This document shows positions 1 through 64,000 of a stretch of 64,000 nt of DNA, piece after piece; the first letter of the stretch is position 1, and the number at the start of each line of letters is the position of its first letter. The notes under the pieces are model-generated. The model was not told the DNA's origin. It saw only the letters and a list, made by a program, of their open reading frames with translations, and ran no database searches. The translations under genes and the position numbers were made by a program. This stretch comes from an uncultured Candidatus Saccharibacteria bacterium (GTDB lineage: Bacteria; Patescibacteriota; Minisyncoccia; Phycocordibacterales; UBA2100), in contig CAYIDD010000001.1 of the NCBI GenBank assembly GCA_964362175.1, forward strand, positions 569 to 64,568, written 5' to 3'.

Positions 1-353
1 CCGTCACCGTCTGGGTCAGGATTCGGCAATGCAAAGGACGCGCTTCCGTCAGTGCCGTTGGCATCCAAAACCTGGAAACCATCAACGCCAGCGCAGGCGG
101 CATCCACACCCGACTCACAGAGCCAGATATTGGTCTTGCCCACAAGCGGAACGAAAATGCGATGACCGCTATTTCCGGTCATATCCGCAGTCTTTCCCTT
201 CGGGACGCCGATAATATTGAGGTTATAGTGCGCGCCGCTTGGAGCGCCGTTGCCGGTGGCTCCCGCCGTCATCGGCACGTAGGCGACAACCATCGCCACT
301 GCCGCGACAAGCGCGACACCAGCCGTTACCGCGAATTTTTGTGTGTGGGTCAT
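1..353 (-). CDS. secreted protein, 3' end cut by window edge (partial)
   Basis: minus-strand ATG at 351-353. The N-terminus MTHTQKFAVTAGVALVAAVAMVVAYVPMTAGA is signal-peptide-like and the frame stays open to position 1. Not in the ORF track because it has no stop inside the window. Confidence 0.35.
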   Translation of the reverse strand, partial: MTHTQKFAVTAGVALVAAVAMVVAYVPMTAGATGNGAPSGAHYNLNIIGVPKGKTADMTGNSGHRIFVPLVGKTNIWLCESGVDAACAGVDGFQVLDANGTDGSASFALPNPDPDGD

Positions 354-615
354 AATGTATGGTATGTATTTTTTATGTATCCGATAAAAAGGAACACGCA
401 TGACAGTGCCGCCCCTATCGACCATGCGCCGCTGAAAGCCCTACAAAGCTACGCCCGTTATTTGAGACTGTAAAGATTGACATTCACACTCAAATATTCT
501 CCAGCTGGGGGTGTAAACATCAAAAATATCGAACGTTTGAGCCATCATAGGGCAGCATGACGCGGCCGCCCCCGTTCCGGAGCCCGCGCTTTTCGTTTGC
601 CTTCTGTCTTTTACA

Positions 616-1317
616 CTAGCGCCTGCCTCCCTTGCCGCCGCCCAAGGCGAGCGCGGTGAAGTAATTGGCGATGCCGAGAACCTGCGCGTCCACCTCTTTT
701 CCTATCTGAACTTCCTTATTGTTCACATACTGCTCGGCTTCCACATCGTTCGTAATGTAGTACGCCTCGGTAATAGTGGAGACGAGATTTTTGTAGACCG
801 TCATGCCGTAACCGCCATTCAAGAGTCCTTCGGGTTTGTTGGTAAGCGGGAGTAATGAATCGTAGAGAGCTTTGGCCAGCGGTTTATCCGAATTTTGGGT
901 GTAAATGGTAAGCGTGCCATCGTGCGTCGGAGCGGTGCTTCCGTTGTGATGGACTGAAACGAGCACATCGCATTTCTTATTGTCAGCAATGCCATCGCCT
1001 GTTACATCAACCGCAGCGCATTTAGCCGCCGCATCGCCCACTCTCTCCTTTCGGGTCGAGAAACGACCGGCGACCACGACATGCGCGCCGTACGTACTCA
1101 ATGCCGCCTCCAGTGCCTGAACAACGTCCCCATTCACGTCCGCTTCCGCCACGCCGTAAAGCAGATTTACCGCCCCCGTGTCCGTGCTACTACTACCGTG
1201 TCCTGCATCGAGCGCGATTATTTTTCCCGCAAGAGCGCTAGTATCGGCTACGGCTATAGAATTACCTACAGCAACGACCGCCACAAAGACAAGAGCAAGG
1301 AGGGATAGCTTCTTCAT
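616..1317 (-). CDS. N-acetylmuramoyl-L-alanine amidase (Amidase_3 family), secreted
   Basis: 233 aa with an N-terminal signal peptide. IALDAGHG ... DVLVSVHHN motifs are typical of Amidase_3 cell-wall amidases. Confidence 0.7.
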   Translation of the reverse strand: MKKLSLLALVFVAVVAVGNSIAVADTSALAGKIIALDAGHGSSSTDTGAVNLLYGVAEADVNGDVVQALEAALSTYGAHVVVAGRFSTRKERVGDAAAKCAAVDVTGDGIADNKKCDVLVSVHHNGSTAPTHDGTLTIYTQNSDKPLAKALYDSLLPLTNKPEGLLNGGYGMTVYKNLVSTITEAYYITNDVEAEQYVNNKEVQIGKEVDAQVLGIANYFTALALGGGKGGRR

Positions 1318-1326
1318 ACGGGAGGC

Positions 1327-2097
1327 CTAATTTGCCCAAAATACGTGCGTCAGGACCTTGTTGCCATTTCCAAGGTCGCGCTCGAATACCGAGGAGCGAC
1401 CGTCTGCCGAGCGGTGGATTTCTTTGCCCCACTCGCTTCGGTCGCTGACGTCGACGCTACTCGCGCCCCGCGCTGCAGTGGTCTGGCCAACGGTCGTCGT
1501 CGAGTCGAGATGCGCGTAGATAAGCGCGAGCTCATCATAATCATGCTGGTTCGGATGCTGGTTGCTCGTGGGATCGCTCGTGTAATCCATGCAGGTATTG
1601 AGGTTCGCGTTGTTGAAATTCTCGTCCTGATGATCGAGCCCGAATATGTGTCCCACCTCCTGACACATCACGAGGTTGCGCCATGCCGAAGTGTTGTATG
1701 TGGCGGTGTTGAAATAGGTGTCGTTCAACTTCACGACCCCTTTCGTGATGTGCAAGCCGCTTATCCATATCTGCGCTAACCCTAGCCAGCCGTTGTTGCC
1801 GTACCTGCTATTACAAACTTCGGCCCGGCCCGTGGTCGCCTTACAGTTGCGGCCTGCATTGCCAGCCACGATGGTGGTATCAAGCACATCTGACACGCTC
1901 CAATCGCTTGAAGTCGTGCCAAGATATGAATCCCATGTGGACGATACGTTATCGCCCAACTTTAATGTAAAGGGGTTGGCCGTGCGCGCCCAGTGGTAGC
2001 CGCCCCACGAGTGACTCGCTTCCGCGACGACTGCGCCCATGAAAAGGACGGCGCCCAACACGACCGCGGGAAGAGCTATGGTAATGGTCTTGTTCAT
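1327..2097 (-). CDS. secreted zinc metalloprotease (HExxHxxGxxH metzincin-like)
   Basis: QEVGHIFGLDHQDE zinc-binding motif. Likely start at MNKTITIALPAVV (TM/signal); the ORF track extends to 2166. Confidence 0.6.
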   Translation of the reverse strand: MNKTITIALPAVVLGAVLFMGAVVAEASHSWGGYHWARTANPFTLKLGDNVSSTWDSYLGTTSSDWSVSDVLDTTIVAGNAGRNCKATTGRAEVCNSRYGNNGWLGLAQIWISGLHITKGVVKLNDTYFNTATYNTSAWRNLVMCQEVGHIFGLDHQDENFNNANLNTCMDYTSDPTSNQHPNQHDYDELALIYAHLDSTTTVGQTTAARGASSVDVSDRSEWGKEIHRSADGRSSVFERDLGNGNKVLTHVFWAN

Positions 2098-2162
2098 AGT
2101 TAAAGTTGCTAGGTTTATTAACACATTGATGGTACGACGCCCCGCCTTTTTGGTCAAGGGTC

Positions 2163-3203
2163 TCACGGCGCGCCCGCGACAGCCGCCATGCTCGCGCTCG
2201 GCGTGAGCACGGGGCTCGTAAAGACGAACGCGTTTGCCGCGAGGAACATGATGAGGATAAAGGAGAGCATGATACCGGCCGCGATCGCTTTGCGTGTGTG
2301 GTGGACGCGTATCTCAAAGCCGGTCGTGACACCGAGCGCGAGAATGACGAAAAGCGCGACGATCCAATAGGTGTATTGCAACATGCTCCGTGGCGCCGTC
2401 GCGATATGCGCCCATAGCGGCGCGTAATCCGGCGTCGGCCCTGCTGCCGCCTCCTGCGCAAGAGTTTTTACCGGCGCATCCCCTACGCTTGTGCCGAGCA
2501 CTACTGTCTTGGGGGCGGGGGCCGCAGGCTCCTGCGACTCACCCAAGACCGCGATCGGCGCCGAGATCGCGAGCGCGGTTTCGGTGGGGCTTTGCGGAAT
2601 GTTGACCGCGACCACCGGACTCTGCTTGTCGGACGATGAGGGCGTGCCAAATGCCTGCACTACGAAGGTAGTGGGGCGTCCTTGGAACGTCCCCTCGGCG
2701 GTCGCGATGCCTATCTCGGTGAAATGCGGGTTGAGGATATTCTCACGGTGTGTCGGTGAATTCATCCACGCCCGTTCCACATCGCCCGAATCGGAAAAAT
2801 CTACGGCAAGATTTTCACCCGCGTAATCAAATGCATACCCTGCCTCTTTGAACCAGTGCCACGGATCCACTCCTTGGGGCGAGACGTGCGCGAAATACCC
2901 TTTTGCCGCCATGTCGTCGGCCTTGGCTTGCGCGGCAGCGACGAGGACGGGGTTCATGGTCAGTGTCCGCAGACTGTTCTGCGCCCTGTCACCGTTCGCA
3001 AGGTCAACAAGGACCGTGGCAAGTACCGTCGCGTACTGATTTGAACTTACAAGAAATTTGTCGATCGAGGAAGCAAGAAAAATGGATACGACGAGCGCGG
3101 AAACGAGCGTGACCGCAACCCCGCCCAGAAGCTCGACTTCCCGACGCCCCTTCTTGCGCGGCAGCAACGAGCGAAACCGTGATATGCGGTTCTTTTTTCT
3201 CAC
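2163..3203 (-). CDS. CAP/SCP/PR-1 (YkwD-like) domain protein, membrane anchored
   Basis: N-terminal TM helix. CAP signature FAHVSPQG..PWHW..AGENLA..WMNSPTHRENILNP..IGIA. C-terminal hydrophobic helices. Confidence 0.6.
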   Translation of the reverse strand: MRKKNRISRFRSLLPRKKGRREVELLGGVAVTLVSALVVSIFLASSIDKFLVSSNQYATVLATVLVDLANGDRAQNSLRTLTMNPVLVAAAQAKADDMAAKGYFAHVSPQGVDPWHWFKEAGYAFDYAGENLAVDFSDSGDVERAWMNSPTHRENILNPHFTEIGIATAEGTFQGRPTTFVVQAFGTPSSSDKQSPVVAVNIPQSPTETALAISAPIAVLGESQEPAAPAPKTVVLGTSVGDAPVKTLAQEAAAGPTPDYAPLWAHIATAPRSMLQYTYWIVALFVILALGVTTGFEIRVHHTRKAIAAGIMLSFILIMFLAANAFVFTSPVLTPSASMAAVAGAP

Positions 3204-3285
3204 CTCCTCATTCTCGCACGTCTATCCAAATACAAAACCCGCCCTCTGTGGAAGGCGGGTTTTGTATTTTCCTTAACCCAGCAAT

Positions 3286-6200
3286 TTACTGAGCGTTCGG
3301 ATTCTGCGACCACGGGATCAGATTCGGGATCGGGAGCGTAAGCTGCGGACACTCGAGAAGATTGACCTGACGCAGTGTGGAGAGGTACACAAGGCCGGTC
3401 GGAGAAGCAATTCCCCACGGGCTCAAAATACTGTCGCTGTACTGTGCCTGGAACCTTCGAATCACGGCCTCAGTCATCGGGCCGTAGAATCCGGTGACCG
3501 GAAGGTTCGCACTCATGTGCTTGTTGAGGAACTCCTGAAGCTTGCGCGCCTGCTCGGCATCATTCTTCCTGCTGCCGATGCGAAGATGTTTGTCCATGTA
3601 GAGGCCGCAGGACGCCCCGAGTACCTGACCCGTCGAGGTACCGAGAACGGTCCCGCCTCCGAAGATCGGGTTGTTGAAGTGGCTGCCGCCTCCCCCACCG
3701 CCCGACGGAGGCGGAGTAACGATCGGGGTGTTGACGGTGATCGAAACGCTCCCGTCGTCGTTGTCACCGTTATAGTCGTTTGTAGAGCCGTCGGAGGTCG
3801 TGGTGGCAGTGTTAGTGACCGTCTGTCCTGCACCAGCCGTAACCGTCGCAACGATTTGGAGCGATGTTGAAGAGGCCGCGGGGAGCGAACTTATAAACCA
3901 TGTGCCGCTCGAGGTGGCATACGCACCAGCACCGTTGTCAGAGACATACGAGAGGCCCACAGGGAGCACGTCTTGCGTAACAAGGTTAAACGCTTCGGCA
4001 GGACCCGCGTTTGAGAGTGTGAGCGTAAAGGTTACGTTTTGTCCGGCGTCGGGGGTGTTGTCGTCAACCGACTTCGAGGTGGTGATGTCAAACCCGGTCG
4101 CGTTGTTGTAGAAGGTACAGGTGATGTTGTCACCCGCCGCGACATCTACGCTGTAGATGGTGTCGCCATCAAGCAATCCGCTTTCGTTGTTGCAGCTTGC
4201 TTCGGAGAGCGTCCAGCCGGCCGGGCTGACCTCCTGGAGGTTGTAAGTGCCCGCGTCAATCGAGATGGTGGCCGAACCGTCGCCCTCAGTGGTCGTGACG
4301 CTCGTAGAGGTGCTGAATTCGTTACCCCCCTCAAGGTTGAAGTCGAATGTCGCATCAGGGTTCCCTTCGCCGACGTATTTCACGATGTGAAGCGTCGCCT
4401 GTCCGTCATTGTTGGTGATGGCGCAGGTTTTCGTCTCGCCGTTCGCTATCGTGCCCGAGCAGTCGGCGCCGAGCGTTGTCCCGTAGCCGGCGGCGGAATT
4501 CTCGATAACTTCGTAGTCACCGGCATCAACCGTCACTGTGTTCTCGCCTGTCAGAGCGTTGCCGTCGTCATCCGCGGTCTCGTTAAATGCGATCGCCGAA
4601 CCGTCGCCAACATGGAAGAAGAAGTTGCTTGCGGTATTGGTGCCTCCATTGTTGTTGATGACCGTCTTTTGGATGATGAGCGTACCCGGCTGGTCGTCGT
4701 TGGTGATTGAGCAGATTGCGGTGTCAGCAAGACCGAGCGTAACACTGTTGCTCAAAATAGGGCTGCCGCCGTTCACCACACAGCTCCATGTCCCATCGGG
4801 GGTATAGCCCGCAGGACCGTCAGATTCAGAAAGCGAGTAGGTGCCCGTTTGGAAATTTGCAGTGCCTTGAGCAGTGCCGTTTCCTGAGATGATAGTAGGG
4901 CTTTCCTGGTCGCCGGTGGCGGTAACTGTCCAGTCCTCCGGCAATGCTTGGCCGCCGTCATCCTTCACTACGATTTTTTCGAGAATGAGCGTAGGCCTGA
5001 TGTCGTCGTTGGTGATGGTGCACACGTAAGAGTGTCCCGCCTCAACCGCGATAGAGGAAGTTTTAACCGCTGAGCCGCCGTCCGTCGAACACATAATGCT
5101 CGTTGGTTCGTAATCGCCTGCCGGACCGCCGTCTTCACTGATGGTGTAGGTGTTGGGAGCAAGAAGTGTTGCCACGCCATCGGAAAGTTGGGTCGCGTTG
5201 GCGAAAAGCGTCCAAGCGCTTGCAAGAGCACCGCCGCCGTTGTCGTTAGTAACGTGCTTTCTGATGGTGAGGTAACCCTGAGTCGATGGAGTATCGTTGT
5301 TGGTAACGGTGCAGGTCTTTTCGCCGCCCTCGGGCATCACGGCATCGCAATCAGCTGAGTAAGAAACGCCGTAACCGGACGGGCCGTCGGTCTCAGTAAC
5401 GCTGTAGGATGCGCCGCCGTCGATAGTGACGCTAGCGCCCGGTGAAGAATCTGTACCAACGACAGACGAAGGATCAGGATTGCCGCCAGTCACCGAGAGG
5501 GTGAAGTCTGACGAGGTTGCGGTGCCGCTGAATTCTCCGGCGTTGTCGTTTTGTACAAGCTTGATGATACGAAGCGTGCCTGGCTGTTTGTCGCTGTTGG
5601 TGATGGTGCAGGTGACACTCTCGCCGAGACCGATCGCGAGATTCGCGCCGCTGATTGGCGTTGCATTACCCGTACACACCCATCCGCTGGCGTTGTAGCC
5701 CAACGGGCCACTCTCGCCGAGTGTGTAGGTATCCGCCTTGAACGTCGAGTCGCTCGTGACCGGCGTCGTGCCGCTGAGATTGGTCGGCGAACCGAGCGAG
5801 CCAACTGCAGTCAGTGTCCAATCAACCGCTTCAGAAATGCCGCGGTATACGATTTCTCCCATCTGTTTAATGAGTGTCAATGATGGCGCGTTGTCGTCAT
5901 TCGTGATGGTGCAGGTTGCACTTTGTCCAGCGACGAGCGTAACCGTATCTGCATCATTTTGTGTACCTGTGCCTGTGCAGACCCAGTCGCTTGCGCTATA
6001 ACCAGGCGGACCACTCTCCGAAAGGTTGTAGGAACCCGGATTGACGACGGCATTCGTAACGGACGCGCTATCTTCAATGCCCGAAATCGGTGTCGGGCCG
6101 GATGCGGAGAGCGTCCATGCCGTTTCGACTGCAGTACCTCCGTTATCGGTTACAACGGTTTTCTGAAGTGTCAGTGTTGCGGTAGTCGGAACGTCATCAT

Positions 6201-6942
6201 CGTTGGTGATGGTACAGGTCGCGACATCGCCGCCTGCGAGAGTAATCGAATTACCGGAGACCGGCGCATCGGCGTTTTTGACACAGCTGTATTGACTTGC
6301 CGTGTAGCCTGTAGGCCCGCCGCTCTCTGAAAGGGTGTAGGAACCGGCATTTACCGTCATATTGGTGACCGCAGCGCTGTTGTGGACTCCGGAAATCGGT
6401 GTAGGACCAGATGCAGAAAGCGTCCAGTCGGTCGTAGTTGCAGTTCCGCTGTTGTCGTTGATAACCGTCTTCTTAAGAGTCAACTGCGGAGGAAGAGTGA
6501 ATGAGCACGTTTGAGCAATCGACGATTCATGCCCACTCACCTGTCCATGGTAGAGTTTTGCGGAAATCGACGCTGGCGAGGTGGTTCCAAGGTTCATCTG
6601 ATTCGACCACGTGCCAGCCATATTTTTCGGGTGCTCGGTGCTGGTCGTGGCGATAAACGTATCCGGTGCATCTTTCGAACTTAGATCAAAAAGTACGGTT
6701 GATGGTGAGTAAACCGAAACGTCATACTGAGTCGACAGTCCCGAGTAATCATATGCGTGCCAAATTCCGGACAAGTTCCATAGCGAACCACTGATAGACA
6801 CATTGCCGCATGAAATCATGTACTCGGGTGCCGCAAAGGCAGTCGAGGGGGCCGCCAGAAACGGAACGACCATGAGCATTGTGACAACAACGGAACCCGC
6901 CTTGCCGAGCAAGGAATTCTTAAGTGAGGAGTTGATATTCAT
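3286..6942 (-). CDS. giant cell-surface protein: signal peptide, 8 tandem ~95-aa Ig-like repeats (C..C TITNDD motif), one DUF11-like repeat, Gly-rich linker, C-terminal peptidoglycan-binding (PG_binding_1-like) domain
   Basis: 1218 aa single ORF. Repeated ...C-x-V/I-TN-D/N-D...TL..K motifs. C-terminus CGLYMDKHLRIGSRKNDAEQARKLQEFLNKH...GFYGPMTEAVIRRFQ matches the PG-binding domain pattern. Confidence 0.8.
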   Translation of the reverse strand: MNINSSLKNSLLGKAGSVVVTMLMVVPFLAAPSTAFAAPEYMISCGNVSISGSLWNLSGIWHAYDYSGLSTQYDVSVYSPSTVLFDLSSKDAPDTFIATTSTEHPKNMAGTWSNQMNLGTTSPASISAKLYHGQVSGHESSIAQTCSFTLPPQLTLKKTVINDNSGTATTTDWTLSASGPTPISGVHNSAAVTNMTVNAGSYTLSESGGPTGYTASQYSCVKNADAPVSGNSITLAGGDVATCTITNDDDVPTTATLTLQKTVVTDNGGTAVETAWTLSASGPTPISGIEDSASVTNAVVNPGSYNLSESGPPGYSASDWVCTGTGTQNDADTVTLVAGQSATCTITNDDNAPSLTLIKQMGEIVYRGISEAVDWTLTAVGSLGSPTNLSGTTPVTSDSTFKADTYTLGESGPLGYNASGWVCTGNATPISGANLAIGLGESVTCTITNSDKQPGTLRIIKLVQNDNAGEFSGTATSSDFTLSVTGGNPDPSSVVGTDSSPGASVTIDGGASYSVTETDGPSGYGVSYSADCDAVMPEGGEKTCTVTNNDTPSTQGYLTIRKHVTNDNGGGALASAWTLFANATQLSDGVATLLAPNTYTISEDGGPAGDYEPTSIMCSTDGGSAVKTSSIAVEAGHSYVCTITNDDIRPTLILEKIVVKDDGGQALPEDWTVTATGDQESPTIISGNGTAQGTANFQTGTYSLSESDGPAGYTPDGTWSCVVNGGSPILSNSVTLGLADTAICSITNDDQPGTLIIQKTVINNNGGTNTASNFFFHVGDGSAIAFNETADDDGNALTGENTVTVDAGDYEVIENSAAGYGTTLGADCSGTIANGETKTCAITNNDGQATLHIVKYVGEGNPDATFDFNLEGGNEFSTSTSVTTTEGDGSATISIDAGTYNLQEVSPAGWTLSEASCNNESGLLDGDTIYSVDVAAGDNITCTFYNNATGFDITTSKSVDDNTPDAGQNVTFTLTLSNAGPAEAFNLVTQDVLPVGLSYVSDNGAGAYATSSGTWFISSLPAASSTSLQIVATVTAGAGQTVTNTATTTSDGSTNDYNGDNDDGSVSITVNTPIVTPPPSGGGGGGSHFNNPIFGGGTVLGTSTGQVLGASCGLYMDKHLRIGSRKNDAEQARKLQEFLNKHMSANLPVTGFYGPMTEAVIRRFQAQYSDSILSPWGIASPTGLVYLSTLRQVNLLECPQLTLPIPNLIPWSQNPNAQ
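3970..6500 (-). repeat. intragenic tandem domain repeats (~280 nt unit, 8 copies) inside the surface protein gene
   Basis: recurrent CTITNDD / CTVTNND / CSITNDD / CAITNND motifs at ~95-aa spacing in the translation. Boundaries approximate. Confidence 0.55.
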
Positions 6943-7256
6943 ACAGTATTTATAATGTGGCTAAAAATAACCTTTTAATAATCTCAATAAAGACTCTGTT
7001 TGCGGGCAAAATGTACACCTTATACAGGCAATCTGTCAAGCCTCCTGCACGCGCAGGACAAACCCACACTATCCCCATCACGAAGAAGACACAATGAAGA
7101 GAACCGGTGACATCGTGTGCGTAAAATGTGCACAAGCACGATTTTCTGTGGATTTCCTGTGACTAACTAACAGAAAAAAGTTGACCGGCCCTAAATCCAG
7201 TGTATAAAGATGAACGGTCGCGCAAATGCGACTGGCAAGCAAAACGGAGAGCGTCA

Positions 7257-7585
7257 TGCAGAATCCGCAAGCTCAAAGGGAGATGCTATTCATCAGTGCC
7301 GCCCGCGCATCTGTTGCGCATGCGGCCGACGATACGACCCACCCGACCCCGTTGAATACGCACGAAACGGCGTTGGTGGAAGCTTGGAACCGGGACCAGA
7401 TCGCCGTGTACGAAGCGGTGAGCGCGATGGTCACTCTGGCCACGCGGGGATCCGGACAAGCACATCCCAACGTCATGGAAGACGCCTGGGATATCGTCTC
7501 CAGCGAGTGGGGAGGATCGCGTCCGATCTGGACGTGTCTCGAGCTCCGGAGGCTCTTTCGCTTGAGGGGTCTTGAGCCGAGTTGA
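7257..7585 (+). CDS. hypothetical protein (~109 aa)
   Basis: ORF with plausible TTGACC..TATAAA promoter at 7178-7205, followed by a hairpin plus T-tract at 7613-7645. Confidence 0.35.
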
Positions 7586-7612
7586 CGGCATTCCAAACCG
7601 GAGCAACGCAAC

Positions 7613-7645
7613 GGGGCCGCCTGCGCAGGCGGCCTCTCATTTTAC
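7613..7645 (+). terminator. intrinsic terminator (GC stem + TCTCATTTTA)
   Basis: ggccgcctg cg caggcggcc perfect 9-bp stem followed by a T-rich tract. Confidence 0.5.
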
Positions 7646-7653
7646 AGGGATCC

Positions 7654-8184
7654 TTAGCGGCGGCGCACGAATAACATCAGAATGAGAAGGAACGCGAAGA
7701 CCGAGATGGCCATCATGGGATACGTGATGTAGCCGAATTCAAGAAAGAGGATCTTGGCGCAGCTTATCTCCCCTTGCGATGGGCACGGCAGTGAGCCCAT
7801 GGGATACATCTGTAAGACGTGGTGGTAGATGGCGATCCCCAGACCCACGACGGATAGCATTATCGAGTAATCCGCGATAGCGCGATCGCGTTTCCAGAGA
7901 GCGAGCGCGAAGAGAATAACTTGCGGATACAGAAAGGCGCGCTGCCACCAACACAACGGGCACGGCGGCAGGCCGAAGATGCCCGAATGGATGAGGGTCA
8001 CGCTGCTTCCGACGACTGAGACGAAAAGCCCGATCCAAAGGCCCCACCGCGAGAGAAATCCCGCCACATCCTCAAGGTCGGGGATCTTATTGCGCAAAAA
8101 GTACAGCGCAAGAAATGCCGCGCCCGCTATTTGCATTGCCACTGTTCCGAGGGCCAGCCAGTAATTGAACACCTCTATCGGCAT
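7654..8184 (-). CDS. dsbB: disulfide bond formation protein B (DsbB/BdbC family)
   Basis: four TM helices. PCPLCWWQR motif and a second Cys pair (CPSQGEISC). Start at MPIEVFNYW; the upstream extension in the ORF track is judged spurious. Confidence 0.65.
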   Translation of the reverse strand: MPIEVFNYWLALGTVAMQIAGAAFLALYFLRNKIPDLEDVAGFLSRWGLWIGLFVSVVGSSVTLIHSGIFGLPPCPLCWWQRAFLYPQVILFALALWKRDRAIADYSIMLSVVGLGIAIYHHVLQMYPMGSLPCPSQGEISCAKILFLEFGYITYPMMAISVFAFLLILMLFVRRR

Positions 8185-8185
8185 A

Positions 8186-8566
8186 CTATTGCGGCAACGG
8201 ACACCCGCTCGCCTCAGAAAGCTCCTGCAGCGTGCGCTCGCCTGTGAGAGTGGTCGTGCTGTTCGCAAATACCCACGTCGGGTAGCTTTGAACGTTCTTC
8301 TGCTTGCATTCGTCGGTCTGCCCCTGCCCATCGGGGGTTGAACATTCGATGTAAGGAAGAAGCTTCGCGGATTTGCCGAACATTGCCTTGGTCTTCTGGC
8401 AATGTGGGCACCAAAATGCGCCGTAGAAGATAGCTCCTCTATCTTTGAGGCATTGCGCAAATGAATCCAGTTGTCCGGGACCTGATCTTACGAACGTCGA
8501 CGCTCCTATCCCCGCAACGATGAGAGCGGCAAGAAGGAGCCAGAAAATGACGACGCCGTTTTTCAT
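8186..8566 (-). CDS. thioredoxin-fold thiol-disulfide oxidoreductase (DsbA/BdbA-like), membrane anchored
   Basis: N-terminal TM helix. CPHC active-site motif. Directly upstream of and co-oriented with dsbB. Confidence 0.6.
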   Translation of the reverse strand: MKNGVVIFWLLLAALIVAGIGASTFVRSGPGQLDSFAQCLKDRGAIFYGAFWCPHCQKTKAMFGKSAKLLPYIECSTPDGQGQTDECKQKNVQSYPTWVFANSTTTLTGERTLQELSEASGCPLPQ

Positions 8567-8631
8567 GGGCCCATGATACACCGCCGCATCCCGGATGCCA
8601 AATACCGTCACGCTCTGCTACAATATGCCCC

Positions 8632-9147
8632 ATGAGTAATCCAATAGAGCAAATGGAAAAAGCGCTCCACATCGAAGATGTCGACCGGAGCTTTCTCTTG
8701 AAAGTCGTGCAGCCCTCGCTCGTGGGGCTTATCGACGGCTCTATCTCGACGTTAGCGCCGCTCTTCGCCGCCGCATTCGCGAGCAACAGTCCGCACATCG
8801 CGTTCCTCGTCGGTACCGCCGCCGCTATCGGCGCCGCTATCTCGATGGCGTTTGCCGAGGGACTCTCGGACACCGGTGAACACACCGGACGCGGACATCC
8901 GGCCATTCGCGGTTCGATAGTCGGCGCAGCGACCTTCGTGGGCGGCATCTTCCACACGCTCCCCTTCCTCTTATCGGATATGACGATGGCGTTGTATCTT
9001 GCGTACCTCGTCGTTGGTATCGAGCTTCTCGCTATCGGCTACATCCGCTACCGTTATTTCAAAATGGGGTTCTGGTCCTCGATAGCACAGGTCGTTTTCG
9101 GCGGCGCACTTGTCTTCATGGCCGGCATTTTCATTGGAAGCGCCTGA
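8632..9147 (+). CDS. VIT1/CCC1 family (iron/manganese transporter-like) membrane protein
   Basis: 171 aa. GLIDGSISTLAPLFAAAFA motif and hydrophobic C-terminal half typical of the VIT family. Confidence 0.65.
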   Translation: MSNPIEQMEKALHIEDVDRSFLLKVVQPSLVGLIDGSISTLAPLFAAAFASNSPHIAFLVGTAAAIGAAISMAFAEGLSDTGEHTGRGHPAIRGSIVGAATFVGGIFHTLPFLLSDMTMALYLAYLVVGIELLAIGYIRYRYFKMGFWSSIAQVVFGGALVFMAGIFIGSA

Positions 9148-9180
9148 TTTTAAAGATTGTATCCAATGCAATCTTTAAAA
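9148..9180. terminator. AT-rich palindromic hairpin between convergent genes (likely bidirectional terminator)
   Basis: ttttaaagattg N9 caatctttaaaa, a perfect 12-bp inverted repeat flanked by T and A runs. Confidence 0.5.
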
Positions 9181-9237
9181 TCACGGGCAATTTTTCCAAA
9201 AAATTGACCGTCAAGTAACACTTTCAACAGACTTCCG

Positions 9238-9636
9238 TTAGTGATGGGTAGCCGCTTCGCACCTGCAGCCCACGGGGCGAATGAATTCGTCGAAATATTC
9301 CGTGTCGTAATCGATGGTCAGTTCCTCCCCTTTTTTGATATCGCGTTTTGCCTCTATCATGATGCGCCCGTCGCGGATCTCGGCCTCCGTATTCGGGTCG
9401 CATGAGTGGTTGATGTAGCGGGCGATATTTGATCGTGGAGAGCCGTCGATCGTCCATATCTCGTCTATTTCGAAGAGATAGCGGGATTTCAACGTGTCGG
9501 CGAACGGTGTGGGGATCTTCTTCCCCGTGTATTCAAGGATAAAATCCCCCTTCTTGATATCGCATGCGGCAAAAAGGCCCCGTCCCGTCCCCGGTTTTGA
9601 CTTGCGTATCATGAATCGCGCATCTATCGTTTCCAT
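9238..9636 (-). CDS. SET-domain protein-lysine methyltransferase
   Basis: GRGLFA..GDFI.EY.G..I ... NHSCDPN ... ELTIDY core SET motifs plus a C-terminal Cys (post-SET). Confidence 0.8.
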   Translation of the reverse strand: METIDARFMIRKSKPGTGRGLFAACDIKKGDFILEYTGKKIPTPFADTLKSRYLFEIDEIWTIDGSPRSNIARYINHSCDPNTEAEIRDGRIMIEAKRDIKKGEELTIDYDTEYFDEFIRPVGCRCEAATHH

Positions 9637-9659
9637 GCTGAGCGAGTATAATACAGGAC

Positions 9660-10922
9660 ATGTCTAAACGCGAAAAAATCCCGACCGAAAACTACAAGGG
9701 TGTCCGCGATTTCTACCCCGACGACCAGTTCGTGCAGCGATATATTTTTGAGCACATGGAGCGCGTATGCGAGCTTTTTGGGTATGAAGAATATAACGCA
9801 TCGATCTTGGAGCCCGCCGAGCTCTATCGCTCCAAAACGAGCGAAGAGATCGTCAACGAACAAACGTACACCTTTACCGATCGCGGAGGCCGCGAAGTAA
9901 CACTGCGTCCCGAAATGACACCGACATTCGCGCGTATGGTGGCGGCGCGGCAGCGGGAGATCCCTTTGCCTGCCCGCTGGTACACGATTGCCAACGTCTT
10001 TCGTTATGAACGACCGCAAAAGGGCCGTCTGCGCGAGCACTGGCAGCTCAATGCCGATATCGTGGGCGTTGAGGGCGTTGAGGCCGATGCAGAAATAATC
10101 GCCATCGCTCACGGCATCATGCGCTCGCTCGGCGCAGATGAACGCAATTTCGAGATCCGCGTATCGGATCGCCGCATCCTTGACGCAATATACAATTCGG
10201 TCGGTATCGCCAAGGAATATGCGGGTAACGTGACGCGACTCCTCGACCGCCGTGCAAAGATAGACGACTTTGAAAAAGAACTCACCACGCTCATCGCGCA
10301 CGAAGAAAAAGCGGTAAAGCTTATCGAAGAGTTGGAAAACATAACCTCGACCGCATATTTGGAAGAGCTCCGCACGACGCTCGAACACATGGGGGTACGC
10401 AATATGGTCGTCGATACCTCCATCACGCGCGGATTCGACTACTACACGGGCATGGTGTTCGAGGTTTTTGACACGGACGAGAGCAATCGCCGGTCGCTTT
10501 TTGGCGGGGGACGGTATGATAATTTACTTTCCCTCTTCGGCAGCGAGCCGATCCCCGCGGTCGGATTTGGTATGGGCGACGTGACCGCGCGCGACTTCCT
10601 TGAAACACACAATCTTCTGCCCACGTATGCTCCCGCTACCGAGCTCATGATCTGTATCATCGAAAAAGATGCGACATCGCACGCCGTGCAGCTCGCGCAA
10701 AGCCTGCGCCGTGAAGATGTGACGGTCGCCGTCAACTTCTCCGGCAAACGCATCGGCGACCAGATACGACAGGCCGACAAGATGAAAGTGCCGTTCGTCA
10801 TCGCGATCGGTGCCCAAGAGCGCGATTCGGGTCGCTATACCATCAAGAATCTCGCGACCGCCGCGGAGATCACGCTTCCCGCAGACCGTATAGCGGAGCA
10901 CTTGTTCTCCTCGCTCGGCTGA
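9660..10922 (+). CDS. hisS: histidine--tRNA ligase
   Basis: class II aaRS motifs (GVRDFYPDD, RYERPQKGRLREHWQ, GGGRYD) and a C-terminal anticodon-binding domain. Confidence 0.9.
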   Translation: MSKREKIPTENYKGVRDFYPDDQFVQRYIFEHMERVCELFGYEEYNASILEPAELYRSKTSEEIVNEQTYTFTDRGGREVTLRPEMTPTFARMVAARQREIPLPARWYTIANVFRYERPQKGRLREHWQLNADIVGVEGVEADAEIIAIAHGIMRSLGADERNFEIRVSDRRILDAIYNSVGIAKEYAGNVTRLLDRRAKIDDFEKELTTLIAHEEKAVKLIEELENITSTAYLEELRTTLEHMGVRNMVVDTSITRGFDYYTGMVFEVFDTDESNRRSLFGGGRYDNLLSLFGSEPIPAVGFGMGDVTARDFLETHNLLPTYAPATELMICIIEKDATSHAVQLAQSLRREDVTVAVNFSGKRIGDQIRQADKMKVPFVIAIGAQERDSGRYTIKNLATAAEITLPADRIAEHLFSSLG

Positions 10923-10923
10923 T

Positions 10924-12177
10924 ATGCGCGGATCGGAGCGATACGAGGCGCGCCCCGAAAAGACCCGCGAGACACCGCCAGAGGCCCTCTGGATACGATA
11001 CGCCGACATCCGCGCAAGGGGCGAAGAGGACAGCGACCTTGACCCGGAGGACTTCCGGCAACTCATCGAGTGCGAAATGATGCTGTCGTTGCAGGAAAAT
11101 CCGCCGATACAGGGAATATTTGATCCCGAGCAGGAATTGGAAAAGGTGCGCAAGCTCCCCCACGGGGAAAAAGTGGTGGCTCTGGAGCTCTTCAAAGACA
11201 CGCTCGTGCGACAGCGGCACGCCTATATGCAATGCCGATTGTTCGTCGAACGCACTATTACGTACGATCCCGATACGAGTCCGGAACAATTAATGAAGAT
11301 CGGGGATTTTTTCGCAGAACAGTATGGTTTTTCCGATCTTGCAAAAGACGTGGTGCGGGACCTCATTGAAGAGTACGGCCTGCGTCACAAAAAGACACGC
11401 GAATTCCGCGAGAAACACCCCGATGATGTAGATATCATAAAGGAATTGAGTGGCGTACAAGTAGAGCCGGGTACCGCAGTAGTAAGCGAGGGACCATTGA
11501 GCATCGACATCGTCGCAGATCGCGCCACCGCGAACAGACTCTACGCCCGGAATGATAGGGGGGGCGGATCGGGTAGAGCATTTCTTGGATTTCAGGGTAT
11601 TGATGAGAAAAACGAGATGTATTTCACCGTCGCGGCCTCCGATGCGGAGGACCCGGACAATGTCCGTACTCACGAACAAGAACACGTAAAGAATAAGGTC
11701 TTGCGCGGGTTCTTCGACCTCGACGATGGCCAGATCGACGCATGGCGCAATCTTCGCGTTCGGATACGCAACGAAACAGACCCGGAGGTGCGGGCCGCAC
11801 TGCGCACAGAAGAATTGCGGATAGTCCGCGACGAAGCGCTCGACAAGGCGAAAGACGAGCTTACCGCGATGTTCAAAGACGGAAAGTCGTCGTATTTTTA
11901 TCGGTTTGCCGCGAAAGACGGGAGTAGTTACGACTATCTCAAAGACGAGCGCGACAGGTACTATCAGGATACCGATTATGCCGAGCCTGCGCACGAAATC
12001 CTCGTCGGGGAGTACGAATACATCATCGAAAACGCGATATCCGCGTTCAAAGAATTGCGTAGAACGGGAAACCTTACGGTCGGTGCCGCGATAGCCTTCC
12101 TGACCGATGTGCCCCTGGACCAATGGCCAAGTACCGCGAGGCACCTCAGTGAGAACGTGTATAAGTATGCTCGATGA
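10924..12177 (+). CDS. hypothetical acidic protein (417 aa), contains HEQEH motif
   Basis: long ORF tightly packed between hisS and the exonuclease gene. No recognisable family by eye. Confidence 0.5.
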   Translation: MRGSERYEARPEKTRETPPEALWIRYADIRARGEEDSDLDPEDFRQLIECEMMLSLQENPPIQGIFDPEQELEKVRKLPHGEKVVALELFKDTLVRQRHAYMQCRLFVERTITYDPDTSPEQLMKIGDFFAEQYGFSDLAKDVVRDLIEEYGLRHKKTREFREKHPDDVDIIKELSGVQVEPGTAVVSEGPLSIDIVADRATANRLYARNDRGGGSGRAFLGFQGIDEKNEMYFTVAASDAEDPDNVRTHEQEHVKNKVLRGFFDLDDGQIDAWRNLRVRIRNETDPEVRAALRTEELRIVRDEALDKAKDELTAMFKDGKSSYFYRFAAKDGSSYDYLKDERDRYYQDTDYAEPAHEILVGEYEYIIENAISAFKELRRTGNLTVGAAIAFLTDVPLDQWPSTARHLSENVYKYAR

Positions 12178-12776
12178 GCGAGGTGATATACTCGATCCCG
12201 ATGCGTACCGTAGTTTTTGATATCGAGACTGCTAATTGGATGTCGGATACCGGCACATCCGATCCGGCCGATCTCACTATCGCCATTGTCGGCGCGTACG
12301 ATTCTGGAACGGACAGCTATTCGAGCTACCTCGAACACGAACTGCATCAGCTATGGAACATTCTTGAGCGCACGGATGTCCTCGTCGGCTACAATTCCGA
12401 CCACTTCGATATCCCACTTTTGAATAAATACTATCCTGGCGATCTTACCCGCATCAAGAGCATCGACCTTATGAAAGAAGTTTACACATCGCTCGGTCGG
12501 CGGCTGAAGCTCGATACGATTGCCGAAGCAACACTCGGCGAAAAGAAAAGTGCGAGCGGATCCCAATCCCTCCAGTGGTGGCGTGCGGGAGAGATCGAAA
12601 AGGTGCGCGCCTACTGCCTCAAAGATGTGGAAATTACGAAAAAGATATTCGATCACGCACTTCAGAATGGCTCCATCAAGTACAAAGACCTCGGAAAAGT
12701 CCGTGAAGTCAAACTCGACACGAAAAACTGGCTTGCAAAAAGCGGAGGAGCTATGACCTACACGCTCGGGCTCTAG
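12174..12776 (+). CDS. DEDDh-type 3'-5' exonuclease (RNase T/DnaQ-like fold)
   Basis: VFDIETA (Exo I), YNSDHFDIPLL (Exo II), YCLKDVE (Exo III). Start overlaps the upstream stop (ATGA). Confidence 0.65.
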   Translation: MSEVIYSIPMRTVVFDIETANWMSDTGTSDPADLTIAIVGAYDSGTDSYSSYLEHELHQLWNILERTDVLVGYNSDHFDIPLLNKYYPGDLTRIKSIDLMKEVYTSLGRRLKLDTIAEATLGEKKSASGSQSLQWWRAGEIEKVRAYCLKDVEITKKIFDHALQNGSIKYKDLGKVREVKLDTKNWLAKSGGAMTYTLGL

Positions 12777-12794
12777 TGCTGGGGACAGGGGCGC

Positions 12795-12814
12795 CGGGAA
12801 ACTCCCGTTTCCCG
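12795..12814. repeat. GGGAAAC..GTTTCCC palindromic hairpin (tRNA-trailer family member)
   Basis: cgggaaac tccc gtttcccg; lies ~95 nt 3' of tRNA-Phe on the minus strand. Confidence 0.6.
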
Positions 12815-12907
12815 ACTACCCCAAGGGTACTGCGGTTTGTAGCTGCGCGGGCGCAGACAAACCGGGAGCCTTTCCCATTCCGGCCCCGATCACTTCACTT
12901 CGTCCAG

Positions 12908-12980
12908 TGCTTGGGGCCGGGATCGAACCGGCGACCCTTCCCTCTTCAGGGGAATGCTCTACCAACTGAGCTACCCAAGC
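12908..12980 (-). tRNA. tRNA-Phe (GAA)
   Basis: cloverleaf folds by hand: acceptor GCTTGGG/CCCAAGC, anticodon loop CTGAAGA, T-loop TTCGATC. No encoded CCA. Confidence 0.8.
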
Positions 12981-13032
12981 AGATGCGCGACTTAATCGCT
13001 CAGCCACTTTACCACATCACGACCCTCTCTTT

Positions 13033-13422
13033 CTACTGCGTCGTCGAGGTCGACGCCTGCATGAACGCCGGTAGTTTGGACCGAAATTCTTCCCATGTTT
13101 TTTGAAAACTGCCGAGCTGCACCTGCGCTTTTGTGCCCGTCGCCTGTACCTGATCCACCGCCTTCAGCATTTGCTGCATAGTGCCGTTCAGGTACGTCAT
13201 GTAGAACCAAATGGGAGCGAGCAAAAAGAAGCCGTACACGAGCAATTTGAAAAGTCCGCCCCAAAGCGCGTGGCGTCGCATCGCGTGGAGCATTTTGTTG
13301 TTCTCCCGCACGAGCCGTGCAATTTCTTGCTGTTGTCCTTGAATAGGGTTCAGGTCCACAGCAGCATTGTACCAGCTTTTCGCTATCCCAGAGCACGCAT
13401 GTAGGGATAAACCACAGACCAT
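13033..13422 (-). CDS. hypothetical small membrane protein (start uncertain)
   Basis: ORF with two hydrophobic helices. Overlaps the neighbouring ORF by 40 nt, so the true start is probably an internal Met. Confidence 0.35.
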   Translation of the reverse strand: MVCGLSLHACSGIAKSWYNAAVDLNPIQGQQQEIARLVRENNKMLHAMRRHALWGGLFKLLVYGFFLLAPIWFYMTYLNGTMQQMLKAVDQVQATGTKAQVQLGSFQKTWEEFRSKLPAFMQASTSTTQ

Positions 13423-14075
13423 GAACTGCCAAAACCGAGCGCGTACAAATATTCCTCAAGAGGAATACCGAGGGGCACGACACCGCTGATATTTTCTAAA
13501 TTATAGTGAACCGTGACGAATGTCGGGAAGAAAAACAAAAAGATAGAATACAGACCGATGTACAAGACGAGGAATGAGGCTCCGCTCACCAGCGAACGCC
13601 GTATGAGGTCGGGTCGCTGGAGCCATATGACGAATGCTCCGACAAATCCAAAAATAATGAGTGAGTATATGAGGTTTACCCCCGTCAGCGAGACGAGCGC
13701 CGCCGCTACAATACCGAGGGGAATGGATAATTTCGCGCCCGAACGAATAGACGCACTCGGTGGAGGTACTCGCATAATGAGCTCATACATGACGGCCACG
13801 ATCCCCCCGAAAAACAACATGAAAAGCACGTCTTCGATACTAAACCCGCCGGTTATGTAGTTCAGGTCGAATAGCGTATCGGGCGTCCAATACCCCGGAT
13901 TTATCGCTTGGTATTCGGGTATATTTTTGAACAACTTCACCGCAAAAAATCCGACGGTCATTACAGCCGCATACAACCCCCCGGCCCACAGCATTTGATA
14001 TCGGAGGTCCTTTCTCAAAATCAAACAAGCGACCCAGAGCACTCCAACGACAAGTGAGCCGATAAGGTATTCCAT
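13383..14075 (-). CDS. polytopic membrane protein (6-7 TM), unknown family
   Basis: 230 aa, strongly hydrophobic throughout. Confidence 0.5.
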   Translation of the reverse strand: MEYLIGSLVVGVLWVACLILRKDLRYQMLWAGGLYAAVMTVGFFAVKLFKNIPEYQAINPGYWTPDTLFDLNYITGGFSIEDVLFMLFFGGIVAVMYELIMRVPPPSASIRSGAKLSIPLGIVAAALVSLTGVNLIYSLIIFGFVGAFVIWLQRPDLIRRSLVSGASFLVLYIGLYSIFLFFFPTFVTVHYNLENISGVVPLGIPLEEYLYALGFGSSWSVVYPYMRALG

Positions 14076-14117
14076 GGATAAATTATACCCGAAACATCTC
14101 CTTGCCCTTCGCCTACT

Positions 14118-14137
14118 GGGAAACCCGCGGTTTTCCC
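14118..14137. repeat. GGGAAAC..GTTTTCCC palindromic hairpin
   Basis: gggaaacccgcggttttccc, 3' of tRNA-Arg. Confidence 0.6.
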
Positions 14138-14150
14138 ATTCCTTCCTCCG

Positions 14151-14172
14151 CGGGAAACCAGCTGGTTTCCCG
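14151..14172. repeat. GGGAAAC..GTTTCCC palindromic hairpin
   Basis: cgggaaaccagctggtttcccg, a perfect 22-nt palindrome. Confidence 0.6.
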
Positions 14173-14217
14173 ACCCCTTCTTATGTCGAGGACATTTCGT
14201 TCATTTCGTTCACTCAA

Positions 14218-14289
14218 TGCCCTCGACAGGAATCGAACCCATATCTTTCCCTTAGGACGGGACTGCTCTATCCATTGAGCTACGAGGGC
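14218..14289 (-). tRNA. tRNA-Arg (CCU) (anticodon assignment tentative)
   Basis: acceptor GCCCTCG/CGAGGGC, D-arm GCTCAATGGATAGAGC, T-loop TTCGATT. Anticodon loop reads GTCCTAA. Confidence 0.65.
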
Positions 14290-14322
14290 TCAAAGGCACT
14301 TTATCACAAGCAAGACAACGAA

Positions 14323-14565
14323 TTAGACAGCCAAAAGCTCGCGCAACCTCGCTTCGTCGAAGCCGACGATGAGGTCTTTCCCCACTGTGATGACGGGCAC
14401 GCCCATCTGTCCGCTCTTCTGTATCATCTCTTTGCGCTTTTCGAGATCGGTCCCAACATTGTAGTCCGTGAATGCGACGCTGTTCGCCGCGAAAAAATCT
14501 TTTGCCATGTGGCAGAAGTGGCAGGTAGGGGTCGAATAAATGGTAACGGGTACTTTGTTCGCCAT
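14323..14565 (-). CDS. glutaredoxin/NrdH-like redoxin
   Basis: 80 aa, CHFC active site, thioredoxin-fold pattern (VTIYSTPTCHFC ... GVPVI). Confidence 0.75.
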   Translation of the reverse strand: MANKVPVTIYSTPTCHFCHMAKDFFAANSVAFTDYNVGTDLEKRKEMIQKSGQMGVPVITVGKDLIVGFDEARLRELLAV

Positions 14566-14606
14566 ACGGGTTCTTGAAATTGATTGGTTAAAGGATTAGT
14601 AGTATA

Positions 14607-15209
14607 TCACGCGGATATGGTAGCTCTTCCCACCTTGAGGGTTTTTCCCCACCACAGAAGCTGTTTGAGCATTCCCCCTGCGCTTTCGACGTATGGATCG
14701 AGTACTCCCGTCTTGAGCTCATTCTTTTCATCCACAAGCATCCACGGTGCTTGGATATGCACCGCCTGGCGGATGGGGGCCATCTGAAGCTCCACCGCGA
14801 CTCCCCGCAGCTGCTCCACGGAGCGCCCGCCACCGACGCTGCCGTAGCTCACGAACGCGACGGGCTTGTTGTTCCACGGCGCATAGACGTAATCGAGCGC
14901 GTTCTTGAGGACGGCCGAATACCCGTGATTATATTCCGGAGCAACGATGAGAAAGGCATCCCCCTCTTCGATCTTGCGTCCCCATGCGTTCACTGTCTCG
15001 TTCTTATATTCGCCGACTTTCAGTTGTGAGGGCGACATCGACTCTTCGTAATACGGCAGCAGGTAGTCGCGCAGATCGAGCACCTCAACGGCAAATTCGG
15101 GTCGGCTCTTCGCCAACCCCGTGATCCATGCTCCAGCTTTCTCGCTAAAGCGCTTGGGGCGTGTGCTACCGAGAATGATCTTGAGCCGAATGGCGCCGTT
15201 TTTTTCCAT
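14607..15209 (-). CDS. NADPH-dependent FMN reductase
   Basis: LKIILGSTRP..RFSEKAG ... N-terminal flavodoxin-like pattern. Start taken at MEKNGAIRLKII. Confidence 0.65.
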   Translation of the reverse strand: MEKNGAIRLKIILGSTRPKRFSEKAGAWITGLAKSRPEFAVEVLDLRDYLLPYYEESMSPSQLKVGEYKNETVNAWGRKIEEGDAFLIVAPEYNHGYSAVLKNALDYVYAPWNNKPVAFVSYGSVGGGRSVEQLRGVAVELQMAPIRQAVHIQAPWMLVDEKNELKTGVLDPYVESAGGMLKQLLWWGKTLKVGRATISA

Positions 15210-15268
15210 AGGAATGCTGTTGAAGACGGATAATGCACTCATTGTAACCGAGTGCTTTACTTTGTAAA

Positions 15269-15607
15269 GTGGATAAATGGGTGGTATCATTATCCACAAT
15301 GCTTCGGACAGCACGTCAACGGAAAGAACTCTGCAAAGAATGCCCCGTCGCGCGCGTGGCAAACCTCTTGGGTGACTCATGTTCCCTTCTCATCGTACGA
15401 GACCTGATGGAGAGTCCGCGCCGCTTTGGCGAGATACAAGCATCACTCTCAGGTATAAGTACCCGCACACTCACCAATAAGCTTCGGCAACTGGAAAAAG
15501 AAACGCTGATACGGAGGAAAGACCTCAAATACACGTTGACGAAAAAAGGCGCCGCCTTGCAGGAGATCATCGACGCAATGCGCTCGTACGGCAAGAAATA
15601 TCTTTAA
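15269..15607 (+). CDS. HxlR-family winged-helix transcriptional regulator
   Basis: CPVARVANLLGDSCSLLIVRDL..PRRFGEI...GISTRTLTNKLRQLE is the HxlR signature. Divergent from the FMN reductase gene. Confidence 0.75.
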   Translation: MDKWVVSLSTMLRTARQRKELCKECPVARVANLLGDSCSLLIVRDLMESPRRFGEIQASLSGISTRTLTNKLRQLEKETLIRRKDLKYTLTKKGAALQEIIDAMRSYGKKYL

Positions 15608-15651
15608 ACGGTGCGGGTAACGCCACGGGCTAGACCGCACATGAAAGGGGT

Positions 15652-15673
15652 CGGGAAAACAATTGTTTTCCCG
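15652..15673. repeat. GGGAAAAC..GTTTTCCC palindromic hairpin
   Basis: cgggaaaacaattgttttcccg, a perfect 22-nt palindrome 3' of tRNA-Gly. Confidence 0.6.
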
Positions 15674-15701
15674 TAGAGGAAGGCAGCTCACAACGTGAGC
15701 G

Positions 15702-15723
15702 TTGGAAAACCGTGGGTTTCCAA
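15702..15723. repeat. GGAAAAC..GGTTTCC near-palindromic hairpin
   Basis: ttggaaaaccgtgggtttccaa, immediately 3' of tRNA-Gly. Confidence 0.5.
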
Positions 15724-15727
15724 GAGG

Positions 15728-15798
15728 TGCGGGTACGGAGAATCGAACTCCGATCTAATGCTTGGGAAGCATTCGTTCTGCCACTAAACTATACCCGC
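15728..15798 (-). tRNA. tRNA-Gly (CCC)
   Basis: acceptor GCGGGTA/TACCCGC, anticodon loop TTCCCAA, T-loop TTCGATT. Confidence 0.8.
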
Positions 15799-15848
15799 TT
15801 TGCTGGTTGCACAACAAAATCTAACAGAATTTCCTACCTCAAGCGAGT

Positions 15849-15940
15849 GCGACAGTGACTTGAAGAGTCTCCCGGAGCCGAAGAGGCGAGGATTAAGGAT
15901 CTTTCAGCAGAAAAATCCGGGCTCTGCGAGTCACTGTCGC
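15849..15940 (-). ncRNA. conserved three-stem structured element, copy 1 (unknown function; terminator/insulator or small RNA)
   Basis: 12-bp outer stem gcgacagtgact/agtcactgtcgc encloses a gcc-GAAGA-ggc hairpin and a ggatcttt-CAGCAG-aaaaatcc hairpin. Sits between the ftsB-like stop and tRNA-Gly. Strand assigned from flanking gene orientation only. Confidence 0.45.
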
Positions 15941-15951
15941 CGAGCCCCCCT

Positions 15952-16323
15952 TTACCACCACAAAAACGCACCCCGTATCTTATCAAAGACGGTAGAAGTA
16001 GCCTGCGTGGGCGTCGCCACCGGCTGATCTACGATGACGATGAGTTTCTCGCCTCTCGCTGCAAGTGCGTATTGCTCACGTAGTACCGCCTCAACACCTC
16101 TATCGGTCTGCAGATCGGCGATGTCCTCGTTCAGCTGATCCCGTCGATCTGTGTAGTCTTTCAACTGCGTTTCCGCCTCGATACGAAGTGCCATTGACTC
16201 CCCCTCTTTCCGGTATGCGTTCCACATTCCGAAGGCAAGCACCGAGACCAGCGCAAAGAGCCCAAGCATGAGGAGTCTCCTCCCGAAAACCCGCACTGGG
16301 TCATTCCGTTGCCTGATCGCCAT
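15952..16323 (-). CDS. septum formation initiator (FtsB/DivIC-like)
   Basis: N-terminal TM helix followed by a coiled coil (LRIEAETQLKDYTDRRDQLNEDIADLQ). Start probably at MMAIRQ. Confidence 0.55.
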   Translation of the reverse strand: MAIRQRNDPVRVFGRRLLMLGLFALVSVLAFGMWNAYRKEGESMALRIEAETQLKDYTDRRDQLNEDIADLQTDRGVEAVLREQYALAARGEKLIVIVDQPVATPTQATSTVFDKIRGAFLWW

Positions 16324-16349
16324 CATAGGATATAATCCTACCATTCGTT

Positions 16350-16487
16350 ATGAGTTTCCTTTTTCACAAACGGACCAAGAAGGTCATCAATACCGTTTGG
16401 AGCGTCATCGCCGTGCTCATCATCCTCGGCATGGTCGTGTTCTTTGCGCCAGGACTACCCACGTGGCTCGCAGGCCTCTTCGGCTAA
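16350..16487 (+). CDS. small membrane protein (45 aa)
   Basis: MSFLFHKRTKKVINTVWSVIAVLIILGMVVFFAPGLPTWLAGLFG. TATAAT at 16331. Below the 60-aa cutoff of the ORF track. Confidence 0.35.
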   Translation: MSFLFHKRTKKVINTVWSVIAVLIILGMVVFFAPGLPTWLAGLFG

Positions 16488-16562
16488 CTTTTCCCTCACG
16501 ACCTTCAAAACACCCCGGTACCACAGCGCTTCGCGCTGGCTACGGGGCAGGCCTCGTGCACC

Positions 16563-18353
16563 CTACGTGCCTGCGTCGCGCACTACTTTCAAGAAAACGT
16601 CGTGCGGGATGTCTACTTTTCCCCGCGCGAGCATCTTTTTCTTGCCCCGTTTCTGCTTTTCGCGCAATTTCATCTTTCGCGTGATGTCGCCGCCGTACAG
16701 ATACCCCGTAACGTCCTTGCGCATGGCGGATTTGCGGCGTGACGCAATGATGCGGCCGCCCGCCTTCGCCTGAATTTTCAATTCGAAGAGCTGCCGCGAT
16801 AGGAGCTTTTCCAATTTTTCAACCATCGCCTCCGCTTCGTGCTGGACCCTGCGGCGCGAAACGATACGCGCAAATGCTGGTACGAGTTCTTCGGCGACCA
16901 AAATATCGAGCCGTATCACGTCCGCGGTGCGCATGCCTAAAAGTTCATATGAAAGCGAAGCGAAACCGCTGGAAACACTTTTTAGTTTATCGAAGAACCC
17001 GCGCATCAATTCGCGCAGCGGCATTTCAGAGGCAAGTCGGGTTTTCCCGTCGGGCAGGGTCTCGGTGTCCCCCACGATCGCCTCATGCTCATAAAGAAGT
17101 TGGGTGATATTTCCGAGATATTCGGGGGGTGTGATGACGAACACCTTCGCCCACAGTTCGCGCACTTCTTTTGCTGTTCCGTCGTCGGGAAATCGCGCGG
17201 GGGCGTACACATGTTCAACTTCCCCGTTCGTGCGTACCACCTCATACACCGTGGTGGGCACGGTAACGACGAGCGTGAGCGCGAATTCGCGTCGCAAGCG
17301 CTCCACGACGATCTCAAGATGGAGCATCCCCAAAAAACCGCAACGGAAACCCTTCCCCATGACGCCGGACGATTCCTCTTCGTAAGAAAGTGAGGAGTCG
17401 GAAAGCCGCAGGCGTTCGAGCGATTGCCGCAAAAGCGGGAGGTCGTCCTGACTTTCCGGATACACGCTCGCCCAAATAACGGGAGTGGGGGTACGGTAGC
17501 CAAACAGCGCTTGGCTCGGATTACGTGATGTCGTCACCGTGTCTCCGACCGAGGCGATGCCGGGCTTTTTGATCCCCGTAACCACGTAGCCTATCTCTCC
17601 TTCGACGAGCGCTGGGACTGGTTTTTCCTCAGGCATGAGGACACCGACTTCGAGTGCCGTAAAATCCGCTTTCCCCGCGACGAGTCGCAGAGGATCACCC
17701 TTTGCGATGGACCCCCCGAATATCCGCATGTAGACGATGACGCCCCGATGATCCGAGTAGCCAAAATCGAAAACGAGTGCCTGCACGCCGGATGTTCCGG
17801 ATCGCGGCGGCGGGATCCTCTCAACAATCGCGTTCAACACCGCACCAACGCCCTCACCGGTCTTTCCAGACGCACGCAAAACATCGGACTCGGGACATTT
17901 GAGGAGGAGCGCCAATTCACTCACAATGTCCCCGACGCGTGCATTCGGTGCATCTATTTTCGAGACGATGGGGATGATCTTGAGGTCAAGCTCACGTGCT
18001 ACAGAAAGTACGGAGAGTGTCTGCGCCTCGACACCCTGTGTCGCATCCACCAAAAGCAAGACCCCCTCGACAGCTGAGAGCGCGCGGGAAACTTCGTACG
18101 CAAAATCCACGTGCCCGGGCGTGTCGATCAGGTTGAGGGTGTGCTCGACTCCCTCGTATGCCCAACGCATGCGCACGGGTTGCATCTTGATCGTAATGCC
18201 ACGCTCGCGCTCAAGATCCATCCGATCCAACACCTGTTCCTGCATGCGGCGCGGCTCAATGGTGTGGGTGAGCTCGAGCATCCGATCGGCAAGAGTACTC
18301 TTTCCGTGATCGATATGCGCGATGATAGAAAAATTCCGTATGTGTTCTGTCAT
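16563..18353 (-). CDS. lepA: elongation factor 4 (LepA)
   Basis: NFSIIAHIDHGKSTLADR G-domain, full-length LepA architecture, C-terminal LepA_C. Confidence 0.95.
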   Translation of the reverse strand: MTEHIRNFSIIAHIDHGKSTLADRMLELTHTIEPRRMQEQVLDRMDLERERGITIKMQPVRMRWAYEGVEHTLNLIDTPGHVDFAYEVSRALSAVEGVLLLVDATQGVEAQTLSVLSVARELDLKIIPIVSKIDAPNARVGDIVSELALLLKCPESDVLRASGKTGEGVGAVLNAIVERIPPPRSGTSGVQALVFDFGYSDHRGVIVYMRIFGGSIAKGDPLRLVAGKADFTALEVGVLMPEEKPVPALVEGEIGYVVTGIKKPGIASVGDTVTTSRNPSQALFGYRTPTPVIWASVYPESQDDLPLLRQSLERLRLSDSSLSYEEESSGVMGKGFRCGFLGMLHLEIVVERLRREFALTLVVTVPTTVYEVVRTNGEVEHVYAPARFPDDGTAKEVRELWAKVFVITPPEYLGNITQLLYEHEAIVGDTETLPDGKTRLASEMPLRELMRGFFDKLKSVSSGFASLSYELLGMRTADVIRLDILVAEELVPAFARIVSRRRVQHEAEAMVEKLEKLLSRQLFELKIQAKAGGRIIASRRKSAMRKDVTGYLYGGDITRKMKLREKQKRGKKKMLARGKVDIPHDVFLKVVRDAGT

Positions 18354-18433
18354 ATTATTGCGTCGAGCGAGCGGTATCGCGAAAGCTTGCTTTCATGATC
18401 CGCGAGCGACGACGAAAAAAGTTCCTCATAAAC

Positions 18434-20134
18434 TTATTGCGGACCCGCGGGACTTCCCTCTTCCGCCGAAGCAACGACCGCAACACCGGGGCGAGCCGCT
18501 ATCGGTCTGCGCCAGAGGCGATCATGTATCGCGGAAGCGTTCTCTTTGAATTCCCCATTTCCGAGCATCCAATATACAAAAGCGCAGGCCGCTACGCCAC
18601 ACATGCCCCCCACGAAACCTCTCGTAAAGACCGACAACGTCGTGGATGCAAATGTTATCGGACCAACAGCAATGAGGACGATATAGGTGACCGCACCCCC
18701 GACAAAAGCCGAGAGAGCGCTCTCACCCCACGATCTCCAGACGCTCCGCAAAAAGCCGCCGAAGCGGTGCTCAAAGTGCAGAACGAGGATGAGCGTACTT
18801 ATGACCGCAATGAAAGAGTACGCGAACGCGAGCGTGAGCACACTACTTCCCGGCACACCGGCGACACGCAAGACCTCCTGACTCAATTCCACGAGCCATT
18901 CGTTCTTGAAGAAACCCACCAAGAGGCCGCCGAGCGCTATGGTGCCAAGGGCAGAGAGGCCGGCAACAATGAACGGCACGAAGCTGCGGCCTGCAGCATA
19001 GTATCCGCGAACGAGGAGCAATGTCAGACCCTGACAGACGAGAGAAACGGCGAGAAGCGCGAACGCAGCGGCGGTGAGACGCGTATCCGTCCAGTCAAAC
19101 GCGCCGGAGCCAAGAATAACGCGTACGATGTGTGCGCGTAACACAATGATGAGCGCCGTGATGGGAAGAGACCAGAAAAAAATGTGGCGTGCGGCGGTCG
19201 CGATATGGGACACAAATGCGCTCCGTTCACCGCGCGCTATCGCCGCGGCGAGCGTCGGGAACGCCGCCACGGAGTAAGAAGCACCGACGATGGCAAGTGG
19301 CACCGCTTGCAGGTTGTATGCGAACATAAAGACCGCGATAGAGCCGCTGGTGAGGAACGCTGCGAGCGCCGTAAGTCCGAGGAACGACACTTGATTCATT
19401 GAGAGCGCGAGTGCCCGCGGCACCGAGGTAAAAACCGTTTCAAACAGTACTTTGGTGCCCGTGAAGCGCGGTAATCGGTGGAAAAACCCGTCACCGTAAC
19501 TCGTCGGGATCTGGATGGCGAAATGCATGAACGCACCGAGCACGACGCCGGCGGCAAGGCCTGCGGTTCCCCAGAGCGGATAGAGGAAGAGAACGCCCGC
19601 AATGATGCCGAGGTTGTAGAGGAGCGGCGAGAGCGCATACAGCGCATAGCGTGCACGCACCTGTGTTATCGCGGCAAGGATGTTGGAAAGGCCGAGGAAA
19701 AAGGGTTGCAGGAGCATGATACGCGTAAGAAGGACGAGCTCGCCGTCAGCGGTATTCAATTGCGGAAAAAGGAGGGCAAGAAAAAAAGGCGCGGTAATCG
19801 CCGCGACGACCGAGACTGCCGCGGCAAGAGCCGAGAAACCCACAAGAATGGTATCTATATACGCCCGCTGATCCTCGGGCAACCGTTTCGTTAACTCCGG
19901 GATCAGCACGTACACCGACACGAGCGCGCCCATTGCAACGAAAATAAGATCCGGAATACGGAACGCCGCGTAGTAGAGATCGAGCGTTGCCGAGGCGCCG
20001 AATGCATGCGCCATCAAACGATCCCGAACGAGCGCAAGCAACGATGAGAGAAGCGCGGAAAACGCTAAGATATATACTGCCACATGGAGCCCGCGAACTT
20101 CGTATGAAAGAAATTGGAACGCCCGATTCATCAT
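18434..20134 (-). CDS. murJ: lipid II flippase MurJ (MviN)
   Basis: 566 aa, 14 predicted TM helices, N-terminal motifs typical of MurJ (FGAS..LDLYYAAFRIPDL). Confidence 0.85.
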   Translation of the reverse strand: MMNRAFQFLSYEVRGLHVAVYILAFSALLSSLLALVRDRLMAHAFGASATLDLYYAAFRIPDLIFVAMGALVSVYVLIPELTKRLPEDQRAYIDTILVGFSALAAAVSVVAAITAPFFLALLFPQLNTADGELVLLTRIMLLQPFFLGLSNILAAITQVRARYALYALSPLLYNLGIIAGVLFLYPLWGTAGLAAGVVLGAFMHFAIQIPTSYGDGFFHRLPRFTGTKVLFETVFTSVPRALALSMNQVSFLGLTALAAFLTSGSIAVFMFAYNLQAVPLAIVGASYSVAAFPTLAAAIARGERSAFVSHIATAARHIFFWSLPITALIIVLRAHIVRVILGSGAFDWTDTRLTAAAFALLAVSLVCQGLTLLLVRGYYAAGRSFVPFIVAGLSALGTIALGGLLVGFFKNEWLVELSQEVLRVAGVPGSSVLTLAFAYSFIAVISTLILVLHFEHRFGGFLRSVWRSWGESALSAFVGGAVTYIVLIAVGPITFASTTLSVFTRGFVGGMCGVAACAFVYWMLGNGEFKENASAIHDRLWRRPIAARPGVAVVASAEEGSPAGPQ

Positions 20135-20174
20135 CGTCCGATGCTATCACACTATGCACACACCCGCCGTGAGG

Positions 20175-20525
20175 CGGGCTGTGTGCACTGCTACCTAAGC
20201 CGGATTCTGTCGAGGGCAACCATGTATCTGGGATGAATGTTGCCATTCACCTCAAGCGGCTCTCCTTGGGTGAGATATCCAATTGGTGTATCCCACACAG
20301 GCACGGCTTTGCACAGAGGTAAGAATTTTGCCGTTGCACCCACACCTCTCGATGTGATTATTCCCACCGGGAATCCTTCCCCTTTCGGAGTCGGCGTCAC
20401 TGTTCGCATCTCTCGCCTTGCGGCGGACGGGCGTTACCCGCTACCCTTCTCCGTCTTGCGACGGCTGTGTCCGGACTTTCCTCTATATGCCTTGCGGCAC
20501 ACAGCAGCTGCCTAACGCAGGCTGA
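20175..20525 (-). ncRNA. rnpB: RNase P RNA (bacterial type A-like, reduced P2/P3 region)
   Basis: reverse complement carries GGAAAGUCCGGAC (P4 5' strand), GGUAACGCC (P10/11 region) and ACAGAAUCCGGCUUAG (P4 3' strand). P1 GCUGUGUGC/GCACACAGC. Terminal hairpin cccgcc-gtga-ggcggg at 20163-20178. Ends approximate. Confidence 0.7.
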
Positions 20526-20583
20526 CAAGGTAGCATATTTTCGCTCTTTTCTCAACCAACACCCCAAGAAACTCGTCGAAGGT

Positions 20584-20668
20584 AGGCGCTGGCGGAGACT
20601 CCGCAGGCCGAAGAGGCCGAGGGTTGAGGAATTTTTCAGCAGAAAAATTCCGGTCTCCGCCAGCGCCT
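20584..20668 (-). ncRNA. conserved three-stem structured element, copy 2
   Basis: 16-bp perfect outer stem aggcgctggcggagac/gtctccgccagcgcct, ggcc-GAAGA-ggcc hairpin, ggaattttt-CAGCAG-aaaaattcc hairpin. Sits between the RNR stop and the rnpB promoter. Confidence 0.45.
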
Positions 20669-20687
20669 GCCGAGTAAGAGTTTCACC

Positions 20688-23048
20688 TCAAATAATCTCG
20701 CATGTCCCTCCCGCACACGCCAATTCCTTTGCCTGATCCGTCTCGTCGGTCCGCTCGTAGATGATCAACTTGGAGTAATCGACTGCGGGGAATTTTGCCG
20801 CGAGCTGCTCGTAGGTTTTCTTATCGATGGCCTCGTACGGCGCGAGTCGGTACACGTGATTCTCACGCGGAAGGAACGAGAGGCCGCCGATGATATCCCA
20901 GTTGTCCGAGATCCATGCAACGACTGCCACCCACTCCTCATCGCCGACGGAGATCGTTGCCGACGGATTATGTTCGGTGTAATTCAATTTAACTTTCTTC
21001 CAGTACTCAAGCTGTTCGATCGCGGAAAGATCGTTCTTGAATACAGAACCATTCGGTGCTTTGACCGGAAATTCGAGTACGAAGGTGCTCGCATCGTGCG
21101 CCTGCTGTCCCACCTCGGGATGTGCCTGCACGCCCTGATCGCGCATCATCTTGAAGAGCGAGTCGGTTGCGCTGATACGCACACGACGGATGTAGTACTG
21201 AGAATGACGCGGGTGAATACCTGAAGAGCAATTGAATGTCTGCGAGACCGTGCCCGACGGTTTTACGCACGTGATCGAGCTCGATGCGTTGATGCCGAAG
21301 CGCTTGGCGTACGTCTGGTTTGCTTTTTTGGTCGCTTCGCGCATCTTGCGCATCACTTTTTCATCGCGCACCGCGGGACAATCCCATTGACCCGTGATCG
21401 AGACACCGAGCAGGCGCTCTGCCTGACAATTTTCCTGCCACTCTTTCGAAATGTAGTTGAAGTTGGTCAGTGTTGATTGATACGTGCCCAAAAGCGTTGC
21501 GAGCTTCGCCTTGCGGAGTAACGACACCGGCGTGTCGTCGGCGCGCGCGATGACTTCCGAAAGATTGCAGAACTGTTTTGACTGGAGGATGATCTCGCCG
21601 CATGGATTGGTGCCCACCTGACCGATGAAATTACCTTTCTTGCCGCGTTTCTTTTGAAGGAGTGCGATGCGGCGCTCGGGCATCGTCTTTTCGAGCGACC
21701 CGCGGTTGAATATGCCGCGTTCACCGGTGCCGCTCTTCATGAGTGCCACCCATTCATCCATCAATTCAGCGTTCGATGGTTTCACTTCGTACACGGCGGA
21801 GTTGTTGGCTACCGATCGGTACGGATCCGTGAGGAAGAATTGACCCTTCTTGGCATCACGGATCTCGACATCGTCGAGGTCCGAGAGGCTGATCATCGCG
21901 GTGCGGCGCACGCCGCCGGCTACGACGCACTCGCCTATTTTGCAGATGATGTCGTGAGCGTCGATGTTGCGGAGGCGTCTTCCCTGTCGTCTCAGAATGC
22001 GGTCGCGTGCAAATGCGAGGAGCGAACGCAGCGGTTCCGGACCGGATGCTTTGCCGCCCATCGTCTTGAGTCGGGCACCTGCCGGACGGATCATCGAAAA
22101 ATCAAAATCGACATCTTTACCGGAGTACCACGCTTTGAGACCGAGCGTCAGAGAATCGCACCATCCTTCTTTTGTATCAGCAACAACGTGCGTGCCCAAT
22201 TTTTCTCCCGTCTGTTTTTCTATCTGCGGAAGCTGCTGAACGTTCTGGCTTTCTACCGCGTAGCCCACCCCGCACCCCTGCATGGAGAGATACATTATCT
22301 CTGCAAAATCTTCAAGCTTTACGGGAGCAGTGAACGAACAGTTGTAAAAACACGTATTGCATTTTCTCGCAGGCGCTCCGGCAAACTGCATCGCGCGCAT
22401 ACTTGGCATCACTTCTTGCTTAAGGATCGCTTCGCGAATTTCTGCGTACTCTCTTTTGGTGAGCTTATCGCCGAGATTCTCTTTCATGAATCCAACGTAG
22501 CGCTCGACGGTCTCTATCCATGTCTCGCGGCGCTGCTCACTCTCGATCCAGCGCGCATACGTGCGTAAATAGATAAATTCGCCGAGTGCATTGTTCTTGA
22601 AATACTGCCTGCTCTCCTCGGTGAGCTTTCGCACGTGCTCAGGCACCTCGCCCTGCTCCTTGCGCAGCTTCGAACGCTCGGCACGGTACAGAATATATGC
22701 TTTGGCGGTGCCCACGTAGTCGGAAAGGATGAGTTGGCGCTCGACTTCATCCTGACAACCCTCAACGGTAGGGAGAAAATTCTTGTAGGTCTTTGCGATA
22801 CGCATCATTTCACCTGCAACCTTGTGCGCAACGACGGCCGCCTCGTCGCGCGAGCCCTCATTGGAAGCCGCCATGGCCTTGTGAATGACATTTACGATTT
22901 TTGGGAAATCAAATGGGACGATCCTCCCGTCTCTTTTTTGGATCTGCGACAAATATTTTTTATAGACGCGGATCGCAGAACCATCGTCCGAGGGTACTGT
23001 GGCGACCTTTCCTCTTGCCAAGCGTGCAGTGGCTCTTGTCATGCGCAT
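20688..23048 (-). CDS. nrdJ: adenosylcobalamin-dependent (class II) ribonucleotide reductase with N-terminal ATP-cone
   Basis: 786 aa. ATP-cone (KRDGRIVPFDFPKI). RNR 10-stranded barrel motifs (NPCGEI, CNLSEV). No Fe/tyrosyl R2 gene nearby. Confidence 0.85.
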   Translation of the reverse strand: MRMTRATARLARGKVATVPSDDGSAIRVYKKYLSQIQKRDGRIVPFDFPKIVNVIHKAMAASNEGSRDEAAVVAHKVAGEMMRIAKTYKNFLPTVEGCQDEVERQLILSDYVGTAKAYILYRAERSKLRKEQGEVPEHVRKLTEESRQYFKNNALGEFIYLRTYARWIESEQRRETWIETVERYVGFMKENLGDKLTKREYAEIREAILKQEVMPSMRAMQFAGAPARKCNTCFYNCSFTAPVKLEDFAEIMYLSMQGCGVGYAVESQNVQQLPQIEKQTGEKLGTHVVADTKEGWCDSLTLGLKAWYSGKDVDFDFSMIRPAGARLKTMGGKASGPEPLRSLLAFARDRILRRQGRRLRNIDAHDIICKIGECVVAGGVRRTAMISLSDLDDVEIRDAKKGQFFLTDPYRSVANNSAVYEVKPSNAELMDEWVALMKSGTGERGIFNRGSLEKTMPERRIALLQKKRGKKGNFIGQVGTNPCGEIILQSKQFCNLSEVIARADDTPVSLLRKAKLATLLGTYQSTLTNFNYISKEWQENCQAERLLGVSITGQWDCPAVRDEKVMRKMREATKKANQTYAKRFGINASSSITCVKPSGTVSQTFNCSSGIHPRHSQYYIRRVRISATDSLFKMMRDQGVQAHPEVGQQAHDASTFVLEFPVKAPNGSVFKNDLSAIEQLEYWKKVKLNYTEHNPSATISVGDEEWVAVVAWISDNWDIIGGLSFLPRENHVYRLAPYEAIDKKTYEQLAAKFPAVDYSKLIIYERTDETDQAKELACAGGTCEII

Positions 23049-23148
23049 TTTCGACTAAACTTTTAACGGACGTTCATTGTACTCCTGCGCGATAAACTTT
23101 GCCGCATCGGGCACCTGTTGATAACTCACCTCCCCTCCAATTTCGCCT

Positions 23149-23649
23149 CTAGAGTCGCACAATATCCCCCAAAGAAACGTTATTCCGGCCCACAAAACCT
23201 GCCGGAAGCTCCAAAACATAGCGGGCAGGACCTGAAGAGACGAAACTCTGGGGATACGTGTCTGGCGACACATTTTCAAGCATGTAAACAACTCTTCCGT
23301 CTTCCGACCCGTCTCGACTCGGTCGATCCGAGGCGGAAAGCCAGAGGATGTCGATCGAAAAACGCATGTCTTTCATCCAGAATGCGTACTGACCGTCTTC
23401 AGGAAAAATAAAAAGCATTCCTTCGTCTGGCGCGAGGCGCTCGCGCCCGCTCAGACCGATCTGGCGCTCCTCGGGCGTGTCCATCACCGATACACGCACT
23501 GTCGTGTTCCCCACCCGCACCGTTGGTCCAGGAGATGTTTCGGGAATGGTCGATTCAGCGACACGTTTCTCATCACTACGTAGCACGAAGATCGCGCCAA
23601 CGATCAAAAAAATCGCCAGAACTGCGATCGGAGCGCGTATATATTTCAT
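23149..23649 (-). CDS. DUF192-family secreted protein
   Basis: GMLFIFPE....FWMKDMRFSIDILW motif. N-terminal TM/signal. Start at MKYIRAP. Confidence 0.55.
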   Translation of the reverse strand: MKYIRAPIAVLAIFLIVGAIFVLRSDEKRVAESTIPETSPGPTVRVGNTTVRVSVMDTPEERQIGLSGRERLAPDEGMLFIFPEDGQYAFWMKDMRFSIDILWLSASDRPSRDGSEDGRVVYMLENVSPDTYPQSFVSSGPARYVLELPAGFVGRNNVSLGDIVRL

Positions 23650-23675
23650 AGGAGACCCAGACGAACGTAACGACA

Positions 23676-24143
23676 TCACTCGGCGATATAAATCTCCGGA
23701 CTCACTTGATCGTATAAGCCTCCGGAACCCGCCTGCGTGCCGAGAGTAAGAACTACCGCCATAACGATGAGTGTCACGAGCCAGTACAGCGAGTTAATGA
23801 GATAGAGCCGGAATGGCTTGTGCTCCCACAACACCGTACCCAGCATAACGGGCGCCACGAATCCCACCCAGCACCAGAATCCGAGTTCGATCGCACCGAT
23901 CCAATCATACACACCCCACGCGATGCCGAAATAATTCATTACGTATGCAGCCATCATTCCTGCAAAAAGTGAAATGAGCGCATGAAGATGTCTGTTCTTC
24001 TTTCCACGCTCCGCCATTTCCGGTGTGATGTTGTTCAATCGCACCCACGCATTGCCGAAAACTTTTGGGTGATACCAAACCCATCCGATGAGCACGGAAG
24101 CAACGCCCGCCGCGAACACCGGCCAGAATGTAACATCGATCAT
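23676..24143 (-). CDS. DUF1761-family membrane protein
   Basis: MIDVTFWPVFAAGVASVLIGWVWYHPKVFGNAW N-terminus typical of DUF1761. The ORF track extends upstream to 24227, probably spuriously. Confidence 0.5.
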   Translation of the reverse strand: MIDVTFWPVFAAGVASVLIGWVWYHPKVFGNAWVRLNNITPEMAERGKKNRHLHALISLFAGMMAAYVMNYFGIAWGVYDWIGAIELGFWCWVGFVAPVMLGTVLWEHKPFRLYLINSLYWLVTLIVMAVVLTLGTQAGSGGLYDQVSPEIYIAE

Positions 24144-24212
24144 AGGCGCATGATAGCTCACGGACGCGCTCCGTCCAGACGAAGATGTGCATAGATGCGA
24201 AGGACAAGAGGA

Positions 24213-24236
24213 CACGCTTTCTCCCACACAAAGCGG
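24213..24236. repeat. 24-bp direct repeat, left copy (att-like), cacgctttctcccacacaaagcgg
   Basis: identical to 25952-25975, which abuts the 3' end of tRNA-Ser. Confidence 0.8.
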
Positions 24237-24339
24237 GCCGTCCGCAGTTCGAACTTTTAGAGATTAGCTACTTGCAACAAGTTATCCACTAACACAAAAC
24301 CGCCTACGGTGAATAGGCGGCTTGTGTCCTAAGTGACGA

Positions 24340-24504
24340 TTAACGACCACCCAAAATCCCACTGGGCTGTCTCGGTTCTTCGGGCTTTCCTCCCTTGTCC
24401 AACTCTCTTAATCGCTTCTCAACCTCCTCCAAACGCTGTGATATACGGGTGATTACCGCATTCACATGCGCATACAAACTCTCAACCGTGTCTGGTACTT
24501 TCAT
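24340..24504 (-). CDS. mini-ORF (54 aa, coiled-coil-like) inside AT-rich islet segment
   Basis: MKVPDTVESLYAHVNAVITRISQRLEEVEKRLRELDKGGKPEEPRQPSGILGGR. Divergent from a 48-aa ORF 26 nt away. Not in the ORF track (<60 aa). Confidence 0.25.
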   Translation of the reverse strand: MKVPDTVESLYAHVNAVITRISQRLEEVEKRLRELDKGGKPEEPRQPSGILGGR

Positions 24505-24530
24505 AATTACTCTTTCTAATTAACTCGACA

Positions 24531-24677
24531 ATGAATAAATCTACAAAGAAGTCTAAAATATCCTCTATTAGAGCCGATGTTAAGGCCTTACGAAAGGATT
24601 TTAAACTTCTCGCATCCCTCCTTGAACGTCTGTGTCAACTAACGGGGGCTAGTAGGGCCGAACTCGCGAAGATGTGA
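24531..24677 (+). CDS. mini-ORF (48 aa) ending in HTH-like LTGASRAELAKM (possible truncated Xre/excisionase-like regulator)
   Basis: MNKSTKKSKISSIRADVKALRKDFKLLASLLERLCQLTGASRAELAKM. Divergent partner of the 54-aa ORF. Confidence 0.25.
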   Translation: MNKSTKKSKISSIRADVKALRKDFKLLASLLERLCQLTGASRAELAKM

Positions 24678-24822
24678 ACTTACTTAAAAGGGGGTTACTA
24701 ATAATTAGTGTCCACAGTATACTACAATAACTTGTTGCAGGTATATAGGCTCTGAACTTTTGACATCAAGCACCGTAAGGGTTCTTTAGTAAGTTCCAGG
24801 GCGACTTGCCGAGGTGTCCGCA

Positions 24823-25767
24823 TCACGAGGCCTTATTTGCACCTTCAAGCTCTTCTTGTTTACTTCGGGCGTAACGATTTAACTCTTGACCTTGATCACT
24901 CAAGTAACCGGCCGTTGAAAAAGCACGCCATATTTTGCCTCGAGCTTCATTCATTTCTTTTAACGTTTGAGCGGTATCGAAAGTGTGTCTGAAGATACCG
25001 TACTCCTTATCCGTAGCGGTTTTTTGCAACTCTCTTCCTTGATAGGACAGACTGCCACCAGGGGTTACGCACAACTGCCATATCTTTGCCTTGATTTTTT
25101 CTAAACCATCAACGGTATTCTCTTCCTCTATCTGTTTTGAGAATATGCCAGCCATATGTTCGTTAGCTGCATGGTACACAATGTCCACAACCGATGAAAC
25201 AATCCGATAGTCGCTATGAATTACTTGATGTATCAGTTCCTTATATTGGTTTCTTAGACTGTCGATCTCTTCGACTGCTTTGATATTGCTAAAACCTTTC
25301 GCAAAAACCGATTTTATTTTCGATTCGAGCACGTCTGCAAGTTGTTTCTCGTTAAATTCGCCTTTGTCGTGCTTACCATACTTTTCATCATTCAAATCTT
25401 TCCGAAGCTTTAAAAGTTCTTCTATATTTTGCGCTGACTGTATTCGTTCGTTCCATGGTCGACTGTCTTTCTCTTCTCGTGGCGGCCATCTACGCTCGGG
25501 CTCACGTAACTGACCAGGAATATATTGTGCTCGCTTTTCGGGATCCTTGAGAGTGGCGTAGGCTTCCGAAACCAATTTCATTTTCTCGGCGTCTCCCCCA
25601 CTTTCCGAGTCGGGATGAAGGTTTTTTGAGATCGTTCTGAAAGCGACAGCAATTTCGGTCTGCGACGCATCGGACGCAACACCGAGTCTCGCATAAAAAT
25701 CAGCAGTAGCTTCGATATGCGGGGTCAAACGATTTTGCTTCGAACTTGGCTCGACCCGCTCTTTCAT
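24823..25767 (-). CDS. J-domain (DnaJ N-terminal domain) protein, no Zn-finger/CTD; low-GC, likely horizontally acquired
   Basis: DFYARLGV..EIAVAFRTISKNLHPDSE..KLVSEAYATLKDPEKRAQY with HPD tripeptide. The rest is a Lys/Glu-rich helical region with no recognisable domain. Confidence 0.6.
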   Translation of the reverse strand: MKERVEPSSKQNRLTPHIEATADFYARLGVASDASQTEIAVAFRTISKNLHPDSESGGDAEKMKLVSEAYATLKDPEKRAQYIPGQLREPERRWPPREEKDSRPWNERIQSAQNIEELLKLRKDLNDEKYGKHDKGEFNEKQLADVLESKIKSVFAKGFSNIKAVEEIDSLRNQYKELIHQVIHSDYRIVSSVVDIVYHAANEHMAGIFSKQIEEENTVDGLEKIKAKIWQLCVTPGGSLSYQGRELQKTATDKEYGIFRHTFDTAQTLKEMNEARGKIWRAFSTAGYLSDQGQELNRYARSKQEELEGANKAS

Positions 25768-25864
25768 GGCTAAACTATAACACTATCCGCAAAAGCTTCT
25801 TGAAGCCATCGACAACGCATCGAAACCATAGGCGTCCGCATACCTCCGATACTTCTTTCTTCGG

Positions 25865-25896
25865 GCGGAGGCGGAGAGATTCGAACTCTCGGTGCC
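25865..25896 (-). pseudogene. tRNA-Ser 3'-end fragment (32 nt, T-arm + acceptor 3' strand), duplicated att remnant
   Basis: gcggaggcggagagattcgaactctcggtgcc is identical to 25972-26003 of the intact tRNA-Ser. No 5' half is present. Confidence 0.7.
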
Positions 25897-25951
25897 CTCC
25901 CGATTTCTTCAAGCTCGCTTGATTAGAAATCGCAGTTCTTTAGGGTTGCGG

Positions 25952-25975
25952 CACGCTTTCTCCCACACAAAGCGG
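25952..25975. repeat. 24-bp direct repeat, right copy, overlapping tRNA-Ser 3' end
   Basis: cacgctttctcccacacaaagcgg; the last 3 nt are the tRNA discriminator region. Confidence 0.8.
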
Positions 25976-26057
25976 AGGCGGAGAGATTCGAACTCTCGGT
26001 GCCTTGCGGCACACACGCTTTCCAAGCGTGCGCACTAGACCACTATGCGACGCCTCC
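25973..26057 (-). tRNA. tRNA-Ser (GGA)
   Basis: acceptor GGAGGCG/CGCCTCC, 3-bp D-stem, anticodon stem CACGC/GCGTG with loop TTGGAAA, long variable arm TGCCGCAAGGCA, T-loop TTCGAAT. Confidence 0.8.
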
Positions 26058-26092
26058 GTGCGCATGAGTATACGACAACTCGGTAGAGGTTC

Positions 26093-26125
26093 AAAAAATA
26101 TGGCGGTCGCATTTGCGCGACCGCC
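26093..26125 (-). terminator. intrinsic terminator (hairpin + U-tract on minus strand)
   Basis: ggcggtcgc atttgc gcgaccgcc, a 9-bp stem 2 nt after the stop of ORF 26128..26391, followed on the minus strand by AUAUUUUUUG. Confidence 0.6.
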
Positions 26126-26127
26126 CT

Positions 26128-26391
26128 TCACATCCCCCTCGTCAACTTCGAGCTCCGCCGACGTCTGCGCCGTTTTTTGCTCAAGTACCACTTTTGTTGT
26201 TCGACGTCGGCAGCCGTGATCGGTCCGAGAAGTCGTTCCTTCGGCGGAGGGGTCCACATCACCGGAAGGACAATGATGATTGCAGACCCATCCATCCGGC
26301 GACACAACTTGGAACGCCAGTTCGGTTGAAACCAAATAACTGTGCCCATCATTGCCTCCATGATTAAGGGGCCGAACTCACAACACGTCAT
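26128..26391 (-). CDS. hypothetical protein (87 aa)
   Basis: ORF in the htpX-distal gene string. Supported mainly by the terminator immediately after its stop. Confidence 0.3.
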   Translation of the reverse strand: MTCCEFGPLIMEAMMGTVIWFQPNWRSKLCRRMDGSAIIIVLPVMWTPPPKERLLGPITAADVEQQKWYLSKKRRRRRRSSKLTRGM

Positions 26392-26649
26392 CTAGTTCTT
26401 CCTGTTCCACGGGTTTTTCCGCCCCGTGGGATTGCTTGAGTCGAACTTAAGCTCGACGGCTCGCAACGGCACCACCGTCGCTTGAGACGCAGCGAACTCC
26501 CGACCCCGCTTCAGCTGGCGCGCAGCCTCTTCCGCCAGCAGATCCTCGACACTTTTCATCCTTTCCTCAGGCAGAGTTTCCCGGAAAATCCGGTTGACCG
26601 CCTCCTGAGCCCGCAACCATCGGTAGTGAGCGAGCCTGATTATCGTCAT
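26392..26649 (-). CDS. hypothetical protein (~85 aa)
   Basis: ORF contiguous with the downstream one. Start taken at MTIIRLAHYRWL. Confidence 0.3.
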   Translation of the reverse strand: MTIIRLAHYRWLRAQEAVNRIFRETLPEERMKSVEDLLAEEAARQLKRGREFAASQATVVPLRAVELKFDSSNPTGRKNPWNRKN

Positions 26650-26702
26650 CGTTGGCGGCCTCCTCGCCCGCTTCGGACACAATAGTATAGGGACTGTGCT
26701 TG

Positions 26703-27599
26703 TCAAACGTTGAGCCCGCGAAGTGCCGCGACACGCTCTTCAACGGGCGGATGTGTGCTGAACATCTTTGCGATGAATTTGCCCGCCTCGTGCGCACCAA
26801 AAGGATTCGAGATAAATAGGTGCGCCGTCGCGTGATTCGCGCGCTGCATAGGTGCTTCGTACGAAGAAATTTTTTGCAGTGCGGAAGCAAGAGCATCGGG
26901 ATAGCGCGTGAGGAGTGCGCCGGAAGCGTCGGCGAGGAATTCCCGCTTTCTGGAAACAGCCATTTGTATCAATTGCGCTGCGATTGGCGCGAGTACGATG
27001 GCAACAATACCCGCAACGAGAAGCAGCGGATTTTTATTATCCCGGTCCCCATGCCCGAAAAAGCTCATGCGCAGGAAAATATCCGAGATGATGGCAATGA
27101 ATCCCGCCAAGACAACAGCGACCGTCATTACCAGAATGTCGCGATTCCCGATGTGCGAGAGTTCGTGTGCGAGCACTCCCTCAAGCTCACTCCTGTCGAG
27201 CCGCGCGAGGAGCCCCGTCGTCACGGCAACGACTGCATGCTTGGCATCGCGCCCCGCGGCAAACGCATTGGGTGCCTGATCATCTATTACATACAACCGC
27301 GGCTTGGGAAGCCCCGCGGTGATGGCGAGATTTTCCAATATCCGGTGCAATTCGAGGTACTGAACTGAGTCGGCCTCATGCGCGCCACTTGATGCAAGCG
27401 CGATCTTATCGGAAAACCAGTACGCGGTGACATTCATGAAAAGCGAGAACGCAACGGCCGCGTACAGTATCGCGGCATTGCCGTATATCTGCGAAACGAT
27501 CCATCCGACCGCGATCACGACGACCAAAAATCCGGTCATCAAAAACCACGTCCTGCGAATATTTTTTCCCTGTTGTGTGTACAGTGACGCCATACCCAA
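26703..27599 (-). CDS. htpX: membrane zinc protease HtpX (M48 family)
   Basis: HELSHIGNRD zinc motif, four TM helices. Confidence 0.85.
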   Translation of the reverse strand: MGMASLYTQQGKNIRRTWFLMTGFLVVVIAVGWIVSQIYGNAAILYAAVAFSLFMNVTAYWFSDKIALASSGAHEADSVQYLELHRILENLAITAGLPKPRLYVIDDQAPNAFAAGRDAKHAVVAVTTGLLARLDRSELEGVLAHELSHIGNRDILVMTVAVVLAGFIAIISDIFLRMSFFGHGDRDNKNPLLLVAGIVAIVLAPIAAQLIQMAVSRKREFLADASGALLTRYPDALASALQKISSYEAPMQRANHATAHLFISNPFGAHEAGKFIAKMFSTHPPVEERVAALRGLNV

Positions 27600-27641
27600 A
27601 AAGAATACCTAAAATATGTCTCGACTTCCACTATATTTGAA

Positions 27642-28202
27642 TTAGAAGCTCACCTTGACGGGATTGCGCGCGGCCTCCTCCCCTTCCGCAAGCTGGAAGA
27701 ACTCGCGCGTCTTGAAGCCGAACGTGGAGCCGATGATGTTCGAGGGGAATTGCTCTATTGCGTTTTGGAGCTCTTGCACCACAGAGTTGTAGAAGCGACG
27801 TGCTGCCTGTATCTTGTTCTCGGTATCAGAAAGCTCACGCTGAAGCTCGACGAAATTGGTATTTGCCTTCAGGTCCGGATACGCCTCGGAAACCGCGAAG
27901 AGCGATTTCAAGGCGCCCGTCAGCATGTTCTCGGCGGCCGCATGTTCCCCCACCGTCTGAGCACTCATCGCCTTCGTGCGCGCCTCCGTCACTTTCTGGA
28001 GCGTCCCCGCTTCGTGTGAAGCATAACCTTTCACGGTCTCAACGAGATTCGGAATAAGGTCGTACCGACGTTTCATCTGTACATCGATATCGGACCACGC
28101 TTCCTCTGTGCGATTCGTGAGCTGGACGAAACGATTGTAAGCCCACACCGCCCACACAACGACAGCCGCCGCAACGCCAAGAATGATGTAAGAAATATCC
28201 AT
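27642..28202 (-). CDS. lemA: LemA family protein
   Basis: N-terminal TM helix plus a conserved LemA core (RYDLIPNLV ... AYPDLKAN); conserved pairing with htpX. Confidence 0.85.
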   Translation of the reverse strand: MDISYIILGVAAAVVVWAVWAYNRFVQLTNRTEEAWSDIDVQMKRRYDLIPNLVETVKGYASHEAGTLQKVTEARTKAMSAQTVGEHAAAENMLTGALKSLFAVSEAYPDLKANTNFVELQRELSDTENKIQAARRFYNSVVQELQNAIEQFPSNIIGSTFGFKTREFFQLAEGEEAARNPVKVSF

Positions 28203-28217
28203 ACGGCCATTATACCA

Positions 28218-31200
28218 CTACTGTATCTCCTTACGCAAAAGCTGGAGCAGCTGCAGATTTTGCGCTGCCGACCCCCTGTAGTTTGTGATGCCATAACTCG
28301 CTGCCAGTTGGGCACGACTGGCATAATCACTTGGCTGCCCTGCGGCCTTGAGGAAGTTGATGATCGAGTCGCCTTTGTAATTCTGCGCCGTGGCGTACAG
28401 ATTTTCTGCGGTAGGTTGAGAGTACGGAAGCGGTACGGGAAGACCTTTGGTCTGCAACGCATCCAGCATCTGAATGTTACATGTCGCAGTCCCGACACTG
28501 CACGTGAGCCCCATTTCCTGAGCGAGTTTCCTGCGCGAACTGAGGTCGGAAGACAGGCCATTTTCCTCAAGACAATTGACGATGGAGGAATTTGAGCACG
28601 ACACCTGAAATGGCGACTTCGTCGAAGGCTCAACGACTTGCCCTCCAACTCCCGATTCCCCCGCGTCAGAACTCGGGATTGTATTGGGTTCAACCGATAC
28701 TGGCTCACCGCTCGCAAGCCTGAAGCCGGAGTCTGGAAGATCAGATTTAGATTCAGCGACGACTTCCCTGAAAATTTCTTCCCAATCGGTCTCGGCCGCC
28801 GGACCCGGCATGGGCAGACGCGCGTCAAGTTCGGCATCAGTGGGTGCCGACGCAACAATGGGGGCGTTTCCTGCTGACGCGCCAAAGCCGAAAAATTCCT
28901 TGGTTCCCTCCCAGATCTCCAGAGCATATTCCCGCCAACCCTTGTTTGTCTCCGGGGCGATGGCCGTAGTCGGTGAATCACGAACTACAGAATCTGCCAC
29001 CTCCTGCGCAGCCTCACTTGAGACAGGCTCCGTGGACTCAGGTCCACCGATGGCCGCAAAACCTGGCACGACTTCGCCCCACACGGTGTGCGGAATTGGG
29101 GCTCCCGTCTCCAGATGGGCGACAAGCTCAGGGACCGGCAGAGGATACGAAGCCGAGACATACGACGTAAAACCTTCGAGACCTCCCAAACTTTGGGAAG
29201 AAAGATTCGGGGGAACAGGCGCGGAAGCGGTGAGGGTCGCCTCGGTCCCACGTAATGTGTTGATCGACTGCGCGAGAACAGAGATCTCCGTTCCCAGCCG
29301 CGCGTAGTTACTCTGCAGACCAGGAAGCGAATTCACGCTTGGGTCTGTCGTACCGAGAACCTTGGCGGATGCTAAAAGCGTGTTGCCCGCCTGTATCGCA
29401 TCGTTCGCTGCCGATAAACTTCGAACGGAGGCAAGATGATCGAGCTTTGCAACATAGCCGTTAATGCTATTCGCGAGATCGGTTTCTCCCATTTGCCGAG
29501 CGAGTCCTGCCAGGCTTTTGGCCGCATTCCTACCCTCAACCATCGTCGCCACGCCTTTCTCGTCTGGTATTTGTAGTTTGCGCAATTCCGCAAGACCTGC
29601 CTGCGCTTTTGCGAGGAGAGTTCTGGCCTGTGCTGAGTTATTTTTCAATTTCTGAAGTTCTGCTATTTGTTTCTTCAGAGCATCTCTTTTAATCTCGATT
29701 TCCTGCTTCGCTTTTTCCGCATCAGCCAACTGGCCTCTCGTCTCTTCGAGTTCCTGCTGTCGATTCGCGTCTTCAACTTCCCCGGACTCTGCGGTTTTGG
29801 TGTCAGCTGCCGTACCCTCGTCGGATCCCCCAAGTTTCGCAAGCTGTTCTTGCCTAAGCCGCTCTTCCTGCGCCACCACCTCGGCTTTTGCCGCTGCCTG
29901 ATCGAACGGCTCGGCTGGAGGCGGCATCGGAATTCGCGCTTCAAGTTCGGTATCGGAGGGTGTCGGTTGCTCGGTCTGCACCTGCTGGGTCTCGGGGTTG
30001 GCGTCGGTCAAAGAACTGGTATTTAGATTCGACGCGTATTGGCGGAGAGCCTCATTGTCATCGCTCTTGTTCGTCCATACTGATGGTGCTTCTTCCAGAG
30101 GCGCGCTTGGTTGTTCCCCGCCTGTTCCGAGAGATTTACCGATATCTTGGAGCCACTTGCGCACGGTGCCCAATACCTGCCCCGTCTTGTCCGCAAAGGA
30201 TTCAGCGAATGTCTTTTCGGAAGTAGCCGGTGGTTGTTCGGGGATCGGCGTAACGTCGGGACCAGTTTCAGCGGGGCTCTCTGTGGTCGGGAGTTGCGAG
30301 GGACCCTGCGCGACCGGAGATGATATTGTTCCCGGTTGGTCTGGCGCGACCACCGATGATCCATTTGCCAACCGGAAACTTTCCGTTTGCGCTTTTTGTA
30401 TGGCATCCCCGAGGGAATCTTGCGCAGATTCGGGTGGAACATACACCGCACGACCATTGGAATCGTAGAGTGTCAAACCACCGTCCCGATCGATCTGAAA
30501 TCGCTCGGAGTCTCCGATCTTCCCCGATGTACTCTTCAAGTCCGATACGGATTGGTCGAGTGGTAGTGGCTGGTCGGACGGAAGCTGCCGGAAACCGATG
30601 ATGTCACTTGTGGGAACGCTCGGTTGAGCGGCAAGTTCGATCGGCGGAGTGTCGGGTGGGGATGTCTCGCCGTATCCAAAGAGAGATTTGATGGAATTAA
30701 TTCCCGACTCCACTCCCGATGTGACAGCCGACTTTGCGATGTCCCACGCCACCGCATACGGAGACGAAGACGGCGGAGGGGGGGCCGGAGGATTTGCCGC
30801 GCGTTCGGCGGCGGAAGCTTCATTCTGCATATCGAGCCGTACCTGCGTTTCTGCGATAGAACGCGCGATTTCCTGCCTGAACGCTGGTTCGGAGGCATAT
30901 TCCGGATTTTTCTCAAGGATTTTTTCATACACGCGCCGGTCGAATTCCGTCAACTTCTCGGTAAACGGCGGCGCTTCTCCAGACACATACACTTGAGAAA
31001 CGGGAGCTGGCTCCGCAGAGGTCACGGAAACGGGTTCGGCAGGCGGAGAGGCAGGTGCAGATGTGAGAACAAATCCCCCCGATCCGGCGGAGGAATCAGT
31101 AGGTTCTGCTGATCGGCTACCATTCGACGCGAGAGTGAACGAAGAATCCGCTCTTAACGACTGTGCTTGCGCCAAACCTTCACTCCACGCATTCCCGCGG

Positions 31201-32438
31201 GACACAAGTTCCACCTGCATTTGGCTCCGGTTCACCTCCTGGTAAGTGCCTAAGTTTTCGGCAATGGCTGGGGTAATATCGATCCCCTTTCCGCAGGATG
31301 GACAGTGGTCTCCAACTACTCCGTAGGTAGACAAACCGGTGTTGGGATTGGTAATCATTACGACATCGCCAAACCTCAATCCTGATGAGTTACCAGCCGC
31401 TATCACAGGTAGGTCTCGATCTATATAGTTACTGCGACTTCCAACGCGCGGCCCCTCTATTCCAGGTGAACAGCCAGGGTCCACAGCTACGCTGCAACCT
31501 CCAGGATAATATAGGGTCGCCCTCAGATTAGGTATGTTCCCCGCCTCGGCGTCGCCACCAAACTCTTTTGCCACTCTGCCCCACGTATTCGCGACAACTT
31601 GTTTTGTGGCCTCCCATGCCTTTGCGACTGAACAAAACCAGCCATCGCACGATTTCGTCTCCGCAGCATTTTGGTCGAATCCGGTGGAATCGGATGACAC
31701 ATTCTCTGTTTGCGGTTTTCCGAACGTATCGAGATTGCCGTAATAGTTCGGGTTTAGATTTCCCTCAGCATCGAACGGCTGGGCGGATGCGTTCCCCGGT
31801 GAAAACAATTGCCCCGTATCGTTACCCACCGTTTGTGTTGACGGCAAAGTATCGGTAAGAGATCCTCTCCCGTCATCGCCTGGCAAAATTCCCCACCGCT
31901 GCAACGTCGCCTCCCAAATACTCTTTCCCGGTCCGATCTCCGACGCGCTGTCAGCGCCCGTAAGAGCATCGAAAGCCCCCTTCAAGCGCTCGCTCCAGGT
32001 CAGCAATCGCTCAGGTTCCGGTGTTTCCGGAGACACACCAGCTTCGCTTACCAGCGGCTGTGACCCGTCTGAGAGTGTGGGTTTCGTCGCTTCGCTCACC
32101 TGTCTTCCCTCGCAGTCCGTAGTGGCCCTGCACTCACCGATCGCTTTACACTCCCCCTCTATCTCCTTTCTGGGACATGATGTCGTGTCCTTGCATACAC
32201 AGTCCTTACCGCCTATCGCAATAACATTTCCGTCTTTGTCTTTCTTTATCTCGTCGCATTGGAGACTGTAATCAACAGGTTTCCCATTTTTTTCGGACGT
32301 GCAGCTTAAGTTTGCAGTGACGTTGGCATCCTGCGCATGTAAAGCGAGGGGTAAAAATAGAAGGACGAGAGAAGTCGTCGCAATTGCGAACATAGACGAA
32401 ACAACCGTGCGAGTGCGGCACGTCATGTGTCCTTTCAT
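28218..32438 (-). CDS. giant secreted Cys-rich multidomain protein: signal peptide, Cys-rich N-module, RlpA-like DPBB domain, Pro-rich linkers, long coiled coil, C-terminal paired ~45-aa repeats
   Basis: 1406 aa. GLRFGDVVMITNPNTGLSTYGVVGDHCPSCGKGIDITPAIAENLG resembles an RlpA-type double-psi beta-barrel. ~250-aa heptad-rich region. The C-terminal repeats (SIVNCLEENGLSSDLSSRRKLAQEMGL / SIINFLKAAGQPSDYASRAQLAASYGI) are a motif I do not recognise. Confidence 0.8.
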   Translation of the reverse strand: MKGHMTCRTRTVVSSMFAIATTSLVLLFLPLALHAQDANVTANLSCTSEKNGKPVDYSLQCDEIKKDKDGNVIAIGGKDCVCKDTTSCPRKEIEGECKAIGECRATTDCEGRQVSEATKPTLSDGSQPLVSEAGVSPETPEPERLLTWSERLKGAFDALTGADSASEIGPGKSIWEATLQRWGILPGDDGRGSLTDTLPSTQTVGNDTGQLFSPGNASAQPFDAEGNLNPNYYGNLDTFGKPQTENVSSDSTGFDQNAAETKSCDGWFCSVAKAWEATKQVVANTWGRVAKEFGGDAEAGNIPNLRATLYYPGGCSVAVDPGCSPGIEGPRVGSRSNYIDRDLPVIAAGNSSGLRFGDVVMITNPNTGLSTYGVVGDHCPSCGKGIDITPAIAENLGTYQEVNRSQMQVELVSRGNAWSEGLAQAQSLRADSSFTLASNGSRSAEPTDSSAGSGGFVLTSAPASPPAEPVSVTSAEPAPVSQVYVSGEAPPFTEKLTEFDRRVYEKILEKNPEYASEPAFRQEIARSIAETQVRLDMQNEASAAERAANPPAPPPPSSSPYAVAWDIAKSAVTSGVESGINSIKSLFGYGETSPPDTPPIELAAQPSVPTSDIIGFRQLPSDQPLPLDQSVSDLKSTSGKIGDSERFQIDRDGGLTLYDSNGRAVYVPPESAQDSLGDAIQKAQTESFRLANGSSVVAPDQPGTISSPVAQGPSQLPTTESPAETGPDVTPIPEQPPATSEKTFAESFADKTGQVLGTVRKWLQDIGKSLGTGGEQPSAPLEEAPSVWTNKSDDNEALRQYASNLNTSSLTDANPETQQVQTEQPTPSDTELEARIPMPPPAEPFDQAAAKAEVVAQEERLRQEQLAKLGGSDEGTAADTKTAESGEVEDANRQQELEETRGQLADAEKAKQEIEIKRDALKKQIAELQKLKNNSAQARTLLAKAQAGLAELRKLQIPDEKGVATMVEGRNAAKSLAGLARQMGETDLANSINGYVAKLDHLASVRSLSAANDAIQAGNTLLASAKVLGTTDPSVNSLPGLQSNYARLGTEISVLAQSINTLRGTEATLTASAPVPPNLSSQSLGGLEGFTSYVSASYPLPVPELVAHLETGAPIPHTVWGEVVPGFAAIGGPESTEPVSSEAAQEVADSVVRDSPTTAIAPETNKGWREYALEIWEGTKEFFGFGASAGNAPIVASAPTDAELDARLPMPGPAAETDWEEIFREVVAESKSDLPDSGFRLASGEPVSVEPNTIPSSDAGESGVGGQVVEPSTKSPFQVSCSNSSIVNCLEENGLSSDLSSRRKLAQEMGLTCSVGTATCNIQMLDALQTKGLPVPLPYSQPTAENLYATAQNYKGDSIINFLKAAGQPSDYASRAQLAASYGITNYRGSAAQNLQLLQLLRKEIQ

Positions 32439-32501
32439 TTTAGCAAGAAAATACCGAGCATCGGGTGCCAGACCGACAAACTCTGGGGAGAAAAGTGATG
32501 C

Positions 32502-33404
32502 TTACGGATTGAGTCTCATCAGACTCTTCAACCAATCCCACATGCCCGGGGAACCAGCGTCTTTGTTCGCGGATTCTTTTGGTGCACCGAACGTATTGAG
32601 GTCGGGACTTGTGTAGTACAGCGGCGCACCGTCATTTGCTCGTGTACTTGTAGCACTCTGGCTGCCTTGCCTCGATGCACCTTGAGATGAATTGCCGCCG
32701 AGTGTCGTAATGGCCGTCCGAACAGCTCCCGATACAACGCTGCCCACCGTATTTGCGACCGCACTCGTTGCCTCTTGAACAACACGTGTTATCGCGCTCC
32801 AGCTAAATCGACTTGCCGTTGTGGCTGCACTCGTGGCGGCTGAAACACCCGTCGTCGTGCCGGGGAGTTCTCCGGAAAGAAATGGATTTGCCGAATTCGG
32901 ACACGGCTGGCCATTGGCATCGTATGTGGTGGAACTCGCACTCCCCGAGGGGCGGGTCATGCCAAAAACATTGCCCAGACCCGTGCCAAGCGCGGTGCAG
33001 GGATTTTGAGGTGGCCGATCTTTCTCTGGTTCGCCTTTTGGCGGCTCGGGCATCTTCGGCAATTCAGGCATCTTGCCATCCCCGCCAGGAGGCTGACCTT
33101 TGCAAATGTTTACGGCTTGACACTTTCCCGGCGTCACGTGTCCTTGTGTTTCGTCATTGCACGGGCAATCCTTTCCTCCGGGAAGCTTCTTTGCCGGACA
33201 TTTCTCTTTTGGTGTCCCACACGGACAGGTGTAGTCCTTATCAGGCGTGCATTTGAGATCAGCCTCGTTCCCGAGCGCAAGCTGGTTCATGCGGGAAGTC
33301 ACGGTGGTCGCGGCAGCGACGGAGATCGAGAAGACAACGAGCGCAAGGAGGAGATGCGTTGTTTTGAAAGCGAATACGCGCCTTCTGCGCTTGACAGCAC
33401 TCAT
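32502..33404 (-). CDS. secreted Cys-rich protein sharing the N-terminal Cys module of the neighbouring giant protein
   Basis: 300 aa, TM/signal, KDCPCNDETQGH / KCQAVNICKG motifs parallel KDCVCKDTTSCP / GECKAIGEC in the 1406-aa protein. Ser/Thr-rich low-complexity C-terminus. Confidence 0.6.
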   Translation of the reverse strand: MSAVKRRRRVFAFKTTHLLLALVVFSISVAAATTVTSRMNQLALGNEADLKCTPDKDYTCPCGTPKEKCPAKKLPGGKDCPCNDETQGHVTPGKCQAVNICKGQPPGGDGKMPELPKMPEPPKGEPEKDRPPQNPCTALGTGLGNVFGMTRPSGSASSTTYDANGQPCPNSANPFLSGELPGTTTGVSAATSAATTASRFSWSAITRVVQEATSAVANTVGSVVSGAVRTAITTLGGNSSQGASRQGSQSATSTRANDGAPLYYTSPDLNTFGAPKESANKDAGSPGMWDWLKSLMRLNP

Positions 33405-33458
33405 GGAAAAAGTCTAGCACGCATACGGCACGTGGAGAGCAGTACGGTGAATAACGCA

Positions 33459-33489
33459 AAGAGCCGCCGCGTCAGACGCGGCGGCTCTT
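33459..33489 (-). terminator. strong hairpin downstream of groEL
   Basis: aagagccgccgcg tcaga cgcggcggctctt, a 13-bp perfect stem. Confidence 0.5.
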
Positions 33490-33510
33490 ACGAACCAAAC
33501 ACTACCTAAC

Positions 33511-35169
33511 TTAGTAGTCCTCTCCGCCCATTCCTCCGCCCATGCCGCCACCTGCCGGAGCTGCTTTTTTGTCCTCGGGAATATCCGCGACGGCCGCTTC
33601 CGTCGTGAGCAGGACCGCGGCCGCTGAAGCAGAATTTTCCACGCAACTACGGGTCACTTTGACCGGATCAAGGATGCCCGCTTCGTACATGTCGACGATG
33701 GAGGCCTCCTCCGATTCCGCCGAGGCGTCGAATCCGAAACTACCGCCCCGCTTCACCACTTCCTGTAATATCACCGCACCATCCTCGCGTCCCGCATTTT
33801 TTACGATCTGCAAAAGCGGAGCCGAAAGTGCCGAAACAAGAATGCGGTAGCCTACCGTGTGCTCGTCGTGAGCGTTGGTATTGATTTTCTTTGCGAGCTT
33901 GGCGGCGACCTTCGCGAGCGCCGCACCACCGCCCGGAACGATACCCTCGGCAATTGCGGCCTTGGTGGCGTTGACCGCATCCTCGATCTTATCTTTGAGG
34001 TATTTCATCTCTGTTTCCGTCGCGGCCCCAACCCGAATGACCGCAACGCCGCCGGAGAGCTTTGCGATGCGCTCTTCGAGTTTCTCCCGATCGAATTTCG
34101 AATCACTCTTTTCTGCCTGTGAACGCAATTGACCGATACGCTCCTGAATGTCCGATTTCTTACCCTTGCCGCCCACGATGACGGTGGAGTCTTTTGTCGC
34201 AACCACGCGATTCGCGCGGCCGAGCATGCTCAATTCCGCCGTCTCAAGCTTGATGCCGAGATCCTCGGAAATGACGGTGCCGCCGACGGTGATGGCGATA
34301 TCCGCGAGCATTTCTTTCTTGCGATCGCCATAGCCCGGAGCTTTCACCGCGAGCACGTTGAAAGCGCCGCGTAATTTGTTGACGATGAGTGTCGCAAGCG
34401 CCTCGCCATCGACATCGTCCGCAATGATGACGAGCTCCTTCTTTCCGGATTGCGCGACCTTCTCGAGGAGCGGGAGGACATCCTTTATGGTCGAGATCTT
34501 CCTATCCGTTACGAGGACCGGCACATCTTTTGCCTCGGCCTCCATGCGCTCAGCGTTCGTGATGAGGTATGCGGAGACGTAACCCTTGTCGAACTCCATT
34601 CCCTCGACAAATTCGGACTCAATGCCGATCGACTGTGACTCTTCGACGGTGACGACCCCATCCTTGCCCACCTTCTCCACAATGTCGGCGATGGTCTTCC
34701 CCAGTTCTGCCGATTCAGCTGAGATGGTCGCGACCTGTCGGATGTCAGTTTTGCCTTTCACCTCCCGGGCCAGTTTTTTCAACTCCTCGACTGCGTCCTT
34801 CGCCGCAGCTTCGATTCCGCGGCGCACCATCATGGCATTCGCTCCGAGCGTCGTGCGCTTCAACCCCTCATGGATGATCGCTTGCGTCAGAACGACCGCA
34901 GTCGTAGTGCCATCTCCCGCCTTGTCATTCGTCTTTGTCGCCACTTCTTTCACGATCGAAGCGCCCATATCTTCGAATTTGTCGGCGAGCGATATCTCTT
35001 TCGCGATCGAGACTCCGTCGTTGGTGATCGTCGGACCTCCCCACGATTTTGAGAGGGCCACATTGCGGCCCTTTGGCCCGAGCGTCACCTTCACGGCGCC
35101 TGCCACGACATCGACGCCGCGTTTGAGCGCGGATCGTACCTGTTCATCAAAAATTACTTGTTTTGCCAT
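33511..35169 (-). CDS. groEL: chaperonin GroEL
   Basis: start at MAKQVIFDE (the ORF-track N-extension is judged spurious). GGM-rich C-terminus (GGGMGGGMGGEDY). Confidence 0.95.
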   Translation of the reverse strand: MAKQVIFDEQVRSALKRGVDVVAGAVKVTLGPKGRNVALSKSWGGPTITNDGVSIAKEISLADKFEDMGASIVKEVATKTNDKAGDGTTTAVVLTQAIIHEGLKRTTLGANAMMVRRGIEAAAKDAVEELKKLAREVKGKTDIRQVATISAESAELGKTIADIVEKVGKDGVVTVEESQSIGIESEFVEGMEFDKGYVSAYLITNAERMEAEAKDVPVLVTDRKISTIKDVLPLLEKVAQSGKKELVIIADDVDGEALATLIVNKLRGAFNVLAVKAPGYGDRKKEMLADIAITVGGTVISEDLGIKLETAELSMLGRANRVVATKDSTVIVGGKGKKSDIQERIGQLRSQAEKSDSKFDREKLEERIAKLSGGVAVIRVGAATETEMKYLKDKIEDAVNATKAAIAEGIVPGGGAALAKVAAKLAKKINTNAHDEHTVGYRILVSALSAPLLQIVKNAGREDGAVILQEVVKRGGSFGFDASAESEEASIVDMYEAGILDPVKVTRSCVENSASAAAVLLTTEAAVADIPEDKKAAPAGGGMGGGMGGEDY

Positions 35170-35249
35170 AGTTTTTCTTAACGAGTGATAATGAATTTTA
35201 GAAAAACGTGATCCTGTGAAATTACATGTTATTTCACCAGGACTGCTTT

Positions 35250-35573
35250 TCACTTAATGACTGCTAAAATATCCGATTCTTTCACGAGGAAGTACTCTCC
35301 TTCATCGCCCACGCTCACCTCGTTGTCCCAACCCGCGTTGAAGATTACCTTCGAACCTACCTTGACCGTCATCGGAATGAGGTCTCCCTCGTCGCCAAAG
35401 CGACCGGGTCCCACTGCGATCACGATGCCCATTTTCGACTTCTCTTTCTGTGCGGTGTCGGGGATGATAATGCCGGAAGGGGACTTTTCTCTGGCGACAT
35501 CCTGCCGTTCTACGAGCACTCGGTCGGCAAGCGGGCGGATGTTGTTCTTAAGATCTTTTCCCTCTTTTTTCAT
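35250..35573 (-). CDS. groES: co-chaperonin GroES
   Basis: IRPLADRVLVER ... mobile-loop/roof pattern, ~100 aa, directly upstream of groEL. Confidence 0.9.
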   Translation of the reverse strand: MKKEGKDLKNNIRPLADRVLVERQDVAREKSPSGIIIPDTAQKEKSKMGIVIAVGPGRFGDEGDLIPMTVKVGSKVIFNAGWDNEVSVGDEGEYFLVKESDILAVIK

Positions 35574-35696
35574 ATCTAAAAACTGTAAGGTTGATAATCA
35601 TTGGAAGTGCAGCATACGCTGCGACGGCGTCAATGTAAATGAGGGTGGCTATTTTCGTCAACTTGAATGCATGGCTTTAATATGGCGTAATCACGC

Positions 35697-35966
35697 TTGA
35701 TTGATTCTCCGACCTGTGCTAACATCCCTGCAATGGTTTTGCTCCAGAACATGCTGCCGTACGTGCAGATAGGTTTGTCGGCCCTTCTCATTGTTACGAT
35801 ACTTTTGCAGCGCACGGGAGCGTCGCTCGGGGGTGCATTCGGAGCAGACAACTTCAGCTCCGGATTCCACACTCGCCGCGGTCTGGAAAAGACGCTCTTC
35901 CAGGCAACGATCGTCCTTGGTATACTGTTTGCGCTTTCTGCATTGGTGAATCTTGTTATCAGTTAA
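35697..35966 (+). CDS. secG: preprotein translocase subunit SecG
   Basis: two TM helices with LLQ..G.SLGGAFG Gly-rich loop typical of SecG. Start may be the internal MVLLQN. Confidence 0.6.
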   Translation: MIDSPTCANIPAMVLLQNMLPYVQIGLSALLIVTILLQRTGASLGGAFGADNFSSGFHTRRGLEKTLFQATIVLGILFALSALVNLVIS

Positions 35967-36029
35967 GACGCATTGGCAGCCCATCCGCCGGCTGGCGGAT
36001 CGCGGTTGACTCTGTGCGCTCCGCGCGCT

Positions 36030-37823
36030 ATGGATCTTGATTCCTATTCCGACACATTAACAAAGCCGCGTACCATCTCGCACCTCTCACAGCTTGAGGA
36101 TTTGCTTCGCGCACTTTCCCCCGGAGAGCGTCTTGTGCTCTACACATGCACGATCCTTCTTGGGGTCTCGGCGGTAGCGCTAATCATCGGACTGAACGCG
36201 ACGGCTTCGGTCAGCGTCCCTGCGCCGGGTGGTAGTTTTACCGAAGGTGAGATAGGCTCCGCGCGATTCATTAACCCGACACTTACACTTTCCCAACCCG
36301 ATGAAGATATTTCTGCGCTCGTGTATTCGGGTCTCATTCGCGTTCGACCGGACGGCGCGATACTCCCCGACCTCGCAAGTGACTACCGCATATCTCCCGA
36401 CGGCACGACGTACACGTTCACGATCCGCCCCGACGCGGTGTTCCACGATGGGAAGCCGGTAACCGCGGCAGACGTGCTCTTTACGATCGAAACGGTCCAA
36501 AATCCCGCCATCAAGAGCCCGCGACGATCCGACTGGGAGGGGGTCCACGCCTCCTCACCCGATCCACGCACAGTGGTATTTACACTCCCCCACACCTACG
36601 CCCCCTTCATTGAAAACGCGACGCTTGGTATTTTGCCGAAACACATCTGGCAGAATATATCGGCCGAAGAGTTCCCCTTCAGTCCCGCAAATACGCACCC
36701 CGTCGGAAGTGGCCCCTTCCGCGTCTCCCGCACGACGCTCGACGATACCGGAACGGCAGTGCGTTATGATCTCGCGCCTTTTACAAAATACGCGCTCGGC
36801 ACACCGTACCTGAAGCGCATTACGTTTATCTTTTATCCAAATCGGGAAGAGATGATCGCGGCATTCGAGGATCGCGAGATCGATGCGATGTCGGGGATCG
36901 CACCGGACGAACTTGCGCACCTGAAACGGAACGACTTCAGCGTTGCCCATGTCGCGCTGCCGCGCGTCTTTGGCGTCTTTTTCAATCAGAGCCACGCCCC
37001 TGTCCTCGCCGATGCGGCAGCGCGCCAGGCACTCGCTGCGGCAGTGGACCCAAAACAGATCATGGAAACGGTTCTGCAAGGATATGGCGCTGCGCTCAGG
37101 AGCGCAATACCGCCGGGCGTGACTGGCACGATAGTGCCCGCCGTTCCTGGAGAATTTCTCCCCCGCGCTTCCGGAAATGCCTCGACAACACCGGACGTTT
37201 CGCGTTTTGGTGCCGCTCGTGATATCCTCTCGCGCGGTGGATGGACATTCGATGAGGCGGCGGGCGTGTGGAAGAAAAAGAAGCTCGAACTCTCCTTCAC
37301 ACTCGCAACAGCGGATGAGCCGGAATTGGTCACGACCGCGAACGAAGTTGCAAAGTATTGGCGCGCGGCCGGCGTCAAAGTGACGATACAGGTGTATCCT
37401 CTTTCCGAATTAAATACAAACGTCATCCGGCCGCGCGCCTACGACGCCGTATTGTTCGGCGAGGTGGTGGGACGCACGGCGGACCTATTTGCGTTCTGGC
37501 ATTCATCGCAACGCAATGATCCGGGCCTGAACCTCGCCATGTACGCGAACTCCCGCGTTGATGTCCTGCTTGCCGAGGCGCGAGCGACGATCGACCGAAA
37601 ACGGAGGGAGAAGCTGTATGACCAGTTCAACGAAGAGATACGGAAAGATGCCCCCGCAGTATTTTTGTACGCTCCCGAATTCATCTATGTTGTCCCCAAA
37701 TTCCTGTTGGGCGTTGAGCTTGGGCCGCTCACGGCCCCGTCCGAGCGATACCTCAATGCGCACGAGTGGTACACGGATACAGAGCGCGTATGGAGTATAT
37801 TCACTAATAAAAGCAGTGATTAA
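36030..37823 (+). CDS. ABC transporter substrate-binding protein, family 5 (peptide/nickel type), membrane-tethered
   Basis: ~600 aa with N-terminal TM anchor. SBP_bac_5-like length and motifs (DGKPVTAADVLFTIE). Confidence 0.7.
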   Translation: MDLDSYSDTLTKPRTISHLSQLEDLLRALSPGERLVLYTCTILLGVSAVALIIGLNATASVSVPAPGGSFTEGEIGSARFINPTLTLSQPDEDISALVYSGLIRVRPDGAILPDLASDYRISPDGTTYTFTIRPDAVFHDGKPVTAADVLFTIETVQNPAIKSPRRSDWEGVHASSPDPRTVVFTLPHTYAPFIENATLGILPKHIWQNISAEEFPFSPANTHPVGSGPFRVSRTTLDDTGTAVRYDLAPFTKYALGTPYLKRITFIFYPNREEMIAAFEDREIDAMSGIAPDELAHLKRNDFSVAHVALPRVFGVFFNQSHAPVLADAAARQALAAAVDPKQIMETVLQGYGAALRSAIPPGVTGTIVPAVPGEFLPRASGNASTTPDVSRFGAARDILSRGGWTFDEAAGVWKKKKLELSFTLATADEPELVTTANEVAKYWRAAGVKVTIQVYPLSELNTNVIRPRAYDAVLFGEVVGRTADLFAFWHSSQRNDPGLNLAMYANSRVDVLLAEARATIDRKRREKLYDQFNEEIRKDAPAVFLYAPEFIYVVPKFLLGVELGPLTAPSERYLNAHEWYTDTERVWSIFTNKSSD

Positions 37824-37843
37824 TTAGTAATTTAGTATCTGAT

Positions 37844-39748
37844 ATGGAACCACATCCGGACACCAACACCGGCTCCAACCCTCACCCACGACCCAACATC
37901 GGCTCATCCCGACCCGCCGGTCCTCACCGAGGTCCGCGGCCCGGCGGGCCGCGGACCGGAGGCCGTTCTTCGGCGTGGAGAGGCCGCTCAAGTCATCCGC
38001 CGCGTCGCGGCAAATCGCGTGTTGAGCACCAGCAACCGTCGCAGCGCAAGCAAAGTGCGGGCGTCATTCCCCCACCGCCTCCGGACACCGTCCGTATCAT
38101 TCCGCTGGGCGGCGTCGAGGAGATCGGACGCAACATGACCGCCGTTGAGTGTGACGGGGACATCTTCGTTCTCGATTGCGGTTTCGCGTTCAGCGAAGAA
38201 GACACACCGGGCGTCGACTACATTCTGCCCAATACGGGTTATCTCGAAGAACGTCGCGACAAAATTCGCGGACTCCTTATCTCACACGGACATCTCGACC
38301 ACATCGGCGGCATTCCGTACATCCTTGATCGCATCGGGAACCCCACGATCTACACGCGCAAACTCACCGGCATGATGATCAAAAAGCGGCAGGAGGAATT
38401 CGCGCAAACAGCGCCCGTCCAGATCCGCGAAGTGGAAAAAGATGAGGTCATCAAGCTCGGCAAAGCAACGATACGATTCTTCGGAGTCACCCACACGGTA
38501 CCGGATTCCATGGGTATCATCATCGAAACCCCCCACGGCGATGTGGTCTTCACGGGCGATATCAAGCTCAACCACGAGAACGGCGAGCCCTCCGACGAGG
38601 AGAAGCGCGAATTCGGTGTTTTCAAGCATCGGAAAGTTCTCGCGCTCTTAATGGACTCAACCAACGTCTGGCAACCAGGCTTCTCCATCCCCGAATCCAA
38701 CGTCTACAAGACGCTCGAGGCCATCATCAAAGGTTCAAAGGGCCGCCTCATTATCGCGATGTTCGCATCGCACCTTGAACGCCTCATCCGCGTCGTTCAC
38801 TTCGCTGAAGAACACGGCAAGAAGATCGTTATCGACGGACGCTCGATGCGTACGAATATCGAGATCGCGCGCGAGATCGCACTCATCAAATACAAAGATG
38901 ATACGGTCGTTGCGGTCGAGAATATGAACCAATACCCACCCGAGAAAATTATTATTCTCGCAACGGGCGCACAAGGCGATGAATTCGCCTCACTCGCACG
39001 CATCGGCAACAAAACACACAAGTACATTCGTTTGCAGCCTACCGACACGGTCGTTCTCTCTTCTTCCGTCATTCCGGGCAATGAGCGCGCCGTGCAAAAA
39101 CTTAAAGACAACCTCTCGCGCCAGGGCGCGCACATCATCACCTACCACGCTTCCGACGTGCACGCCTCCGGCCACGGCAACCGTGAGGAGGCCGCGTGGA
39201 TACACACACAGATCAGGCCCAAATTCTTCATCCCCGTCCACGGCTATCACTACATGCTGCGCGTGCATGCCGATCTCGCCGTCGAGATGGGAGTAAAAGC
39301 TGAAAATATTTGCATCCCCGACAATAGTTCTATCATCGATATCAAGAACGGCGAAAAAATATCGAAGCACGCACTAAAAGCTCCTGCTGAATTGCGCGTC
39401 GTCGAGGGCACCACCGTCTCCGAACTTTCCGATGTCCTGATGCGCGACAGAAAAGCGCTCGGACAGGAGGGTTTTTGCGTTGTCGTTGCCACCGTCGATC
39501 GCCGCAGCGGCAAACTTCACAAATCCCCCGACATCATCTCGCGTGGATTCGTGTATCTGCGTGATAACAAGGAACTGATGGATCAGACGCGTCTCATCAT
39601 TAGGAAGTCTGTGGAAACGTCGCTGCGCAACCCGCGCGCCGCCGATCTCGACGCCGCCCGCGAGGACCTCGCCGAATCTGTCGCGCGTTTCTTACTGCAA
39701 CGGACCATGAAGCGTCCGATCGTTATTCCCGTGATAGTGAGTATCTAA
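37844..39748 (+). CDS. rnj: ribonuclease J with ~80-aa Pro/Arg/Gly-rich N-terminal extension
   Basis: metallo-beta-lactamase HGHLDHIGG, beta-CASP and C-terminal domain. No internal Met between the ORF start and the catalytic domain, so the basic extension is probably real unless a GTG/TTG start is used. Confidence 0.85.
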   Translation: MEPHPDTNTGSNPHPRPNIGSSRPAGPHRGPRPGGPRTGGRSSAWRGRSSHPPRRGKSRVEHQQPSQRKQSAGVIPPPPPDTVRIIPLGGVEEIGRNMTAVECDGDIFVLDCGFAFSEEDTPGVDYILPNTGYLEERRDKIRGLLISHGHLDHIGGIPYILDRIGNPTIYTRKLTGMMIKKRQEEFAQTAPVQIREVEKDEVIKLGKATIRFFGVTHTVPDSMGIIIETPHGDVVFTGDIKLNHENGEPSDEEKREFGVFKHRKVLALLMDSTNVWQPGFSIPESNVYKTLEAIIKGSKGRLIIAMFASHLERLIRVVHFAEEHGKKIVIDGRSMRTNIEIAREIALIKYKDDTVVAVENMNQYPPEKIIILATGAQGDEFASLARIGNKTHKYIRLQPTDTVVLSSSVIPGNERAVQKLKDNLSRQGAHIITYHASDVHASGHGNREEAAWIHTQIRPKFFIPVHGYHYMLRVHADLAVEMGVKAENICIPDNSSIIDIKNGEKISKHALKAPAELRVVEGTTVSELSDVLMRDRKALGQEGFCVVVATVDRRSGKLHKSPDIISRGFVYLRDNKELMDQTRLIIRKSVETSLRNPRAADLDAAREDLAESVARFLLQRTMKRPIVIPVIVSI

Positions 39749-39781
39749 TAAGCGCACGGAAAATCGTGCGACAATGCTGCC

Positions 39782-40042
39782 ATGTACGTTATCGCGATCA
39801 TGGGGGACCTCCTGAGCCTGATTCCTTTTGTAAACATTGTCAGCAGCCCGCTCACCGCGATCGCGCTTGGCATCGCGGGATCACACACGGGCGTGAGCCT
39901 GTATTCAAGCAATCGGATTGGTATGACGCTTCTCACGATCCTTGGAGAGGCAGTTCCTATTGTCAGTATGATCCCTCTGTGGACCGTACGTGTGTATCTC
40001 GCCAAAAAACAGGAAGAGAGAGAGGACGCGAGCGAGGTGTGA
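39782..40042 (+). CDS. small membrane protein (86 aa)
   Basis: two hydrophobic helices, acidic C-terminal tail. Confidence 0.35.
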   Translation: MYVIAIMGDLLSLIPFVNIVSSPLTAIALGIAGSHTGVSLYSSNRIGMTLLTILGEAVPIVSMIPLWTVRVYLAKKQEEREDASEV

Positions 40043-40055
40043 TCAGCGCAAGCTC

Positions 40056-40865
40056 TTATACAATCCGCCACTTCCCTTTTTCTTTCACAATAATCCCATC
40101 GCGCGCGAGTCCCGCTAAGGCGTTTTTCAACTTTCCTCGCGATGCAATGAGGTCAGACCTCATTGCATTTTCGGTGCGGGAACCTTTTTGTAGCTCGCGC
40201 AAAATCGTGCCGCGGATTTGGCGCAGGCTATTTTCGAATTTCGATTGCTTCACGTAGTGCGCGCTGCGATGGTTGTTGCGAACACCCAAGCGCTTAAGAT
40301 ACGCCCCATAATCCATCAGCGCCCAATGCCACTCCTTCGAATCCTGCCCCTCCGCCGCTTTCTTGATCAAAGGCAGTAACTCCTTGTCTGCAACAGTTTT
40401 CTTGCTCGGAAAGAAATGATTGATAAAAGCAGTACGGATATTGGTTTCGATAAGAACGTCGGGTTTGTTGAACGCAAAGACCCGCACCGCCGCGCGGGTG
40501 TATGGCCCAACGCCAGACAAGGAACCTTCCAGCGTTTTTTTGATAGTACCGACCTTAACGATTTTCTTTGCTGCATCGTGGAGATACTTTGCGCGCCTGT
40601 TGTACCCGAGCCCACTCCACACGCGTAACACGTCCGCAAGCGGCGCTTTTGCCAGCGTACGAACAATCGGAAATGCCTTCAAAAATTCCTTATATTTCTC
40701 CATCACGCGAGAAACTTGCGTCTGCTGCAACATTACCTCTGACACGAGAACACGATATGGGTCTTTTGTCTTTCTCCACGGAAGTTCGTGCCTCCCGTTT
40801 TTTTCATAATTGTTCCAAACGCTCTTTCTGAAAGCCGCAACTGCATCAGAGCTCATACACAACAT
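40056..40865 (-). CDS. HhH-GPD superfamily DNA glycosylase (MutY/EndoIII-like, no obvious Fe-S cluster motif)
   Basis: LPWR..DPY.V.VSEVMLQQTQV ... GLGYNRRAKYL helix-hairpin-helix pattern. Confidence 0.6.
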   Translation of the reverse strand: MLCMSSDAVAAFRKSVWNNYEKNGRHELPWRKTKDPYRVLVSEVMLQQTQVSRVMEKYKEFLKAFPIVRTLAKAPLADVLRVWSGLGYNRRAKYLHDAAKKIVKVGTIKKTLEGSLSGVGPYTRAAVRVFAFNKPDVLIETNIRTAFINHFFPSKKTVADKELLPLIKKAAEGQDSKEWHWALMDYGAYLKRLGVRNNHRSAHYVKQSKFENSLRQIRGTILRELQKGSRTENAMRSDLIASRGKLKNALAGLARDGIIVKEKGKWRIV

Positions 40866-41538
40866 CTTTTCGTTCAACAACAACATCCCACTTCATCCGT
40901 CTTGCGTATCGATAGAGTTTTGCATTCGGGTTGAAGCAGACAGGTTTTGCGACCAATTCAAGGAACGATATATCCGATTCGGTATCCCCCACCCCGATAG
41001 AATGCGCGAGTGTGAGATTTTCTTTCTCGACAGCGCGGCGCACGATGGCCGCTTTATTCAGGATAAGATGCTGCTCTATGATATTGCCGGTGAAACATTC
41101 CTGCGGACCGATCTCATACAAGATGCCATACGTTTTGTCGAATCCGAGCCGCGGACAGAATTTGTCCAAGACCGTTTTCGGCGAATGCGACACGGCAAGC
41201 AAAAAATATCCCCGCCTCTTGAGATCCTTCAGCAGATCGCGCGTGTAACGATACACGCGTTTCCATTGCTCATCCACGACCTCCTCGGCAGTATCGGCAA
41301 GCTCACTGTAATGCACGCCTTTCAGGTGCTTCACAAAGGCCTTCACCACCGCGTCAATATATTCATCATAATCCCCCTCGCGATTCAACCACCGTTCGTA
41401 TTCCCTCCCGTACACACGGCGCGCGGACGCGGGAAATACCTTCTTTTCGATCAGCCGATTCACCACCTGAATGAGAAGGCTTGAGCGGAAAATGGTCCCG
41501 TCCACATCAAAAATAGCGACGCGTCGTTTTTCCTTCAT
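40846..41538 (-). CDS. HAD-superfamily hydrolase (subfamily IB-like)
   Basis: FDVDGTI motif I near the N-terminus; GDTESD motif IV. Confidence 0.7.
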   Translation of the reverse strand: MKEKRRVAIFDVDGTIFRSSLLIQVVNRLIEKKVFPASARRVYGREYERWLNREGDYDEYIDAVVKAFVKHLKGVHYSELADTAEEVVDEQWKRVYRYTRDLLKDLKRRGYFLLAVSHSPKTVLDKFCPRLGFDKTYGILYEIGPQECFTGNIIEQHLILNKAAIVRRAVEKENLTLAHSIGVGDTESDISFLELVAKPVCFNPNAKLYRYARRMKWDVVVERKDVVYEL

Positions 41539-41618
41539 GTCGTCATACTACCGCCCCCAAAAAAGATTGCGAGCGCAAAAACCAATGTGGTATCCAAAAA
41601 CTGCCAAATCTAGTATTC

Positions 41619-42893
41619 TTGGGCTTAATGCTGCGACAGATCAAAAACATCCCCTATTTCACGGTGGCGCGATATTTCAGGTTTTTCGCCCGCATACGGC
41701 TCGCGGCGTGGAAGCCGCGTATCGTCGTCATCACGGGATCCAACGGCAAAACCTCGGCTCTGAATCTCATCGAAGTCCAGCTGGGAGACGCGGCACGATA
41801 TTCTCACAATGCCAACAGCAGCTTCGGCATCCCGTTCGACATTCTGGGTCTCACACGCACCTCTTACTCGCTCCTAGAGTGGGTACTGCTCATCATTCGC
41901 GCACCCATCAATGCGTGGAAAAAACCGTATGCGGAAAAGATATACGTGGTCGAAGCAGATTGCGATAGGCCCGGCGAAGGACGATTCCTGAGCTCGCTCC
42001 TCATGCCGGAGGTGGTGGTGTGGTTGAGTAGCGCACGAACGCACAGCCAAAATTTCGAGAAAGTGGTACGCCGGAGAGGATTCCCAACGATCGAGAAAGC
42101 GATCGCTCACGAATTCGGGTACTTCGCCGCACACGCATCAAAACACGTTCTCATAAACGCCGACAACGACCTCATCACCGCAGAGATGAAACGTGTACGC
42201 GCCGAGGTCCACCTCATCACAGAACGAGAACTGGAGCTGTATACCATCACGCCCGACGGGAGCGAATTCAGGATACGGGAAAAACTCTATCACACACCTT
42301 GTCTGCTCCCGAAAGAGACTTTTTATGCCATCGCCGCGTCGGTACGGCTCGCCGAGTACTTTAGAGTGACGCCGACTACCGATCTCTCCGGACTTGTGAT
42401 GCCGCCAAGCCGAAGTTCGATATTTCGCGGCATCAAAGACACCGTCATCATCGATAGCACCTACAACGCAAACGCAGACTCCGTCGCCGCGGTGCTTCAC
42501 ATGATAGAGCGATTGCCTTCGGAAAAAAAGTGGCTCATTCTCGGCGACCTGATCGAACAGGGTGCGCAGGAAAAAGAAGAACATGAGAAAGTAGCTCGAT
42601 TGGTTCTGGAAGCCGATGTTCAAAAAGTGATCCTCGTCGGGCCCCGCCTTGCCGCGTACACCCTGCCGATCCTTAAACCCGCGCTCAATACCGGGATTGC
42701 TTCCTACGCCGGTCCCAAAGAGGCGCTTGATGACATCCAGTCCTCATTACAAGGCGGCGAGATGCTCATCTTCAAAGGCGCGCGGTTTTTGGAGGGAGTC
42801 GTCGAACATCTGCTGCAAAATAAAGATGATGCGGACAAACTATGCCGCCGCGGAAGGGTGTGGCAAAAACGCCGGGCACAGTGGGGACTATGA
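41619..42893 (+). CDS. Mur ligase family protein (MurF-like UDP-MurNAc-peptide ligase)
   Basis: VITGSNGKTS P-loop of Mur ligases. Central and C-terminal Mur ligase domains by length. Confidence 0.7.
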   Translation: MGLMLRQIKNIPYFTVARYFRFFARIRLAAWKPRIVVITGSNGKTSALNLIEVQLGDAARYSHNANSSFGIPFDILGLTRTSYSLLEWVLLIIRAPINAWKKPYAEKIYVVEADCDRPGEGRFLSSLLMPEVVVWLSSARTHSQNFEKVVRRRGFPTIEKAIAHEFGYFAAHASKHVLINADNDLITAEMKRVRAEVHLITERELELYTITPDGSEFRIREKLYHTPCLLPKETFYAIAASVRLAEYFRVTPTTDLSGLVMPPSRSSIFRGIKDTVIIDSTYNANADSVAAVLHMIERLPSEKKWLILGDLIEQGAQEKEEHEKVARLVLEADVQKVILVGPRLAAYTLPILKPALNTGIASYAGPKEALDDIQSSLQGGEMLIFKGARFLEGVVEHLLQNKDDADKLCRRGRVWQKRRAQWGL

Positions 42894-43579
42894 GTAAGAT
42901 ATTTATTCTTCACGGATGGACATATCAGACCGAGACGTGGCGATCTCTGCGTGAGATGCTTAAAGAGCGCGGATTGGAGGCCGAATTCCTCCTTATTCCC
43001 GGACTCACCGACGGCACAAATCCGATCTGGACCCTCGACGACTATGTCGAGTGGCTGAGGAGCAGAACTGCGGAATACGGGAAAGTTATTCTCATCGGAC
43101 ATTCCAATGGCGGTCGCATCTCGCTCGCGTTCGCCGAAAAGTATCCGGAAAAAGTCGAACGGCTCATCCTTGAAGACAGCGCCGGCATCCCCGCGATGGG
43201 ATTACGCGCCCTCAAGCGTGATGTATTCAAGGTAATCGCGAAAATCGGAGGTGCGGTCACCAAGTCTGAAGTACTGAGAAAAGTCCTGCACAAAGTCGCC
43301 CGAGAGAGCGACTACCAAAGGGCAACCCCCGAGATGCGCCGCACGATGGCGAATTTGGGATCCGTCGATCTCGGTCCGATCTTTCAGCGGATCAAGGCCC
43401 CCACGCTCATCATATGGGGGGAAAAGGACACCACGACACCGCTTGCAAGTGGAAAAATAATGCACGAAAAGATACGCGGCTCACGGATGGTCGTGATCGA
43501 AGGCGCGCGCCACTCGCCGCACATAACACACACAAAAGAGGTTGCCGACCTCATCACGGAAGAACTTACGCGTCCATGA
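42890..43579 (+). CDS. alpha/beta hydrolase
   Basis: GHSNGG nucleophile elbow, C-terminal His. Start overlaps the upstream stop (ATGA). Confidence 0.7.
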   Translation: MSKIFILHGWTYQTETWRSLREMLKERGLEAEFLLIPGLTDGTNPIWTLDDYVEWLRSRTAEYGKVILIGHSNGGRISLAFAEKYPEKVERLILEDSAGIPAMGLRALKRDVFKVIAKIGGAVTKSEVLRKVLHKVARESDYQRATPEMRRTMANLGSVDLGPIFQRIKAPTLIIWGEKDTTTPLASGKIMHEKIRGSRMVVIEGARHSPHITHTKEVADLITEELTRP

Positions 43580-45798
43580 ATATTTTCAACTCCCTCGGCT
43601 CAAATTACACGCTCTCTTCCGCAATACGGATACTGTTCTCAACGGGTGATACTAGCGCGCAGCAAAAATTGATCGAGTATCTCGAAGCGCGTTACGGCCT
43701 GCCCGGCCAAGGGGGACGAGCGATTCTTACATATAAAGGCCGCGAAGCACTTTTTCTCGCGATTGCGGCACTTCCTCAGGGCGCTATCGCCATCAACGGC
43801 TTTACCTGCCTCGCCGTATACGAGGCGATAACCGAAAATGGACGCGCGGTGCACTACATTGACGTCCCGGAAAACAATCTGAATTTCACGCCCGCATCTT
43901 TCCAGGCCGCGCTCGTGTCGAACCCCGCGATCAAAGCCGTTATCGTTCAGAACACACTCGGTATTCCCTGTGACATACAAACGATCAGATCACTCTGTGA
44001 ACGGCACGGAGTCGCCCTCATCGAAGATCTCGCACACTCTATCGGTACCCGATACTCCACCGGCGAAGAGGCGGGTACTGTTGGAGACTTCGTTGTCCTT
44101 TCGTTCAGTCAGGATAAAGTCGTTGATGCGGTTTCGGGAGGGGCACTCATTATCCGTAACAAAAAGTACGTGGACGCTGTCATTTCTGCGGAGCATGTAC
44201 CAAGCTTGGGTCAGCAACTAAAAGACCGTTTCTATCCGGTACTGACGTGGAAGATCAGGGTCGCGTATGCGCTCGGTATCGGAAAGGCGCTGCATGCGCT
44301 CTTCCGCTCCCTCCATCTCCTTTCCACACCGTTCGGGAAGATGGCAGCGAACGATGCGCATGCATTACCGGGGTGGTATTGCGACATCATTCTGCAGCAA
44401 TACACAGTTCTCGAAAAAACAGCGGCACACCGACGGGAGATCGCGCACATATACGCACAGTACGTGGACAAACGACTGCAGATCCCTGCTGATCTCCAAC
44501 GCTCGACCAATGTGCGATTCCCCCTCCTCGCAAACAATCGCGCAAGCCTGATCAGATTTCTGAAAAAAGACGGTGTTCACGTGAGCGACATTTGGTACGA
44601 CGCCCCCATAGCGCCTAAAAAATATCTGCGCCGTACGGATTACAAGGGGCAGTGTCCCCACGCGGAGCACATTTCAGAAATGATGGTGAACCTGCCGACT
44701 CACATTAATGTCTCTCCGATACACGCACGGACCATTGCCGAATCGGTCAACAAGTGGCTCGTTGAAGGAACGAGCGAATATAGCGTTACGGCCGTCGCTG
44801 ATGAAAATGTGTGGGAAAAATACCTCCGCGCGCAAAAGCCGCACAGTTTTCTGCATGCGTGGAAATGGGGACAACACTACGAGCTTTCCGGATCCAAAAT
44901 ATTCCGCCTTGGCGTTTACCGAGGCGAGACCCTGGTGGCTATTGCTCTCCTCATAAAGATAGAGGCACGCCGCGGCTCCTTCCTTCTGTGCCCGCATGGT
45001 CCGATCGTCGCCGACATCGCACACGAAGAGCCCGTACTACGGGTACTCACCGAGCACTGCGGGCAAATTGCGAAAGATGAGATGTGTGCCTTCATTCGCT
45101 TCTGCCCGCTCGCAAAACCGACCCCAGAAAACGTTATGATATATCATAATTTAGGGTTTCGAAGTGCGCCCATCCATATGCATCCTGAGTTGGCGTGGAT
45201 GTTGGATATCACAAAGCCCGAAGACGAGTTGCTAAAAGCGATGCGAAAAACGACGCGCTACCTCGTGAAAAGAATGGAGAAAGAAGGGGTGGAGGTCGTG
45301 CAGAGCGTTAACCCCGCAGACATTGAAAAGTTTTGGCCAGTCTACGAGGCAACGGTGGAGCGCCAACAATTCATGCCGTTCAGCAAATCCTACCTACAAA
45401 AAGAATTCGAGCTATTCGCCAAAGATAACCAAGCTGCATTCTTTTTCGGAACATATCGAGGCGAGATAATTGCCGCTGCCATTATCATTTTCTACAACGG
45501 GCAGGCGTTTTACCACCACAGTGGTTCTATACAGAAATTCGATGACATTAACGCTTCGTACCTTTTGCAGTGGCGCGTCATACAAGAAGCGAAACGTCGT
45601 GGCTGTACGCTCTACAACTTCTGGGGCATCTCCCCCACCGACCGTCCGCGCCACCCATGGGCCGGCCTTTCACTATTCAAAAAAGGCTTCGGCGGCTTCG
45701 CGGAAAAATACCTCCATGCGCAAGATAAACCCCTTACTGCAAAATATGCGCTCAACTACGTTGTCGAGACCGCCCGACGCTTCCGTCGCGGCTTATAA
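43576..45798 (+). CDS. fusion protein: DegT/DnrJ/EryC1-type PLP-dependent sugar aminotransferase (N) + FemAB-family aminoacyl/acyl transferase (C)
   Basis: the N-terminal half carries HYIDV..N..P..KAVIVQNTLG..D...I..L..RHGVALIEDLAHS ... SFSQDK (PLP lysine). The C-terminal half carries FemAB-like FYHHSGS..QW..I..A...G...YNFWG and KGFGG motifs. Start overlaps the upstream stop. Confidence 0.65.
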   Translation: MNIFNSLGSNYTLSSAIRILFSTGDTSAQQKLIEYLEARYGLPGQGGRAILTYKGREALFLAIAALPQGAIAINGFTCLAVYEAITENGRAVHYIDVPENNLNFTPASFQAALVSNPAIKAVIVQNTLGIPCDIQTIRSLCERHGVALIEDLAHSIGTRYSTGEEAGTVGDFVVLSFSQDKVVDAVSGGALIIRNKKYVDAVISAEHVPSLGQQLKDRFYPVLTWKIRVAYALGIGKALHALFRSLHLLSTPFGKMAANDAHALPGWYCDIILQQYTVLEKTAAHRREIAHIYAQYVDKRLQIPADLQRSTNVRFPLLANNRASLIRFLKKDGVHVSDIWYDAPIAPKKYLRRTDYKGQCPHAEHISEMMVNLPTHINVSPIHARTIAESVNKWLVEGTSEYSVTAVADENVWEKYLRAQKPHSFLHAWKWGQHYELSGSKIFRLGVYRGETLVAIALLIKIEARRGSFLLCPHGPIVADIAHEEPVLRVLTEHCGQIAKDEMCAFIRFCPLAKPTPENVMIYHNLGFRSAPIHMHPELAWMLDITKPEDELLKAMRKTTRYLVKRMEKEGVEVVQSVNPADIEKFWPVYEATVERQQFMPFSKSYLQKEFELFAKDNQAAFFFGTYRGEIIAAAIIIFYNGQAFYHHSGSIQKFDDINASYLLQWRVIQEAKRRGCTLYNFWGISPTDRPRHPWAGLSLFKKGFGGFAEKYLHAQDKPLTAKYALNYVVETARRFRRGL

Positions 45799-45849
45799 AA
45801 ACGAATCCCGGCCTGTCGCCGGGATTCACATGAATGACCGCGTTGCAGT

Positions 45850-46206
45850 TCAACGCAATAACGTGGGTAACCGGTGAGCAAGCTCGCGAACGTCGTCCAT
45901 CGCATCAACGCTCGATGGAATCCAACGCTCCGTGTCGTCGTCGGAGCCGATTGAGAAGTCGATTATGACATTTCCCAAAGCTTCCCGCCAGATTTTCAAT
46001 ACCGCGATTGTCGGCGGCTTGGTTCCGTCTTTGTCGTCGGACAGGCCGACCACAATCGTTTCCTGCTCAACTTCCGCTCCGAGACTGCGGTGTTGAAAAG
46101 GCCCTCTGTAGACGGTCAGGGCTGGATTGCAGGAAGCCAGGTCACGCACAATTTTCTCGGCCGTATCGAGAAAGTCAGCGCCATTCGGTTTTTGCCTCAC
46201 GGGCAT
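45850..46206 (-). CDS. hypothetical protein (~118 aa)
   Basis: ORF downstream of nth on the same strand. No recognisable motif. Confidence 0.35.
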   Translation of the reverse strand: MPVRQKPNGADFLDTAEKIVRDLASCNPALTVYRGPFQHRSLGAEVEQETIVVGLSDDKDGTKPPTIAVLKIWREALGNVIIDFSIGSDDDTERWIPSSVDAMDDVRELAHRLPTLLR

Positions 46207-46269
46207 TCTCCCTTGTAGAGAACACCGCGGTATAGCCGCCGCGGGATCGGTCGGCGACACTATACTCCG

Positions 46270-46938
46270 CTATCGCGCCTTAGGCCAGCGCTTCGCGGCT
46301 TCGGGCCAGAGTCTCGTAAGCGGGTGGTCGAGGCACTCGTGCGGGCGCGCGGGGCAGATATAACGGCCATAGAGGATGAGGCCGTTGTTCACGTATTTCC
46401 AGTCTTTTTTCGGAATGAGTCGCTCAAGATCTTTTGAGATCTTCGTCAACTCGGTATTGTCGGTAAGATCAAAGCGTTTTGCAAATCGCTTCACATGCGT
46501 ATCAGTGGCTATCCCCTCCCACGTGTCATACAGCTCGCCCAAGATTACATGCGCCGTTTTATATCCTACGCCCGGGAGTGTTTGGAGTTCTTTTGCCGTG
46601 TGCGGCACGCGTCCCCTGAAATCACGAGACACAATCTCTGCGGCGGCCATGATGTGCCTCGCTTTGTTCCTGAAGAACGGAACTGACGATATTTCGCGTT
46701 CAAATACCCACGACTTTGCGTCCGCAAAACAGGAAGGCTTCTTGTATGTCTTAAAAAGTTTCGCCGTCACGCGATTCACCACTCTATCGGTGCATTGTGC
46801 TGACAACACCACCGCGACCAGAAATTGGAACGGTGTTTTGTATTGCAACTCGCTTTTGGGCTTTGGGTATGCTTTTTTGAGGTAGGCGACGATTTTCCGG
46901 GCTCGTTCCTTGCGCTTTTTGTGCTTTCCCGCATCCAT
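46270..46938 (-). CDS. nth: endonuclease III
   Basis: HhH-GPD (LPGVGYKTAHVIL), catalytic Lys/Asp context, C-terminal Cys-containing segment. Confidence 0.8.
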   Translation of the reverse strand: MDAGKHKKRKERARKIVAYLKKAYPKPKSELQYKTPFQFLVAVVLSAQCTDRVVNRVTAKLFKTYKKPSCFADAKSWVFEREISSVPFFRNKARHIMAAAEIVSRDFRGRVPHTAKELQTLPGVGYKTAHVILGELYDTWEGIATDTHVKRFAKRFDLTDNTELTKISKDLERLIPKKDWKYVNNGLILYGRYICPARPHECLDHPLTRLWPEAAKRWPKAR

Positions 46939-47027
46939 GGCGGTATCCTAGCATCGGCCCTTGCCTCGTGCGAGGTAGCCGATATACTGAAAGTCGAGAT
47001 ACGTGCGAGAAAACATGGAGATCCGTT

Positions 47028-47198
47028 ATGGTCAAGAAGACCAGAAGAATCGGCAAGCGGAGCTCCAAGAAAGAGCGCCACTTCCGTGTCATTGTTCCCG
47101 GAATGAAGAGCTCGGTGCTCGTTCAGCCGGTTTTCGATCCCGATAATCCTCCTCCTGATCGATCAGGGCTGCCTTGGCGCGACGCCAAGGCGAAGTAA
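47028..47198 (+). CDS. small basic protein (56 aa)
   Basis: GGAG 7 nt upstream of ATG; stop followed directly by a hairpin plus T-tract. Confidence 0.3.
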   Translation: MVKKTRRIGKRSSKKERHFRVIVPGMKSSVLVQPVFDPDNPPPDRSGLPWRDAKAK

Positions 47199-47199
47199 G

Positions 47200-47245
47200 A
47201 TCGCGATTTGCCCCGCTTGGGCGAATCGCGATTGTCTTTTATTTA
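47200..47245 (+). terminator. intrinsic terminator
   Basis: atcgcgatt N15 aatcgcgat stem followed by TGTCTTTTATTTA. Confidence 0.5.
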
Positions 47246-47767
47246 CCGAATCACGATGGACACCTCAAGCGCATCATCATTTTCCGGAAGTCCGGACGGA
47301 TTGTCGCGTAGCAACACGAGTGTCGCAGGACCGGAATAATTGCTCACCGTGATGTTCGTGGTGAACGTGACGAGGTCGGTCGTCATCCAATCACCCTGTG
47401 CCTGCGCTATGCCCTGCCCGATCTTACTATTTTCAGCATCGCGTACCTGGACGGGAAACGATCCTTCGAAAAACCAATTGCCCGGTGCGCTCCCCGCAAC
47501 GACGAACGTTTTTCCAACAGACGCACCTGATTTCGGGAACGTCACCGTGACGCGCGTGTGGAGGGGTTGGTCGGCAGCCGGTTTCGGAGATGTTGGCGCT
47601 GCCTTACCGGTTTCCGAAGACGATGTCGTCGGGGCCTCAACGGGCGCAGGAGTGGCAAAAAGGACCCACGTAAGCACGAAAATGAGCAGCGTTGCGCCCG
47701 CCAAAACGCTCCATCCTGCACGTGTGTTCATGCGACCAGTATAAGACCGTTCTTTTCTCTCCGCCAC
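47243..47767 (-). CDS. membrane-anchored Gmad2/GerMN-like Ig-fold domain protein
   Basis: N-terminal TM, Pro/Ser/Thr linker, C-terminal ~100-aa beta-rich domain (FVVAGSAPGNWFFEGSFPV). Confidence 0.5.
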   Translation of the reverse strand: MAERKERSYTGRMNTRAGWSVLAGATLLIFVLTWVLFATPAPVEAPTTSSSETGKAAPTSPKPAADQPLHTRVTVTFPKSGASVGKTFVVAGSAPGNWFFEGSFPVQVRDAENSKIGQGIAQAQGDWMTTDLVTFTTNITVSNYSGPATLVLLRDNPSGLPENDDALEVSIVIR

Positions 47768-47770
47768 CCC

Positions 47771-48727
47771 TCAAAGTTCCGAAATAATGCGGGCGATCTT
47801 TTCCGAATCGTGGCGCGCAATATCAGCCTCCGAGAAAAAGTCTCCGGTGATTATCTTCTCCGTGTACTGCGAGAGAGCCTCGTCGCATTCCATGGGATAC
47901 TTCTTCTCTTTCTCGTATGCGGCCGCGAGTTGCGGGTTCATCTTTTGCGTGTTGCATATCACGTAATCAAATTTTTTGAGGCCGCTGTATCGCAAAAGCT
48001 CTTGTACCATATCGGAGGCCTTAAACCCGTGCGTCTCCCCCCACTTGGTCATCAAATTGCATATCACGATCTTCTTTGCAGTGCTCGCGGCAAGCGCCTC
48101 TTTCATACCAGTCGTCGCAAGTGTCGGCACAAGAGATGAATAGAGGTCGCCGGGGCCGATAACAATGAGGTCGGCCTCGCGGATCGCTGTATCGGTCTCT
48201 TCGTAGATATGCGCAGGCGGATCGAGGAATATCTTTTTGATCCGCAGGTTGCCATCGTGTTTTGGGATGTCGATGTTAGTCTCCCCCACGATCTCAGAAC
48301 CATCCTCAAGAGTGGCGTGCACATGCGATCTATCGAGTGAGACCGGAAGAACTTTGCCCTTTATATTAAGAAGTTCGGAGGCTTTGCGGATGCCCTCTAT
48401 CTCGCCGCCATAAATGGCGGAAAGCGCCGCGAGAAAAAGGTTGCCGAAACTGTGTCCGCTGAGCGAACTATTCCCGTTCTGAAAACGATAGTTGAGAAGT
48501 TCGCGAAGAATTTCCGCTTGCCCCTCATCTGCGAGAGCCAAAAGCCCGCGCCGCACATCACCCGGAGGCAGAATGCCGAATTCGTCGCGCAGCACTCCAG
48601 CCGACCCGCCCGAATCGAACGAGGTGAATACTGCGGTGATATCGAGTGGAAATTCTTTTAGGCCGCGCAGTAAGGTATAGCCACCGCTGCCTCCCCCGAT
48701 CCTAACGACCTTCTTCCCTTTGGTCAT
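47771..48727 (-). CDS. YvcK/CofD-like (UPF0052, gluconeogenesis factor family)
   Basis: VVRIGGGSGGYTLLRGL N-terminal Gly-rich motif and family-typical length. Confidence 0.8.
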   Translation of the reverse strand: MTKGKKVVRIGGGSGGYTLLRGLKEFPLDITAVFTSFDSGGSAGVLRDEFGILPPGDVRRGLLALADEGQAEILRELLNYRFQNGNSSLSGHSFGNLFLAALSAIYGGEIEGIRKASELLNIKGKVLPVSLDRSHVHATLEDGSEIVGETNIDIPKHDGNLRIKKIFLDPPAHIYEETDTAIREADLIVIGPGDLYSSLVPTLATTGMKEALAASTAKKIVICNLMTKWGETHGFKASDMVQELLRYSGLKKFDYVICNTQKMNPQLAAAYEKEKKYPMECDEALSQYTEKIITGDFFSEADIARHDSEKIARIISEL

Positions 48728-48770
48728 GATTGGGAAACTCTATACCCTAGCCGCGACCTTGGCAACGACT

Positions 48771-49364
48771 TTATCGAGCGGATACGCCAAATTTCTTAAG
48801 CTCGGCGACGACATCCAAAAGCGGCAGACCGGCAATATTATTGATATCTCCGTCCGTCTTTTGTATCAATTTCGCTCCGCCTCCCTGAACGACATACGCC
48901 CCCGCCGCATTGAGCGGCTCACCCGTAGCCACGTAATCCAGAATCTCTTGTTCAGGCAATTTCCGCATCGTCACGCGGGTCGCAACGACTTTTGCAACCG
49001 ATTTCCCCGTCTTTGAATCCGCGATGGCAAATCCGGTCAGGAGTGTATGTGTTTTTCCGCTCAACATTTTCAACATCTGAACAGCTCGCTTCGGAGTAAG
49101 TGGTTTGCCCAAAAGTTCCCCGCGAAATACGGCAAACGTATCCGCCGCGAGCACGACCGCATCCTTATGCCGTGTGGCTGCCTTTTTCACTTTACCGAGT
49201 GCGAGCGTCCGCGCGAGCACGCGCGGCGAGAGCTTGAGCCCCATGTTTTCTTTGTAGCCACTTTCCTCAACCGTAAATCGGAAACCCGCCTTGGTGAGTA
49301 TGTTTTTGCGCCACGGAGAAGCAGAGGCGAGGATCAATTTTTTCATTTGATTTTGCGAAATCAT
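48771..49364 (-). CDS. maf: Maf-like nucleoside triphosphate pyrophosphatase
   Basis: ILASASPWRKNIL ... conserved Maf motifs. Confidence 0.8.
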   Translation of the reverse strand: MISQNQMKKLILASASPWRKNILTKAGFRFTVEESGYKENMGLKLSPRVLARTLALGKVKKAATRHKDAVVLAADTFAVFRGELLGKPLTPKRAVQMLKMLSGKTHTLLTGFAIADSKTGKSVAKVVATRVTMRKLPEQEILDYVATGEPLNAAGAYVVQGGGAKLIQKTDGDINNIAGLPLLDVVAELKKFGVSAR

Positions 49365-49400
49365 ATCGCGTACCGTCCATTAAAACGCGACCCCCCACTA

Positions 49401-49429
49401 TTGCACACCCGAAGCATTGCTGCTACCAT
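49401..49429 (+). promoter_or_regulatory. sigma70-like promoter (TTGCAC-17-TACCAT) driving the metK leader
   Basis: hexamer spacing only; no experimental support. Confidence 0.3.
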
Positions 49430-49441
49430 TGGCTGACTCCC

Positions 49442-49580
49442 CCCATACGTATCAAGCGTGCGGCGAAGGAACTGACCTTACGCCCCGCCGGCAACCTACT
49501 CGAAGAGCAAGGTGCCCTCAGACCCTAAAAGGGACGATACTTCTCACGAATATCTCCCCTACAGGGGAGATTAATCGTTT
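49442..49580 (+). promoter_or_regulatory. SAM-I riboswitch (aptamer ~49446-49542) plus terminator-like expression platform
   Basis: GUAUCAAG..GGCGAAGGAACUGACC..CGCCGGCAACC..GGUGCC..GAUAC matches the SAM-I consensus (P1 GUAUC/GAUAC). Followed by atctcccct-aca-aggggagat hairpin and TAATCGTTT, 20 nt before the metK ATG. Confidence 0.7.
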
Positions 49581-49592
49581 ACATAATCAGCC

Positions 49593-50645
49593 ATGTTCCA
49601 CTCATTAGAGCGATACACGACAGAGTCCGTAACCTCCGGTCATCCGGATAAAGTGTGCGATCAAATATCAGACGCGATCTTGGATGCCTGCCTCGCACAA
49701 GACCCGAATAGTCGCGTCGCGGTCGAATCATTCGGCAGCCACGGCACACTCATGCTCGGTGGCGAGGTGAAAACGAGCGCGAAAGTAAATTTCGAAAAGA
49801 TCGCACGCAGCGTGTATCGCGATATCGGGTACACTGACACGCTCAAGGTGCTCAATACTATCGCTAGGCAATCCCCCGACATCGCAATGGGCGTCGATAC
49901 CGGCGGCGCGGGAGATCAGGGCATCATGTACGGCTATGCAACGAATGAGACGAAAGAGATGCTCCCGCTCGGAGTCGTCCTCTCACATGCGCTCGCGCGC
50001 CGTCTTGAGAAATTGCGGCGCGACAAAACGCTGAAGTGGCTCAAGCCGGACGGCAAGACGCAGGTCACCATCGCGAATGGAAAAGTTATCACCGCGCTGT
50101 GCTCCACGCAACATGATAAGAAAGTCTCTCAGGAGGAGATCCGCAGGGGGCTCATCAAACATCTCTTCAGGCCGGTCTTGGGCAATTTGAAGGACATCGA
50201 GATCCTCGTAAACCCGACGGGACAATTTATCATCGGCGGCTTCACCGCAGACGCAGGTCTTACGGGCCGCAAGATCATGGTGGATACGTATGGCGGTGTC
50301 ATGCCTCACGGCGGTGGTGCGTTCTCCGGCAAAGACTCGACCAAGGTAGATCGCTCTGCGGCCTACATGTGCCGCTTCGTCGCCAAGAATTTGGTGGCGA
50401 ATGGTTACGCCAAGAAAGCGCTCGTCTCCGTGGCTTATGCCATCGGTCGCATTGAGCCTGTCATGATCGAAGCGTTCGACGAACACGGCAAGAATCTCAC
50501 AAAAATAGTCAGGGAGAACTTCGACTTCCGTCCCCGCGCGATCATCGATCGACTCAATCTCCGCAAACCAATCTTCCGCGAAACAGCCGCCTACGGCCAC
50601 TTCGGTGTGAGTGGTAGACCTTGGGAGAAAATCGTGAAGATTTGA
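49593..50645 (+). CDS. metK: S-adenosylmethionine synthetase
   Basis: GHPDK, GGGAFSGKD and other MetK signatures, full length. Confidence 0.95.
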   Translation: MFHSLERYTTESVTSGHPDKVCDQISDAILDACLAQDPNSRVAVESFGSHGTLMLGGEVKTSAKVNFEKIARSVYRDIGYTDTLKVLNTIARQSPDIAMGVDTGGAGDQGIMYGYATNETKEMLPLGVVLSHALARRLEKLRRDKTLKWLKPDGKTQVTIANGKVITALCSTQHDKKVSQEEIRRGLIKHLFRPVLGNLKDIEILVNPTGQFIIGGFTADAGLTGRKIMVDTYGGVMPHGGGAFSGKDSTKVDRSAAYMCRFVAKNLVANGYAKKALVSVAYAIGRIEPVMIEAFDEHGKNLTKIVRENFDFRPRAIIDRLNLRKPIFRETAAYGHFGVSGRPWEKIVKI

Positions 50646-50722
50646 TCTTCTTGAGCATTGACATCTCTTATTTTTGAGGTACTATTTCCCGAGTTGAAAC
50701 GCTTTAACCGAGAGGTGCTCAC

Positions 50723-51262
50723 GTGAATAGGAAGTTTCCAGCGAAAATCTATCGCGAGGATCCACATCACCGCATTCCGACGGGCTGGCTCGACGATCCG
50801 ACGTATGCCGCCGCGATGACGGGTTTCGTCATCGTCTGCACTGATGCCATGGTCATAGACCGTGTGCGGCGGACGGTGTGGCTCGCAGACAGGACGATCC
50901 TTCCAATGAAAGGGCTCTGGATACTGGGAGGCCGCCGCCTCCCGGGAGAGGCCATAGAGGCGTCGATCCAGCGATGCCTGGAGCGCGAGGCAAGGCTCAC
51001 GTTCGCGCGCGAACGATTCGAGTACCTCACACAGAACGAATACGTGTGGAGCACTCGGCAACAAGAGCCGCGGAACGTCGGCTCGCACAATCTGGCCGAC
51101 ACGTTCGCTATCGAGCTCACGAAAGATGAGCGCGATACCGTATCTCGCTCGCTTACGCCGAAGGAATACAAGCCCGGAGGCCTCCGGGAATTCGATCGGC
51201 AAGGTCTTCGCGATGCCAAGGTGCACCCTGCCCTGCTCGATCTTTACGACTTGGTTTTCTGA
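50723..51262 (+). CDS. NUDIX-like hydrolase with degenerate Nudix box
   Basis: GRRLPGEAIEASIQRCLEREARL partially matches Gx5Ex7REUxEExGU. Sits in the metK-glmS variable spacer. Confidence 0.4.
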   Translation: MNRKFPAKIYREDPHHRIPTGWLDDPTYAAAMTGFVIVCTDAMVIDRVRRTVWLADRTILPMKGLWILGGRRLPGEAIEASIQRCLEREARLTFARERFEYLTQNEYVWSTRQQEPRNVGSHNLADTFAIELTKDERDTVSRSLTPKEYKPGGLREFDRQGLRDAKVHPALLDLYDLVF

Positions 51263-51318
51263 CCCGAACAGGGTTGTAAGAGCCATCCGCCGCGCCCGAA
51301 AGGATGCGGCGGCTTTGT

Positions 51319-51593
51319 TTACTCAACAGTGACCGACTTCGCGAGGTTGCGGGGGCGGTCGGGGTTGTAGCCTTTTTCGCGCGAGAAGTAGTAGGAGAAG
51401 AGATGCAGCGGGACGATATTCACTATCGGAGAAAGCATCTCCGTTGTCTTTGGCACATAGATAACGTCGTCGGCAAGCTTTGCGATCTCCGTGTCACCTT
51501 CTGTCGCGACAGCAATGACGTGGCCTTTGCGCGCTTTTATCTGCTGAATGTTGGAGAGCATCTTTTCGTATACGCTGTCATCCGTAGCGATCG
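51319..51593 (-). pseudogene. glmS 3'-terminal fragment (last ~91 codons, no 5' part)
   Basis: 51332-51593 is nucleotide-identical to 53728-53989 of the intact glmS. The last 4 codons and the stop differ synonymously (TAA vs TAG). Confidence 0.85.
51332..51593. repeat. 262-bp perfect direct repeat, copy A
   Basis: identical to 53728-53989. Confidence 0.9.
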
Positions 51594-51760
51594 ACGAACA
51601 CGGCAAGAATCTGACAAAAGTTGTCCGGGAGAACTTCGACTTCCGTCCGCGCGCCATTCAAGACCGCCTCGGCCTCCGCAAACCCATCTTCCGCGAAACC
51701 GCCGCCTACGGTCACTTCGGTGTGAGCGGTAGACCTTGGGAAAAAATAATCAAGATCTAA
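51594..51760 (+). pseudogene. metK 3'-terminal fragment (last 55 codons), diverged copy (~87% nt identity to resident metK 50479-50645)
   Basis: encodes DEHGKNLTKVVRENFDFRPRAIQDRLGLRKPIFRETAAYGHFGVSGRPWEKIIKI. Joined to the glmS fragment at a tcgNcgaac microhomology. Confidence 0.85.
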
Positions 51761-53439
51761 GATTCGCTATTTCCCTCACGGTGGGACCCGACCACTAACG
51801 CAAATACGTTGCCATCCCCTTGAAACTCGGAGTACTTCTCGTCATCAATATTAGGTATATCAATCTCCGTCTGTACAACAGAGTAATCAGCCCCATCCAA
51901 AAATTTATCCGTTGCTTCCCCTATGTAATCGTAATTTGATATCAAAGCCTGTTCAGCATTCACCGAAATCAACGATATCCCCTTTTCTCTCGCCTCAGTT
52001 TCTAACTTAGAAAAGATATTTCGTATCGCGACATCCCAATCAAGCGCGACGGGAATTTGTATGGCATCTAAATGCCAGACTTTCTGTGTCTTGTCATCTT
52101 TTGTTGTTGTCGACAACAGATAGATATTCCCGACATGTTTATTATCAGGATCATATACTTTCACGTTGTAGAGCGGGAGGACAAGGTCGTCAAACGGAAG
52201 AGGGCGCCCGTCCGTGCAGTCACCACTTACGGCCCCAGGATTCCGATCGAGCGTCTCGTCTGGCCTTGCGTCAAGAGTAAATATAGATTTTTTGCCTTCC
52301 ATTCCTCCGTGAACAAGCTGTCGTTGCAGAGATTTGATTTTTCTGTTCAGATACTGCGCAACAGCTTCTGGCCCTAGGAAGAAGGTTGCAACGCCCGCGA
52401 GCAGGCGTTGGTTGAATTCTCGTTTACTCTTGAGTGTTTTGAGTTCGCCGCTCAAAGCTCGTTTTTCTTCGTTCGTGGCGGTCTTCATTCTTTCTCGCAA
52501 TTCGCGCTCCGTGTCCGACGCCAAGGTATGCTCACGAGTCGCATTAAGTGCTTGCGAGATCTGATTGGCATTCAAGAGCTTGTCTGCTGCGCCATGTAAA
52601 TCGTGACGCTCCAGGATCCTTGCGAATAAGCGCTTGCTGATGTCGAAGATATTATTTCCAAACTTTGCCTGTGTCTCATCAGACATTTCGACCGGATAAA
52701 ATAAATCGCCTCCCTGCGGCTGGTTTTCCGTTAGTTTTTGCCAAGACTCTTCTCGATAGAAATCTGGATCCGCCAACTTACCTCGCAGTCGCTCGAGCGA
52801 TTCGTATAGCTCTATTGATGCCTCTCCTGGCCATTTCTCAAAATCATCATCTTCGAAATTGTGCGTGTGCTTTTCTTGGATATCGTGAGGTTTGACCTTT
52901 TCAAACTCTGCGCAACCCTTTCTCACCAAACTCTTCACGCGATCGTAGAATATATCGCCGAGAAATTCATCCAGTTCCTTTGGAGTTACTTGCCCAAGAT
53001 GTTCGAGCATTGCTGGATCTTTGAGCTCTTGCAGGAGAGTGGATAGAGGGCTTCCATCGCCATCTATTTCCTTGATACAAGTTTCAGCTTCAGGGGAGAC
53101 TGCATTTTCCAGTGCTTCTAAGTTACCGAAAAGCAAGTCAACTTCCGAAAAGTCGATACGTCTTCCCATCTTGTTCCCTGATACCTCAAACGAGAGTGTC
53201 TCGAACGGGACATTTTCTTTCTTACGTTCGATTGCTTCCTGTTTTTGTTGTTTTTCTCTTTCGATCTCTCCTATTCTAGATTTTGGAATGATGCGATCGC
53301 CATCTTCGATTCGAGTGTATCCAATTGCCTCCAGGGCTTCGTCGGGGATGTCTCGAATATTCTTGTGTTGGCCCAATAAGTCCTGGATCGTTGGTTGCTT
53401 TTGTCCAGGCGGTCGTACCCTCTCCGGCATGATTTGCAT
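51757..53439 (-). CDS. orphan acidic protein (~560 aa from MQIMPERV; ORF-track frame is 606 aa)
   Basis: long uninterrupted ORF. Its stop overlaps the stop of the metK fragment. TATAAT immediately upstream of the ATG. No recognisable domain. Confidence 0.6.
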   Translation of the reverse strand: MQIMPERVRPPGQKQPTIQDLLGQHKNIRDIPDEALEAIGYTRIEDGDRIIPKSRIGEIEREKQQKQEAIERKKENVPFETLSFEVSGNKMGRRIDFSEVDLLFGNLEALENAVSPEAETCIKEIDGDGSPLSTLLQELKDPAMLEHLGQVTPKELDEFLGDIFYDRVKSLVRKGCAEFEKVKPHDIQEKHTHNFEDDDFEKWPGEASIELYESLERLRGKLADPDFYREESWQKLTENQPQGGDLFYPVEMSDETQAKFGNNIFDISKRLFARILERHDLHGAADKLLNANQISQALNATREHTLASDTERELRERMKTATNEEKRALSGELKTLKSKREFNQRLLAGVATFFLGPEAVAQYLNRKIKSLQRQLVHGGMEGKKSIFTLDARPDETLDRNPGAVSGDCTDGRPLPFDDLVLPLYNVKVYDPDNKHVGNIYLLSTTTKDDKTQKVWHLDAIQIPVALDWDVAIRNIFSKLETEAREKGISLISVNAEQALISNYDYIGEATDKFLDGADYSVVQTEIDIPNIDDEKYSEFQGDGNVFALVVGSHREGNSES

Positions 53440-53465
53440 TATACTCCGGGCTATACTGGAGCACA

Positions 53466-53728
53466 TGGACCTCCTTGAACAACGTGTGCAGAAAATCGAG
53501 CAACGGAACAACTCCGTGGAGATGGATAAGGCTTGGGAAACAAGCTGGACGAGGACAGGGCTCGTCGCCGCATTCACCTACATAACGATGGGTGTTTTTC
53601 TATCATTCATCGACGTCACACGACCGTGGCTCTCGGCGACTGTGCCAACGTTGGGCTTTGTTCTCTCAACGCTCTCGATGCCGTATTTCAAGCGCGCGTG
53701 GGGCCGGAAACGAACTATTCTACGGTAA
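53466..53728 (+). CDS. possible small two-TM membrane protein (87 aa)
   Basis: MDLLEQRVQKIEQRNNSVEMDKAWETSWTRTGLVAAFTYITMGVFLSFIDVTRPWLSATVPTLGFVLSTLSMPYFKRAWGRKRTILR. Overlaps the glmS stop. Confidence 0.25.
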
Positions 53729-55568
53729 CCGACTTCGCGAGGTTGCGGGGGCGGTCGGGGTTGTAGCCTTTTTCGCGCGAGAAGTAGTAGGAGAAGAGAT
53801 GCAGCGGGACGATATTCACTATCGGAGAAAGCATCTCCGTTGTCTTTGGCACATAGATAACGTCGTCGGCAAGCTTTGCGATCTCCGTGTCACCTTCTGT
53901 CGCGACAGCAATGACGTGGCCTTTGCGCGCTTTTATCTGCTGAATGTTGGAGAGCATCTTTTCGTATACGCTGTCATCCGTAGCGATCGCGAACGTCGGG
54001 AAGTTCTCATCTATCATCGCGATCGGTCCGTGCTTCATCTCACCGGCACCGCACCCTTCCGCGTGGATGTACGAAAGCTCCTTCAGCTTGAGCGCACCTT
54101 CGTACGCGATAGGCATGTTGTACTTCCTTCCGATGTACAAAAAATCGCGCACGTGCGCATATTTCCTTGCCAATGCCTCGACCTTCTCCCGCTGATCAAG
54201 AATAGATTGTATCTTCTGAGGCAGAGCCTTCAGTTCACGGGCGACCTCTTTCCCCTCGGCCTCGGACATGCCGCGTTGGCGACCGAGAAAGACCGTAAGC
54301 AGTGCCAGAGCGACAAGTTGCGAGATGAATGCTTTGGTGGAGGCAACGCCGATCTCGGGACCCGCATGATTGTAGACACCCGCATCCGTTTCCCGCGCGA
54401 TCGTGCTCCCCACTGTGTTTACGATGCCGAGCGTGAGGGCCCCATGCCGCCTTCCTTCGCGAAGAGCCTCAAGTGTATCTGCGGTCTCGCCGGATTGCGA
54501 TATGCCGAGCACGATGGTGCGCTCGTTGACGACGGGCTTGCGGTAGCGGAATTCGCTTCCAAGTTCCACTTCAACGGGAATGCCTGCGTGCTCTTCGAGC
54601 ATGTACTCCCCTACCAAGCCCGCGTAATACGCCGTGCCACACGCCACGATGATGATGCGGTCAATTTTTTCTAGCTGCTTCGCGACGCTCTCAAGCCCGC
54701 CGAGTTTCGCAAGACCGGTGTGCGGGATAAGCCGACCACGCAGTGTATTTTCCACCACCTCTGGCCCCTCCATTATTTCTTTCAACATGAAATGTTCGTA
54801 GCCTCCCTTCTGCGCCTCTTCCGCAGTCCAGTCAATATCCGTGGTGTCTCGCTTTACCTTTGAAGAATCCAACTTGAAGATCCTGTGCCCGTCGGGCGAA
54901 ATGACAGCGACATCGCCATCCTCGAGAAAAACGACCTTGCGCGTATGCGGCAGGATGGGCGAGGGGTCGGATGCGATAAAGTGCTCACCGTCGCCGAGTC
55001 CCAACACTATGGGAGAACCCATCCGCGCGGCAATGATGCGGTCAGGCTCTTTTTTATACTGCAGCGCAATGCCGTAGGTACCTCGTACCTCGTTGAGAGC
55101 TGCCAATGCTGCCTCTTCAAATGTTTTCTTTTTTCCTCCGGAGGAGGATCCGCCTTCGGCGGACAAGTGCTCCTCCACGAGATGCGCGAGCACCTCCGTG
55201 TCCGTCGACGATTTGAATTCATGACCGGCCTTCTCGAGCTTACGTTTCAATTCCTTAAAATTCTCGATGATGCCGTTGTGCACTACCCAGATCTCGCCCG
55301 TGGAATCGGAGTGCGGATGTGCATTTGCTTCGGTCGGCTCTCCGTGCGTCGCCCATCGAAGGTGCGCGATACCGCTTTTCCCTTCGAAACCTTTCGGCAT
55401 TTTCTTACGCAATTCGGCGACCGCACCGGGGGTGCGCACACTTCCGCTTTCAGGAGTGTAGATACCCGCAGAGTCGTAACCCCGATATTCGAGCGAAAGA
55501 AGCCCATCCAAAAGGATCCCGCCGGCGTCTTTTCCCCTCTTCCCCGTATACGCAAAAATACCGCACAT
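53715..55568 (-). CDS. glmS: glutamine--fructose-6-phosphate aminotransferase
   Basis: N-terminal MCGIFAY Ntn-hydrolase Cys. Two SIS domains. C-terminal ...KSVTVE. Confidence 0.95.
   Translation of the reverse strand: MCGIFAYTGKRGKDAGGILLDGLLSLEYRGYDSAGIYTPESGSVRTPGAVAELRKKMPKGFEGKSGIAHLRWATHGEPTEANAHPHSDSTGEIWVVHNGIIENFKELKRKLEKAGHEFKSSTDTEVLAHLVEEHLSAEGGSSSGGKKKTFEEAALAALNEVRGTYGIALQYKKEPDRIIAARMGSPIVLGLGDGEHFIASDPSPILPHTRKVVFLEDGDVAVISPDGHRIFKLDSSKVKRDTTDIDWTAEEAQKGGYEHFMLKEIMEGPEVVENTLRGRLIPHTGLAKLGGLESVAKQLEKIDRIIIVACGTAYYAGLVGEYMLEEHAGIPVEVELGSEFRYRKPVVNERTIVLGISQSGETADTLEALREGRRHGALTLGIVNTVGSTIARETDAGVYNHAGPEIGVASTKAFISQLVALALLTVFLGRQRGMSEAEGKEVARELKALPQKIQSILDQREKVEALARKYAHVRDFLYIGRKYNMPIAYEGALKLKELSYIHAEGCGAGEMKHGPIAMIDENFPTFAIATDDSVYEKMLSNIQQIKARKGHVIAVATEGDTEIAKLADDVIYVPKTTEMLSPIVNIVPLHLFSYYFSREKGYNPDRPRNLAKSVTVE
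53728..53989. repeat. 262-bp perfect direct repeat, copy B (within intact glmS 3' end)
   Basis: identical to 51332-51593. Confidence 0.9.
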
Positions 55569-55599
55569 CGAGCCACTTTAGCACGTTTGTCCGAAAAAA

Positions 55600-56637
55600 T
55601 TAACGCAGAATAATGTCGGCGATATCCGCGCGAAAGACGTTGATGGCGGAGCGGATGGAGGTTGCGTCAGGAGGACGCTTTGGGTACGTGCGGTTGGAGA
55701 GAATGACGAACGCAATGCCACGCTCAACATCGCATACGACCGATGTGCCGGTAAAACCTGTTTTGCCGAAAGTGTGTGGGCCGCAGCCTGTACCCATGAA
55801 CCACGGTTGATCGAGCTGCCAACCCAAACCTTTTTGCGCCCCCTCAACAACGTTCGGGTATGTACCCTGCAATAGGCTCTCCAAAAAATTCAAAATATCG
55901 GGGGCCGTTGAGAATAATCCTGCGTGGCCCACGGCTCGATGCGCGCGCGCGAAGACGCGCGCGCTTTCGTCGTGCACGATGCCGCGGATCTCTTCCCCCG
56001 CTTCATCGATCTCTGTTGGTGCCACCCGTACTTTATCGCGGGGGAAAAACGTCGTGTCCTTCATACGAAGCGGCCCGAAGAGATCCTCATTCGCAAGAGC
56101 GGGAAGTATCGATCCCCCGACACGCTCGAGAATTATGCCGAGCAAAAATGCCGGAAGATTCGTATACTCGAACTTCCCCGGTGGAGCGTCGAATCCATAT
56201 GAAAAAATATATTCCGATAGTTCCTCTGGTCTTTTATCTTTAAGAGTCGACATCTGTATCCCGTGTACGGCGTAGGTCAACAGGTGCTCGATGGTCGCCC
56301 CATGATCATTCTGTAGCTCGGGGACATATTTCTTCACCGGATCGGAAAGATCGAACTTTCCCTGCTTCAGGAAATTCAGCGCGAGCGAGGCGGTCGGTAT
56401 CGATTTTGTCACCGATGCAAGATCATACATGGTGTCTTCATGTACCGGTATATCCGCTTCGTATATAAAATGTCCGAAGGGCAACACCTCTCGCTCCCCC
56501 GATTTTTTCACGACACCAATAACGCACCCCGGAAATACTTTCTCCGCAATCGCTTTTTCTGCCCGAACCTTGATATCGCTACGCATCCGGATATGCTTCT
56601 TTAATTTCTTTCGCGAGATACGGGTTCCACATAGCAC
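55600..56637 (-). CDS. serine hydrolase (class C beta-lactamase/PBP4-like fold)
   Basis: SVTKS (SxxK) motif. Length and pattern of beta-lactamase-related esterases. Confidence 0.7.
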   Translation of the reverse strand: MLCGTRISRKKLKKHIRMRSDIKVRAEKAIAEKVFPGCVIGVVKKSGEREVLPFGHFIYEADIPVHEDTMYDLASVTKSIPTASLALNFLKQGKFDLSDPVKKYVPELQNDHGATIEHLLTYAVHGIQMSTLKDKRPEELSEYIFSYGFDAPPGKFEYTNLPAFLLGIILERVGGSILPALANEDLFGPLRMKDTTFFPRDKVRVAPTEIDEAGEEIRGIVHDESARVFARAHRAVGHAGLFSTAPDILNFLESLLQGTYPNVVEGAQKGLGWQLDQPWFMGTGCGPHTFGKTGFTGTSVVCDVERGIAFVILSNRTYPKRPPDATSIRSAINVFRADIADIILR

Positions 56638-57649
56638 CGGTGGCGGTCATCACCACATCAGCCCCCGCATCGCGGTACTCTTTAAAATCCGTAGGGATCG
56701 TCACGCCGCCACTACCGAGAATTGCATACTTCATGCCAAATTCTTCCCGCAAACTCTTGAGGCGCCGCACCATGTCGAGCCCCGCCCACTTGACCGCATG
56801 GCCGCAAATGCCGCTCTTTACCCTGTGTGCGCCGGGGAGTGCCTGCGTGCCATCGGGATTCACGACGGGTGCGGGAATGGTATTTATCGCTGCGAACCCG
56901 TCCACCACGCTGCCAACCTCTCTCACCAATTCCCTGAGGGAGGGCTCATCAAAATACGCTATCTTTATGACGAGTTTTGTATCCCCTATTTTGTTTTTTA
57001 TCGCCTCGGATATTACGCGTACCTTGGGCACATCGAAACAGAGGAGTTGCGCAGCGCCTTCATTGGGACATGAAAAATTTGTCTCGACCACCTTTACCCC
57101 CGTATCCTTGATCATCTGCGCCCCCTGCACCCAATCGTCGATATAATCTTCGGGCGAAAATCCTTCCCACTTGGTGCCCTCAAAACTACACATCACCAAT
57201 TGGCCGGGTTTGGCGTACGCGACGCAATCATGTAAGTCCTTTTGCCAAACGTCGGACTCGTACGAGGGATTGCCGAAGGAGTTGGTGATGGAAAGCGGTT
57301 CCCTGTATTCATTGCGAACGACAACGGGCGTATTCGCCATCTCGAGCGTGAGGTCGCCCTTGATATCCGCGCCCAGCACATTGGGCCACTGATTGGACTC
57401 GCGCGCGCGGCTGCGCACGGTCTTGTGTACCGGTACGTCGAATCCCTTATCGAGCGCCGCCTTCACGAATTTTCCGTTCAAAAGCGGTCCTGCAGGAATA
57501 CCGAGGGGATATGAGAGTTTGTGCCCCAGAAGATCAAACCGTGGTTCCCCTGCGGGCAATACCACCCCATCCACAAAATCGTTGAACGGCCCTTGCTCCC
57601 AATTCTCGGCGTAGGTCTTTGCGGGGTCGAAGAATGGTGCTCGCAACAT
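56579..57649 (-). CDS. dihydroorotate dehydrogenase-family TIM-barrel flavoprotein (PyrD/DPD-like)
   Basis: GIPAGPL.., FSCPN, GSGGV motifs. 3' end overlaps the next gene by 59 nt. Confidence 0.6.
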   Translation of the reverse strand: MLRAPFFDPAKTYAENWEQGPFNDFVDGVVLPAGEPRFDLLGHKLSYPLGIPAGPLLNGKFVKAALDKGFDVPVHKTVRSRARESNQWPNVLGADIKGDLTLEMANTPVVVRNEYREPLSITNSFGNPSYESDVWQKDLHDCVAYAKPGQLVMCSFEGTKWEGFSPEDYIDDWVQGAQMIKDTGVKVVETNFSCPNEGAAQLLCFDVPKVRVISEAIKNKIGDTKLVIKIAYFDEPSLRELVREVGSVVDGFAAINTIPAPVVNPDGTQALPGAHRVKSGICGHAVKWAGLDMVRRLKSLREEFGMKYAILGSGGVTIPTDFKEYRDAGADVVMTATGAMWNPYLAKEIKEAYPDA

Positions 57650-57689
57650 GTCTGGAGTATAACGCTCTCAGCCGTGCAACAAAAGCGCA

Positions 57690-58337
57690 CTACGCCGCCT
57701 CCTGAAACTCAACGCGATTCCTGCCCCCCTCCTTCGCTTTGTACAAAGCCGTGTCCGCACGGTCGATCCCCGGTTGGATATCCTCGACACTCGTAACTTG
57801 AGCTACCCCAAAACTCATCGTCACGGGTATGGCCTGTCCATCCCATGGCACCGAAAGTTTTTCTATGCCACTCCGCAATTCCTCGGCCCTCTCTCTCGCC
57901 TGGATCTTATCGCCATCCATGAAGAGGATGATGAACTCTTCTCCTCCCCAGCGCGCAACGATGTCAGTGCCGCGCACACGATCTTTTAGGTATGCCCCCA
58001 TGCTTCGCAAAACCTGGTCTCCCGCAGAATGACCCTTGGTGTCGTTGATGTTTTTGAATTTATCTATGTCCATGAGAACGACCCATGCGGTCCTCACAGG
58101 AGCGTCCCCCTCTCTCTGACTTTTTTCAATGTTGACGAGCTCTTTCTGCATACGATCTTCGAAGGCGCGGCGGTTGGGCAACTCGGTGAGTACGTCGGTC
58201 TCAGCCTTTTCCGCGAGCCCCGCTACTTTTTCCTGAAGTTGCGCGCTTCTCCGCTTGAATATCTGTGCCTCGCGCATCGCCTTGACGGCCTTGGCATCAT
58301 ATTTCCCCCTTCCTCCTTCCATGCTGTCCTCGCTCAT
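57690..58337 (-). CDS. GGDEF-domain diguanylate cyclase (no sensory domain)
   Basis: RWGGEEFIILF active-site motif. N-terminal coiled coil. Start at MSEDSME. Confidence 0.8.
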   Translation of the reverse strand: MSEDSMEGGRGKYDAKAVKAMREAQIFKRRSAQLQEKVAGLAEKAETDVLTELPNRRAFEDRMQKELVNIEKSQREGDAPVRTAWVVLMDIDKFKNINDTKGHSAGDQVLRSMGAYLKDRVRGTDIVARWGGEEFIILFMDGDKIQARERAEELRSGIEKLSVPWDGQAIPVTMSFGVAQVTSVEDIQPGIDRADTALYKAKEGGRNRVEFQEAA

Positions 58338-58359
58338 ACAAAAAAGTGTACCGCAAAAC

Positions 58360-59007
58360 TTACCTCCCCGCACTCGGTACCTTCTCCCACTTATTCGCCT
58401 TCATGTGCCATGCCGCTGGACTGGCCTTTTGTATCTTGTTCCACATCTTTTTTGCCGTTTTCGTGTAAAGTTTGGTATCGCGCACGAATTTCCGCATCTT
58501 TTTCCACTTGGCGGGAAGTTTGTGTCCCTGCTCCTCGTATTCTTTCAACTCGATATCGATATCAAGGTTATCCGCGTCTTTCACGATCTTGGCCTCAATG
58601 GAATCGCGCTCTGCATACTTCATGAGCACATTTTCCAGATCGCCAAGCGTTGTGTCCTCGAAAAGGTCGTGTGCAGCACGCGCCTCGTCGCTCTTTGAAT
58701 ACACTTTGTGGACATATGCCATGTCGGCAGTGCGCGTCTCCGCAATATCGTGCACGAGTGCCATCCGGATAATAGTATTCTCGTCGCCTCTTTTTTCCTC
58801 GCGGGCGATCATGAGCGCGAGGTATATAACACGAACGGTGTGTTCCCAATTGCTGGCGACCGGCACCCCAAGGTGTTGTATCCACGCCCGCGGTATAAAA
58901 CGGGCCGAGCCGATCTCAAACAGAAATTCGAGATCACGGCTTTTTCCGCCGAAGACGGATCCGCCTTCGGCGGACACGTGAGATGATCCTTTCCCGACGG
59001 GATCCAT
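58360..59007 (-). CDS. HD-domain phosphohydrolase (YfbR-like 5'-deoxynucleotidase type)
   Basis: H..LVHDIAE..TAD HD motif. Not an HD-GYP. Confidence 0.65.
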   Translation of the reverse strand: MDPVGKGSSHVSAEGGSVFGGKSRDLEFLFEIGSARFIPRAWIQHLGVPVASNWEHTVRVIYLALMIAREEKRGDENTIIRMALVHDIAETRTADMAYVHKVYSKSDEARAAHDLFEDTTLGDLENVLMKYAERDSIEAKIVKDADNLDIDIELKEYEEQGHKLPAKWKKMRKFVRDTKLYTKTAKKMWNKIQKASPAAWHMKANKWEKVPSAGR

Positions 59008-59027
59008 GCTCGGCAGTATATCCCAAA

Positions 59028-59198
59028 CTACTTCATCCGCACTCCCTTGAATGCGCGGCCTTTCTTGGCGATCTGGTCCATAAATTTGCCCGTCTTCGCG
59101 TCCACCTTGGTCCAGCGCTTGTTGCGCCCGCTCAAGACCTGCGTACGCTTCTTCACTTCCCCTCTGCGTCCATGTCCTTTTGATCCGTTCCTCGCCAT
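59028..59198 (-). CDS. small basic protein (56 aa)
   Basis: MARNGSKGHGRRGEVKKRTQVLSGRNKRWTKVDAKTGKFMDQIAKKGRAFKGVRMK, 20 nt upstream of the HD gene on the same strand. Below the ORF-track cutoff. Confidence 0.3.
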   Translation of the reverse strand: MARNGSKGHGRRGEVKKRTQVLSGRNKRWTKVDAKTGKFMDQIAKKGRAFKGVRMK

Positions 59199-59238
59199 GT
59201 TTGAATTTTATATACCGGTTACATTACGTAAAGCCCAC

Positions 59239-59799
59239 TTATCCACCTGCTTGCCACACGGAAATAGCGGGAAATTGGTGGACGAGGTTGAGGACGTTGA
59301 GCGCGAGGTTATCGCGTATGGAGTAGAGAACGAACAGTTCGAGTCCCACACCGACGGCCACAACGCTCCATACGGGCATGCGCCATGCCATGATGAATCC
59401 GAGCACCATCGCGAGTGTATCCAAAACGGAATTGAGGATGCTATCGCCCGTGTATCCCTGTGCGAGTGCCTGCTCGCGGTAATGTTGTATGACCACTGGC
59501 GTATTTTCGATGATCTCCCACGCGACCTCTATACCGAGGGCCCAAAGGAGCCGCCGCCCAAAGGACATGCGTGGGAAAAAGTACCAGAGCCCGAGATAGA
59601 ACAAAAAACCGTGGATGATATGCGAAGAGGTATACCAATCAGTGAGATGCTGGGAATTTCCCGAACTTAGGACGACGCCCTCCCACACCTTCACGTACCC
59701 GCACTCGCAGATCGCAGGCTGGCCCAGTATGTAGAGGACAACGGCCTGCAGAGCAATGAGGAGAAAGGCAAAGCCGATGTAGGGGCGCATTTCTGCCAT
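59239..59799 (-). CDS. polytopic membrane protein (DUF2585-like)
   Basis: hydrophobic throughout; start taken at MAEMRPY. Confidence 0.45.
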   Translation of the reverse strand: MAEMRPYIGFAFLLIALQAVVLYILGQPAICECGYVKVWEGVVLSSGNSQHLTDWYTSSHIIHGFLFYLGLWYFFPRMSFGRRLLWALGIEVAWEIIENTPVVIQHYREQALAQGYTGDSILNSVLDTLAMVLGFIMAWRMPVWSVVAVGVGLELFVLYSIRDNLALNVLNLVHQFPAISVWQAGG

Positions 59800-59896
59800 G
59801 TACCCCAGTGTACCGCACTGTACCCACACCACCCTTCCCCCGGTATACCAAAGCGCTATACTGATGACAGAATCTTTTATCACTAAAATATTACGT

Positions 59897-60265
59897 ATGG
59901 ACGAACAAATGCAGGGTCAATCGCAAGGACAGCCGCAAGGGGCGCCTCAAATGCATCAGGCGAAACCTGAGCATAAGACGCTCATGGGGGTCTTGGCCTA
60001 TGTCGGCATCCTCATTATCATTCCCTTCCTTATGGCCAAGGACGATCCGTTCGTGAAATTCCACATCAAGCAGGGCCTGTTGCTCGTCATTGTGGAGATC
60101 GCGGTGTGGGTCATCGGTAGCACCATGTGGCAGCTGTGGACCATTCTCAGTCTGGTCAACCTTGCGAGCCTTGTCTTCTCGATCATCGGCATCGTGAATG
60201 TCGTCCAGGGCCAGCAAAAGGAGCTTCCTCTCATAGGCGCGCTCGCCCACAAATTCACGTTCTAG
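59897..60265 (+). CDS. DUF4870-family membrane protein with Gln-rich N-terminus
   Basis: TLMGVLAYVGILIIIPFL...FVKFHIKQGLLL matches the DUF4870 pattern. Confidence 0.5.
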   Translation: MDEQMQGQSQGQPQGAPQMHQAKPEHKTLMGVLAYVGILIIIPFLMAKDDPFVKFHIKQGLLLVIVEIAVWVIGSTMWQLWTILSLVNLASLVFSIIGIVNVVQGQQKELPLIGALAHKFTF

Positions 60266-60271
60266 ACCGGT

Positions 60272-60799
60272 CTAGCCGTACACAACAACGACCCGACGCA
60301 GCTCTGCGCGGGTCGTTGCGTGTTGGGGGATCGCGTGCGCCACGAGAGCCCAAAATTTCTTTCCGTGGTTCATTTCGGCGCAATGGCATAATTCGTGGAC
60401 AATGATGTAGTCCGCGATATGCGGAGATAAAACCGCGATCTTGAAATTGAAACTGAGGCTGCCGCTGCGAGAACAGCTTCCCCAGCGCGTCTTTTGCGCA
60501 CGTATGGAGATTTTCTTGTATGTAAGCCCGTAGATGGAGGCAAAATGTATGCAGCGCGCGCTCGCAAGCGCGAGCGCGCGCTTTTTGAGCATTGGTATGT
60601 CACTTCTCCGTATCCGTATGACCGTGCGCCTCCTCGCCCGCTCAACATGCCGAGATATCCAATCCGAATGCTTCGTGACGAAGCGCTCTATGGCACCGGA
60701 TCCGAAGAAATACGGTGCCGTGACGACGACACGCGCATCAGGATACACGGCGAGGCGCATCGTGCGAGCGCGACTGCTTCGTTTCAACGTATACTCCAT
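60272..60799 (-). CDS. YgjP-like (DUF45/WLM, M48-related) metal-dependent hydrolase
   Basis: HELCHCAEMNHGKKFW (HExxH...NH..FW) motif. Confidence 0.7.
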   Translation of the reverse strand: MEYTLKRSSRARTMRLAVYPDARVVVTAPYFFGSGAIERFVTKHSDWISRHVERARRRTVIRIRRSDIPMLKKRALALASARCIHFASIYGLTYKKISIRAQKTRWGSCSRSGSLSFNFKIAVLSPHIADYIIVHELCHCAEMNHGKKFWALVAHAIPQHATTRAELRRVVVVYG

Positions 60800-61752
60800 G
60801 ACCCTTGGAACGATCCGGAGGAACACTGCGCATTCAGCGCCGTGATGTCGTCTTGCGCGAGCCTCATGTTCTTACCCTGGTTTATCTTGTACATGATCGC
60901 CTCCGGGTCGGCGACATGCTCAACGCCGAGCACGTGCCCCATCTCGTGCGCCAAGACCCGCACCAAAGCACTGCGACTTGAGTACTCGTAGATATCTATC
61001 TTTTGTTTTCCGGCAGAGCTCTCGTAGACGCCCTCCTCAAATTCACCTTGCGCGGCACCTGCCTGATTGTATTGCTCCACGTTCAGATTGAGCTGCACGA
61101 TGAGCTGATTCAATGTCGTCGCGAGTGCGTTCAGGGTCTGGATATTGCTATTGAGCTGCCCCTGCACCATATTCAACTCTTCCACTTCCCTCTGTAGTAC
61201 CGCCTTCTTCTGTTCCAACTGTTCGTACACGCGCGGCGGTGCTCCGCCGCGCGTATTCCACGATGCGACCTCCGCATTGTAGGCAGATTCATGAATTTTA
61301 TATGCGGCGGCATCCCGCTGATACTGCGCTTGCTGCGCCTCCACCAGTGCCGAGAGCGAATCGTATTTCTGCTTAAGCGTATCGTATGTGGACTTGCTTC
61401 TGTCTATCTGTATGCCGACGTCTTGCAGCCGATCGGTCGAGGCTTGCCGCTCGTCATACACGAGATTGACGGTCACGTCGCCTCCCGAGACCGCATACTC
61501 AAAGAGATCTTTGTCTGAGCTCTTCTCCCAGATGCTCTCTGCTTCGACAAGATCTGCAACGAGGCTTTTTTCTGAGATGCCAAAGCGCTTGTCGATGCTG
61601 CCGAGAGAATAGGTTATGGGGGAGCGGCACGGAAAGACTTTGGCTTTGAGCTGGTGCGCGATCACGCGCACTTCCTCCTGATGGAAATAGCCCCAATACC
61701 CCGCCACGCCGAGTGCTGCTACGAGAACAACGATATCTATGGACCGCCGCAT
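60784..61752 (-). CDS. membrane-anchored matrixin-like zinc metalloprotease with long coiled coil
   Basis: N-terminal TM, ~150-aa coiled coil, C-terminal AHEMGHVLGVEH..PEAIMY (HExxHxxGxxH + Met-turn). Confidence 0.6.
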   Translation of the reverse strand: MRRSIDIVVLVAALGVAGYWGYFHQEEVRVIAHQLKAKVFPCRSPITYSLGSIDKRFGISEKSLVADLVEAESIWEKSSDKDLFEYAVSGGDVTVNLVYDERQASTDRLQDVGIQIDRSKSTYDTLKQKYDSLSALVEAQQAQYQRDAAAYKIHESAYNAEVASWNTRGGAPPRVYEQLEQKKAVLQREVEELNMVQGQLNSNIQTLNALATTLNQLIVQLNLNVEQYNQAGAAQGEFEEGVYESSAGKQKIDIYEYSSRSALVRVLAHEMGHVLGVEHVADPEAIMYKINQGKNMRLAQDDITALNAQCSSGSFQGSWSIR

Positions 61753-61764
61753 CGCGTCAGGATA

Positions 61765-62028
61765 TCACCCGCGGTGCACTCTGTTCCATACTGTCGCCAG
61801 AGCGTAGCCTACACAATAGCCGACGATGGTCGTCATAATGACGAGCGTGATGAACGCGGTGACATCGAAGGGACCGATGATAACGGCAACGTGGATCATA
61901 TGCGCCCAGAGAACAAAATCATAGAGCGCCTGCCCCATACCGGTGGCGACCAAGATCGACCAGATTAAATGAAACCCGCCAAAAAGCACTCCGCCTACGA
62001 GCCCTACCTTGCCTGGATTCATGTGCAT
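61765..62028 (-). CDS. small membrane protein (87 aa)
   Basis: three hydrophobic segments. Confidence 0.4.
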   Translation of the reverse strand: MHMNPGKVGLVGGVLFGGFHLIWSILVATGMGQALYDFVLWAHMIHVAVIIGPFDVTAFITLVIMTTIVGYCVGYALATVWNRVHRG

Positions 62029-62065
62029 ACAAAATAGTGTGAACGTATAATGCCTTCAGTATACC

Positions 62066-62103
62066 CCAAAAAAACATGCCACGGCGCGCGAACGCGCCGT
62101 GGC
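62066..62103 (-). terminator. intrinsic terminator (minus strand)
   Basis: gccacggcgcg cgaa cgcgccgtggc, an 11-bp stem followed on the minus strand by AUGUUUUUUUGGGG. Confidence 0.55.
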
Positions 62104-62438
62104 CTTGGTGAGATGGGGGTCTTCCTTCCTAAACTTGGGCCTCAGTCCGTGTCGTGATAAAGATCACGGTCACGCCGCTGCCTCTGTTCTTCCTCCGCGC
62201 TTTCGCGCTGAGCCGCTTCGTGTCCAGCCATCTGCTGGGCGATCTGGATGATCTCATTCTCACCACTTTCCGACTGCACTGGCAAAATTCTCCCCTTTTT
62301 GAACGCATCCTCTCAATTCCAGAACGCCGAGAAAGTCCCCTAGGGGACACTGCTCACACGATCAGGAGCGAGGATGTGTGTGCATTCTAGCAATTTTCTC
62401 CAAATTGTCAAAAAATGCCCCTGTTGATATCCGAAACA

Positions 62439-62618
62439 TTATTTTCTTTTGGGGATCTTGGCACCCGCACGGCGCACCTCGGAGAGGCCGATGGCTATCG
62501 CCTGCTTGCGGCTCACCACCCGTCTTCTGCTTTTCCCCGAGCGCAAAACACCGCGCTTCCACTCGCGCATCACGATACCCACCTTTTTTTGCGCCTTTGC
62601 CCCGTATTTCCGCGCCAT
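62439..62618 (-). CDS. small basic protein (59 aa)
   Basis: MARKYGAKAQKKVGIVMREWKRGVLRSGKSRRRVVSRKQAIAIGLSEVRRAGAKIPKRK. Confidence 0.35.
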   Translation of the reverse strand: MARKYGAKAQKKVGIVMREWKRGVLRSGKSRRRVVSRKQAIAIGLSEVRRAGAKIPKRK

Positions 62619-62861
62619 ACACACGTAATTAACCCGCTAAACCGACGAGACCTTTGAAGAAATCGAGGAAGAGGGTGAGGGCGGAAATGATGAAATTGAC
62701 AAAAAGGGTGAGGAATTGCAGCAAGAACGCCAGCACCGCACCCAATACGACCGTAAGCGCTTCCATCCCAAAATTCTAGCATATTCCCCTTGGGGCCATC
62801 CGACCAATCCCCCATTCAAATGGTTTCCGACCCCTTTCCCTTTGGGAATCTGCAAACTCGT

Positions 62862-63734
62862 TTACTTGGGATCAGCGCTGCGATACCCCGTCACAAACCA
62901 CGTGCTCGACGGCATCCATACACCATGATCTTTTTTATACGGTTCTAGCTTCTTAGCAACGTCCGCTTTGATTTCATCCATTTTAGTTTCAGCGGCTTTA
63001 CCCGAGAGCCGGATGACTTCCCCGGCAGGTCCAATTGCGAGCGCAAACTCCATTGCCTCCTCTGGATCTTTACCTATCTTCATATCGATGTCATGTCGCT
63101 CGAGAGAGATGCGCTCAAACCCAGCGTTTTTCATCCACCTACTGGTATCATCTGCGTCTGCCATCGAGAAAGGGCCGGGACCGCAGGTTGGTGCGTTTGA
63201 CTCCGGCTCTCCAAGGTACGAGCGGACGATTTTCTCTGCTTCATGCAGCCAGCCGTTATCCTTCTTTTGCCGCCACACCACCATGGTCATTCTTCCTCCT
63301 GGTTTAAGCGAATTACAGATATTTCTGAGTGCGACCGTTGCATCTGAAAAAAACATAGTGCCAAAGCGGGCAAACGCGAGGTCGTACGGCCCCCCGAGGT
63401 CATCGACCTGCACGTCTTTAACATCAAATGTCACGTTCCCTTCTTTGTCGGCATAGTGCTCTTTGGCATACGCAATGAAATTAGGCGAACAATCCACGCC
63501 GTAGGCGCTTCCGGTGATCTTAGCTATCTCGGCAGTTCCATCTCCAAAGCCACACCCGATATCGATTACTTTCTGACCCCTTGTAGGCTTAATGCGATCG
63601 AGTGCTACAGTCCCGTGGACTGCAAGGCCGTCGAGGAAGATATATCGGAAGCGACTAAACTTTTCAAAAAGCACACCGTCCCACGCCTCAATAATGATGT
63701 CATTCTCACTTTGTTTCTTTTTAGTCATTGGCAA
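62862..63734 (-). CDS. class I SAM-dependent methyltransferase
   Basis: VIDIGCGFGDGT motif I, acidic motif II, Rossmann-fold pattern. Confidence 0.8.
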   Translation of the reverse strand: MPMTKKKQSENDIIIEAWDGVLFEKFSRFRYIFLDGLAVHGTVALDRIKPTRGQKVIDIGCGFGDGTAEIAKITGSAYGVDCSPNFIAYAKEHYADKEGNVTFDVKDVQVDDLGGPYDLAFARFGTMFFSDATVALRNICNSLKPGGRMTMVVWRQKKDNGWLHEAEKIVRSYLGEPESNAPTCGPGPFSMADADDTSRWMKNAGFERISLERHDIDMKIGKDPEEAMEFALAIGPAGEVIRLSGKAAETKMDEIKADVAKKLEPYKKDHGVWMPSSTWFVTGYRSADPK

Positions 63735-64000
63735 AGTGTAGCAAAGATTGCGATATTAAACACCTATGTTCGCTCTCGGGAATCGAGCACAAGCAAGTCC
63801 CCTCCACCACCCCCCTTCAATGCACAAAAAATTATTTACTTCAGCTCTATCGAGCCGGTACAGCGCCAGTTTATCTCAGCCGTTTTTGTCACTTCACTCA
63901 CGACACACGCCGGAGCACAGCCGGGCTTGATGGCATTTAAATTGGCGTCAAACCACCACGTTTGGGTATTTCTGTTGTGTGTGCCCGCTGCGAGCGCCTC

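Follow-up and report, generated by a model that had tools for sequence, protein, structure and literature searches.

A structured element of about 90 nt lies between the stop codon of an ftsB-like gene and a tRNA-Gly gene in the stretch of 64,000 nt analyzed here (the window), and a related copy lies between the nrdJ stop codon and rnpB. The original prediction described both as three-stem structures with a compensatory base-pair change, placed between a coding sequence and a stable-RNA gene, and considered a factor-dependent terminator or insulator, a processing site or a small RNA. We asked whether the element is a dedicated signal of these genes or part of a wider family, and of what kind such a family would be. 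The contig originates from a 0.1 µm-filtered Hainich groundwater metagenome, and the nearest named relatives of the FtsB-like protein are Patescibacteria, chiefly Ca. Kaiserbacteria.

Two branched palindromes in the window

Both copies could be confirmed in the window (Table 1). The 15-mer TTTCAGCAGAAAAAT and the 11-mer GCCGAAGAGGC which they share are found together nowhere else in it, the relaxed-match counts for the two copies were above those of all shuffles, and compared to dinucleotide shuffles the + strand of copy 1 and copy 2 folds with z = -5.6 and z = -10.2, respectively. Both are matched by a covariance model built from relatives, which gave no other match above 15 bits in the rest of the 64 kb. 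Each copy forms a long stem (P1) topped by a three-way junction, with the core on the + strand. The position proposed for copy 1 stood, while copy 2 is larger than had been assumed, because an outer helix (20568-20574 paired with 20678-20684) and a 6x6 loop (GUCGAA/GAGUAA) inside it enclose the stem. In the modelled fold this loop resembles a loop E motif (AGUA/GAA). Copy 2 ends 3 nt short of the nrdJ stop codon (20688-20690), and its flanks AAACTCGTCGAA...GAGTAAGAGTTT recur in three copies (L007, L033 and L035) of a Minisyncoccia metagenome-assembled genome (MAG).

The folds bear out the GCC-GAAGA-GGC hairpin (P2) in both copies, and also outer stems that are unrelated in sequence between the copies and complementary within each. 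These stems had been given as perfect helices of 12 or 16 bp; in copy 1 we observed 12 perfect bp within a 21-bp stem that has one A.G mismatch (15863/15926) and two U.G pairs adjoining the junction, and in copy 2 20 bp with one U.G among them. The second hairpin (P3) is A/U-rich as expected, but its supposed CAGCAG loop is a tetraloop AGCA closed by a C-G pair, since this closing pair alternates with U-A in the family. The compensatory change from A:T to T:A that had been read from this hairpin did not survive: it depends on the register, as the P3 stems differ in length by one bp, and when P3 is aligned from the loop by the covariance model, the double change disappears and a C.A mismatch is left in copy 1. 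Covariation of the P3 helix is genuine, but it is the wider family that demonstrates it and not the two window copies; across that family both P2 and P3 of the window copies covary.

Table 1. Positions of the two copies, their parts and the adjoining genes in the window
Feature	Position	Strand	Evidence
tRNA-Gly(CCC), ~45 nt from copy 1	15726-15798	-	ARAGORN, Rfam
Copy 1, whole element: long stem and three-way junction	15843-15945	+	sequence; fold -52 kcal/mol
Copy 1, stem P1, 5' arm	15849-15870	+	RNAfold; 21 bp with 15919-15940
Copy 1, covariance model match	15860-15930	+	47.4 bits
Copy 1, hairpin P2: CC/GG base, internal loop GGA/GA, GCC-GAAGA-GGC	15872-15891	+	fold, covariance model
Copy 1, hairpin P3: GGAUCUUUC-AGCA-GAAAAAUCC, one C.A mismatch	15897-15918	+	fold, covariance model
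Copy 1, stem P1, 3' arm	15919-15940	+	RNAfold
FtsB/DivIC-like CDS; stop codon adjoins copy 1	15952-16344	-	ORF; homologues with PF04977
RNase P RNA (rnpB), ~49 nt from copy 2	20180-20519	-	Rfam RF00010, 113.9 bits vs gathering score 100
Copy 2, whole element	20568-20684	+	sequence; fold -76.4 kcal/mol
Copy 2, outermost helix 5' strand GAAACUC and loop strand GUCGAA	20568-20580	+	faces 20672-20684
Copy 2, stem P1, 5' arm	20581-20600	+	RNAfold; 20 bp with 20652-20671, one U.G included
Copy 2, covariance model match	20589-20662	+	68.9 bits
Copy 2, hairpin P2: CC/GG base, internal loop GCA/GA, GGCC-GAAGA-GGCC	20601-20622	+	fold, covariance model
Copy 2, hairpin P3: GGAAUUUUUC-AGCA-GAAAAAUUCC	20628-20651	+	fold, covariance model
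Copy 2, stem P1, 3' arm	20652-20671	+	RNAfold
Copy 2, loop strand GAGUAA and outermost helix 3' strand GAGUUUC	20672-20684	+	fold
Class II (B12-dependent) ribonucleotide reductase (nrdJ); stop adjoins copy 2	20688-23048	-	Pfam ATP-cone, RNR_Alpha, RNR-II_ins_dom

The gene context was as described: open reading frames, Pfam, ARAGORN and Rfam place the copies between the ftsB-like stop and tRNA-Gly and between the nrdJ stop and rnpB. All four neighbouring genes are encoded on the - strand, so that the core of both copies is antisense to them. Read in the sense of the mRNA (the reverse complement), the copies form hairpins of about -44 kcal/mol (copy 1) and -59 kcal/mol (copy 2) immediately downstream of the stop codons of ftsB and nrdJ. 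The sequence and a terminator scan agree with the original prediction that no U-tract follows either copy; the scan found no terminator-like site at either, and a promoter scan found no promoter-like site there. A promoter within the element was also rejected, the -10-like CATAAT (with the bulged A) and the arm motif TTGAGA having no consistent partner hexamer or spacing. Canonical terminators of the hairpin-plus-U type are not enriched in this region of the window. The apparent tie of the element to tRNA-Gly and rnpB should not be over-read.

Breadth, anatomy and covariation of the family

Next, we searched for the element in RNA families, genomes, metagenomes and viral contigs. Rfam 15 (cmscan) gave no match on the element for positions 15500-21000 at E up to 10, and none for eight loci of its commonest variant at E up to 5. 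An origin in a known RNA family, including hammerhead, twister, twister-sister, pistol, hatchet, SRP, 6S, Y RNA and 5S, was rejected for want of such a match. A pattern scan of one genome per species returned 33 matches. Twelve of these comprise the full core with complementary flanking arms, and all 12 are in MAGs of the Candidate Phyla Radiation (CPR): Kaiserbacteria, Nomurabacteria (2), Harrisonbacteria, Paceibacterota, one Minisyncoccia MAG (3) and Saccharibacteria (4). The remaining 21 matches lie within coding sequence and have no flanking stem, so that among named genomes copies occur in CPR lineages only. When both loops were left free, a metagenome scan yielded 105 loci, and the covariance model found 106-121 copies in about 600 kb of loci, many of them phylogenetically related, so that counts overstate independence. 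A scan of viral contigs gave no element matches, and a phage origin was rejected on this ground. A lack of further copies had been named in advance as counter-evidence to the element; the covariance-model search proposed together with it found many. It had also been considered that the motif might be the terminal inverted repeats of a known MITE family, and no such family could be identified. The family apparently is large, uncatalogued and scattered through small Patescibacteria (CPR) genomes, ranging from Saccharibacteria to Kaiserbacteria, and as far as sampled it is confined to Patescibacteria. No description of the element was found in the literature on repeats, palindromes and RNA motifs of CPR/Patescibacteria that we covered, which is incomplete, so that an earlier description is possible.

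Across the family the element is an imperfect DNA palindrome of 90-150 nt. The sequence of P1 is free between copies and complementary over 9 to more than 40 bp, often with a loop of the form closing pair, G.A, A.G, closing pair or with a loop of the AGUA/GAA (loop-E-like) type. We considered these internal loops as target-site duplications and rejected the idea: their strands are often non-identical and keep the closing pairs and the tandem G.A (UGAG/CGAA). P2 contains the internal loop GCA/GA and is capped by 4 or 5 bases of the form G...R; in the metagenome scan GACUG was the commonest P2 loop and GAAGA, the type of the window copies, the second. P3 is A/U-rich, its tetraloop has the form ANNA and an A is often bulged out, the CAGCAG seen in the window being variable in the same scan. 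The junction bases are purine-rich. Between class-level CPR lineages the core is about 85-90% conserved.

For 56 members RNAalifold recovered two hairpins, P2 (three bp, the GCA/GA internal loop and GCC/GGC) and P3 (at least 7 pairs). In an alignment of 101 distinct sequences, which was fitted by the covariance model and hence is biased toward the modelled structure, 97.8% of the cells were paired, compared to 79.6% in shuffles and 37-57% with slid partners. Double changes were observed in 13 of the 14 pairs of the two small hairpins, among them the exchange of C-G and U-A at the loop-closing pair of P3, and the number of double-change cells was 203 as against 45 in shuffles. In divergent copies the GCC/GGC of P2 is replaced by GCU/AGC, CGC/GCG, GAC/GUC or CCU/AGG. 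Compensatory changes beyond the controls are what would be expected of helices under selection as structured RNA, and the conserved three-stem structure of the original prediction is genuine, with strong covariation and variable but complementary outer stems.

We further examined which strand folds by aligning the 5' arm with the reverse complement of the 3' arm and treating both strands alike. Mismatches of the G.U type numbered 147 and those of the A.C type 46 (96 and 25 when only isolated mismatches were counted), 51 sequences leaned one way and 8 the opposite way, and G.A together with A.G made up more than half of the arm transversions. From this bias the strand reading CGCAGGCC... (the + strand of the window) emerges as the favoured single-stranded fold, be it RNA or DNA, and a strand-specific fold implies that a single-stranded form is recognized by something. 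Within the core the contrast of G.U to A.C is weak (13 to 7). The C.A in P3 of copy 1 is located on the favoured strand. The orientation of the copies is unrelated to GC skew (23 against 21), by which a link to the replication strand was rejected, and open reading frames as the cause of the orientation were rejected as well, since the strands do not differ in them.

Placement, gain and loss of copies

The density of the element ranges from two copies in the 64 kb of the window to as many as four in 8-10 kb (L070 and L080). Eight adjacent pairs were observed, all of them divergent and each uniting two core subtypes, and some of these pairs sit between divergent genes. The element usually fills its spacer as far as the stop or start codons. 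We assigned the spacers to classes with a longest-ORF heuristic, on which most gene calls are based except those in the window and in four syntenic loci: 27 were tandem (20 copies antisense and 7 sense), 8 convergent and 10 divergent. These counts show neither a preference for gene 3' ends nor a constant orientation. Relative to its neighbours, the better-folding strand lies in antisense at about 2:1; the antisense excess of 20:7 in tandem spacers may be real, but the copies are related and the gene calls heuristic. Among 150 neighbouring ORF families no Pfam family occurred more than twice, and all were housekeeping. The element itself generates spurious open reading frames and muddles gene calling at several of the loci.

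A tRNA or tmRNA gene was found within 250 nt of 16 of the 106 copies, which is about chance for a background of one such gene per 10 kb. A signal tied to stable-RNA genes was rejected for this reason, the position between a coding sequence and a stable-RNA gene, noted for both window copies, is not a trait of the family, and the stable-RNA neighbourhood of the two window copies would be coincidental. One subtype with a short stem follows a tRNA or tmRNA gene at a distance of 13-60 nt, and on that gene's strand, in 5 of 6 cases.

Syntenic Kaiserbacteria loci show that copies come and go. Between ftsB and tRNA-Gly the window genome and L144 have a copy, and the site is empty in L146, where the spacer has 57 nt, and in L142. 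The indel comprises the entire palindrome and not the core alone. The filled alleles have the arms CGACAGTGACT and CGGCATGCGCC, which are unrelated to each other and matched internally, and their core subtypes differ. At the nrdJ site the window genome and L146 are filled, and L142 has a plain 18-bp hairpin instead. In these loci 6 of 6 copies follow a stop codon, each in antisense to the gene that ends there. Orthologous copies have arms that are different yet matched. The copies on one contig have arms more than 95% identical around two different cores. Such single-contig copies were also found nested inside an outer palindrome equal to the arm of other copies. The idea that the element had entered the loop of a terminator hairpin already in place, which would account for the variable stems, was in part rejected, as the empty ftsB allele has no such hairpin and the whole palindrome is the indel; the nesting in other palindromes leaves this idea partly alive. 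The motif CTCG flanks the ftsB site on both sides in two genomes, both motifs being already present in the empty site, and the flanks of the single-contig copies gave no consistent duplication. We could demonstrate neither a transposase nor a target-site duplication, nor recent copies of identical sequence at unrelated sites, and no autonomous insertion sequence with the same ends was found among the neighbours of the copies.

Two loci place the element inside genes. In L067 two paired copies are part of an insertion that breaks the 23S rRNA gene near model position 2633, which resembles the intervening sequences of 23S rRNA, as the long stems would suit excision by RNase III; the classical sites of such sequences are helices 25 and 45. 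The insertion is followed by a weak match to a group I intron. In L080 a copy with a 26-bp stem (4785-4900) lies in frame within a 477-aa ORF for a PMT glycosyltransferase with both Pfam domains intact, the one in-gene site among about 110 copies. The insert, of about 38 residues, is still present in homologues of 85% identity and missing from those of 55-57% identity. For the orthologue of 85% identity (L148), both arms align in the same orientation, while the core of about 70 nt matches the reverse complement with 2-3 differences. This alignment shows that the core is flipped between inverted-repeat arms. The arms of the two genes show matched changes (CTTTTG/CAAAAG in one and CCCCTG/CAGGGG in the other), and both reading frames are open.

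Interspersed repeat or functional RNA

With moderate confidence we regard the element as an interspersed palindromic repeat that is non-autonomous and either selfish or once mobile, of the kind of Rickettsia palindromic element (RPE), REP or MITE sequences, with a conserved structured core. This reading follows from the many copies, the nesting, the inverted pairs, gain and loss, the in-frame residence, the core inversion and the covariation, together with the want of an associated gene. Some observations count the other way, besides the want of a demonstrated transposase or target-site duplication: the deep conservation of the core is not typical of selfish repeats and would be in keeping with a function in the host or with a conserved partner there, and arm changes are matched in copies that persist at orthologous sites. 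The antisense pattern in Kaiserbacteria and the subtype trailing tRNA genes hint at a local function.

Several known systems are of this kind. The properties of the RPE are said to have been described by Ogata and colleagues in 2000 and 2002. Like the RPE, the element is a palindrome, about 100-150 nt long, that is repeated in a reduced genome and occurs in intergenic regions, in RNA-gene regions and in frame in intact genes (here the PMT gene of L080 and L148); no transposase is known, and the hairpin potential is preserved through matched changes. The phylum is another one, so that membership in the RPE-1 to RPE-10 families of Rickettsia is implausible and the likeness is an analogy with no sequence similarity to be expected; unlike the RPE the present family has a branched core conserved across the superphylum, arms that are free in sequence and a core that can be inverted. 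With REP, BIME and REPIN sequences it shares the abundance of intergenic palindromes, the alternation of neighbours of two subtypes, the strand-specific fold and, as in REP and BIME, probable side effects on mRNA 3' ends. However, a REP is an unbranched hairpin of 20-40 nt whose 5' tetranucleotide is conserved, and REPs flank their RAYT gene; the element is branched and 90-150 nt long. MITE-like repeats such as Correia, ERIC, BOX and bcr1 can alter the stability or termination of neighbouring mRNAs; they too are non-autonomous and interspersed, have about 100-150 nt and form long hairpins once transcribed. Their terminal inverted repeats are conserved and usually accompanied by a target-site duplication, whereas here the termini vary by lineage and the centre is conserved: within one contig the arms are nearly identical, and between lineages and between the window copies they are unrelated. 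The branched, covarying centre conserved across the superphylum and the sequence-free arms are two features unusual for repeats of the RPE, REP or MITE kind.

If the element is such a repeat, a trans-acting factor that copies or keeps it would recognize one of its strands in folded form, be it a transcript or single-stranded DNA. Complementarity of the arms may be maintained by selection, by gene conversion from arm to arm or by both, and the conversion could be linked to the core inversions. For the window, a side effect as terminator or insulator is plausible: the hairpins probably act as 3'-end hairpins that stabilize or end the ftsB and nrdJ mRNAs and would separate these from the tRNA-Gly and rnpB promoters. 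The G+C-rich hairpin right after the two stop codons is indeed reminiscent of intrinsic terminators, but the U-tract is absent, the apex is a conserved branch of 50 nt and the family is not limited to gene 3' ends.

An element encoded by the host for its own use appears unlikely to us. It would be a cis-acting RNA, that is, a factor-dependent terminator, insulator or processing or stabilizing hairpin which punctuates transcripts in the compact CPR genomes, with the junction as the binding site of a host protein. Consistent with this, copies take up whole spacers and adjoin stop codons, as all six do in the Kaiserbacteria loci; a plain hairpin takes the place of the element at the nrdJ site of L142; the short-stem subtype keeps its strand behind tRNA and tmRNA genes in five of six cases; the core covaries and is conserved over CPR classes; copies are retained at orthologous sites; and hairpin-plus-U terminators are not enriched in the region. 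However, divergent spacers hold as many copies as convergent ones (10 vs 8), with pairs even between divergent genes, so a 3'-end preference is missing, as is a fixed orientation, the better-folding strand being antisense at about 2:1. Close relatives do without a copy at orthologous sites, the U-tract is absent, and the copy in a coding gene has its core inverted in the orthologue. The same observations, namely all spacer classes, both orientations, the in-gene copy and the flipped core, do not support a dedicated terminator, insulator or small RNA, the kinds that the original prediction had considered.

We assign a still lower probability to a multi-copy structured RNA with an activity of its own, either a small RNA, transcribed independently or released by processing, that binds a conserved partner or a new class of small self-cleaving ribozyme. 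Many copies per genome with no gene association are the typical profile of known self-cleaving ribozymes. This is what we observed here, along with junction and loop bases that are conserved while the helices vary and covary, and a strand-specific pattern of G.U and G.A in the arms; the long P1 could moreover serve as an RNase III substrate and free the core. Speaking against it, the scans found no promoter-like or terminator-like signals at the copies, and there is no room for a transcription unit, since the stems extend to the neighbouring stop or start codons. Rfam, at E up to 10, has no ribozyme or small RNA that matches, and an inverted core is tolerated.

A substrate of single-stranded DNA recombination, REP-like with a RAYT or IS200-type Y1 transposase or attC-like with a tyrosine recombinase, is improbable: the strand-specific fold (G.T and tandem G.A are tolerated in DNA hairpins as well), the BIME-like alternation in orientation of adjacent copies and the existence of a CPR Y1 transposase (L043, 7171-7815, PF01797 with E = 1e-8) would suit it, but that gene, the sole RAYT-like one, is flanked by simple 10-bp hairpins of its own (TTTTAGTAGTTSAACTACTAAAA) and not by the element, none of about 100 copies has a RAYT/Y1_Tnp gene beside it, GC skew shows no relation to the orientation, the element is branched and 3-4 times as long as a REP, and by inspection its variable ends lack attC boxes (RYYYAAC ... 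GTTRRRY) and the R boxes among them, with housekeeping neighbours in place of cassette arrays. An association with RAYT genes was rejected accordingly.

Taken together, our findings favour an interspersed palindromic repeat with a structured core, and they bear on genomes that matter for the diversity of bacteria. The CPR makes up a large share of this diversity, and its non-coding DNA is nearly unannotated; at up to one copy per 2-3 kb, the element would be a major unannotated feature of CPR genomes. It can lodge in proteins and in insertions of rRNA genes, and its matched arm changes and core inversion make it an accessible example of the means by which palindromic repeats persist. Should the core be bound by a conserved factor, this would point to a new piece of CPR nucleic-acid biology. 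More speculatively, and with a low probability in our judgement, the three-way junction may be a functional RNA of a new class carried on a superphylum-wide repeat, either a self-cleaving or processing ribozyme or a dock for a CPR protein that organizes transcript ends. If this were true, the invertible core would make its action switchable, also within coding genes.

Element copies in a coding sequence and behind tRNA and tmRNA genes

By regarding the copies of the palindromic element outside the window (in the fetched loci with L numbers, see Table), we observed that one lies inside a gene for a PMT glycosyltransferase in L080 and is inverted compared to the copy in the 85% identical orthologue in L148. 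Despite the opposite orientation of the element the reading frame is open in both genes, so that the two proteins differ by peptides of about 25 residues at the same loop. Six further copies make up a subtype with a short outer stem P1 and a long, G+C-rich hairpin P3 (GGGGUCGCG...GUGACC). Five of these six were found 13-60 nt downstream of a tRNA or tmRNA gene on the same strand, a placement which differs from that of the remaining family members.

Table. Positions of the features in the window and in the fetched loci.
Feature	Sequence	Position	Strand	Remark
Short-P1 copy	L027	486-567		
Short-P1 copy	L030	5298-5375		
Short-P1 copy	L060	10620-10697		
Short-P1 copy	L065	3535-3611		
Short-P1 copy	L065	3750-3816		
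Short-P1 copy	L092	828-905		
In-gene copy	L080	4785-4900		
In-gene copy	L148	~820-940		
Hairpin after nrdJ	L142	3044-3110		
RNase P RNA	window	20180-20519		
DnaJ-domain gene	window	24823-25767	minus	adjoins tRNA-Ser(GGA)
24-nt direct repeat	window	24213-24236; 25952-25975		exact
tRNA-Ser(GGA) 3' part	window	25865-25896; 25972-26003		exact
Long direct repeat	window	51320-51593; 53716-53989		99%
Long direct repeat	window	50468-50650; 51583-51765		84%
606-aa ORF	window	51757-53577		unannotated
40-nt repeat	window	55130-55169; 58941-58980		88%
39-43 nt unit	window	4396-6232		4-5 copies
23S rRNA gene	L067	1-1656 (with elements and intron match)		interrupted
Group I intron match	L067	1381-1594		weak
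Y1 transposase gene	L043	7150-7846		PF01797; hairpins included

Sites syntenic with nrdJ and the RNase P RNA gene

In the Kaiserbacteria relative L142 a plain 18-bp hairpin follows nrdJ, and its 16-nt loop holds a P2-like GCC-N5-GGC on the opposite strand; this hairpin may be a degenerate leftover of the element or a terminator of independent origin. The RNase P RNA of the window scores only 113.9 bits (gathering score 100), and none was found at the gathering threshold in the syntenic positions of L142 and of a second relative, L146, which suggests that CPR RNase P RNAs are divergent.

Further repeats in the window

An exact 24-nt direct repeat stands on either side of the DnaJ-domain gene, and 32 nt of the tRNA-Ser 3' part are duplicated 107 nt away; both resemble att scars, as if a small segment had been integrated or duplicated here. 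Two long direct repeats surround an ORF without a match in our Pfam search, in the stretch between the genes for SAM synthetase and for a GlmS-like protein. The 40-nt repeat contains two small hairpins (CCTCCGGAGG and GGATCCGCCTTCGGCGGA) and may represent a further kind of 3'-end hairpin that recurs in this genome. The 39-43 nt unit (...GTTGGTGATGG.GCAGGT...), spaced by about 300-900 nt, probably encodes a repeated protein domain of a large surface protein.

Interrupted 23S rRNA genes and a Y1 transposase

In L067 the 23S rRNA gene carries an interruption near model position 2633, as seen also in L058 and L140. The break in L067 is followed by two palindromic elements and then by the group I intron match, and LAGLIDADG endonuclease ORFs are present among the scanned ORFs neighbouring element copies. 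L043 carries an IS200/RAYT-like Y1 transposase gene (E = 1e-8), and the simple hairpin TTTTAGTAGTTSAACTACTAAAA was found on both of its flanks and once interrupting it. This hairpin is the gene's own, and the two together resemble a true REP/RAYT-type system, one that resides in a CPR-like contig and is separate from the palindromic element.

Follow-up and report, generated by a model that had tools for sequence, protein, structure and literature searches.

The low-GC islet beside tRNA-Ser(GGA) in the window (the whole 64,000-nucleotide stretch of DNA analysed here) is, with a little better than even confidence on our part, passenger DNA trapped between two scars in a stack of insertion scars in the tRNA-Ser(GGA) gene of a Candidatus Kaiserbacteria (CPR) bacterium. 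In the clade, a unit is inserted between nucleotides 34 and 35 of the resident tRNA-Ser(GGA), consisting of a left flank (LF) of approximately 64 nt with a hairpin, a complete tRNA-Ser(GGA) and an 11-nt sequence, T11; the insertion destroys the resident tRNA gene and brings a replacement. Both copies of a 24-mer that flank the islet (CACGCTTTCTCCCACACAAAGCGG) are the right-hand junction of such an insertion, composed of the 3′ end of the new tRNA, T11 and nucleotides 35–43 of the disrupted tRNA. The tRNA-proximal (R) copy adjoins the displaced 3′ half with its trailer (trailerA), and the distal (L) copy adjoins a decayed tRNA 3′ end with its native trailer, remains of the gene that formerly lay directly upstream of the gene for a DUF1761 protein. 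Relic 3′ halves begin at G35 on both sides of the islet, and the locus records at least two insertion events. The window itself would hold a complete tRNA inside a split older copy, the left flank being absent there.

The repeats and the islet between them

The features of the locus are as follows, in window coordinates.

26067–26094, minus strand: promoter-like site TTGAAC-16-TATACT, 9 nt upstream of the tRNA (consensus scan only)
25973–26057, minus strand: functional tRNA-Ser(GGA) (ARAGORN; Rfam tRNA, 57.2 bits)
25952–25975, minus strand: R copy of the 24-mer, with CCGC at 25975–25972 (tRNA 3′ end), T11 TTTGTGTGGGA at 25971–25961 and GAAAGCGTG at 25960–25952
25865–25951, minus strand: rest of the displaced tRNA-Ser 3′ half (global alignment; 32-nt repeat)
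25826–25864, minus strand: trailerA, with core TATCGGAGGTATGCGGACG at 25833–25851 (homologues in related genomes)
24823–25767, minus strand: passenger gene encoding a protein of 314 aa, with a J domain (PF00226) and an orphan C-terminal part that is all-helical
24727–24763, plus strand: LF-like copy in inverted orientation, forming an arm of the inverted repeat I1 (resembles the left flank of L093)
24340–24504, minus strand: 54-aa ORF (predicted by gene caller)
24237–24285, minus strand: degraded cassette body, with LF-like sequence at 24280–24259 and segment X at 24258–24237 (Smith–Waterman; reading of the sequence)
24213–24236, minus strand: L copy of the 24-mer, with CCGC at 24236–24233, T11 at 24232–24222 and GAAAGCGTG at 24221–24213
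24146–24212, minus strand: decayed 3′ end of the original tRNA-Ser (CTCTTGTCCTTCGC, 24210–24197), then native trailer (local alignment to L101)
23676–24143, minus strand: DUF1761 gene, conserved right-hand neighbour of the hot spot (PF08570; synteny in approximately 40 Kaiserbacteria genomes)

As the original prediction had it, the 24-mer is present in exactly two copies, the proximal one overlapping the tRNA 3′ end (by 3–4 nt); a search of the window at up to three mismatches gave no third match. The tRNA extends over 25973–26057 according to Rfam and over 25972–26057 according to ARAGORN, does not encode CCA and is 100% identical to the tRNA of genome L013. The promoter-like site ahead of it is native leader and not a cassette left flank; the leaders of L010, L094 and L101 also have a TATA(C/A)(T/A) box approximately 10 nt upstream. 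An Rfam scan of the window region and of L090, L092, L093 and L094 returned tRNA alone at E ≤ 0.001.

Read against the tRNA, the 24-mer is a composite junction of 4 nt of tRNA 3′ end, the 11-nt T11 and GAAAGCGTG. The last of these corresponds to nucleotides 35–43, in the anticodon loop and stem, of a disrupted tRNA-Ser that is older. On the R side, GAAAGCGTG is followed by CCGCAA of the variable arm (25951–25946), a 49-nt insert (25945–25897) and a 32-nt tRNA 3′ end (25896–25865), and a global alignment of 25960–25865 to tRNA nucleotides 35–86 retains 47/51 nt, in order. The 32-nt segment was correctly predicted to be an exact copy (of 25972–26003) with no adjoining 5′ half, and the pair brackets 75 bp only; by the alignment, it is the 3′ continuation of the same disrupted tRNA, split off by the 49-nt insert. 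The weak similarity of this insert to segment X is equalled in approximately 3% of shuffles and, given multiple tests, is not significant. The insert also has an 11-nt match to the leader of contig L003. TrailerA lies directly 3′ of tRNA-Ser in L056, L058, L020 and L014, after a 15-nt tRNA 3′ fragment in L083 and 3.5 kb downstream of the tRNA in L060.

On the L side, GAAAGCGTG represents nucleotides 35–43 of the original resident tRNA-Ser. The sequence from 24210 to 24146 aligns with the tRNA 3′ end and trailer of L101 with a local score of 40, equalled by none of 5,000 shuffles, and the native trailer holds a promoter-like site for DUF1761 at 24177–24150 (consensus scan). All 24 nt are the same in both copies, whereas the adjoining relic of the original tRNA is only approximately 71% conserved, a combination that needs a recent event, gene conversion or selection. 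In the degraded cassette body, the LF-like sequence matches the left flank of L093 with a Smith–Waterman score of 27 (equalled by 1 of 2,000 shuffles). The similarity of the inverted copy to the same left flank is equalled by 6 of 2,000; this copy pairs with 24249–24285 to form I1 (37 nt, 76% complementary, with a 13-nt perfect core). Segment X has GTTCGAA in T-loop register (as read from the sequence) and T-stem and acceptor 3′ strands unlike those of the tRNA; it matches the tRNA at GTTCGAA and CCGC only and might not derive from tRNA-Ser at all. Nor does segment X match the 3′ end of any other tRNA in 1.4 Mb of Kaiserbacteria sequence.

The islet is compositionally foreign. The GC content between the repeats is 45.1%, compared with a mean of 54.4% (s.d. 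2.1) in other 1,715-bp windows (z = −4.5), and is the lowest among 1,177 windows; the tetranucleotide distance is the largest in the window, and the GC3 of the J-domain gene is 0.42, against 0.55–0.68 in its neighbours. The AT-richness noticed in the original prediction is therefore borne out by these computed values, and ORF, Pfam and PHROGs searches upheld its account of the cargo as a J-domain gene and two mini-ORFs with no integrase. The J domain (residues 23–82; 60 bits, E = 2e-16) has the HPD motif (LHPD in the alignment), and, unlike its best matches, the protein has neither a DnaJ C-terminal domain nor a zinc-finger domain. Its C-terminal 230 aa have no homologues among 5.8 billion proteins, whereas the J domain alone has them; a single-sequence AlphaFold model (pLDDT 68, all-helical) had no PDB or BFVD match at E ≤ 0.001, and viral contigs gave weak J-domain matches only. 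The 54-aa ORF, which is followed by a hairpin and T-run at approximately 24298–24330 (read from the sequence), has no homologue outside its own organism among 5.8 billion proteins, and the 48-aa ORF of the islet has no homologues. The J-domain gene and the small ORFs probably stem from a lower-GC donor. No recombinase family was found among the islet ORFs with Pfam or PHROGs, nor among the best 25 families by score in a Pfam survey of 50 window ORFs, and tblastn with the serine recombinase of L043 and a Y1 transposase found nothing in the whole 64 kb. The remnant in the window has no recombinase gene and is now immobile.

Nested tRNAs and a hot spot in related genomes

The gene order LemA–HtpX–tRNA-Ser–gap–DUF1761–DUF192–RNR is kept in approximately 40 genomes, and the gap after tRNA-Ser ranges from 56–90 bp up to 7.5 kb, with unrelated cargo. 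These data support the site downstream of tRNA-Ser(GGA) as an insertion hot spot. The original prediction expected empty sites in which tRNA-Ser is directly followed by DUF1761. Such an arrangement exists in relatives (L101–L106, in which DUF1761 starts 56 nt after tRNA-Ser), but none was found within the species: the islet is present on all contigs that encode the exact DUF1761 or J-domain protein. After these, the closest DUF1761 protein is 74% identical, and as there is no close sibling genome, the order of events cannot be read from comparisons.

CCGC-T11-GAAAGC follows tRNA-Ser(GGA) in L010 and in six metagenome contigs (L090 and L092–L096), together representing at least four other organisms; L093 and L095 overlap, and L094 and L096 are alike. 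The T11-bearing tRNA bodies are 81–91% identical to the window tRNA, and the sequence downstream varies by organism. In 1.38 Mb there are 10 occurrences of T11, where 0.66 would be expected, and GAAAGC comes next every time; the metagenome search pattern itself included GAAAGC, so those matches are unable to show other targets. A seventh metagenome match, L091, lies in 68%-GC coding sequence with no tRNA and was set aside as a chance match of the kind expected for a 20-mer.

In L090, L092 and L093/L095, a complete T11-bearing tRNA-Ser(GGA) lies inside a split older tRNA-Ser. The order in L090, L092 and L093/L095 is an older 5′ half ending in GCTTG (nucleotide 34), the left flank, the new tRNA and the older 3′ half from G35. 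The outer halves of L092 have complementary acceptor strands (GGAGGGT/ACCCTCC) that are unlike those of the inner tRNA, and functional tRNAs in other genomes match the outer halves at 100% identity. The tRNA-Ser alleles are mosaic: L094 combines the D arm of the window tRNA with L010 sequence from the anticodon arm onward, and the first approximately 50 nt of L010 are the same as those of the inner tRNA of L092. In both L010 and L094, tRNA-T11-GAAAGC lies behind a native-looking leader. The left-flank hairpin is kept in three diverged copies (three sequences) with one fully compensatory pair, several pairs being broken in one copy each, and a leader–trailer helix and the blunt 34/35 junction (after CTTG) recur across diverged copies. 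At the break, attL (GCTTG|TTCCC) and attR (TGGGA|GAAAGC) have zero nucleotides in common, and no crossover dinucleotide fits attB (CTTGGAAAG) and the observed tRNA-Ser junctions. That the junctions have no core in common speaks against the standard mode of action of a tyrosine or serine integrase.

Two further tRNAs, tRNA-Gly(CCC) and tRNA-Ile(UAU), show the same nesting as tRNA-Ser. In L067 and L075, a tRNA-Gly(CCC) with an older 5′ fragment ahead of it adjoins a large serine recombinase gene approximately 100 bp away, and in L043 such a gene adjoins tRNA-Ser(GGA); these recombinases combine Resolvase, Recombinase and Zn_ribbon_recom domains. Only the nested tRNA-Ile of L075 has a shared TA at its junctions. 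The Y1 transposase found 1 kb from the cassette in L095 has REP-like inverted repeats of its own that are unrelated to the left flank or T11, and we do not count it as evidence. Three scans of viral contigs with the 24-mer, a 20-mer (both T11-containing patterns) and a left-flank pattern gave no matches, and no full-length element carrying T11 was found.

Formation of the locus and alternative readings

In the history that we propose for the window, tRNA-Ser would have stood immediately ahead of DUF1761 in the ancestor. This resident tRNA would then have been entered at 34/35 by a composite unit of approximately 1.8–1.9 kb, which had cassette ends as its borders and brought the replacement tRNA and an older junction, together with the J-domain gene and small ORFs of the islet. 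The left flank may later have been lost by recombination between the two tRNA 5′ halves, leaving the functional gene behind the native promoter; as neither a left flank nor an outer 5′ half lies upstream of the functional tRNA of the window, we infer the loss of both. The last step would be deletion of the second cassette’s own tRNA. A large serine recombinase would be a first guess for the enzyme, as it is found in relatives that look intact and lie at other tRNAs; the junctions lack the shared crossover dinucleotide that a serine recombinase should leave, which counts against it.

More tentatively, and with somewhat less than even confidence, we suggest that tRNA-overwriting elements form a family present in Kaiserbacteria and possibly also in other CPR bacteria. 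Each would carry a complete tRNA gene held in a leader–trailer helix and would insert into the anticodon-arm region without target duplication. Insertion would inactivate the resident gene for the same tRNA, and the copy on the element would become essential. Successive insertions would yield Russian-doll arrays of half-tRNAs, and genome streamlining could erode all but the tRNA to leave cassettes of approximately 150–170 nt. Longer versions would carry passengers, such as the J-domain islet here or the large serine recombinase in L067 and L075.

An alternative, which we regard as unlikely, is that no dedicated recombinase was involved: foreign Kaiserbacteria DNA would have arrived by transformation and entered by homologous or homology-facilitated illegitimate recombination with the tRNA as an anchor. 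As part of the same reading, the nested allele would have arisen in a rare illegitimate event and spread by double crossover in the flanking tRNA halves. The mosaic alleles of L094, L010 and L092 fit such exchange, the identity of the outer halves to functional tRNAs is what is expected if transfers renew them, and neither the islet nor, by tblastn for a Y1 transposase and a serine recombinase, the 64 kb contains such an enzyme. The same blunt junction, structurally conserved LF hairpin and leader–trailer helix nevertheless recur in diverged copies, one architecture is found at three different tRNAs and some nested tRNA-Gly copies adjoin a serine recombinase; together, these observations indicate a dedicated mechanism.

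The interpretation given in the original prediction, a classical integrative element, is in our view improbable. Here an integrase would have acted on two identical 24-bp cores, one in attP and the other in an attB that spans the tRNA 3′ end and trailer. The 24-mers would then be attL and attR of a 1.7-kb element, and the integrase would since have been lost. Perfect 24-bp direct repeats around foreign DNA at a tRNA, and a relative with the empty arrangement, are in its favour. The host attB could also have had the sequence already, as tRNA-T11-GAAAGC stands behind a native-looking leader in L010 and L094, and the element side of the distal repeat (segment X and the LF-like sequence) resembles a tRNA-derived P arm. 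However, the tRNA 3′ end contributes only 3–4 nt to the 24-mer, and 9 nt are positions 35–43, running on into a 3′ half. A decayed tRNA 3′ end and native trailer after the distal copy place the repeat at a break in the tRNA body, and there is no integrase gene. Known cores of tRNA-targeting tyrosine integrases are 30–45 bp and include the 3′ half (PMC10865867). A single-copy 24-mer followed directly by TCCTCTTG is the arrangement that a simple 24-bp att core would predict. The idea of repeats as integrase att cores at the tRNA 3′ end is thus not supported, the older tRNA being broken at 34/35 and the 24-mer being composite. Repeated use of the site survives in the form of the two or more recorded events, although no second nested att copy is represented by the 32-nt fragment; and of the decayed integrative element, the hot spot, the foreign DNA and the missing recombinase stand, but not the tRNA 3′-end integrase mode.

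It is very unlikely that the tRNA-Ser 3′ region and trailer were duplicated in tandem in situ and then diverged, with the low-GC genes as an unrelated later insertion. In favour of this reading, the repeats are direct and close to the tRNA. Against it, identity between the two sides is mosaic (24/24, then 2/13, then 8/8), T11 and the left flank occur in other genomes in which the inner and outer tRNA sequences are unlike, and trailerA differs from the native trailer, the two having homologues in different sets of genomes. An assembly artefact or chance repeats can hardly be the explanation: although assemblers do switch genomes at tRNAs, none of 100 shuffles held even one match to the 24-mer, and the locus is identical from 26057 to 23308 in three ENA replicate assemblies and agrees with the Logan assembly from 25893 downward, so that the same sequence in four independent assemblies excludes an artefact. 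The case in point for such switching is L003, a contig of the same population with chimeric ends precisely at tRNA-Ser and tRNA-Gly, which calls for caution in reading assemblies at tRNAs.

Known systems and significance

The proposed stack of insertion scars has features in common with several known systems. In the tRNA-dependent lysogeny of actinobacteriophages, insertion in the anticodon-loop region destroys the host tRNA, which is not rebuilt; these phages are complete and temperate, with a tyrosine integrase, a 3–10-bp common core and a tRNA elsewhere in the phage genome (Guerrero-Bustamante & Hatfull 2024, PMC10865867). The resident tRNA here is also broken in the anticodon loop and replaced without being rebuilt. 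Here, however, the unit can be as small as approximately 165 nt, with the tRNA itself forming the body of the insert, and the host belongs to the CPR bacteria; there is no shared core, phage gene or integrase, and the scars are repeatedly nested. Group I introns in the tRNA anticodon loops of Patescibacteria target 33/34 to 36/37 (PMC13011429). They share with the insertions described here the phylum, the small target region and the lack of target duplication, but Rfam detects none here, the insert is a tRNA gene and not a ribozyme, and the flanking halves are mostly decayed or truncated pseudogene pieces, not exons.

Classical tRNA islands of tyrosine integrases resemble the locus in their tRNA hot spot, foreign cargo and partial tRNA copies at the borders; they too have relatives with an empty site and decay into remnants that lack a recombinase. 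They differ in that the repeat here is not a tRNA 3′ segment, the break is at 34/35 and the 5′ halves remain in relatives. Large serine recombinases do not depend on extended homology, and a tRNA that they target would therefore not be restored. Their genes adjoin tRNAs in the same clade (L043, L067 and L075), whereas the window has no recombinase and the tRNA-Ser junctions have no shared 2-bp crossover. The insertions may resemble IS200/IS605 and RAYT/REP elements (HUH Y1) in their lack of target duplication, fixed short 5′ sequence (here …CTTG), hairpins conserved in structure and not in sequence and small non-autonomous units, and a Y1 transposase lies 1 kb from the cassette in L095. The window, however, has no Y1 gene, and the L095 transposase has its own unrelated repeats. 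To our knowledge, no IS200/IS605 or RAYT/REP element has a tRNA as its body.

Insertion of a tRNA into a tRNA with trapped DNA, in a groundwater CPR bacterium, may be an undescribed route of tRNA gene overwriting. In the textbook route to an island, the integrase rebuilds the tRNA 3′ end. If the anatomy proposed here is right, islands in these ultra-small bacteria can form otherwise, through DNA that destroys the tRNA gene at which it arrives and brings a substitute with it. This would explain the mosaic tRNA alleles, the half-tRNA relics on both sides and the clade-wide hypervariable gap behind tRNA-Ser(GGA). Direct repeats beside CPR tRNAs should accordingly not be read automatically as 3′-end att sites. 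Experiments have concrete substrates in the junction with T11, in the hairpin of the left flank and in the serine recombinases that L067, L075 and L043 encode. If the family is real, it would represent an addiction-like strategy of mobile elements and, in genomes where classical integrases are few, a general way for tRNA alleles to be replaced and islands to form.

Composition and setting of the islet

The region at tRNA-Ser(GGA) contains the following features, given in window coordinates:

25973-26057, minus strand: tRNA-Ser(GGA)
25952-25975: tRNA-proximal copy of the 24-mer CACGCTTTCTCCCACACAAAGCGG
24213-24236: distal copy of the same 24-mer
25865-25896: perfect 32-nt copy of the 3' part of tRNA-Ser(GGA) (25972-26003)

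Both the repeated 24-mer and the 32-nt duplicate are present as the original prediction had described them. The 24-mer has no third site in the 64 kb at up to three mismatches, and it was matched in 0 of 100 shuffled sequences. The 1715 bp between the two copies have a GC content of 45.1%, the minimum among 1177 windows (mean of other same-size windows 54.4%, s.d. 2.1; z = -4.5), and the largest tetranucleotide distance within the window, which bears out the AT-richness noticed by eye. GC3 is 0.42 in the J-domain gene of this islet versus 0.55-0.68 in adjoining genes. A second deviant stretch (51757-53577; GC 46.4%, second-lowest; tetranucleotide distance second-largest) coincides with a 606-aa ORF without a Pfam match. 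The window is part of a 113-kb metagenomic contig from Hainich groundwater, and four independent assemblies of the same population carry the identical region. The host belongs to Candidatus Kaiserbacteria (CPR/Patescibacteria), as its top RNR matches, 92% identical, come from Kaiserbacteria-like MAGs.

As anticipated, the islet encodes a J-domain protein and two mini-ORFs, and none of them is a recombinase. The J domain of the 314-aa protein (PF00226, HPD present) is canonical and shares 73% identity with its counterpart in one other metagenomic protein; judging from what is established for J domains, the protein should recruit DnaK. For its C-terminal helical part, no sequence or fold relatives were found. 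The 54-aa ORF is an orphan, and the 48-aa ORF is absent from the gene finder's calls. No homologues of the islet genes were found in the tRNA-Ser-DUF1761 gaps of related genomes.

The order LemA-HtpX-tRNA-Ser(GGA)-gap-DUF1761-DUF192-RNR is kept in about 40 related genomes, with gaps from less than 100 bp up to 7.5 kb that hold ordinary unrelated genes (for example, glycosyltransferases, ABC transporters, ATP-grasp, NUDIX and a cytochrome d1-like protein) or, in the related locus L043, a large serine recombinase. The conserved order and variable, unrelated cargo therefore make the region behind tRNA-Ser(GGA) a clade-wide hot spot. On the other side of the tRNA, the spacer to HtpX is as short as about 20 bp in some relatives and exceeds 4 kb in others; in the window it holds two ORFs (26128-26706; 85-87 aa and 104 aa) with no Pfam match and no tblastn match in 80 related loci. 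In three short-gap genomes, copies of the tRNA-Ser 3' end of 19-21 nt (L015 1803-1823, L016 8502-8520, L050 6998-7016) lie 120-200 nt 3' of the tRNA, past a terminator-like hairpin and an inverted T-loop-like motif.

Nested tRNA genes at the tRNA-proximal junction

In tRNA orientation, which is the minus strand of the window, an 11-nt sequence, TTTGTGTGGGA (T11), directly follows the functional tRNA. After it comes GAAAGCGTG, identical to canonical nt 35-43 of that tRNA (the anticodon loop on its 3' side, and the stem). Thereafter come CCGCAA of the variable arm, a 49-nt insert and the 32-nt fragment. From GAAAGCGTG to this fragment the pieces preserve the sequence order of a tRNA-Ser 3' half and keep 47/51 of its nt. 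The 32-nt fragment, which had been taken for a further nested att copy, is therefore no such copy but the terminal part of a displaced 3' half that starts within the 24-mer. The 24-mers themselves had been read as att duplications of the tRNA 3' end; they are instead composites of 3-4 nt of tRNA 3' end, T11 and nt 35-43 of a broken tRNA-Ser. The relic half is followed by CCGAAGAAAGAAGTATCGGAGGTATGCGGACG (trailerA), homologues of which lie directly 3' of an intact tRNA in four relatives (L056, L058, L020 and L014), after a 15-nt tRNA fragment in L083 and 3.5 kb downstream of the tRNA in L060. The relic was thus once a complete tRNA-Ser that had a trailer of its own. Another contig of the same sample, L003 (1-127 and 10458-10537), matches the window only from tRNA-Ser to tRNA-Gly, with AT-rich foreign sequence beyond both tRNAs and a mismatched tRNA-Ser acceptor 5' strand; it is an assembly chimera made at the tRNAs. 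Its foreign leader and the 49-nt insert have TTCTAATCAAG in common (25921-25931).

The same junction, CGC-T11-GAAAGC, recurs 3' of tRNA-Ser(GGA): one of the two closest genomes, L010, has it, as do six JGI metagenome contigs (L090 and L092-L096). A seventh match, L091, was rejected as a chance match within 68%-GC coding sequence. The tRNA bodies at these junctions are only 81-91% identical to that of the window, and the sequence past the junction differs between organisms (L093/L095 and L094/L096 are same-organism pairs). T11 occurs 10 times in 1.38 Mb of Kaiserbacteria sequence versus 0.66 expected. GAAAGC follows in 10/10, a constancy to be read with the caveat that the metagenome search pattern itself included GAAAGC.

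The full structure is seen in L090, L092 and L093/L095: an older tRNA-Ser 5' half ending in GCTTG (G34), a left flank of about 64 nt (LF), a complete tRNA-Ser(GGA), T11 and the older 3' half from G35. We refer to LF, tRNA and T11 together as the cassette, a family known from a handful of short contigs. The break is blunt, with zero nucleotides in common between attL (GCTTG/TTCCC) and attR (TGGGA/GAAAGC) and without target duplication. In L092 the acceptor strands of the outer halves are complementary to each other (GGAGGGT/ACCCTCC) and differ from those of the inner gene (GGAGGCG/CGCCTCC). Its outer 5' half is identical at 35/35 positions to another genome's functional tRNA. The nested tRNA-Ser is therefore inserted foreign DNA and no local duplication. 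Nesting reaches two levels in L090, in L094 the junction is followed 75 nt later by another, degenerate T11-like one, and L010 keeps a displaced 3' half that is about 30% diverged. In a consensus fold of the three full cassettes, LF forms a hairpin and the leader pairs with T11, lengthening the acceptor stem by about 12 bp; Rfam gave no matches other than tRNA at these loci. The tRNA-Ser(GGA) alleles of the window, L010, L094, L092 and L013 are mosaics of arm-sized modules: that of L094 joins the window's D arm to L010 sequence from the anticodon arm onward, that of L010 equals the inner tRNA of L092 over about 50 nt, and that of L013, a different species, is 100% identical to the window's, with a different trailer.

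Partial copies also stand beside complete genes of two other tRNAs:

L083 19965-20160, L084 19350-19541, L064 14368-14543, L049 20364-20518: tRNA-Gly(CCC) with 5' and/or 3' fragments of another tRNA-Gly
L075 950-1155: nested tRNA-Ile(UAU), insert of 147 nt

In the cases closely examined (L083, L084 and L075), the inner tRNA lies within a leader-trailer inverted repeat. That of L084 is bounded by perfect 12-bp inverted repeats (CCCCGTTAGATA / TATCTAACGGGG), and its outer copy is broken at 35/36. The outer tRNA-Ile of L075 is nearly intact, with 7/7 acceptor pairs of different sequence and TA at both junctions. A relic tRNA-Gly in L064 has, in place of its anticodon-stem 5' strand, a pair of similar REP-like hairpins whose loops read CCTACGG (14440-14499). 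At 30 tRNA-Arg and 21 tRNA-Phe genes of the same loci, no partial copies were found except truncations at locus ends.

The distal repeat and the empty site

Two sequences precede the distal 24-mer: TTGTTGCAAGTAGCTAATCTCT, which resembles the LF of L093 at the right distance (19/22 columns identical; 1/2000 shuffles), and then AAAAGTTCGAACTGCGGACGGC (segment X), which has GTTCGAA in T-loop register and is otherwise unlike the tRNA. A second, inverted LF-like copy lies at 24727-24763 (6/2000 shuffles versus L093), and the two copies are the arms of a 37-nt inverted repeat enclosing the mini-ORFs. Downstream of the distal 24-mer, 24210-24146 aligns, up to the DUF1761 start codon, with the tRNA-Ser 3' end and native trailer of the related locus L101 (CTCTTGTCCTTCGC aligned to CTCTCCGCCTCCGA; ATCTATGCACATC... 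aligned to ATCTGTACACATC...; score 40, 0/5000 shuffles). The distal 24-mer therefore marks a break at 34/35, in the anticodon loop, of the tRNA originally resident there. The empty arrangement that had been predicted exists in L101-L106, where DUF1761, 67% identical to that of the window, begins 56 nt after the tRNA. No close sibling genome of the window organism was found.

Candidate mechanisms and a proposed history

With low confidence, we prefer a dedicated recombinase of the serine type. In L043 (3630-7069), a 617-aa large serine recombinase ORF adjoins tRNA-Ser(GGA) and reaches into it in antisense. L075 (20030-21607) and L067 (19200-20741) each have a tRNA-Gly(CCC) with an older tRNA-Gly 5' fragment before it and, downstream, a large serine recombinase gene (Resolvase, Recombinase and Zn ribbon domains) encoded by the other strand, whose stop codon is about 100 bp from the tRNA end. 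The 17-nt spacer before this tRNA is very similar to the one at the recombinase-less nested tRNA-Gly of L083 (16/17 nt in L075), and these loci may be full-length relatives of the cassettes. The tRNA-Ser junctions, however, have no shared crossover dinucleotide. L043 also carries inverted duplicates, one of 46 nt from the tRNA end and trailer (5310-5355) and others of both recombinase-gene ends, which suggests inversions.

Alternatively, the product of a rare illegitimate event could have been passed on by homologous recombination within the tRNA halves on either side, which fits both the mosaic alleles of the tRNA and the fresh state of its outer halves. An HUH Y1 transposase working on hairpins would fit the hairpins and blunt insertion after CTTG, but the sole Y1 gene nearby is that of L095, whose repeats are its own and unrelated. 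At this locus (L095 514-660 and 1300-2160, with an equivalent in L093) the IS200-like gene (PF01797) lies between inverted GGGGACAGTCACCATAT repeats, with its upstream unit tandemly duplicated, and its final 49 codons recur, at 84% identity, next to the tRNA-Ser cassette. Distant Y1_Tnp homologues (24-29% identity) lie on either strand in a similar position, 1-3.5 kb past the RNR 3' end, in many Kaiserbacteria (L028, L032, L063, L065, L066, L071, L074, L075, L081 and L085); the window has none. The disrupt-and-replace logic would suit a tyrosine integrase whose core lies in the anticodon loop, the arrangement known from tRNA-dependent lysogeny (PMC10865867), but the junctions lack a common core and an integrase gene is absent.

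The make-up of the repeats, the relic halves, the recurring junction, the empty site and the foreign composition are shown; the order of events below, the loss of LF and the mobility of a composite unit are inferred. Compared with an ancestral order of tRNA-Ser then DUF1761, the sequence inserted at 34/35 begins with nt 35 of today's tRNA (about 26022) and runs to where the distal T11 ends (24222), about 1.8 kb in all. The simplest history would be one insertion of a composite unit with cassette ends on both sides, carrying as passengers an older junction (T11, relic 3' half and trailerA) and low-GC donor genes. LF would then have been lost when the tRNA 5' halves, which are direct repeats separated by about 64 nt, recombined and left the functional tRNA behind its native promoter-like leader, an arrangement also seen in L010 and L094. 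Alternatively, there may have been two separate insertions and a later capture of the islet. The two 24-mers are identical because both are the same junction type, in which a conserved end of the element meets one and the same position of the tRNA; perfect 24-mers beside a 71%-conserved relic still need a recent event, gene conversion or selection.

In the literature searched, and there only, we found no description of bacterial tRNA genes nested in same-isotype tRNA halves. Group I introns sit at the same positions in Patescibacteria tRNAs (PMC13011429), yet none was found at the window locus. The nearest described system, tRNA-dependent lysogeny, differs from this locus in enzyme, core, size and host (PMC10865867). 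An islet at a tRNA hot spot is of an ordinary kind; the manner in which the tRNA was disrupted is not.

What the first reader, a model, noticed from the sequence alone, without database searches (positions are those of the whole stretch)
24823..25767. Stand-alone J-domain protein on the tRNA-Ser islet
This 314-aa protein has a canonical J domain with an HPD motif at its N-terminus. The rest is a Lys/Glu-rich helical region with no Gly/Phe linker, zinc finger or DnaJ C-terminal domains. The gene is low-GC relative to the flanking chromosome. Orphan J-domain proteins on mobile DNA are plausible hijackers of host DnaK, as known for phage and plasmid J-proteins. In a reduced-genome organism with a single groESL locus, an acquired Hsp70 co-chaperone is notable.
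Basis: partly seen in the sequence, partly recalled or inferred. Interest (0 to 1): 0.55.

Follow-up and report, generated by a model that had tools for sequence, protein, structure and literature searches.

The report
Acquired J-domain co-chaperone beside tRNA-Ser
A groundwater Kaiserbacteria (CPR) genome carries, on a 1.7-kb foreign insert without an integrase at the end of a tRNA-Ser gene, an intact Hsp70 (DnaK) co-chaperone gene with a one-of-a-kind tail; it is a real but fairly ordinary kind of acquired gene whose target is unknown.

Summary
ORF 24823-25767 (minus strand, 314 aa) encodes an N-terminal J domain with an intact HPD motif. It has no G/F linker, zinc finger or DnaJ C-terminal domain.

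The all-helical tail (residues ~105-314) has no detectable sequence or fold relative anywhere searched.

The gene lies in the lowest-GC stretch of the window, on a ~1.74-1.78 kb insert that starts exactly at the 3' end of tRNA-Ser(GGA). The insert is bounded by perfect 24-nt direct repeats and holds an extra perfect 32-nt copy of the tRNA 3' end. It has no integrase. Related Kaiserbacteria species have either an empty site or unrelated cargo there, and none has a J gene.

The N-terminal extension plus J domain defines a small clade found only in uncultured-organism metagenome assemblies, apparently CPR (58-73% identity). Four of its lineages, counting this one, abut tRNA or tmRNA 3' ends, and most have low GC3. 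A distant homologue is an ordinary operon gene.

Most likely this is a functional class-C J-domain protein acquired on an integrative element. It would recruit host DnaK to an unknown partner.

"Mobile DNA" is supported. "Hijacker" and "phage or plasmid origin" are not shown. Host dnaK could not be checked directly.

The parts
24823..25767 (-). Gene for the 314-aa stand-alone (class C) J-domain protein
   Evidence: ORF. The same gene was called on 5 contigs of Hainich groundwater assemblies. GC3 is 0.419, the lowest of 53 ORFs.
25702..25767 (-). N-terminal extension (residues 1-22, MKE..QNRLTPHIEA), shared with the clade P0001/P0011-13/P0097
   Evidence: Alignment A2; P0097 sequence.
25522..25701 (-). 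J domain (residues 23-82) with HPD at residues 51-53
   Evidence: Pfam PF00226, E 2e-16. PDB J domains match. Across the clade dN is 0.20-0.25 with saturated dS, and dN/dS is 0.04-0.06 where it can be computed.
25456..25521 (-). Charged, Pro-containing linker (residues 83-104), with no Gly/Phe-rich region. The motif REP..ERR..PPR..ERIQ is shared with P0001.
24826..25455 (-). Orphan all-helical C-terminal domain (residues 105-314). Residues 217-314 are a tandem internal duplication of about 50 aa.
   Evidence: No hit in 5.8e9 clustered proteins or in 1.84e9 representatives. No Pfam, PHROG, PADLOC or NCBIfam hit. Foldseek against PDB and BFVD gave nothing with E <= 0.001. hhalign against the clade's repeat domain gave probability 0.05. 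AF2 pLDDT is 80-95 for residues 200-314. R3 against R4 alignment has z = 9 over shuffles.
25774..25782 (-). Extended -10 box TGTTATAGT, 6 nt before the ATG, giving a predicted leaderless transcript
   Evidence: Read from the sequence. The same TGnTATA(G/A)T-N6-start arrangement occurs in all six clade lineages. TAnnnT-N5-8-start is also common among host genes, 25 of 53 ORFs.
25972..26057 (-). tRNA-Ser(GGA), the insertion target
   Evidence: ARAGORN; Rfam tRNA, 57 bits. It has its own promoter-like site at 26094-26067 and the upstream gene's terminator at 26125-26102.
25952..25975 (-). Direct repeat DR2, copy a (attL-like): the last 4 nt of the tRNA plus 20 nt of flank
   Evidence: Perfect 24-nt repeat, spacing 1739 nt.
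24213..24236 (-). Direct repeat DR2, copy b (attR-like)
   Evidence: It is followed by 16 nt and then by the sequence that directly follows the tRNA in relatives L012 and L010.
25865..25896 (-). Perfect 32-nt copy of the tRNA-Ser 3' end (variable arm to 3' end), 75 nt downstream of the tRNA and 97 nt upstream of the J gene
   Evidence: family D1.
24233..24257 (-). Degenerate copy resembling the tRNA 3' end (AAAGTTCGAAC...CCCGC), immediately before DR2b and in register with the tRNA T-arm
   Evidence: Alignment A4.
24197..25971 (.). The whole insert relative to the empty sites of relatives (~1775 nt). The att-bounded unit is 1739 nt.
   Evidence: GC is 0.45 against 0.54 for the window, the lowest 1.74-kb stretch.
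24340..24504 (-). Second islet ORF, 54 aa, coiled-coil-like, with no homologue or family. Whether it is a real gene is uncertain.
   Evidence: called by the gene finder on all contigs. Only sub-threshold hits in Pfam and PHROGs, none in PADLOC or NCBIfam.
24291..24322 (-). GC-rich hairpin followed by TTTTGTGTT after orf54, a likely terminator at the end of the islet
   Evidence: Read from the sequence. The consensus scan did not flag it.

Best explanation
This is an intact, horizontally acquired class-C (type III) J-domain co-chaperone gene. It arrived with a small integrative element at the 3' end of tRNA-Ser(GGA) in a groundwater Candidatus Kaiserbacteria (Patescibacteria/CPR) genome. What remains is a 1.74-kb unit bounded by att-like repeats, with no integrase and its own promoter. 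It is either a decayed island or a non-autonomous unit that could be mobilised in cis.

Mechanism. Shown: a canonical J domain with HPD, kept under strong purifying selection across its clade. Inferred: the J domain docks on ATP-bound host DnaK and triggers ATP hydrolysis. This locks DnaK onto whatever partner or site the unique helical-repeat C-terminal domain binds. The protein would then be a targeting adaptor for Hsp70, not a general folding chaperone.

The N-terminal extension and J domain are a conserved module of a small clade, and the -10-N6-start promoter layout is conserved with them. Clade genes recurrently sit next to tRNA or tmRNA 3' ends. In this protein the C-terminal targeting domain has been replaced, or has diverged beyond recognition.
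For: J domain:
- Searches give the domain match; HPD is intact.
- dN is 0.2 with saturated dS, and dN/dS is 0.04-0.06 within the clade.

Class C architecture:
- No G/F region, zinc finger or DnaJ_C domain.
- All NCBIfam DnaJ, CbpA, HscB, TopJ and ActJ models score far below their cut-offs.

Acquisition:
- The insert begins exactly at the tRNA 3' end. Relatives L012 and L010 have the tRNA directly joined to the DUF1761 promoter region.
- There are perfect 24-nt direct repeats 1739 nt apart, plus a perfect 32-nt copy of the tRNA 3' end.
- It is the lowest-GC stretch and the lowest-GC3 gene in the window.
- No J gene occurs at the locus in any of the ~80 HtpX-anchored relative loci, about 20 of which keep parts of the LemA-HtpX-tRNA-Ser-DUF1761-DUF192-RNR-MurJ order. 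Several relatives carry unrelated cargo at the same spot.

Clade:
- P0001, P0011-13 and P0097 share the N-terminal extension and J domain at 58-73% identity, against 54% or less for any DnaJ/CbpA.
- They also share the TGnTATA(G/A)T-N6-start arrangement.

Recurrent tRNA/tmRNA adjacency in the clade:
- The P0001 gene is bracketed by a 36-nt, 83%-identical repeat made of the tRNA-Ile 3' end plus flank, 1042 nt apart.
- P0011 follows three tandem tRNA-3'-end fragments.
- P0097 ends 87 nt from the 3' end of tmRNA.
- GC3 is 0.40 for the P0001 and P0097 genes, in loci of 0.51 GC.

Host partner: CPR bacteria are reported to retain DnaK/DnaJ/GrpE (PMC12641178).
Against: - No dnaK, dnaJ or grpE lies in the 81 kb of the contig that could be read, so the partner is assumed.
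- Helix II of the J domain is poor in basic residues. Only R44 and K48 remain where E. coli DnaJ has R19, R22, K23, K26, R27 and K31, and the domain pI is 5.2. DnaK binding could therefore be weak or atypical.
- There is no integrase, excisionase or any other mobility gene on the islet. No circular or empty-site variant was seen in the same population; all 5 contigs carry the islet.
- The repeat architecture (24-nt repeats plus an internal 32-nt tRNA copy) is not explained by one simple integration.
- The client of the C-terminal domain is entirely unknown.
- The AF2 model was built from a single sequence (mean pLDDT 68), and the J domain itself was modelled poorly.
- A distant homologue of the clade's repeat domain (P0098) sits in a housekeeping operon with native GC3. 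The wider family is therefore not intrinsically mobile.
Confidence: 0.6

Rival explanations
1. Element-serving 'hijacker'. The J protein is a moron-like cargo gene that works for the mobile element. It would redirect host DnaK to an element protein (replication, excision or assembly) or to a host regulator. The model is phage RB43 Rki, which binds DnaK and stabilises sigma-32.
For: The gene is located on an att-bounded insert with its own promoter. Clade members sit at the att-proximal edge next to tRNA or tmRNA genes. Two members are paired with an Xre-type HTH gene. Six PHROG families of phage proteins contain J domains. The precedent is Rki (PMC3486835).
Against: No other element gene is left on the islet to be served. 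No homologue beyond the J domain exists in 50,697 phage records, 72,556 plasmid records or 2.9 M IMG/VR contigs, even with clade-specific motifs. The PHROG hits cover only the J domain.
Confidence: 0.25
2. Neutral leftover. The gene is intact only because the insertion is recent. It has no role in this host and is on its way to decay.
For: The islet has lost, or never had, all mobility genes. The direct repeats are still perfect, so the event is probably recent. Codon usage has not adjusted toward the host's. The C-terminal domain is an orphan with no evidence of conservation.
Against: The 314-codon ORF is uninterrupted, and its host-type leaderless promoter is intact. The J module is under strong purifying selection across the clade. 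The sequence is identical in three replicate assemblies and one independent assembly, although that says nothing about selection.
Confidence: 0.2
3. A native, vertically inherited specialised co-chaperone of this Kaiserbacteria lineage. On this view the position next to tRNA-Ser and the low GC are incidental.
For: The promoter and start architecture is the same as in many host genes. A distant homologue (P0098) lies in a conserved YceG-J-MnmA operon with native GC3. CPR genomes encode other class-C J proteins (L090/L091).
Against: The gene is absent from all relatives that share the synteny. The insert is precisely bounded by repeats at the tRNA 3' end, and relatives have empty sites. It is the strongest compositional outlier in the window.
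Confidence: 0.08
4. Part of a defence or toxin-antitoxin module, formed by the J protein and the 54-aa ORF.
For: It is a two-gene islet in a variable hotspot. Islands at tRNA genes often carry defence genes (general knowledge).
Against: Neither protein has a PADLOC hit. No nuclease, toxin or NTPase domain is present. The two ORFs are 318 nt apart and probably transcribed separately.
Confidence: 0.03

Closest known systems
Class C (type III) J-domain proteins of bacteria, such as DjlA, HscB and Shewanella AtcJ
   Same: An N-terminal J domain with HPD and nothing else of DnaJ. A private C-terminal region is presumed to give client or location specificity.
   Different: The C-terminal region has no similarity to any of them. 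NCBIfam HscB and ActJ models match only the J domain and score below their cut-offs. There is no transmembrane segment (DjlA-like) and no short AtcJ-type tail.
Rki (ORF057w) of the T4-like phage RB43, the first phage-encoded functional J-domain protein (PMC3486835)
   Same: An orphan J-domain protein carried on foreign DNA, with an N-terminal J domain and an unrelated C-terminal part. It is the model for redirecting host DnaK.
   Different: Rki is encoded by a lytic phage genome, whereas this gene sits on a chromosomal islet without phage genes. No phage record matches beyond the J domain. No effect on a heat-shock regulator is known or implied here.
tRNA-associated genomic islets and cis-mobilisable elements (CIMEs): att-flanked remnants of integrative elements that lack their own recombination genes (from general knowledge of ICE/IME biology in Streptococcus)
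   Same: Inserted at the 3' end of a tRNA gene. Flanked by direct repeats that include the tRNA end. Atypical composition, absent from relatives, no integrase. The internal extra att-like copy suggests tandem accretion.
   Different: It is only 1.74 kb, and the P0001 unit is 1.04 kb. The identity block lies mostly in the 20 nt after the tRNA, not inside it. No cognate integrase or autonomous partner element has been identified, so mobilisation is not shown.
CbpA / DnaJ (class B and class A J-domain proteins)
   Same: These are the best non-clade matches of the J domain, at 48-54% identity.
   Different: It lacks the G/F region, the zinc finger and the DnaJ_C substrate-binding domains. It scores 59 bits against a 377-bit cut-off for DnaJ_bact.

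Membership tests
J-domain protein (Hsp40 superfamily, Pfam PF00226) | A J domain of about 65-70 residues matching the family profile end to end | tested here: met
   PF00226 at residues 23-82, profile positions 1-62 of 63, 60 bits against a 27.8-bit cut-off. PDB J domains match with E 1e-11.
J-domain protein (Hsp40 superfamily, Pfam PF00226) | An invariant His-Pro-Asp tripeptide between helices II and III | tested here: met
   H51-P52-D53, aligned to the HPD of solved DnaJ domains and invariant in the clade.
J-domain protein (Hsp40 superfamily, Pfam PF00226) | Stimulates the ATPase of a partner Hsp70 (DnaK) | not testable with these tools
   No dnaK lies in the 81 kb of contig available. CPR bacteria are reported to retain DnaK/DnaJ/GrpE (PMC12641178). 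Helix II has fewer basic residues than E. coli DnaJ.
Class A DnaJ (type I) | A Gly/Phe-rich linker, four CxxCxGxG zinc-finger motifs and DnaJ_C domains | tested here: not met
   No CxxC motif. The linker has 4.5% Gly and 0% Phe. No PF00684 or PF01556 hit. TIGR02349 scores 59 bits against a 377-bit cut-off.
Class B / CbpA (type II) | A G/F region plus the DnaJ_C substrate-binding domain | tested here: not met
   No PF01556 hit. NF007618 (curved DNA-binding protein) scores 36 bits against a 403-bit cut-off.
HscB / TopJ / ActJ (named class C families in NCBIfam) | A whole-protein score above the curated cut-off | tested here: not met
   All matches cover only the J domain and lie below the cut-offs.
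Clade of N-extension J proteins from uncultured-organism metagenomes, apparently CPR (P0001, P0011-13, P0097; defined here, not a published family) | The shared N-terminal extension MKE..QNR..P.IE.GAD[FY]Y.RLGV, a J domain at least 58% identical, and a TGnTATA(G/A)T-N6-start promoter | tested here: met
Clade of N-extension J proteins from uncultured-organism metagenomes, apparently CPR (P0001, P0011-13, P0097; defined here, not a published family) | A C-terminal domain of 4-5 repeats of the type K[ST]GAYF[FY]GS[FY]..W.K.GF | tested here: not met
   hhalign of the clade's repeat profile against residues 104-314 gave probability 0.05. The A3 profile search did not return this protein.
Integrated element at a tRNA gene (genomic island / CIME-like remnant) | An insertion exactly at the 3' end of a tRNA gene, with an empty site in relatives | tested here: met
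   (L012 and L010 are empty).
Integrated element at a tRNA gene (genomic island / CIME-like remnant) | Flanking direct repeats that include the tRNA 3' end | tested here: met
   A 24-nt perfect repeat (4 nt of tRNA plus 20 nt of flank), preceded at the distal copy by a degenerate T-arm copy. There is also a 32-nt perfect internal copy of the tRNA 3' end.
Integrated element at a tRNA gene (genomic island / CIME-like remnant) | Atypical base composition and codon usage | tested here: met
Integrated element at a tRNA gene (genomic island / CIME-like remnant) | Its own integrase or recombinase (needed for an autonomous island, absent by definition in a CIME) | tested here: not met
   Only two ORFs, and neither has a recombinase domain.
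Integrated element at a tRNA gene (genomic island / CIME-like remnant) | Excision or mobilisation, shown by a circular form or by empty sites in the same population | not testable with these tools
   All 5 contigs that carry the gene carry the islet.
Phage-encoded J-domain proteins (Rki-like; PHROG J families) | Encoded in a phage genome, or homologous to a phage J protein beyond the J domain | tested here: not met
   PHROG hits cover only residues 20-82. Phage tblastn covers only the J domain at 53% identity or less. IMG/VR gave no relative.

The most novel reading that the evidence does not exclude
The N-extension J-protein clade may be the signature cargo of a so-far undescribed family of very small, integrase-less units (1.0-1.7 kb) in CPR bacteria. 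These units are bounded by att-like repeats and insert at tRNA or tmRNA 3' ends. Each would carry a single leaderless gene for a J protein, with a conserved J module and a swappable C-terminal targeting domain that re-aims host DnaK. That would be the first Hsp70 co-chaperones borne on mobile elements in the Candidate Phyla Radiation. It would also be a minimal cassette that must be moved in trans by an unknown recombinase.
Probability: 0.22. Interest if true: 0.6.

Novelty: new member of a known kind. Interest (0 to 1): 0.4.

Why it matters
Class-C J proteins decide where Hsp70 acts. A co-chaperone brought in by horizontal transfer, in an organism with a very small proteostasis toolkit, would show that mobile DNA can rewire chaperone targeting even in CPR bacteria. 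Their mobile elements and host-element interactions are poorly known.

The recurrent placement of this clade next to tRNA/tmRNA 3' ends, in units as small as 1 kb, gives a concrete and testable handle on integration systems in CPR genomes. The orphan helical-repeat domain is a candidate new client-binding module.

If the gene is only a recent leftover, the finding is an ordinary genomic islet.

Tried and rejected
**C-terminal domain**
- I looked for any relative of residues 85-314. phmmer against 1.84e9 representatives gave 0 hits. It did not even return the protein's own cluster, so that library may lack it.
- The word-indexed search found only J-domain matches.
- Pfam, PHROGs, PADLOC and NCBIfam gave nothing. 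Foldseek against PDB and BFVD found only generic helical repeats, with E of 0.015 or higher.
- I tested whether the tail is a diverged version of the clade's SGAYFF repeats. hhalign gave probability 0.05, so I rejected this.

**Phage or plasmid origin**
- tblastn against INPHARED and PLSDB matched only the J domain.
- IMG/VR, searched with the protein and with the clade alignment, gave nothing.

**Host chaperones**
- I searched for dnaK, dnaJ and grpE in the window, in all fetched loci and in 10-kb extensions of the contig at both ends. None was found.
- I tried to name the nearest full-length DnaJs through their cluster members. The result was uninformative.

**Other checks**
- No Rfam family other than the tRNA is in the islet.
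- I considered the leaderless promoter as a special mark of the element. I rejected this because about half of the host ORFs show the same layout.
- I considered that the whole repeat-type J family is mobile. I rejected this because P0098 is operonic with native GC3.
- I looked for tRNA-3' repeats around the unrelated cargo in relatives. Only L035 and L039 have them.
- dN/dS for our gene against the clade could not be computed because synonymous sites are saturated.
Full report

Yes. The minus strand carries an ATG-initiated ORF at exactly 24823-25767, 314 aa.

- Pfam's DnaJ model (PF00226) matches residues 23-82 almost end to end (E 2e-16, 60 bits against a 27.8-bit cut-off).
- A search of all PDB sequences matches only residues 17-84, to solved J domains. 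These include T. thermophilus DnaJ2 and the E. coli DnaJ J domain of the DnaK complex 5NRO. The HPD tripeptide is H51-P52-D53.
- No CxxC motif is present. The linker (residues 83-104) is Arg/Glu/Pro-rich with 4.5% Gly and no Phe. No zinc-finger or DnaJ_C domain is found.
- All NCBIfam models for DnaJ, CbpA, HscB, TopJ and ActJ touch only the J domain and score far below their cut-offs, for example 59 against 377 bits for DnaJ_bact.

It is therefore a class-C (type III) J-domain protein.

The tail (residues 105-314) is 21% Lys+Glu. In a single-sequence AlphaFold model it is entirely helical, and residues ~200-314 have pLDDT 80-95. The J domain itself was poorly modelled without an alignment, and the mean pLDDT is 68. 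Residues 217-266 and 267-314 are a clear tandem duplication (alignment score 57 against 20.7 +/- 4.0 for shuffles, z = 9).

**2. Where does the window come from?**

The exact protein is encoded on five contigs from the Hainich aquifer well H43, 0.1-um fraction. One of them is a 113-kb contig of which the window is a part. The neighbouring HtpX protease has its closest relatives (up to 90% identity) in MAGs, several of which are named Candidatus Kaiserbacteria (Patescibacteria/CPR).

The local gene order is groES-groEL ... LemA-HtpX-(small ORF)-tRNA-Ser(GGA)-[islet]-DUF1761-DUF192-class II RNR-MurJ-LepA.

**3. The islet.**

The J gene has the lowest GC3 of 53 ORFs in the window (0.419 against 0.610 +/- 0.057). 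It also has the lowest codon-usage score (z = -2.9). The 1.74-kb stretch around it is the lowest-GC stretch of that length in all 64 kb.

Reading along the tRNA's strand, the layout is as follows:

| Element | Coordinates |
|---|---|
| tRNA-Ser(GGA) | 26057-25972 |
| 20-nt flank F | 25971-25952 |
| 55-nt spacer | 25951-25897 |
| Perfect 32-nt copy of the tRNA 3' end | 25896-25865 |
| 97-nt stretch holding an extended -10 box (TGTTATAGT), which ends 6 nt before the ATG | 25864-25768 |
| J gene | 25767-24823 |
| 318 nt non-coding | 24822-24505 |
| 54-aa ORF | 24504-24340 |
| Hairpin followed by a T-rich run | ~24322-24291 |
| Degenerate T-arm-like copy (AAAGTTCGAAC...CCCGC) | 24257-24233 |
| F again | 24232-24213 |
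| 16 nt | 24212-24197 |
| Promoter region of DUF1761 | from 24196 |

The last 4 nt of the tRNA plus F form a perfect 24-nt direct repeat, 1739 nt apart.

In two related species (L012, L010) the tRNA-Ser 3' end is joined directly to the sequence ATCT(A/G)T(A/G)CACA.... In the window that sequence begins only at 24196. Relative to an empty site, about 1775 nt have therefore been inserted precisely at the tRNA 3' end.

None of the ~80 HtpX-anchored loci from species-representative genomes has a J-protein match near this locus. About 20 of them keep parts of the LemA-HtpX-tRNA-Ser-DUF1761-DUF192-RNR-MurJ order. Several carry unrelated cargo between tRNA-Ser and DUF1761:
- a 719-aa membrane protein in L008;
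- a conserved ~310-aa unknown protein on the opposite strand in L014, L015 and L016;
- 4 kb in L017.

A more distant Parcubacteria (L035) has a perfect 45-nt duplicate of the tRNA-Ser 3' end. This is an insertion hotspot.

The islet itself has no integrase or other mobility gene. The simplest reading is one site-specific integration with a 24-nt crossover core, in which the distal arm carries the element's own imperfect tRNA-like sequence. The internal 32-nt tRNA copy would then be a trace of an earlier accretion or excision. I could not resolve the history further.

The unit resembles a decayed island or a cis-mobilisable element. Mobilisation is not shown.

**4. Relatives of the protein.**

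Against 5.8 billion clustered proteins, the full-length query found only J-domain matches. An exhaustive phmmer of residues 85-314 against 1.84 billion representatives found nothing. That search did not even return the protein's own cluster, so the library may lack it.

One hit stood out: P0001, 73% identical in the J domain against 54% or less for any DnaJ/CbpA. Searches with an alignment of the two, and then with the clade's C-terminal repeats, found further members:
- P0011, P0012, P0013 and P0097 share the 22-residue N-terminal extension (MKE..QNRLSP.IEAGADFYARLGV) and a J domain 58-66% identical to ours.
- P0098 is more distant.

All of these have a C-terminal domain of 4-5 repeats (K[ST]GAYF[FY]GS[FY]..W.K.GF). 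That domain is not detectably related to our tail (hhalign probability 0.05). With P0001 our protein also shares a linker motif (REP..ERR..PPR..ERIQ.A).

So the N-terminal extension, J domain and linker are a conserved module, and the C-terminal domain differs. Across the clade the J domain has dN about 0.2 with saturated dS, and dN/dS is 0.04-0.06 where it can be computed. That is strong purifying selection.

**5. Context of the clade.**

| Member | Locus | Context |
|---|---|---|
| P0001 | L089, L088, L005 | The gene starts 27 nt after tRNA-Ile(GAT). It is bracketed by a 36-nt repeat (30 of 36 identical) made of the tRNA-Ile 3' end plus 16 nt of flank, 1042 nt apart, so the J gene alone fills the unit. 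The promoter of the next gene follows. |
| P0011 | L105 | Preceded by three tandem tRNA-3'-end-like fragments with a repeated flank. |
| P0097 | L111 | Ends 87 nt from the 3' end of tmRNA (Rfam, 110 bits). Preceded by an Xre-type HTH gene. |
| P0012 | L106 | Preceded by an Xre-type HTH gene. |
| P0013 | L107-L110 | Contigs too short to judge. |

The window brings the count of clade lineages next to a tRNA or tmRNA 3' end to four.

All lineages have TGnTATA(G/A)T exactly 6 nt before the start codon. GC3 is 0.40 for the P0001 and P0097 genes, in loci of 0.51 GC.

By contrast, the distant homologue P0098 sits in a tight YceG-J-MnmA operon with native GC3. The wider repeat-type family is therefore not intrinsically mobile.

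The -10-N6-ATG layout is also common among host genes of the window (25 of 53 ORFs; examples are LemA, HisRS and MurJ). It marks the gene as adapted to CPR-type expression, not as something peculiar to the element.

**6. Phage, plasmid or defence origin?**

- tblastn against 50,697 phage records and 72,556 plasmid records matched only the J domain, at about 54% identity or less.
- IMG/VR yielded nothing significant, either with the protein or with clade-specific motifs.
- PHROGs has six J-domain-containing phage families of unknown function, but again only the J domain matches.
- PADLOC gave nothing.
- Foldseek of the model against PDB and BFVD gave only generic helical-repeat matches (best E 0.015, TM 0.3 or less).

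**7. Host partner.**

No dnaK, dnaJ or grpE lies in the window, or in 10-kb extensions of the contig on either side, 81 kb in all. [quoted passage not shown] A partner is therefore likely but unverified for this genome.

One caveat concerns helix II of this J domain. It keeps only two basic residues (R44, K48) where E. coli DnaJ has six. This is my own reading of the alignment, and its functional meaning is unknown.

**8. Interpretation.**

Shown:
- a canonical, selectively maintained J domain;
- class-C architecture;
- an orphan helical-repeat tail;
- insertion at a tRNA 3' end with perfect direct repeats;
- foreign composition;
- absence from relatives;
- membership, through the N-terminal module, of a small clade known only from uncultured-organism metagenomes (apparently CPR) that recurrently neighbours tRNA or tmRNA 3' ends.

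Inferred:
- the protein docks on host DnaK-ATP and triggers hydrolysis, so that DnaK is clamped onto whatever the tail binds;
- the gene arrived on an integrative element, of which only an att-bounded remnant is left.

Unknown:
- the client;
- whether the protein benefits the host, the element (as phage RB43 Rki does; PMC3486835) or nobody;
- which recombinase moved it.

**9. Verdict.**

The 'hijacker' and 'phage/plasmid' parts are not.

As a kind of thing it is a new member of a known class: a class-C J-domain protein on a tRNA-associated islet. Its targeting domain is unique.

The more interesting possibility is a family of minimal tRNA/tmRNA-targeting J-gene cassettes in CPR bacteria. This rests on four loci. 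It is weakened by the operonic homologue and by the absence of any identified recombinase.

Noticed in passing
window 51757-53577 (minus strand): A 606-aa ORF with no Pfam hit. It is the second-strongest compositional outlier of the window (GC 0.47, GC3 0.486, codon score z -2.0), so it may be another acquired gene.
   Followed up: partly
window, genome-wide (e.g. starts at 28202, 10922/9660, 14075, 20134, 57649, 59007): 25 of 53 long ORFs have a TAnnnT box 5-8 nt before a candidate start codon, and only 14 have a Shine-Dalgarno-like motif. Leaderless transcripts seem to be the norm in this Kaiserbacteria genome.
   Followed up: partly
window 24249-24285 and 24727-24763: An imperfect 37-nt inverted repeat (76% complementary, with a perfect 13-nt core ATAACTTGTTGCA) brackets the 54-aa ORF inside the islet. 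Its meaning is unknown.
   Followed up: no
L014 10726-11637, L015 11047-11991, L016 11818-12831 (all minus strand): Three Kaiserbacteria species carry a conserved ~303-337-aa protein of unknown function on the opposite strand. It sits in the same tRNA-Ser/DUF1761 gap that holds the J islet in the window.
   Followed up: no
L035 11913-11998 and 12117-12161: A Parcubacteria relative has a perfect 45-nt duplicate of the tRNA-Ser(GGA) 3' end 119 nt downstream of the gene. This is another footprint of integration at this tRNA.
   Followed up: partly
L089 341-422 and 786-1358: A group II intron D1-D4 match, followed by a 190-aa ORF with a LAGLIDADG-like motif, lies upstream of the tRNA-Ile that precedes the P0001 J gene.
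   Followed up: no
L090 1130-1768; L091 about 7447-7740 (runs to the contig end): A different class-C J protein (212 aa; a J domain plus three predicted membrane helices; 38% identical to ours in the J domain) lies about 1.1 kb downstream of tRNA-Lys(TTT) in two soil contigs.
   Followed up: no
L111 7440-7460 and 7608-7628: A perfect 21-nt inverted repeat lies between the tmRNA gene and smpB, next to the P0097 J gene.
   Followed up: no
L106 380-428; L107 650-707: The motif GTTGATAACGT(CGCC) occurs once or twice just upstream of the -10 box of the P0012 and P0013 J genes. In L106 it follows an Xre-type HTH gene, so it may be an operator.
   Followed up: no
window 43414-45798 (plus strand): A 794-aa protein fuses a DegT/DnrJ/EryC1 aminotransferase domain to a FemAB/GNAT domain, which is an unusual single-polypeptide combination.
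   Followed up: no
window 3286-6942 and 28218-32438 (minus strand): Two very large secreted or surface proteins: 1218 aa with eight SpaA-like repeats and a peptidoglycan-binding domain, and 1406 aa that is largely low-complexity. A 1931-aa SpaA-repeat protein lies just outside the window on the same contig.
   Followed up: no
(tool behaviour): The exhaustive search of 1.84e9 representatives returned zero hits for residues 85-314, not even the protein's own cluster, although the exact protein is in the parent collection. The negative result from that library should be read with this in mind.
   Followed up: no
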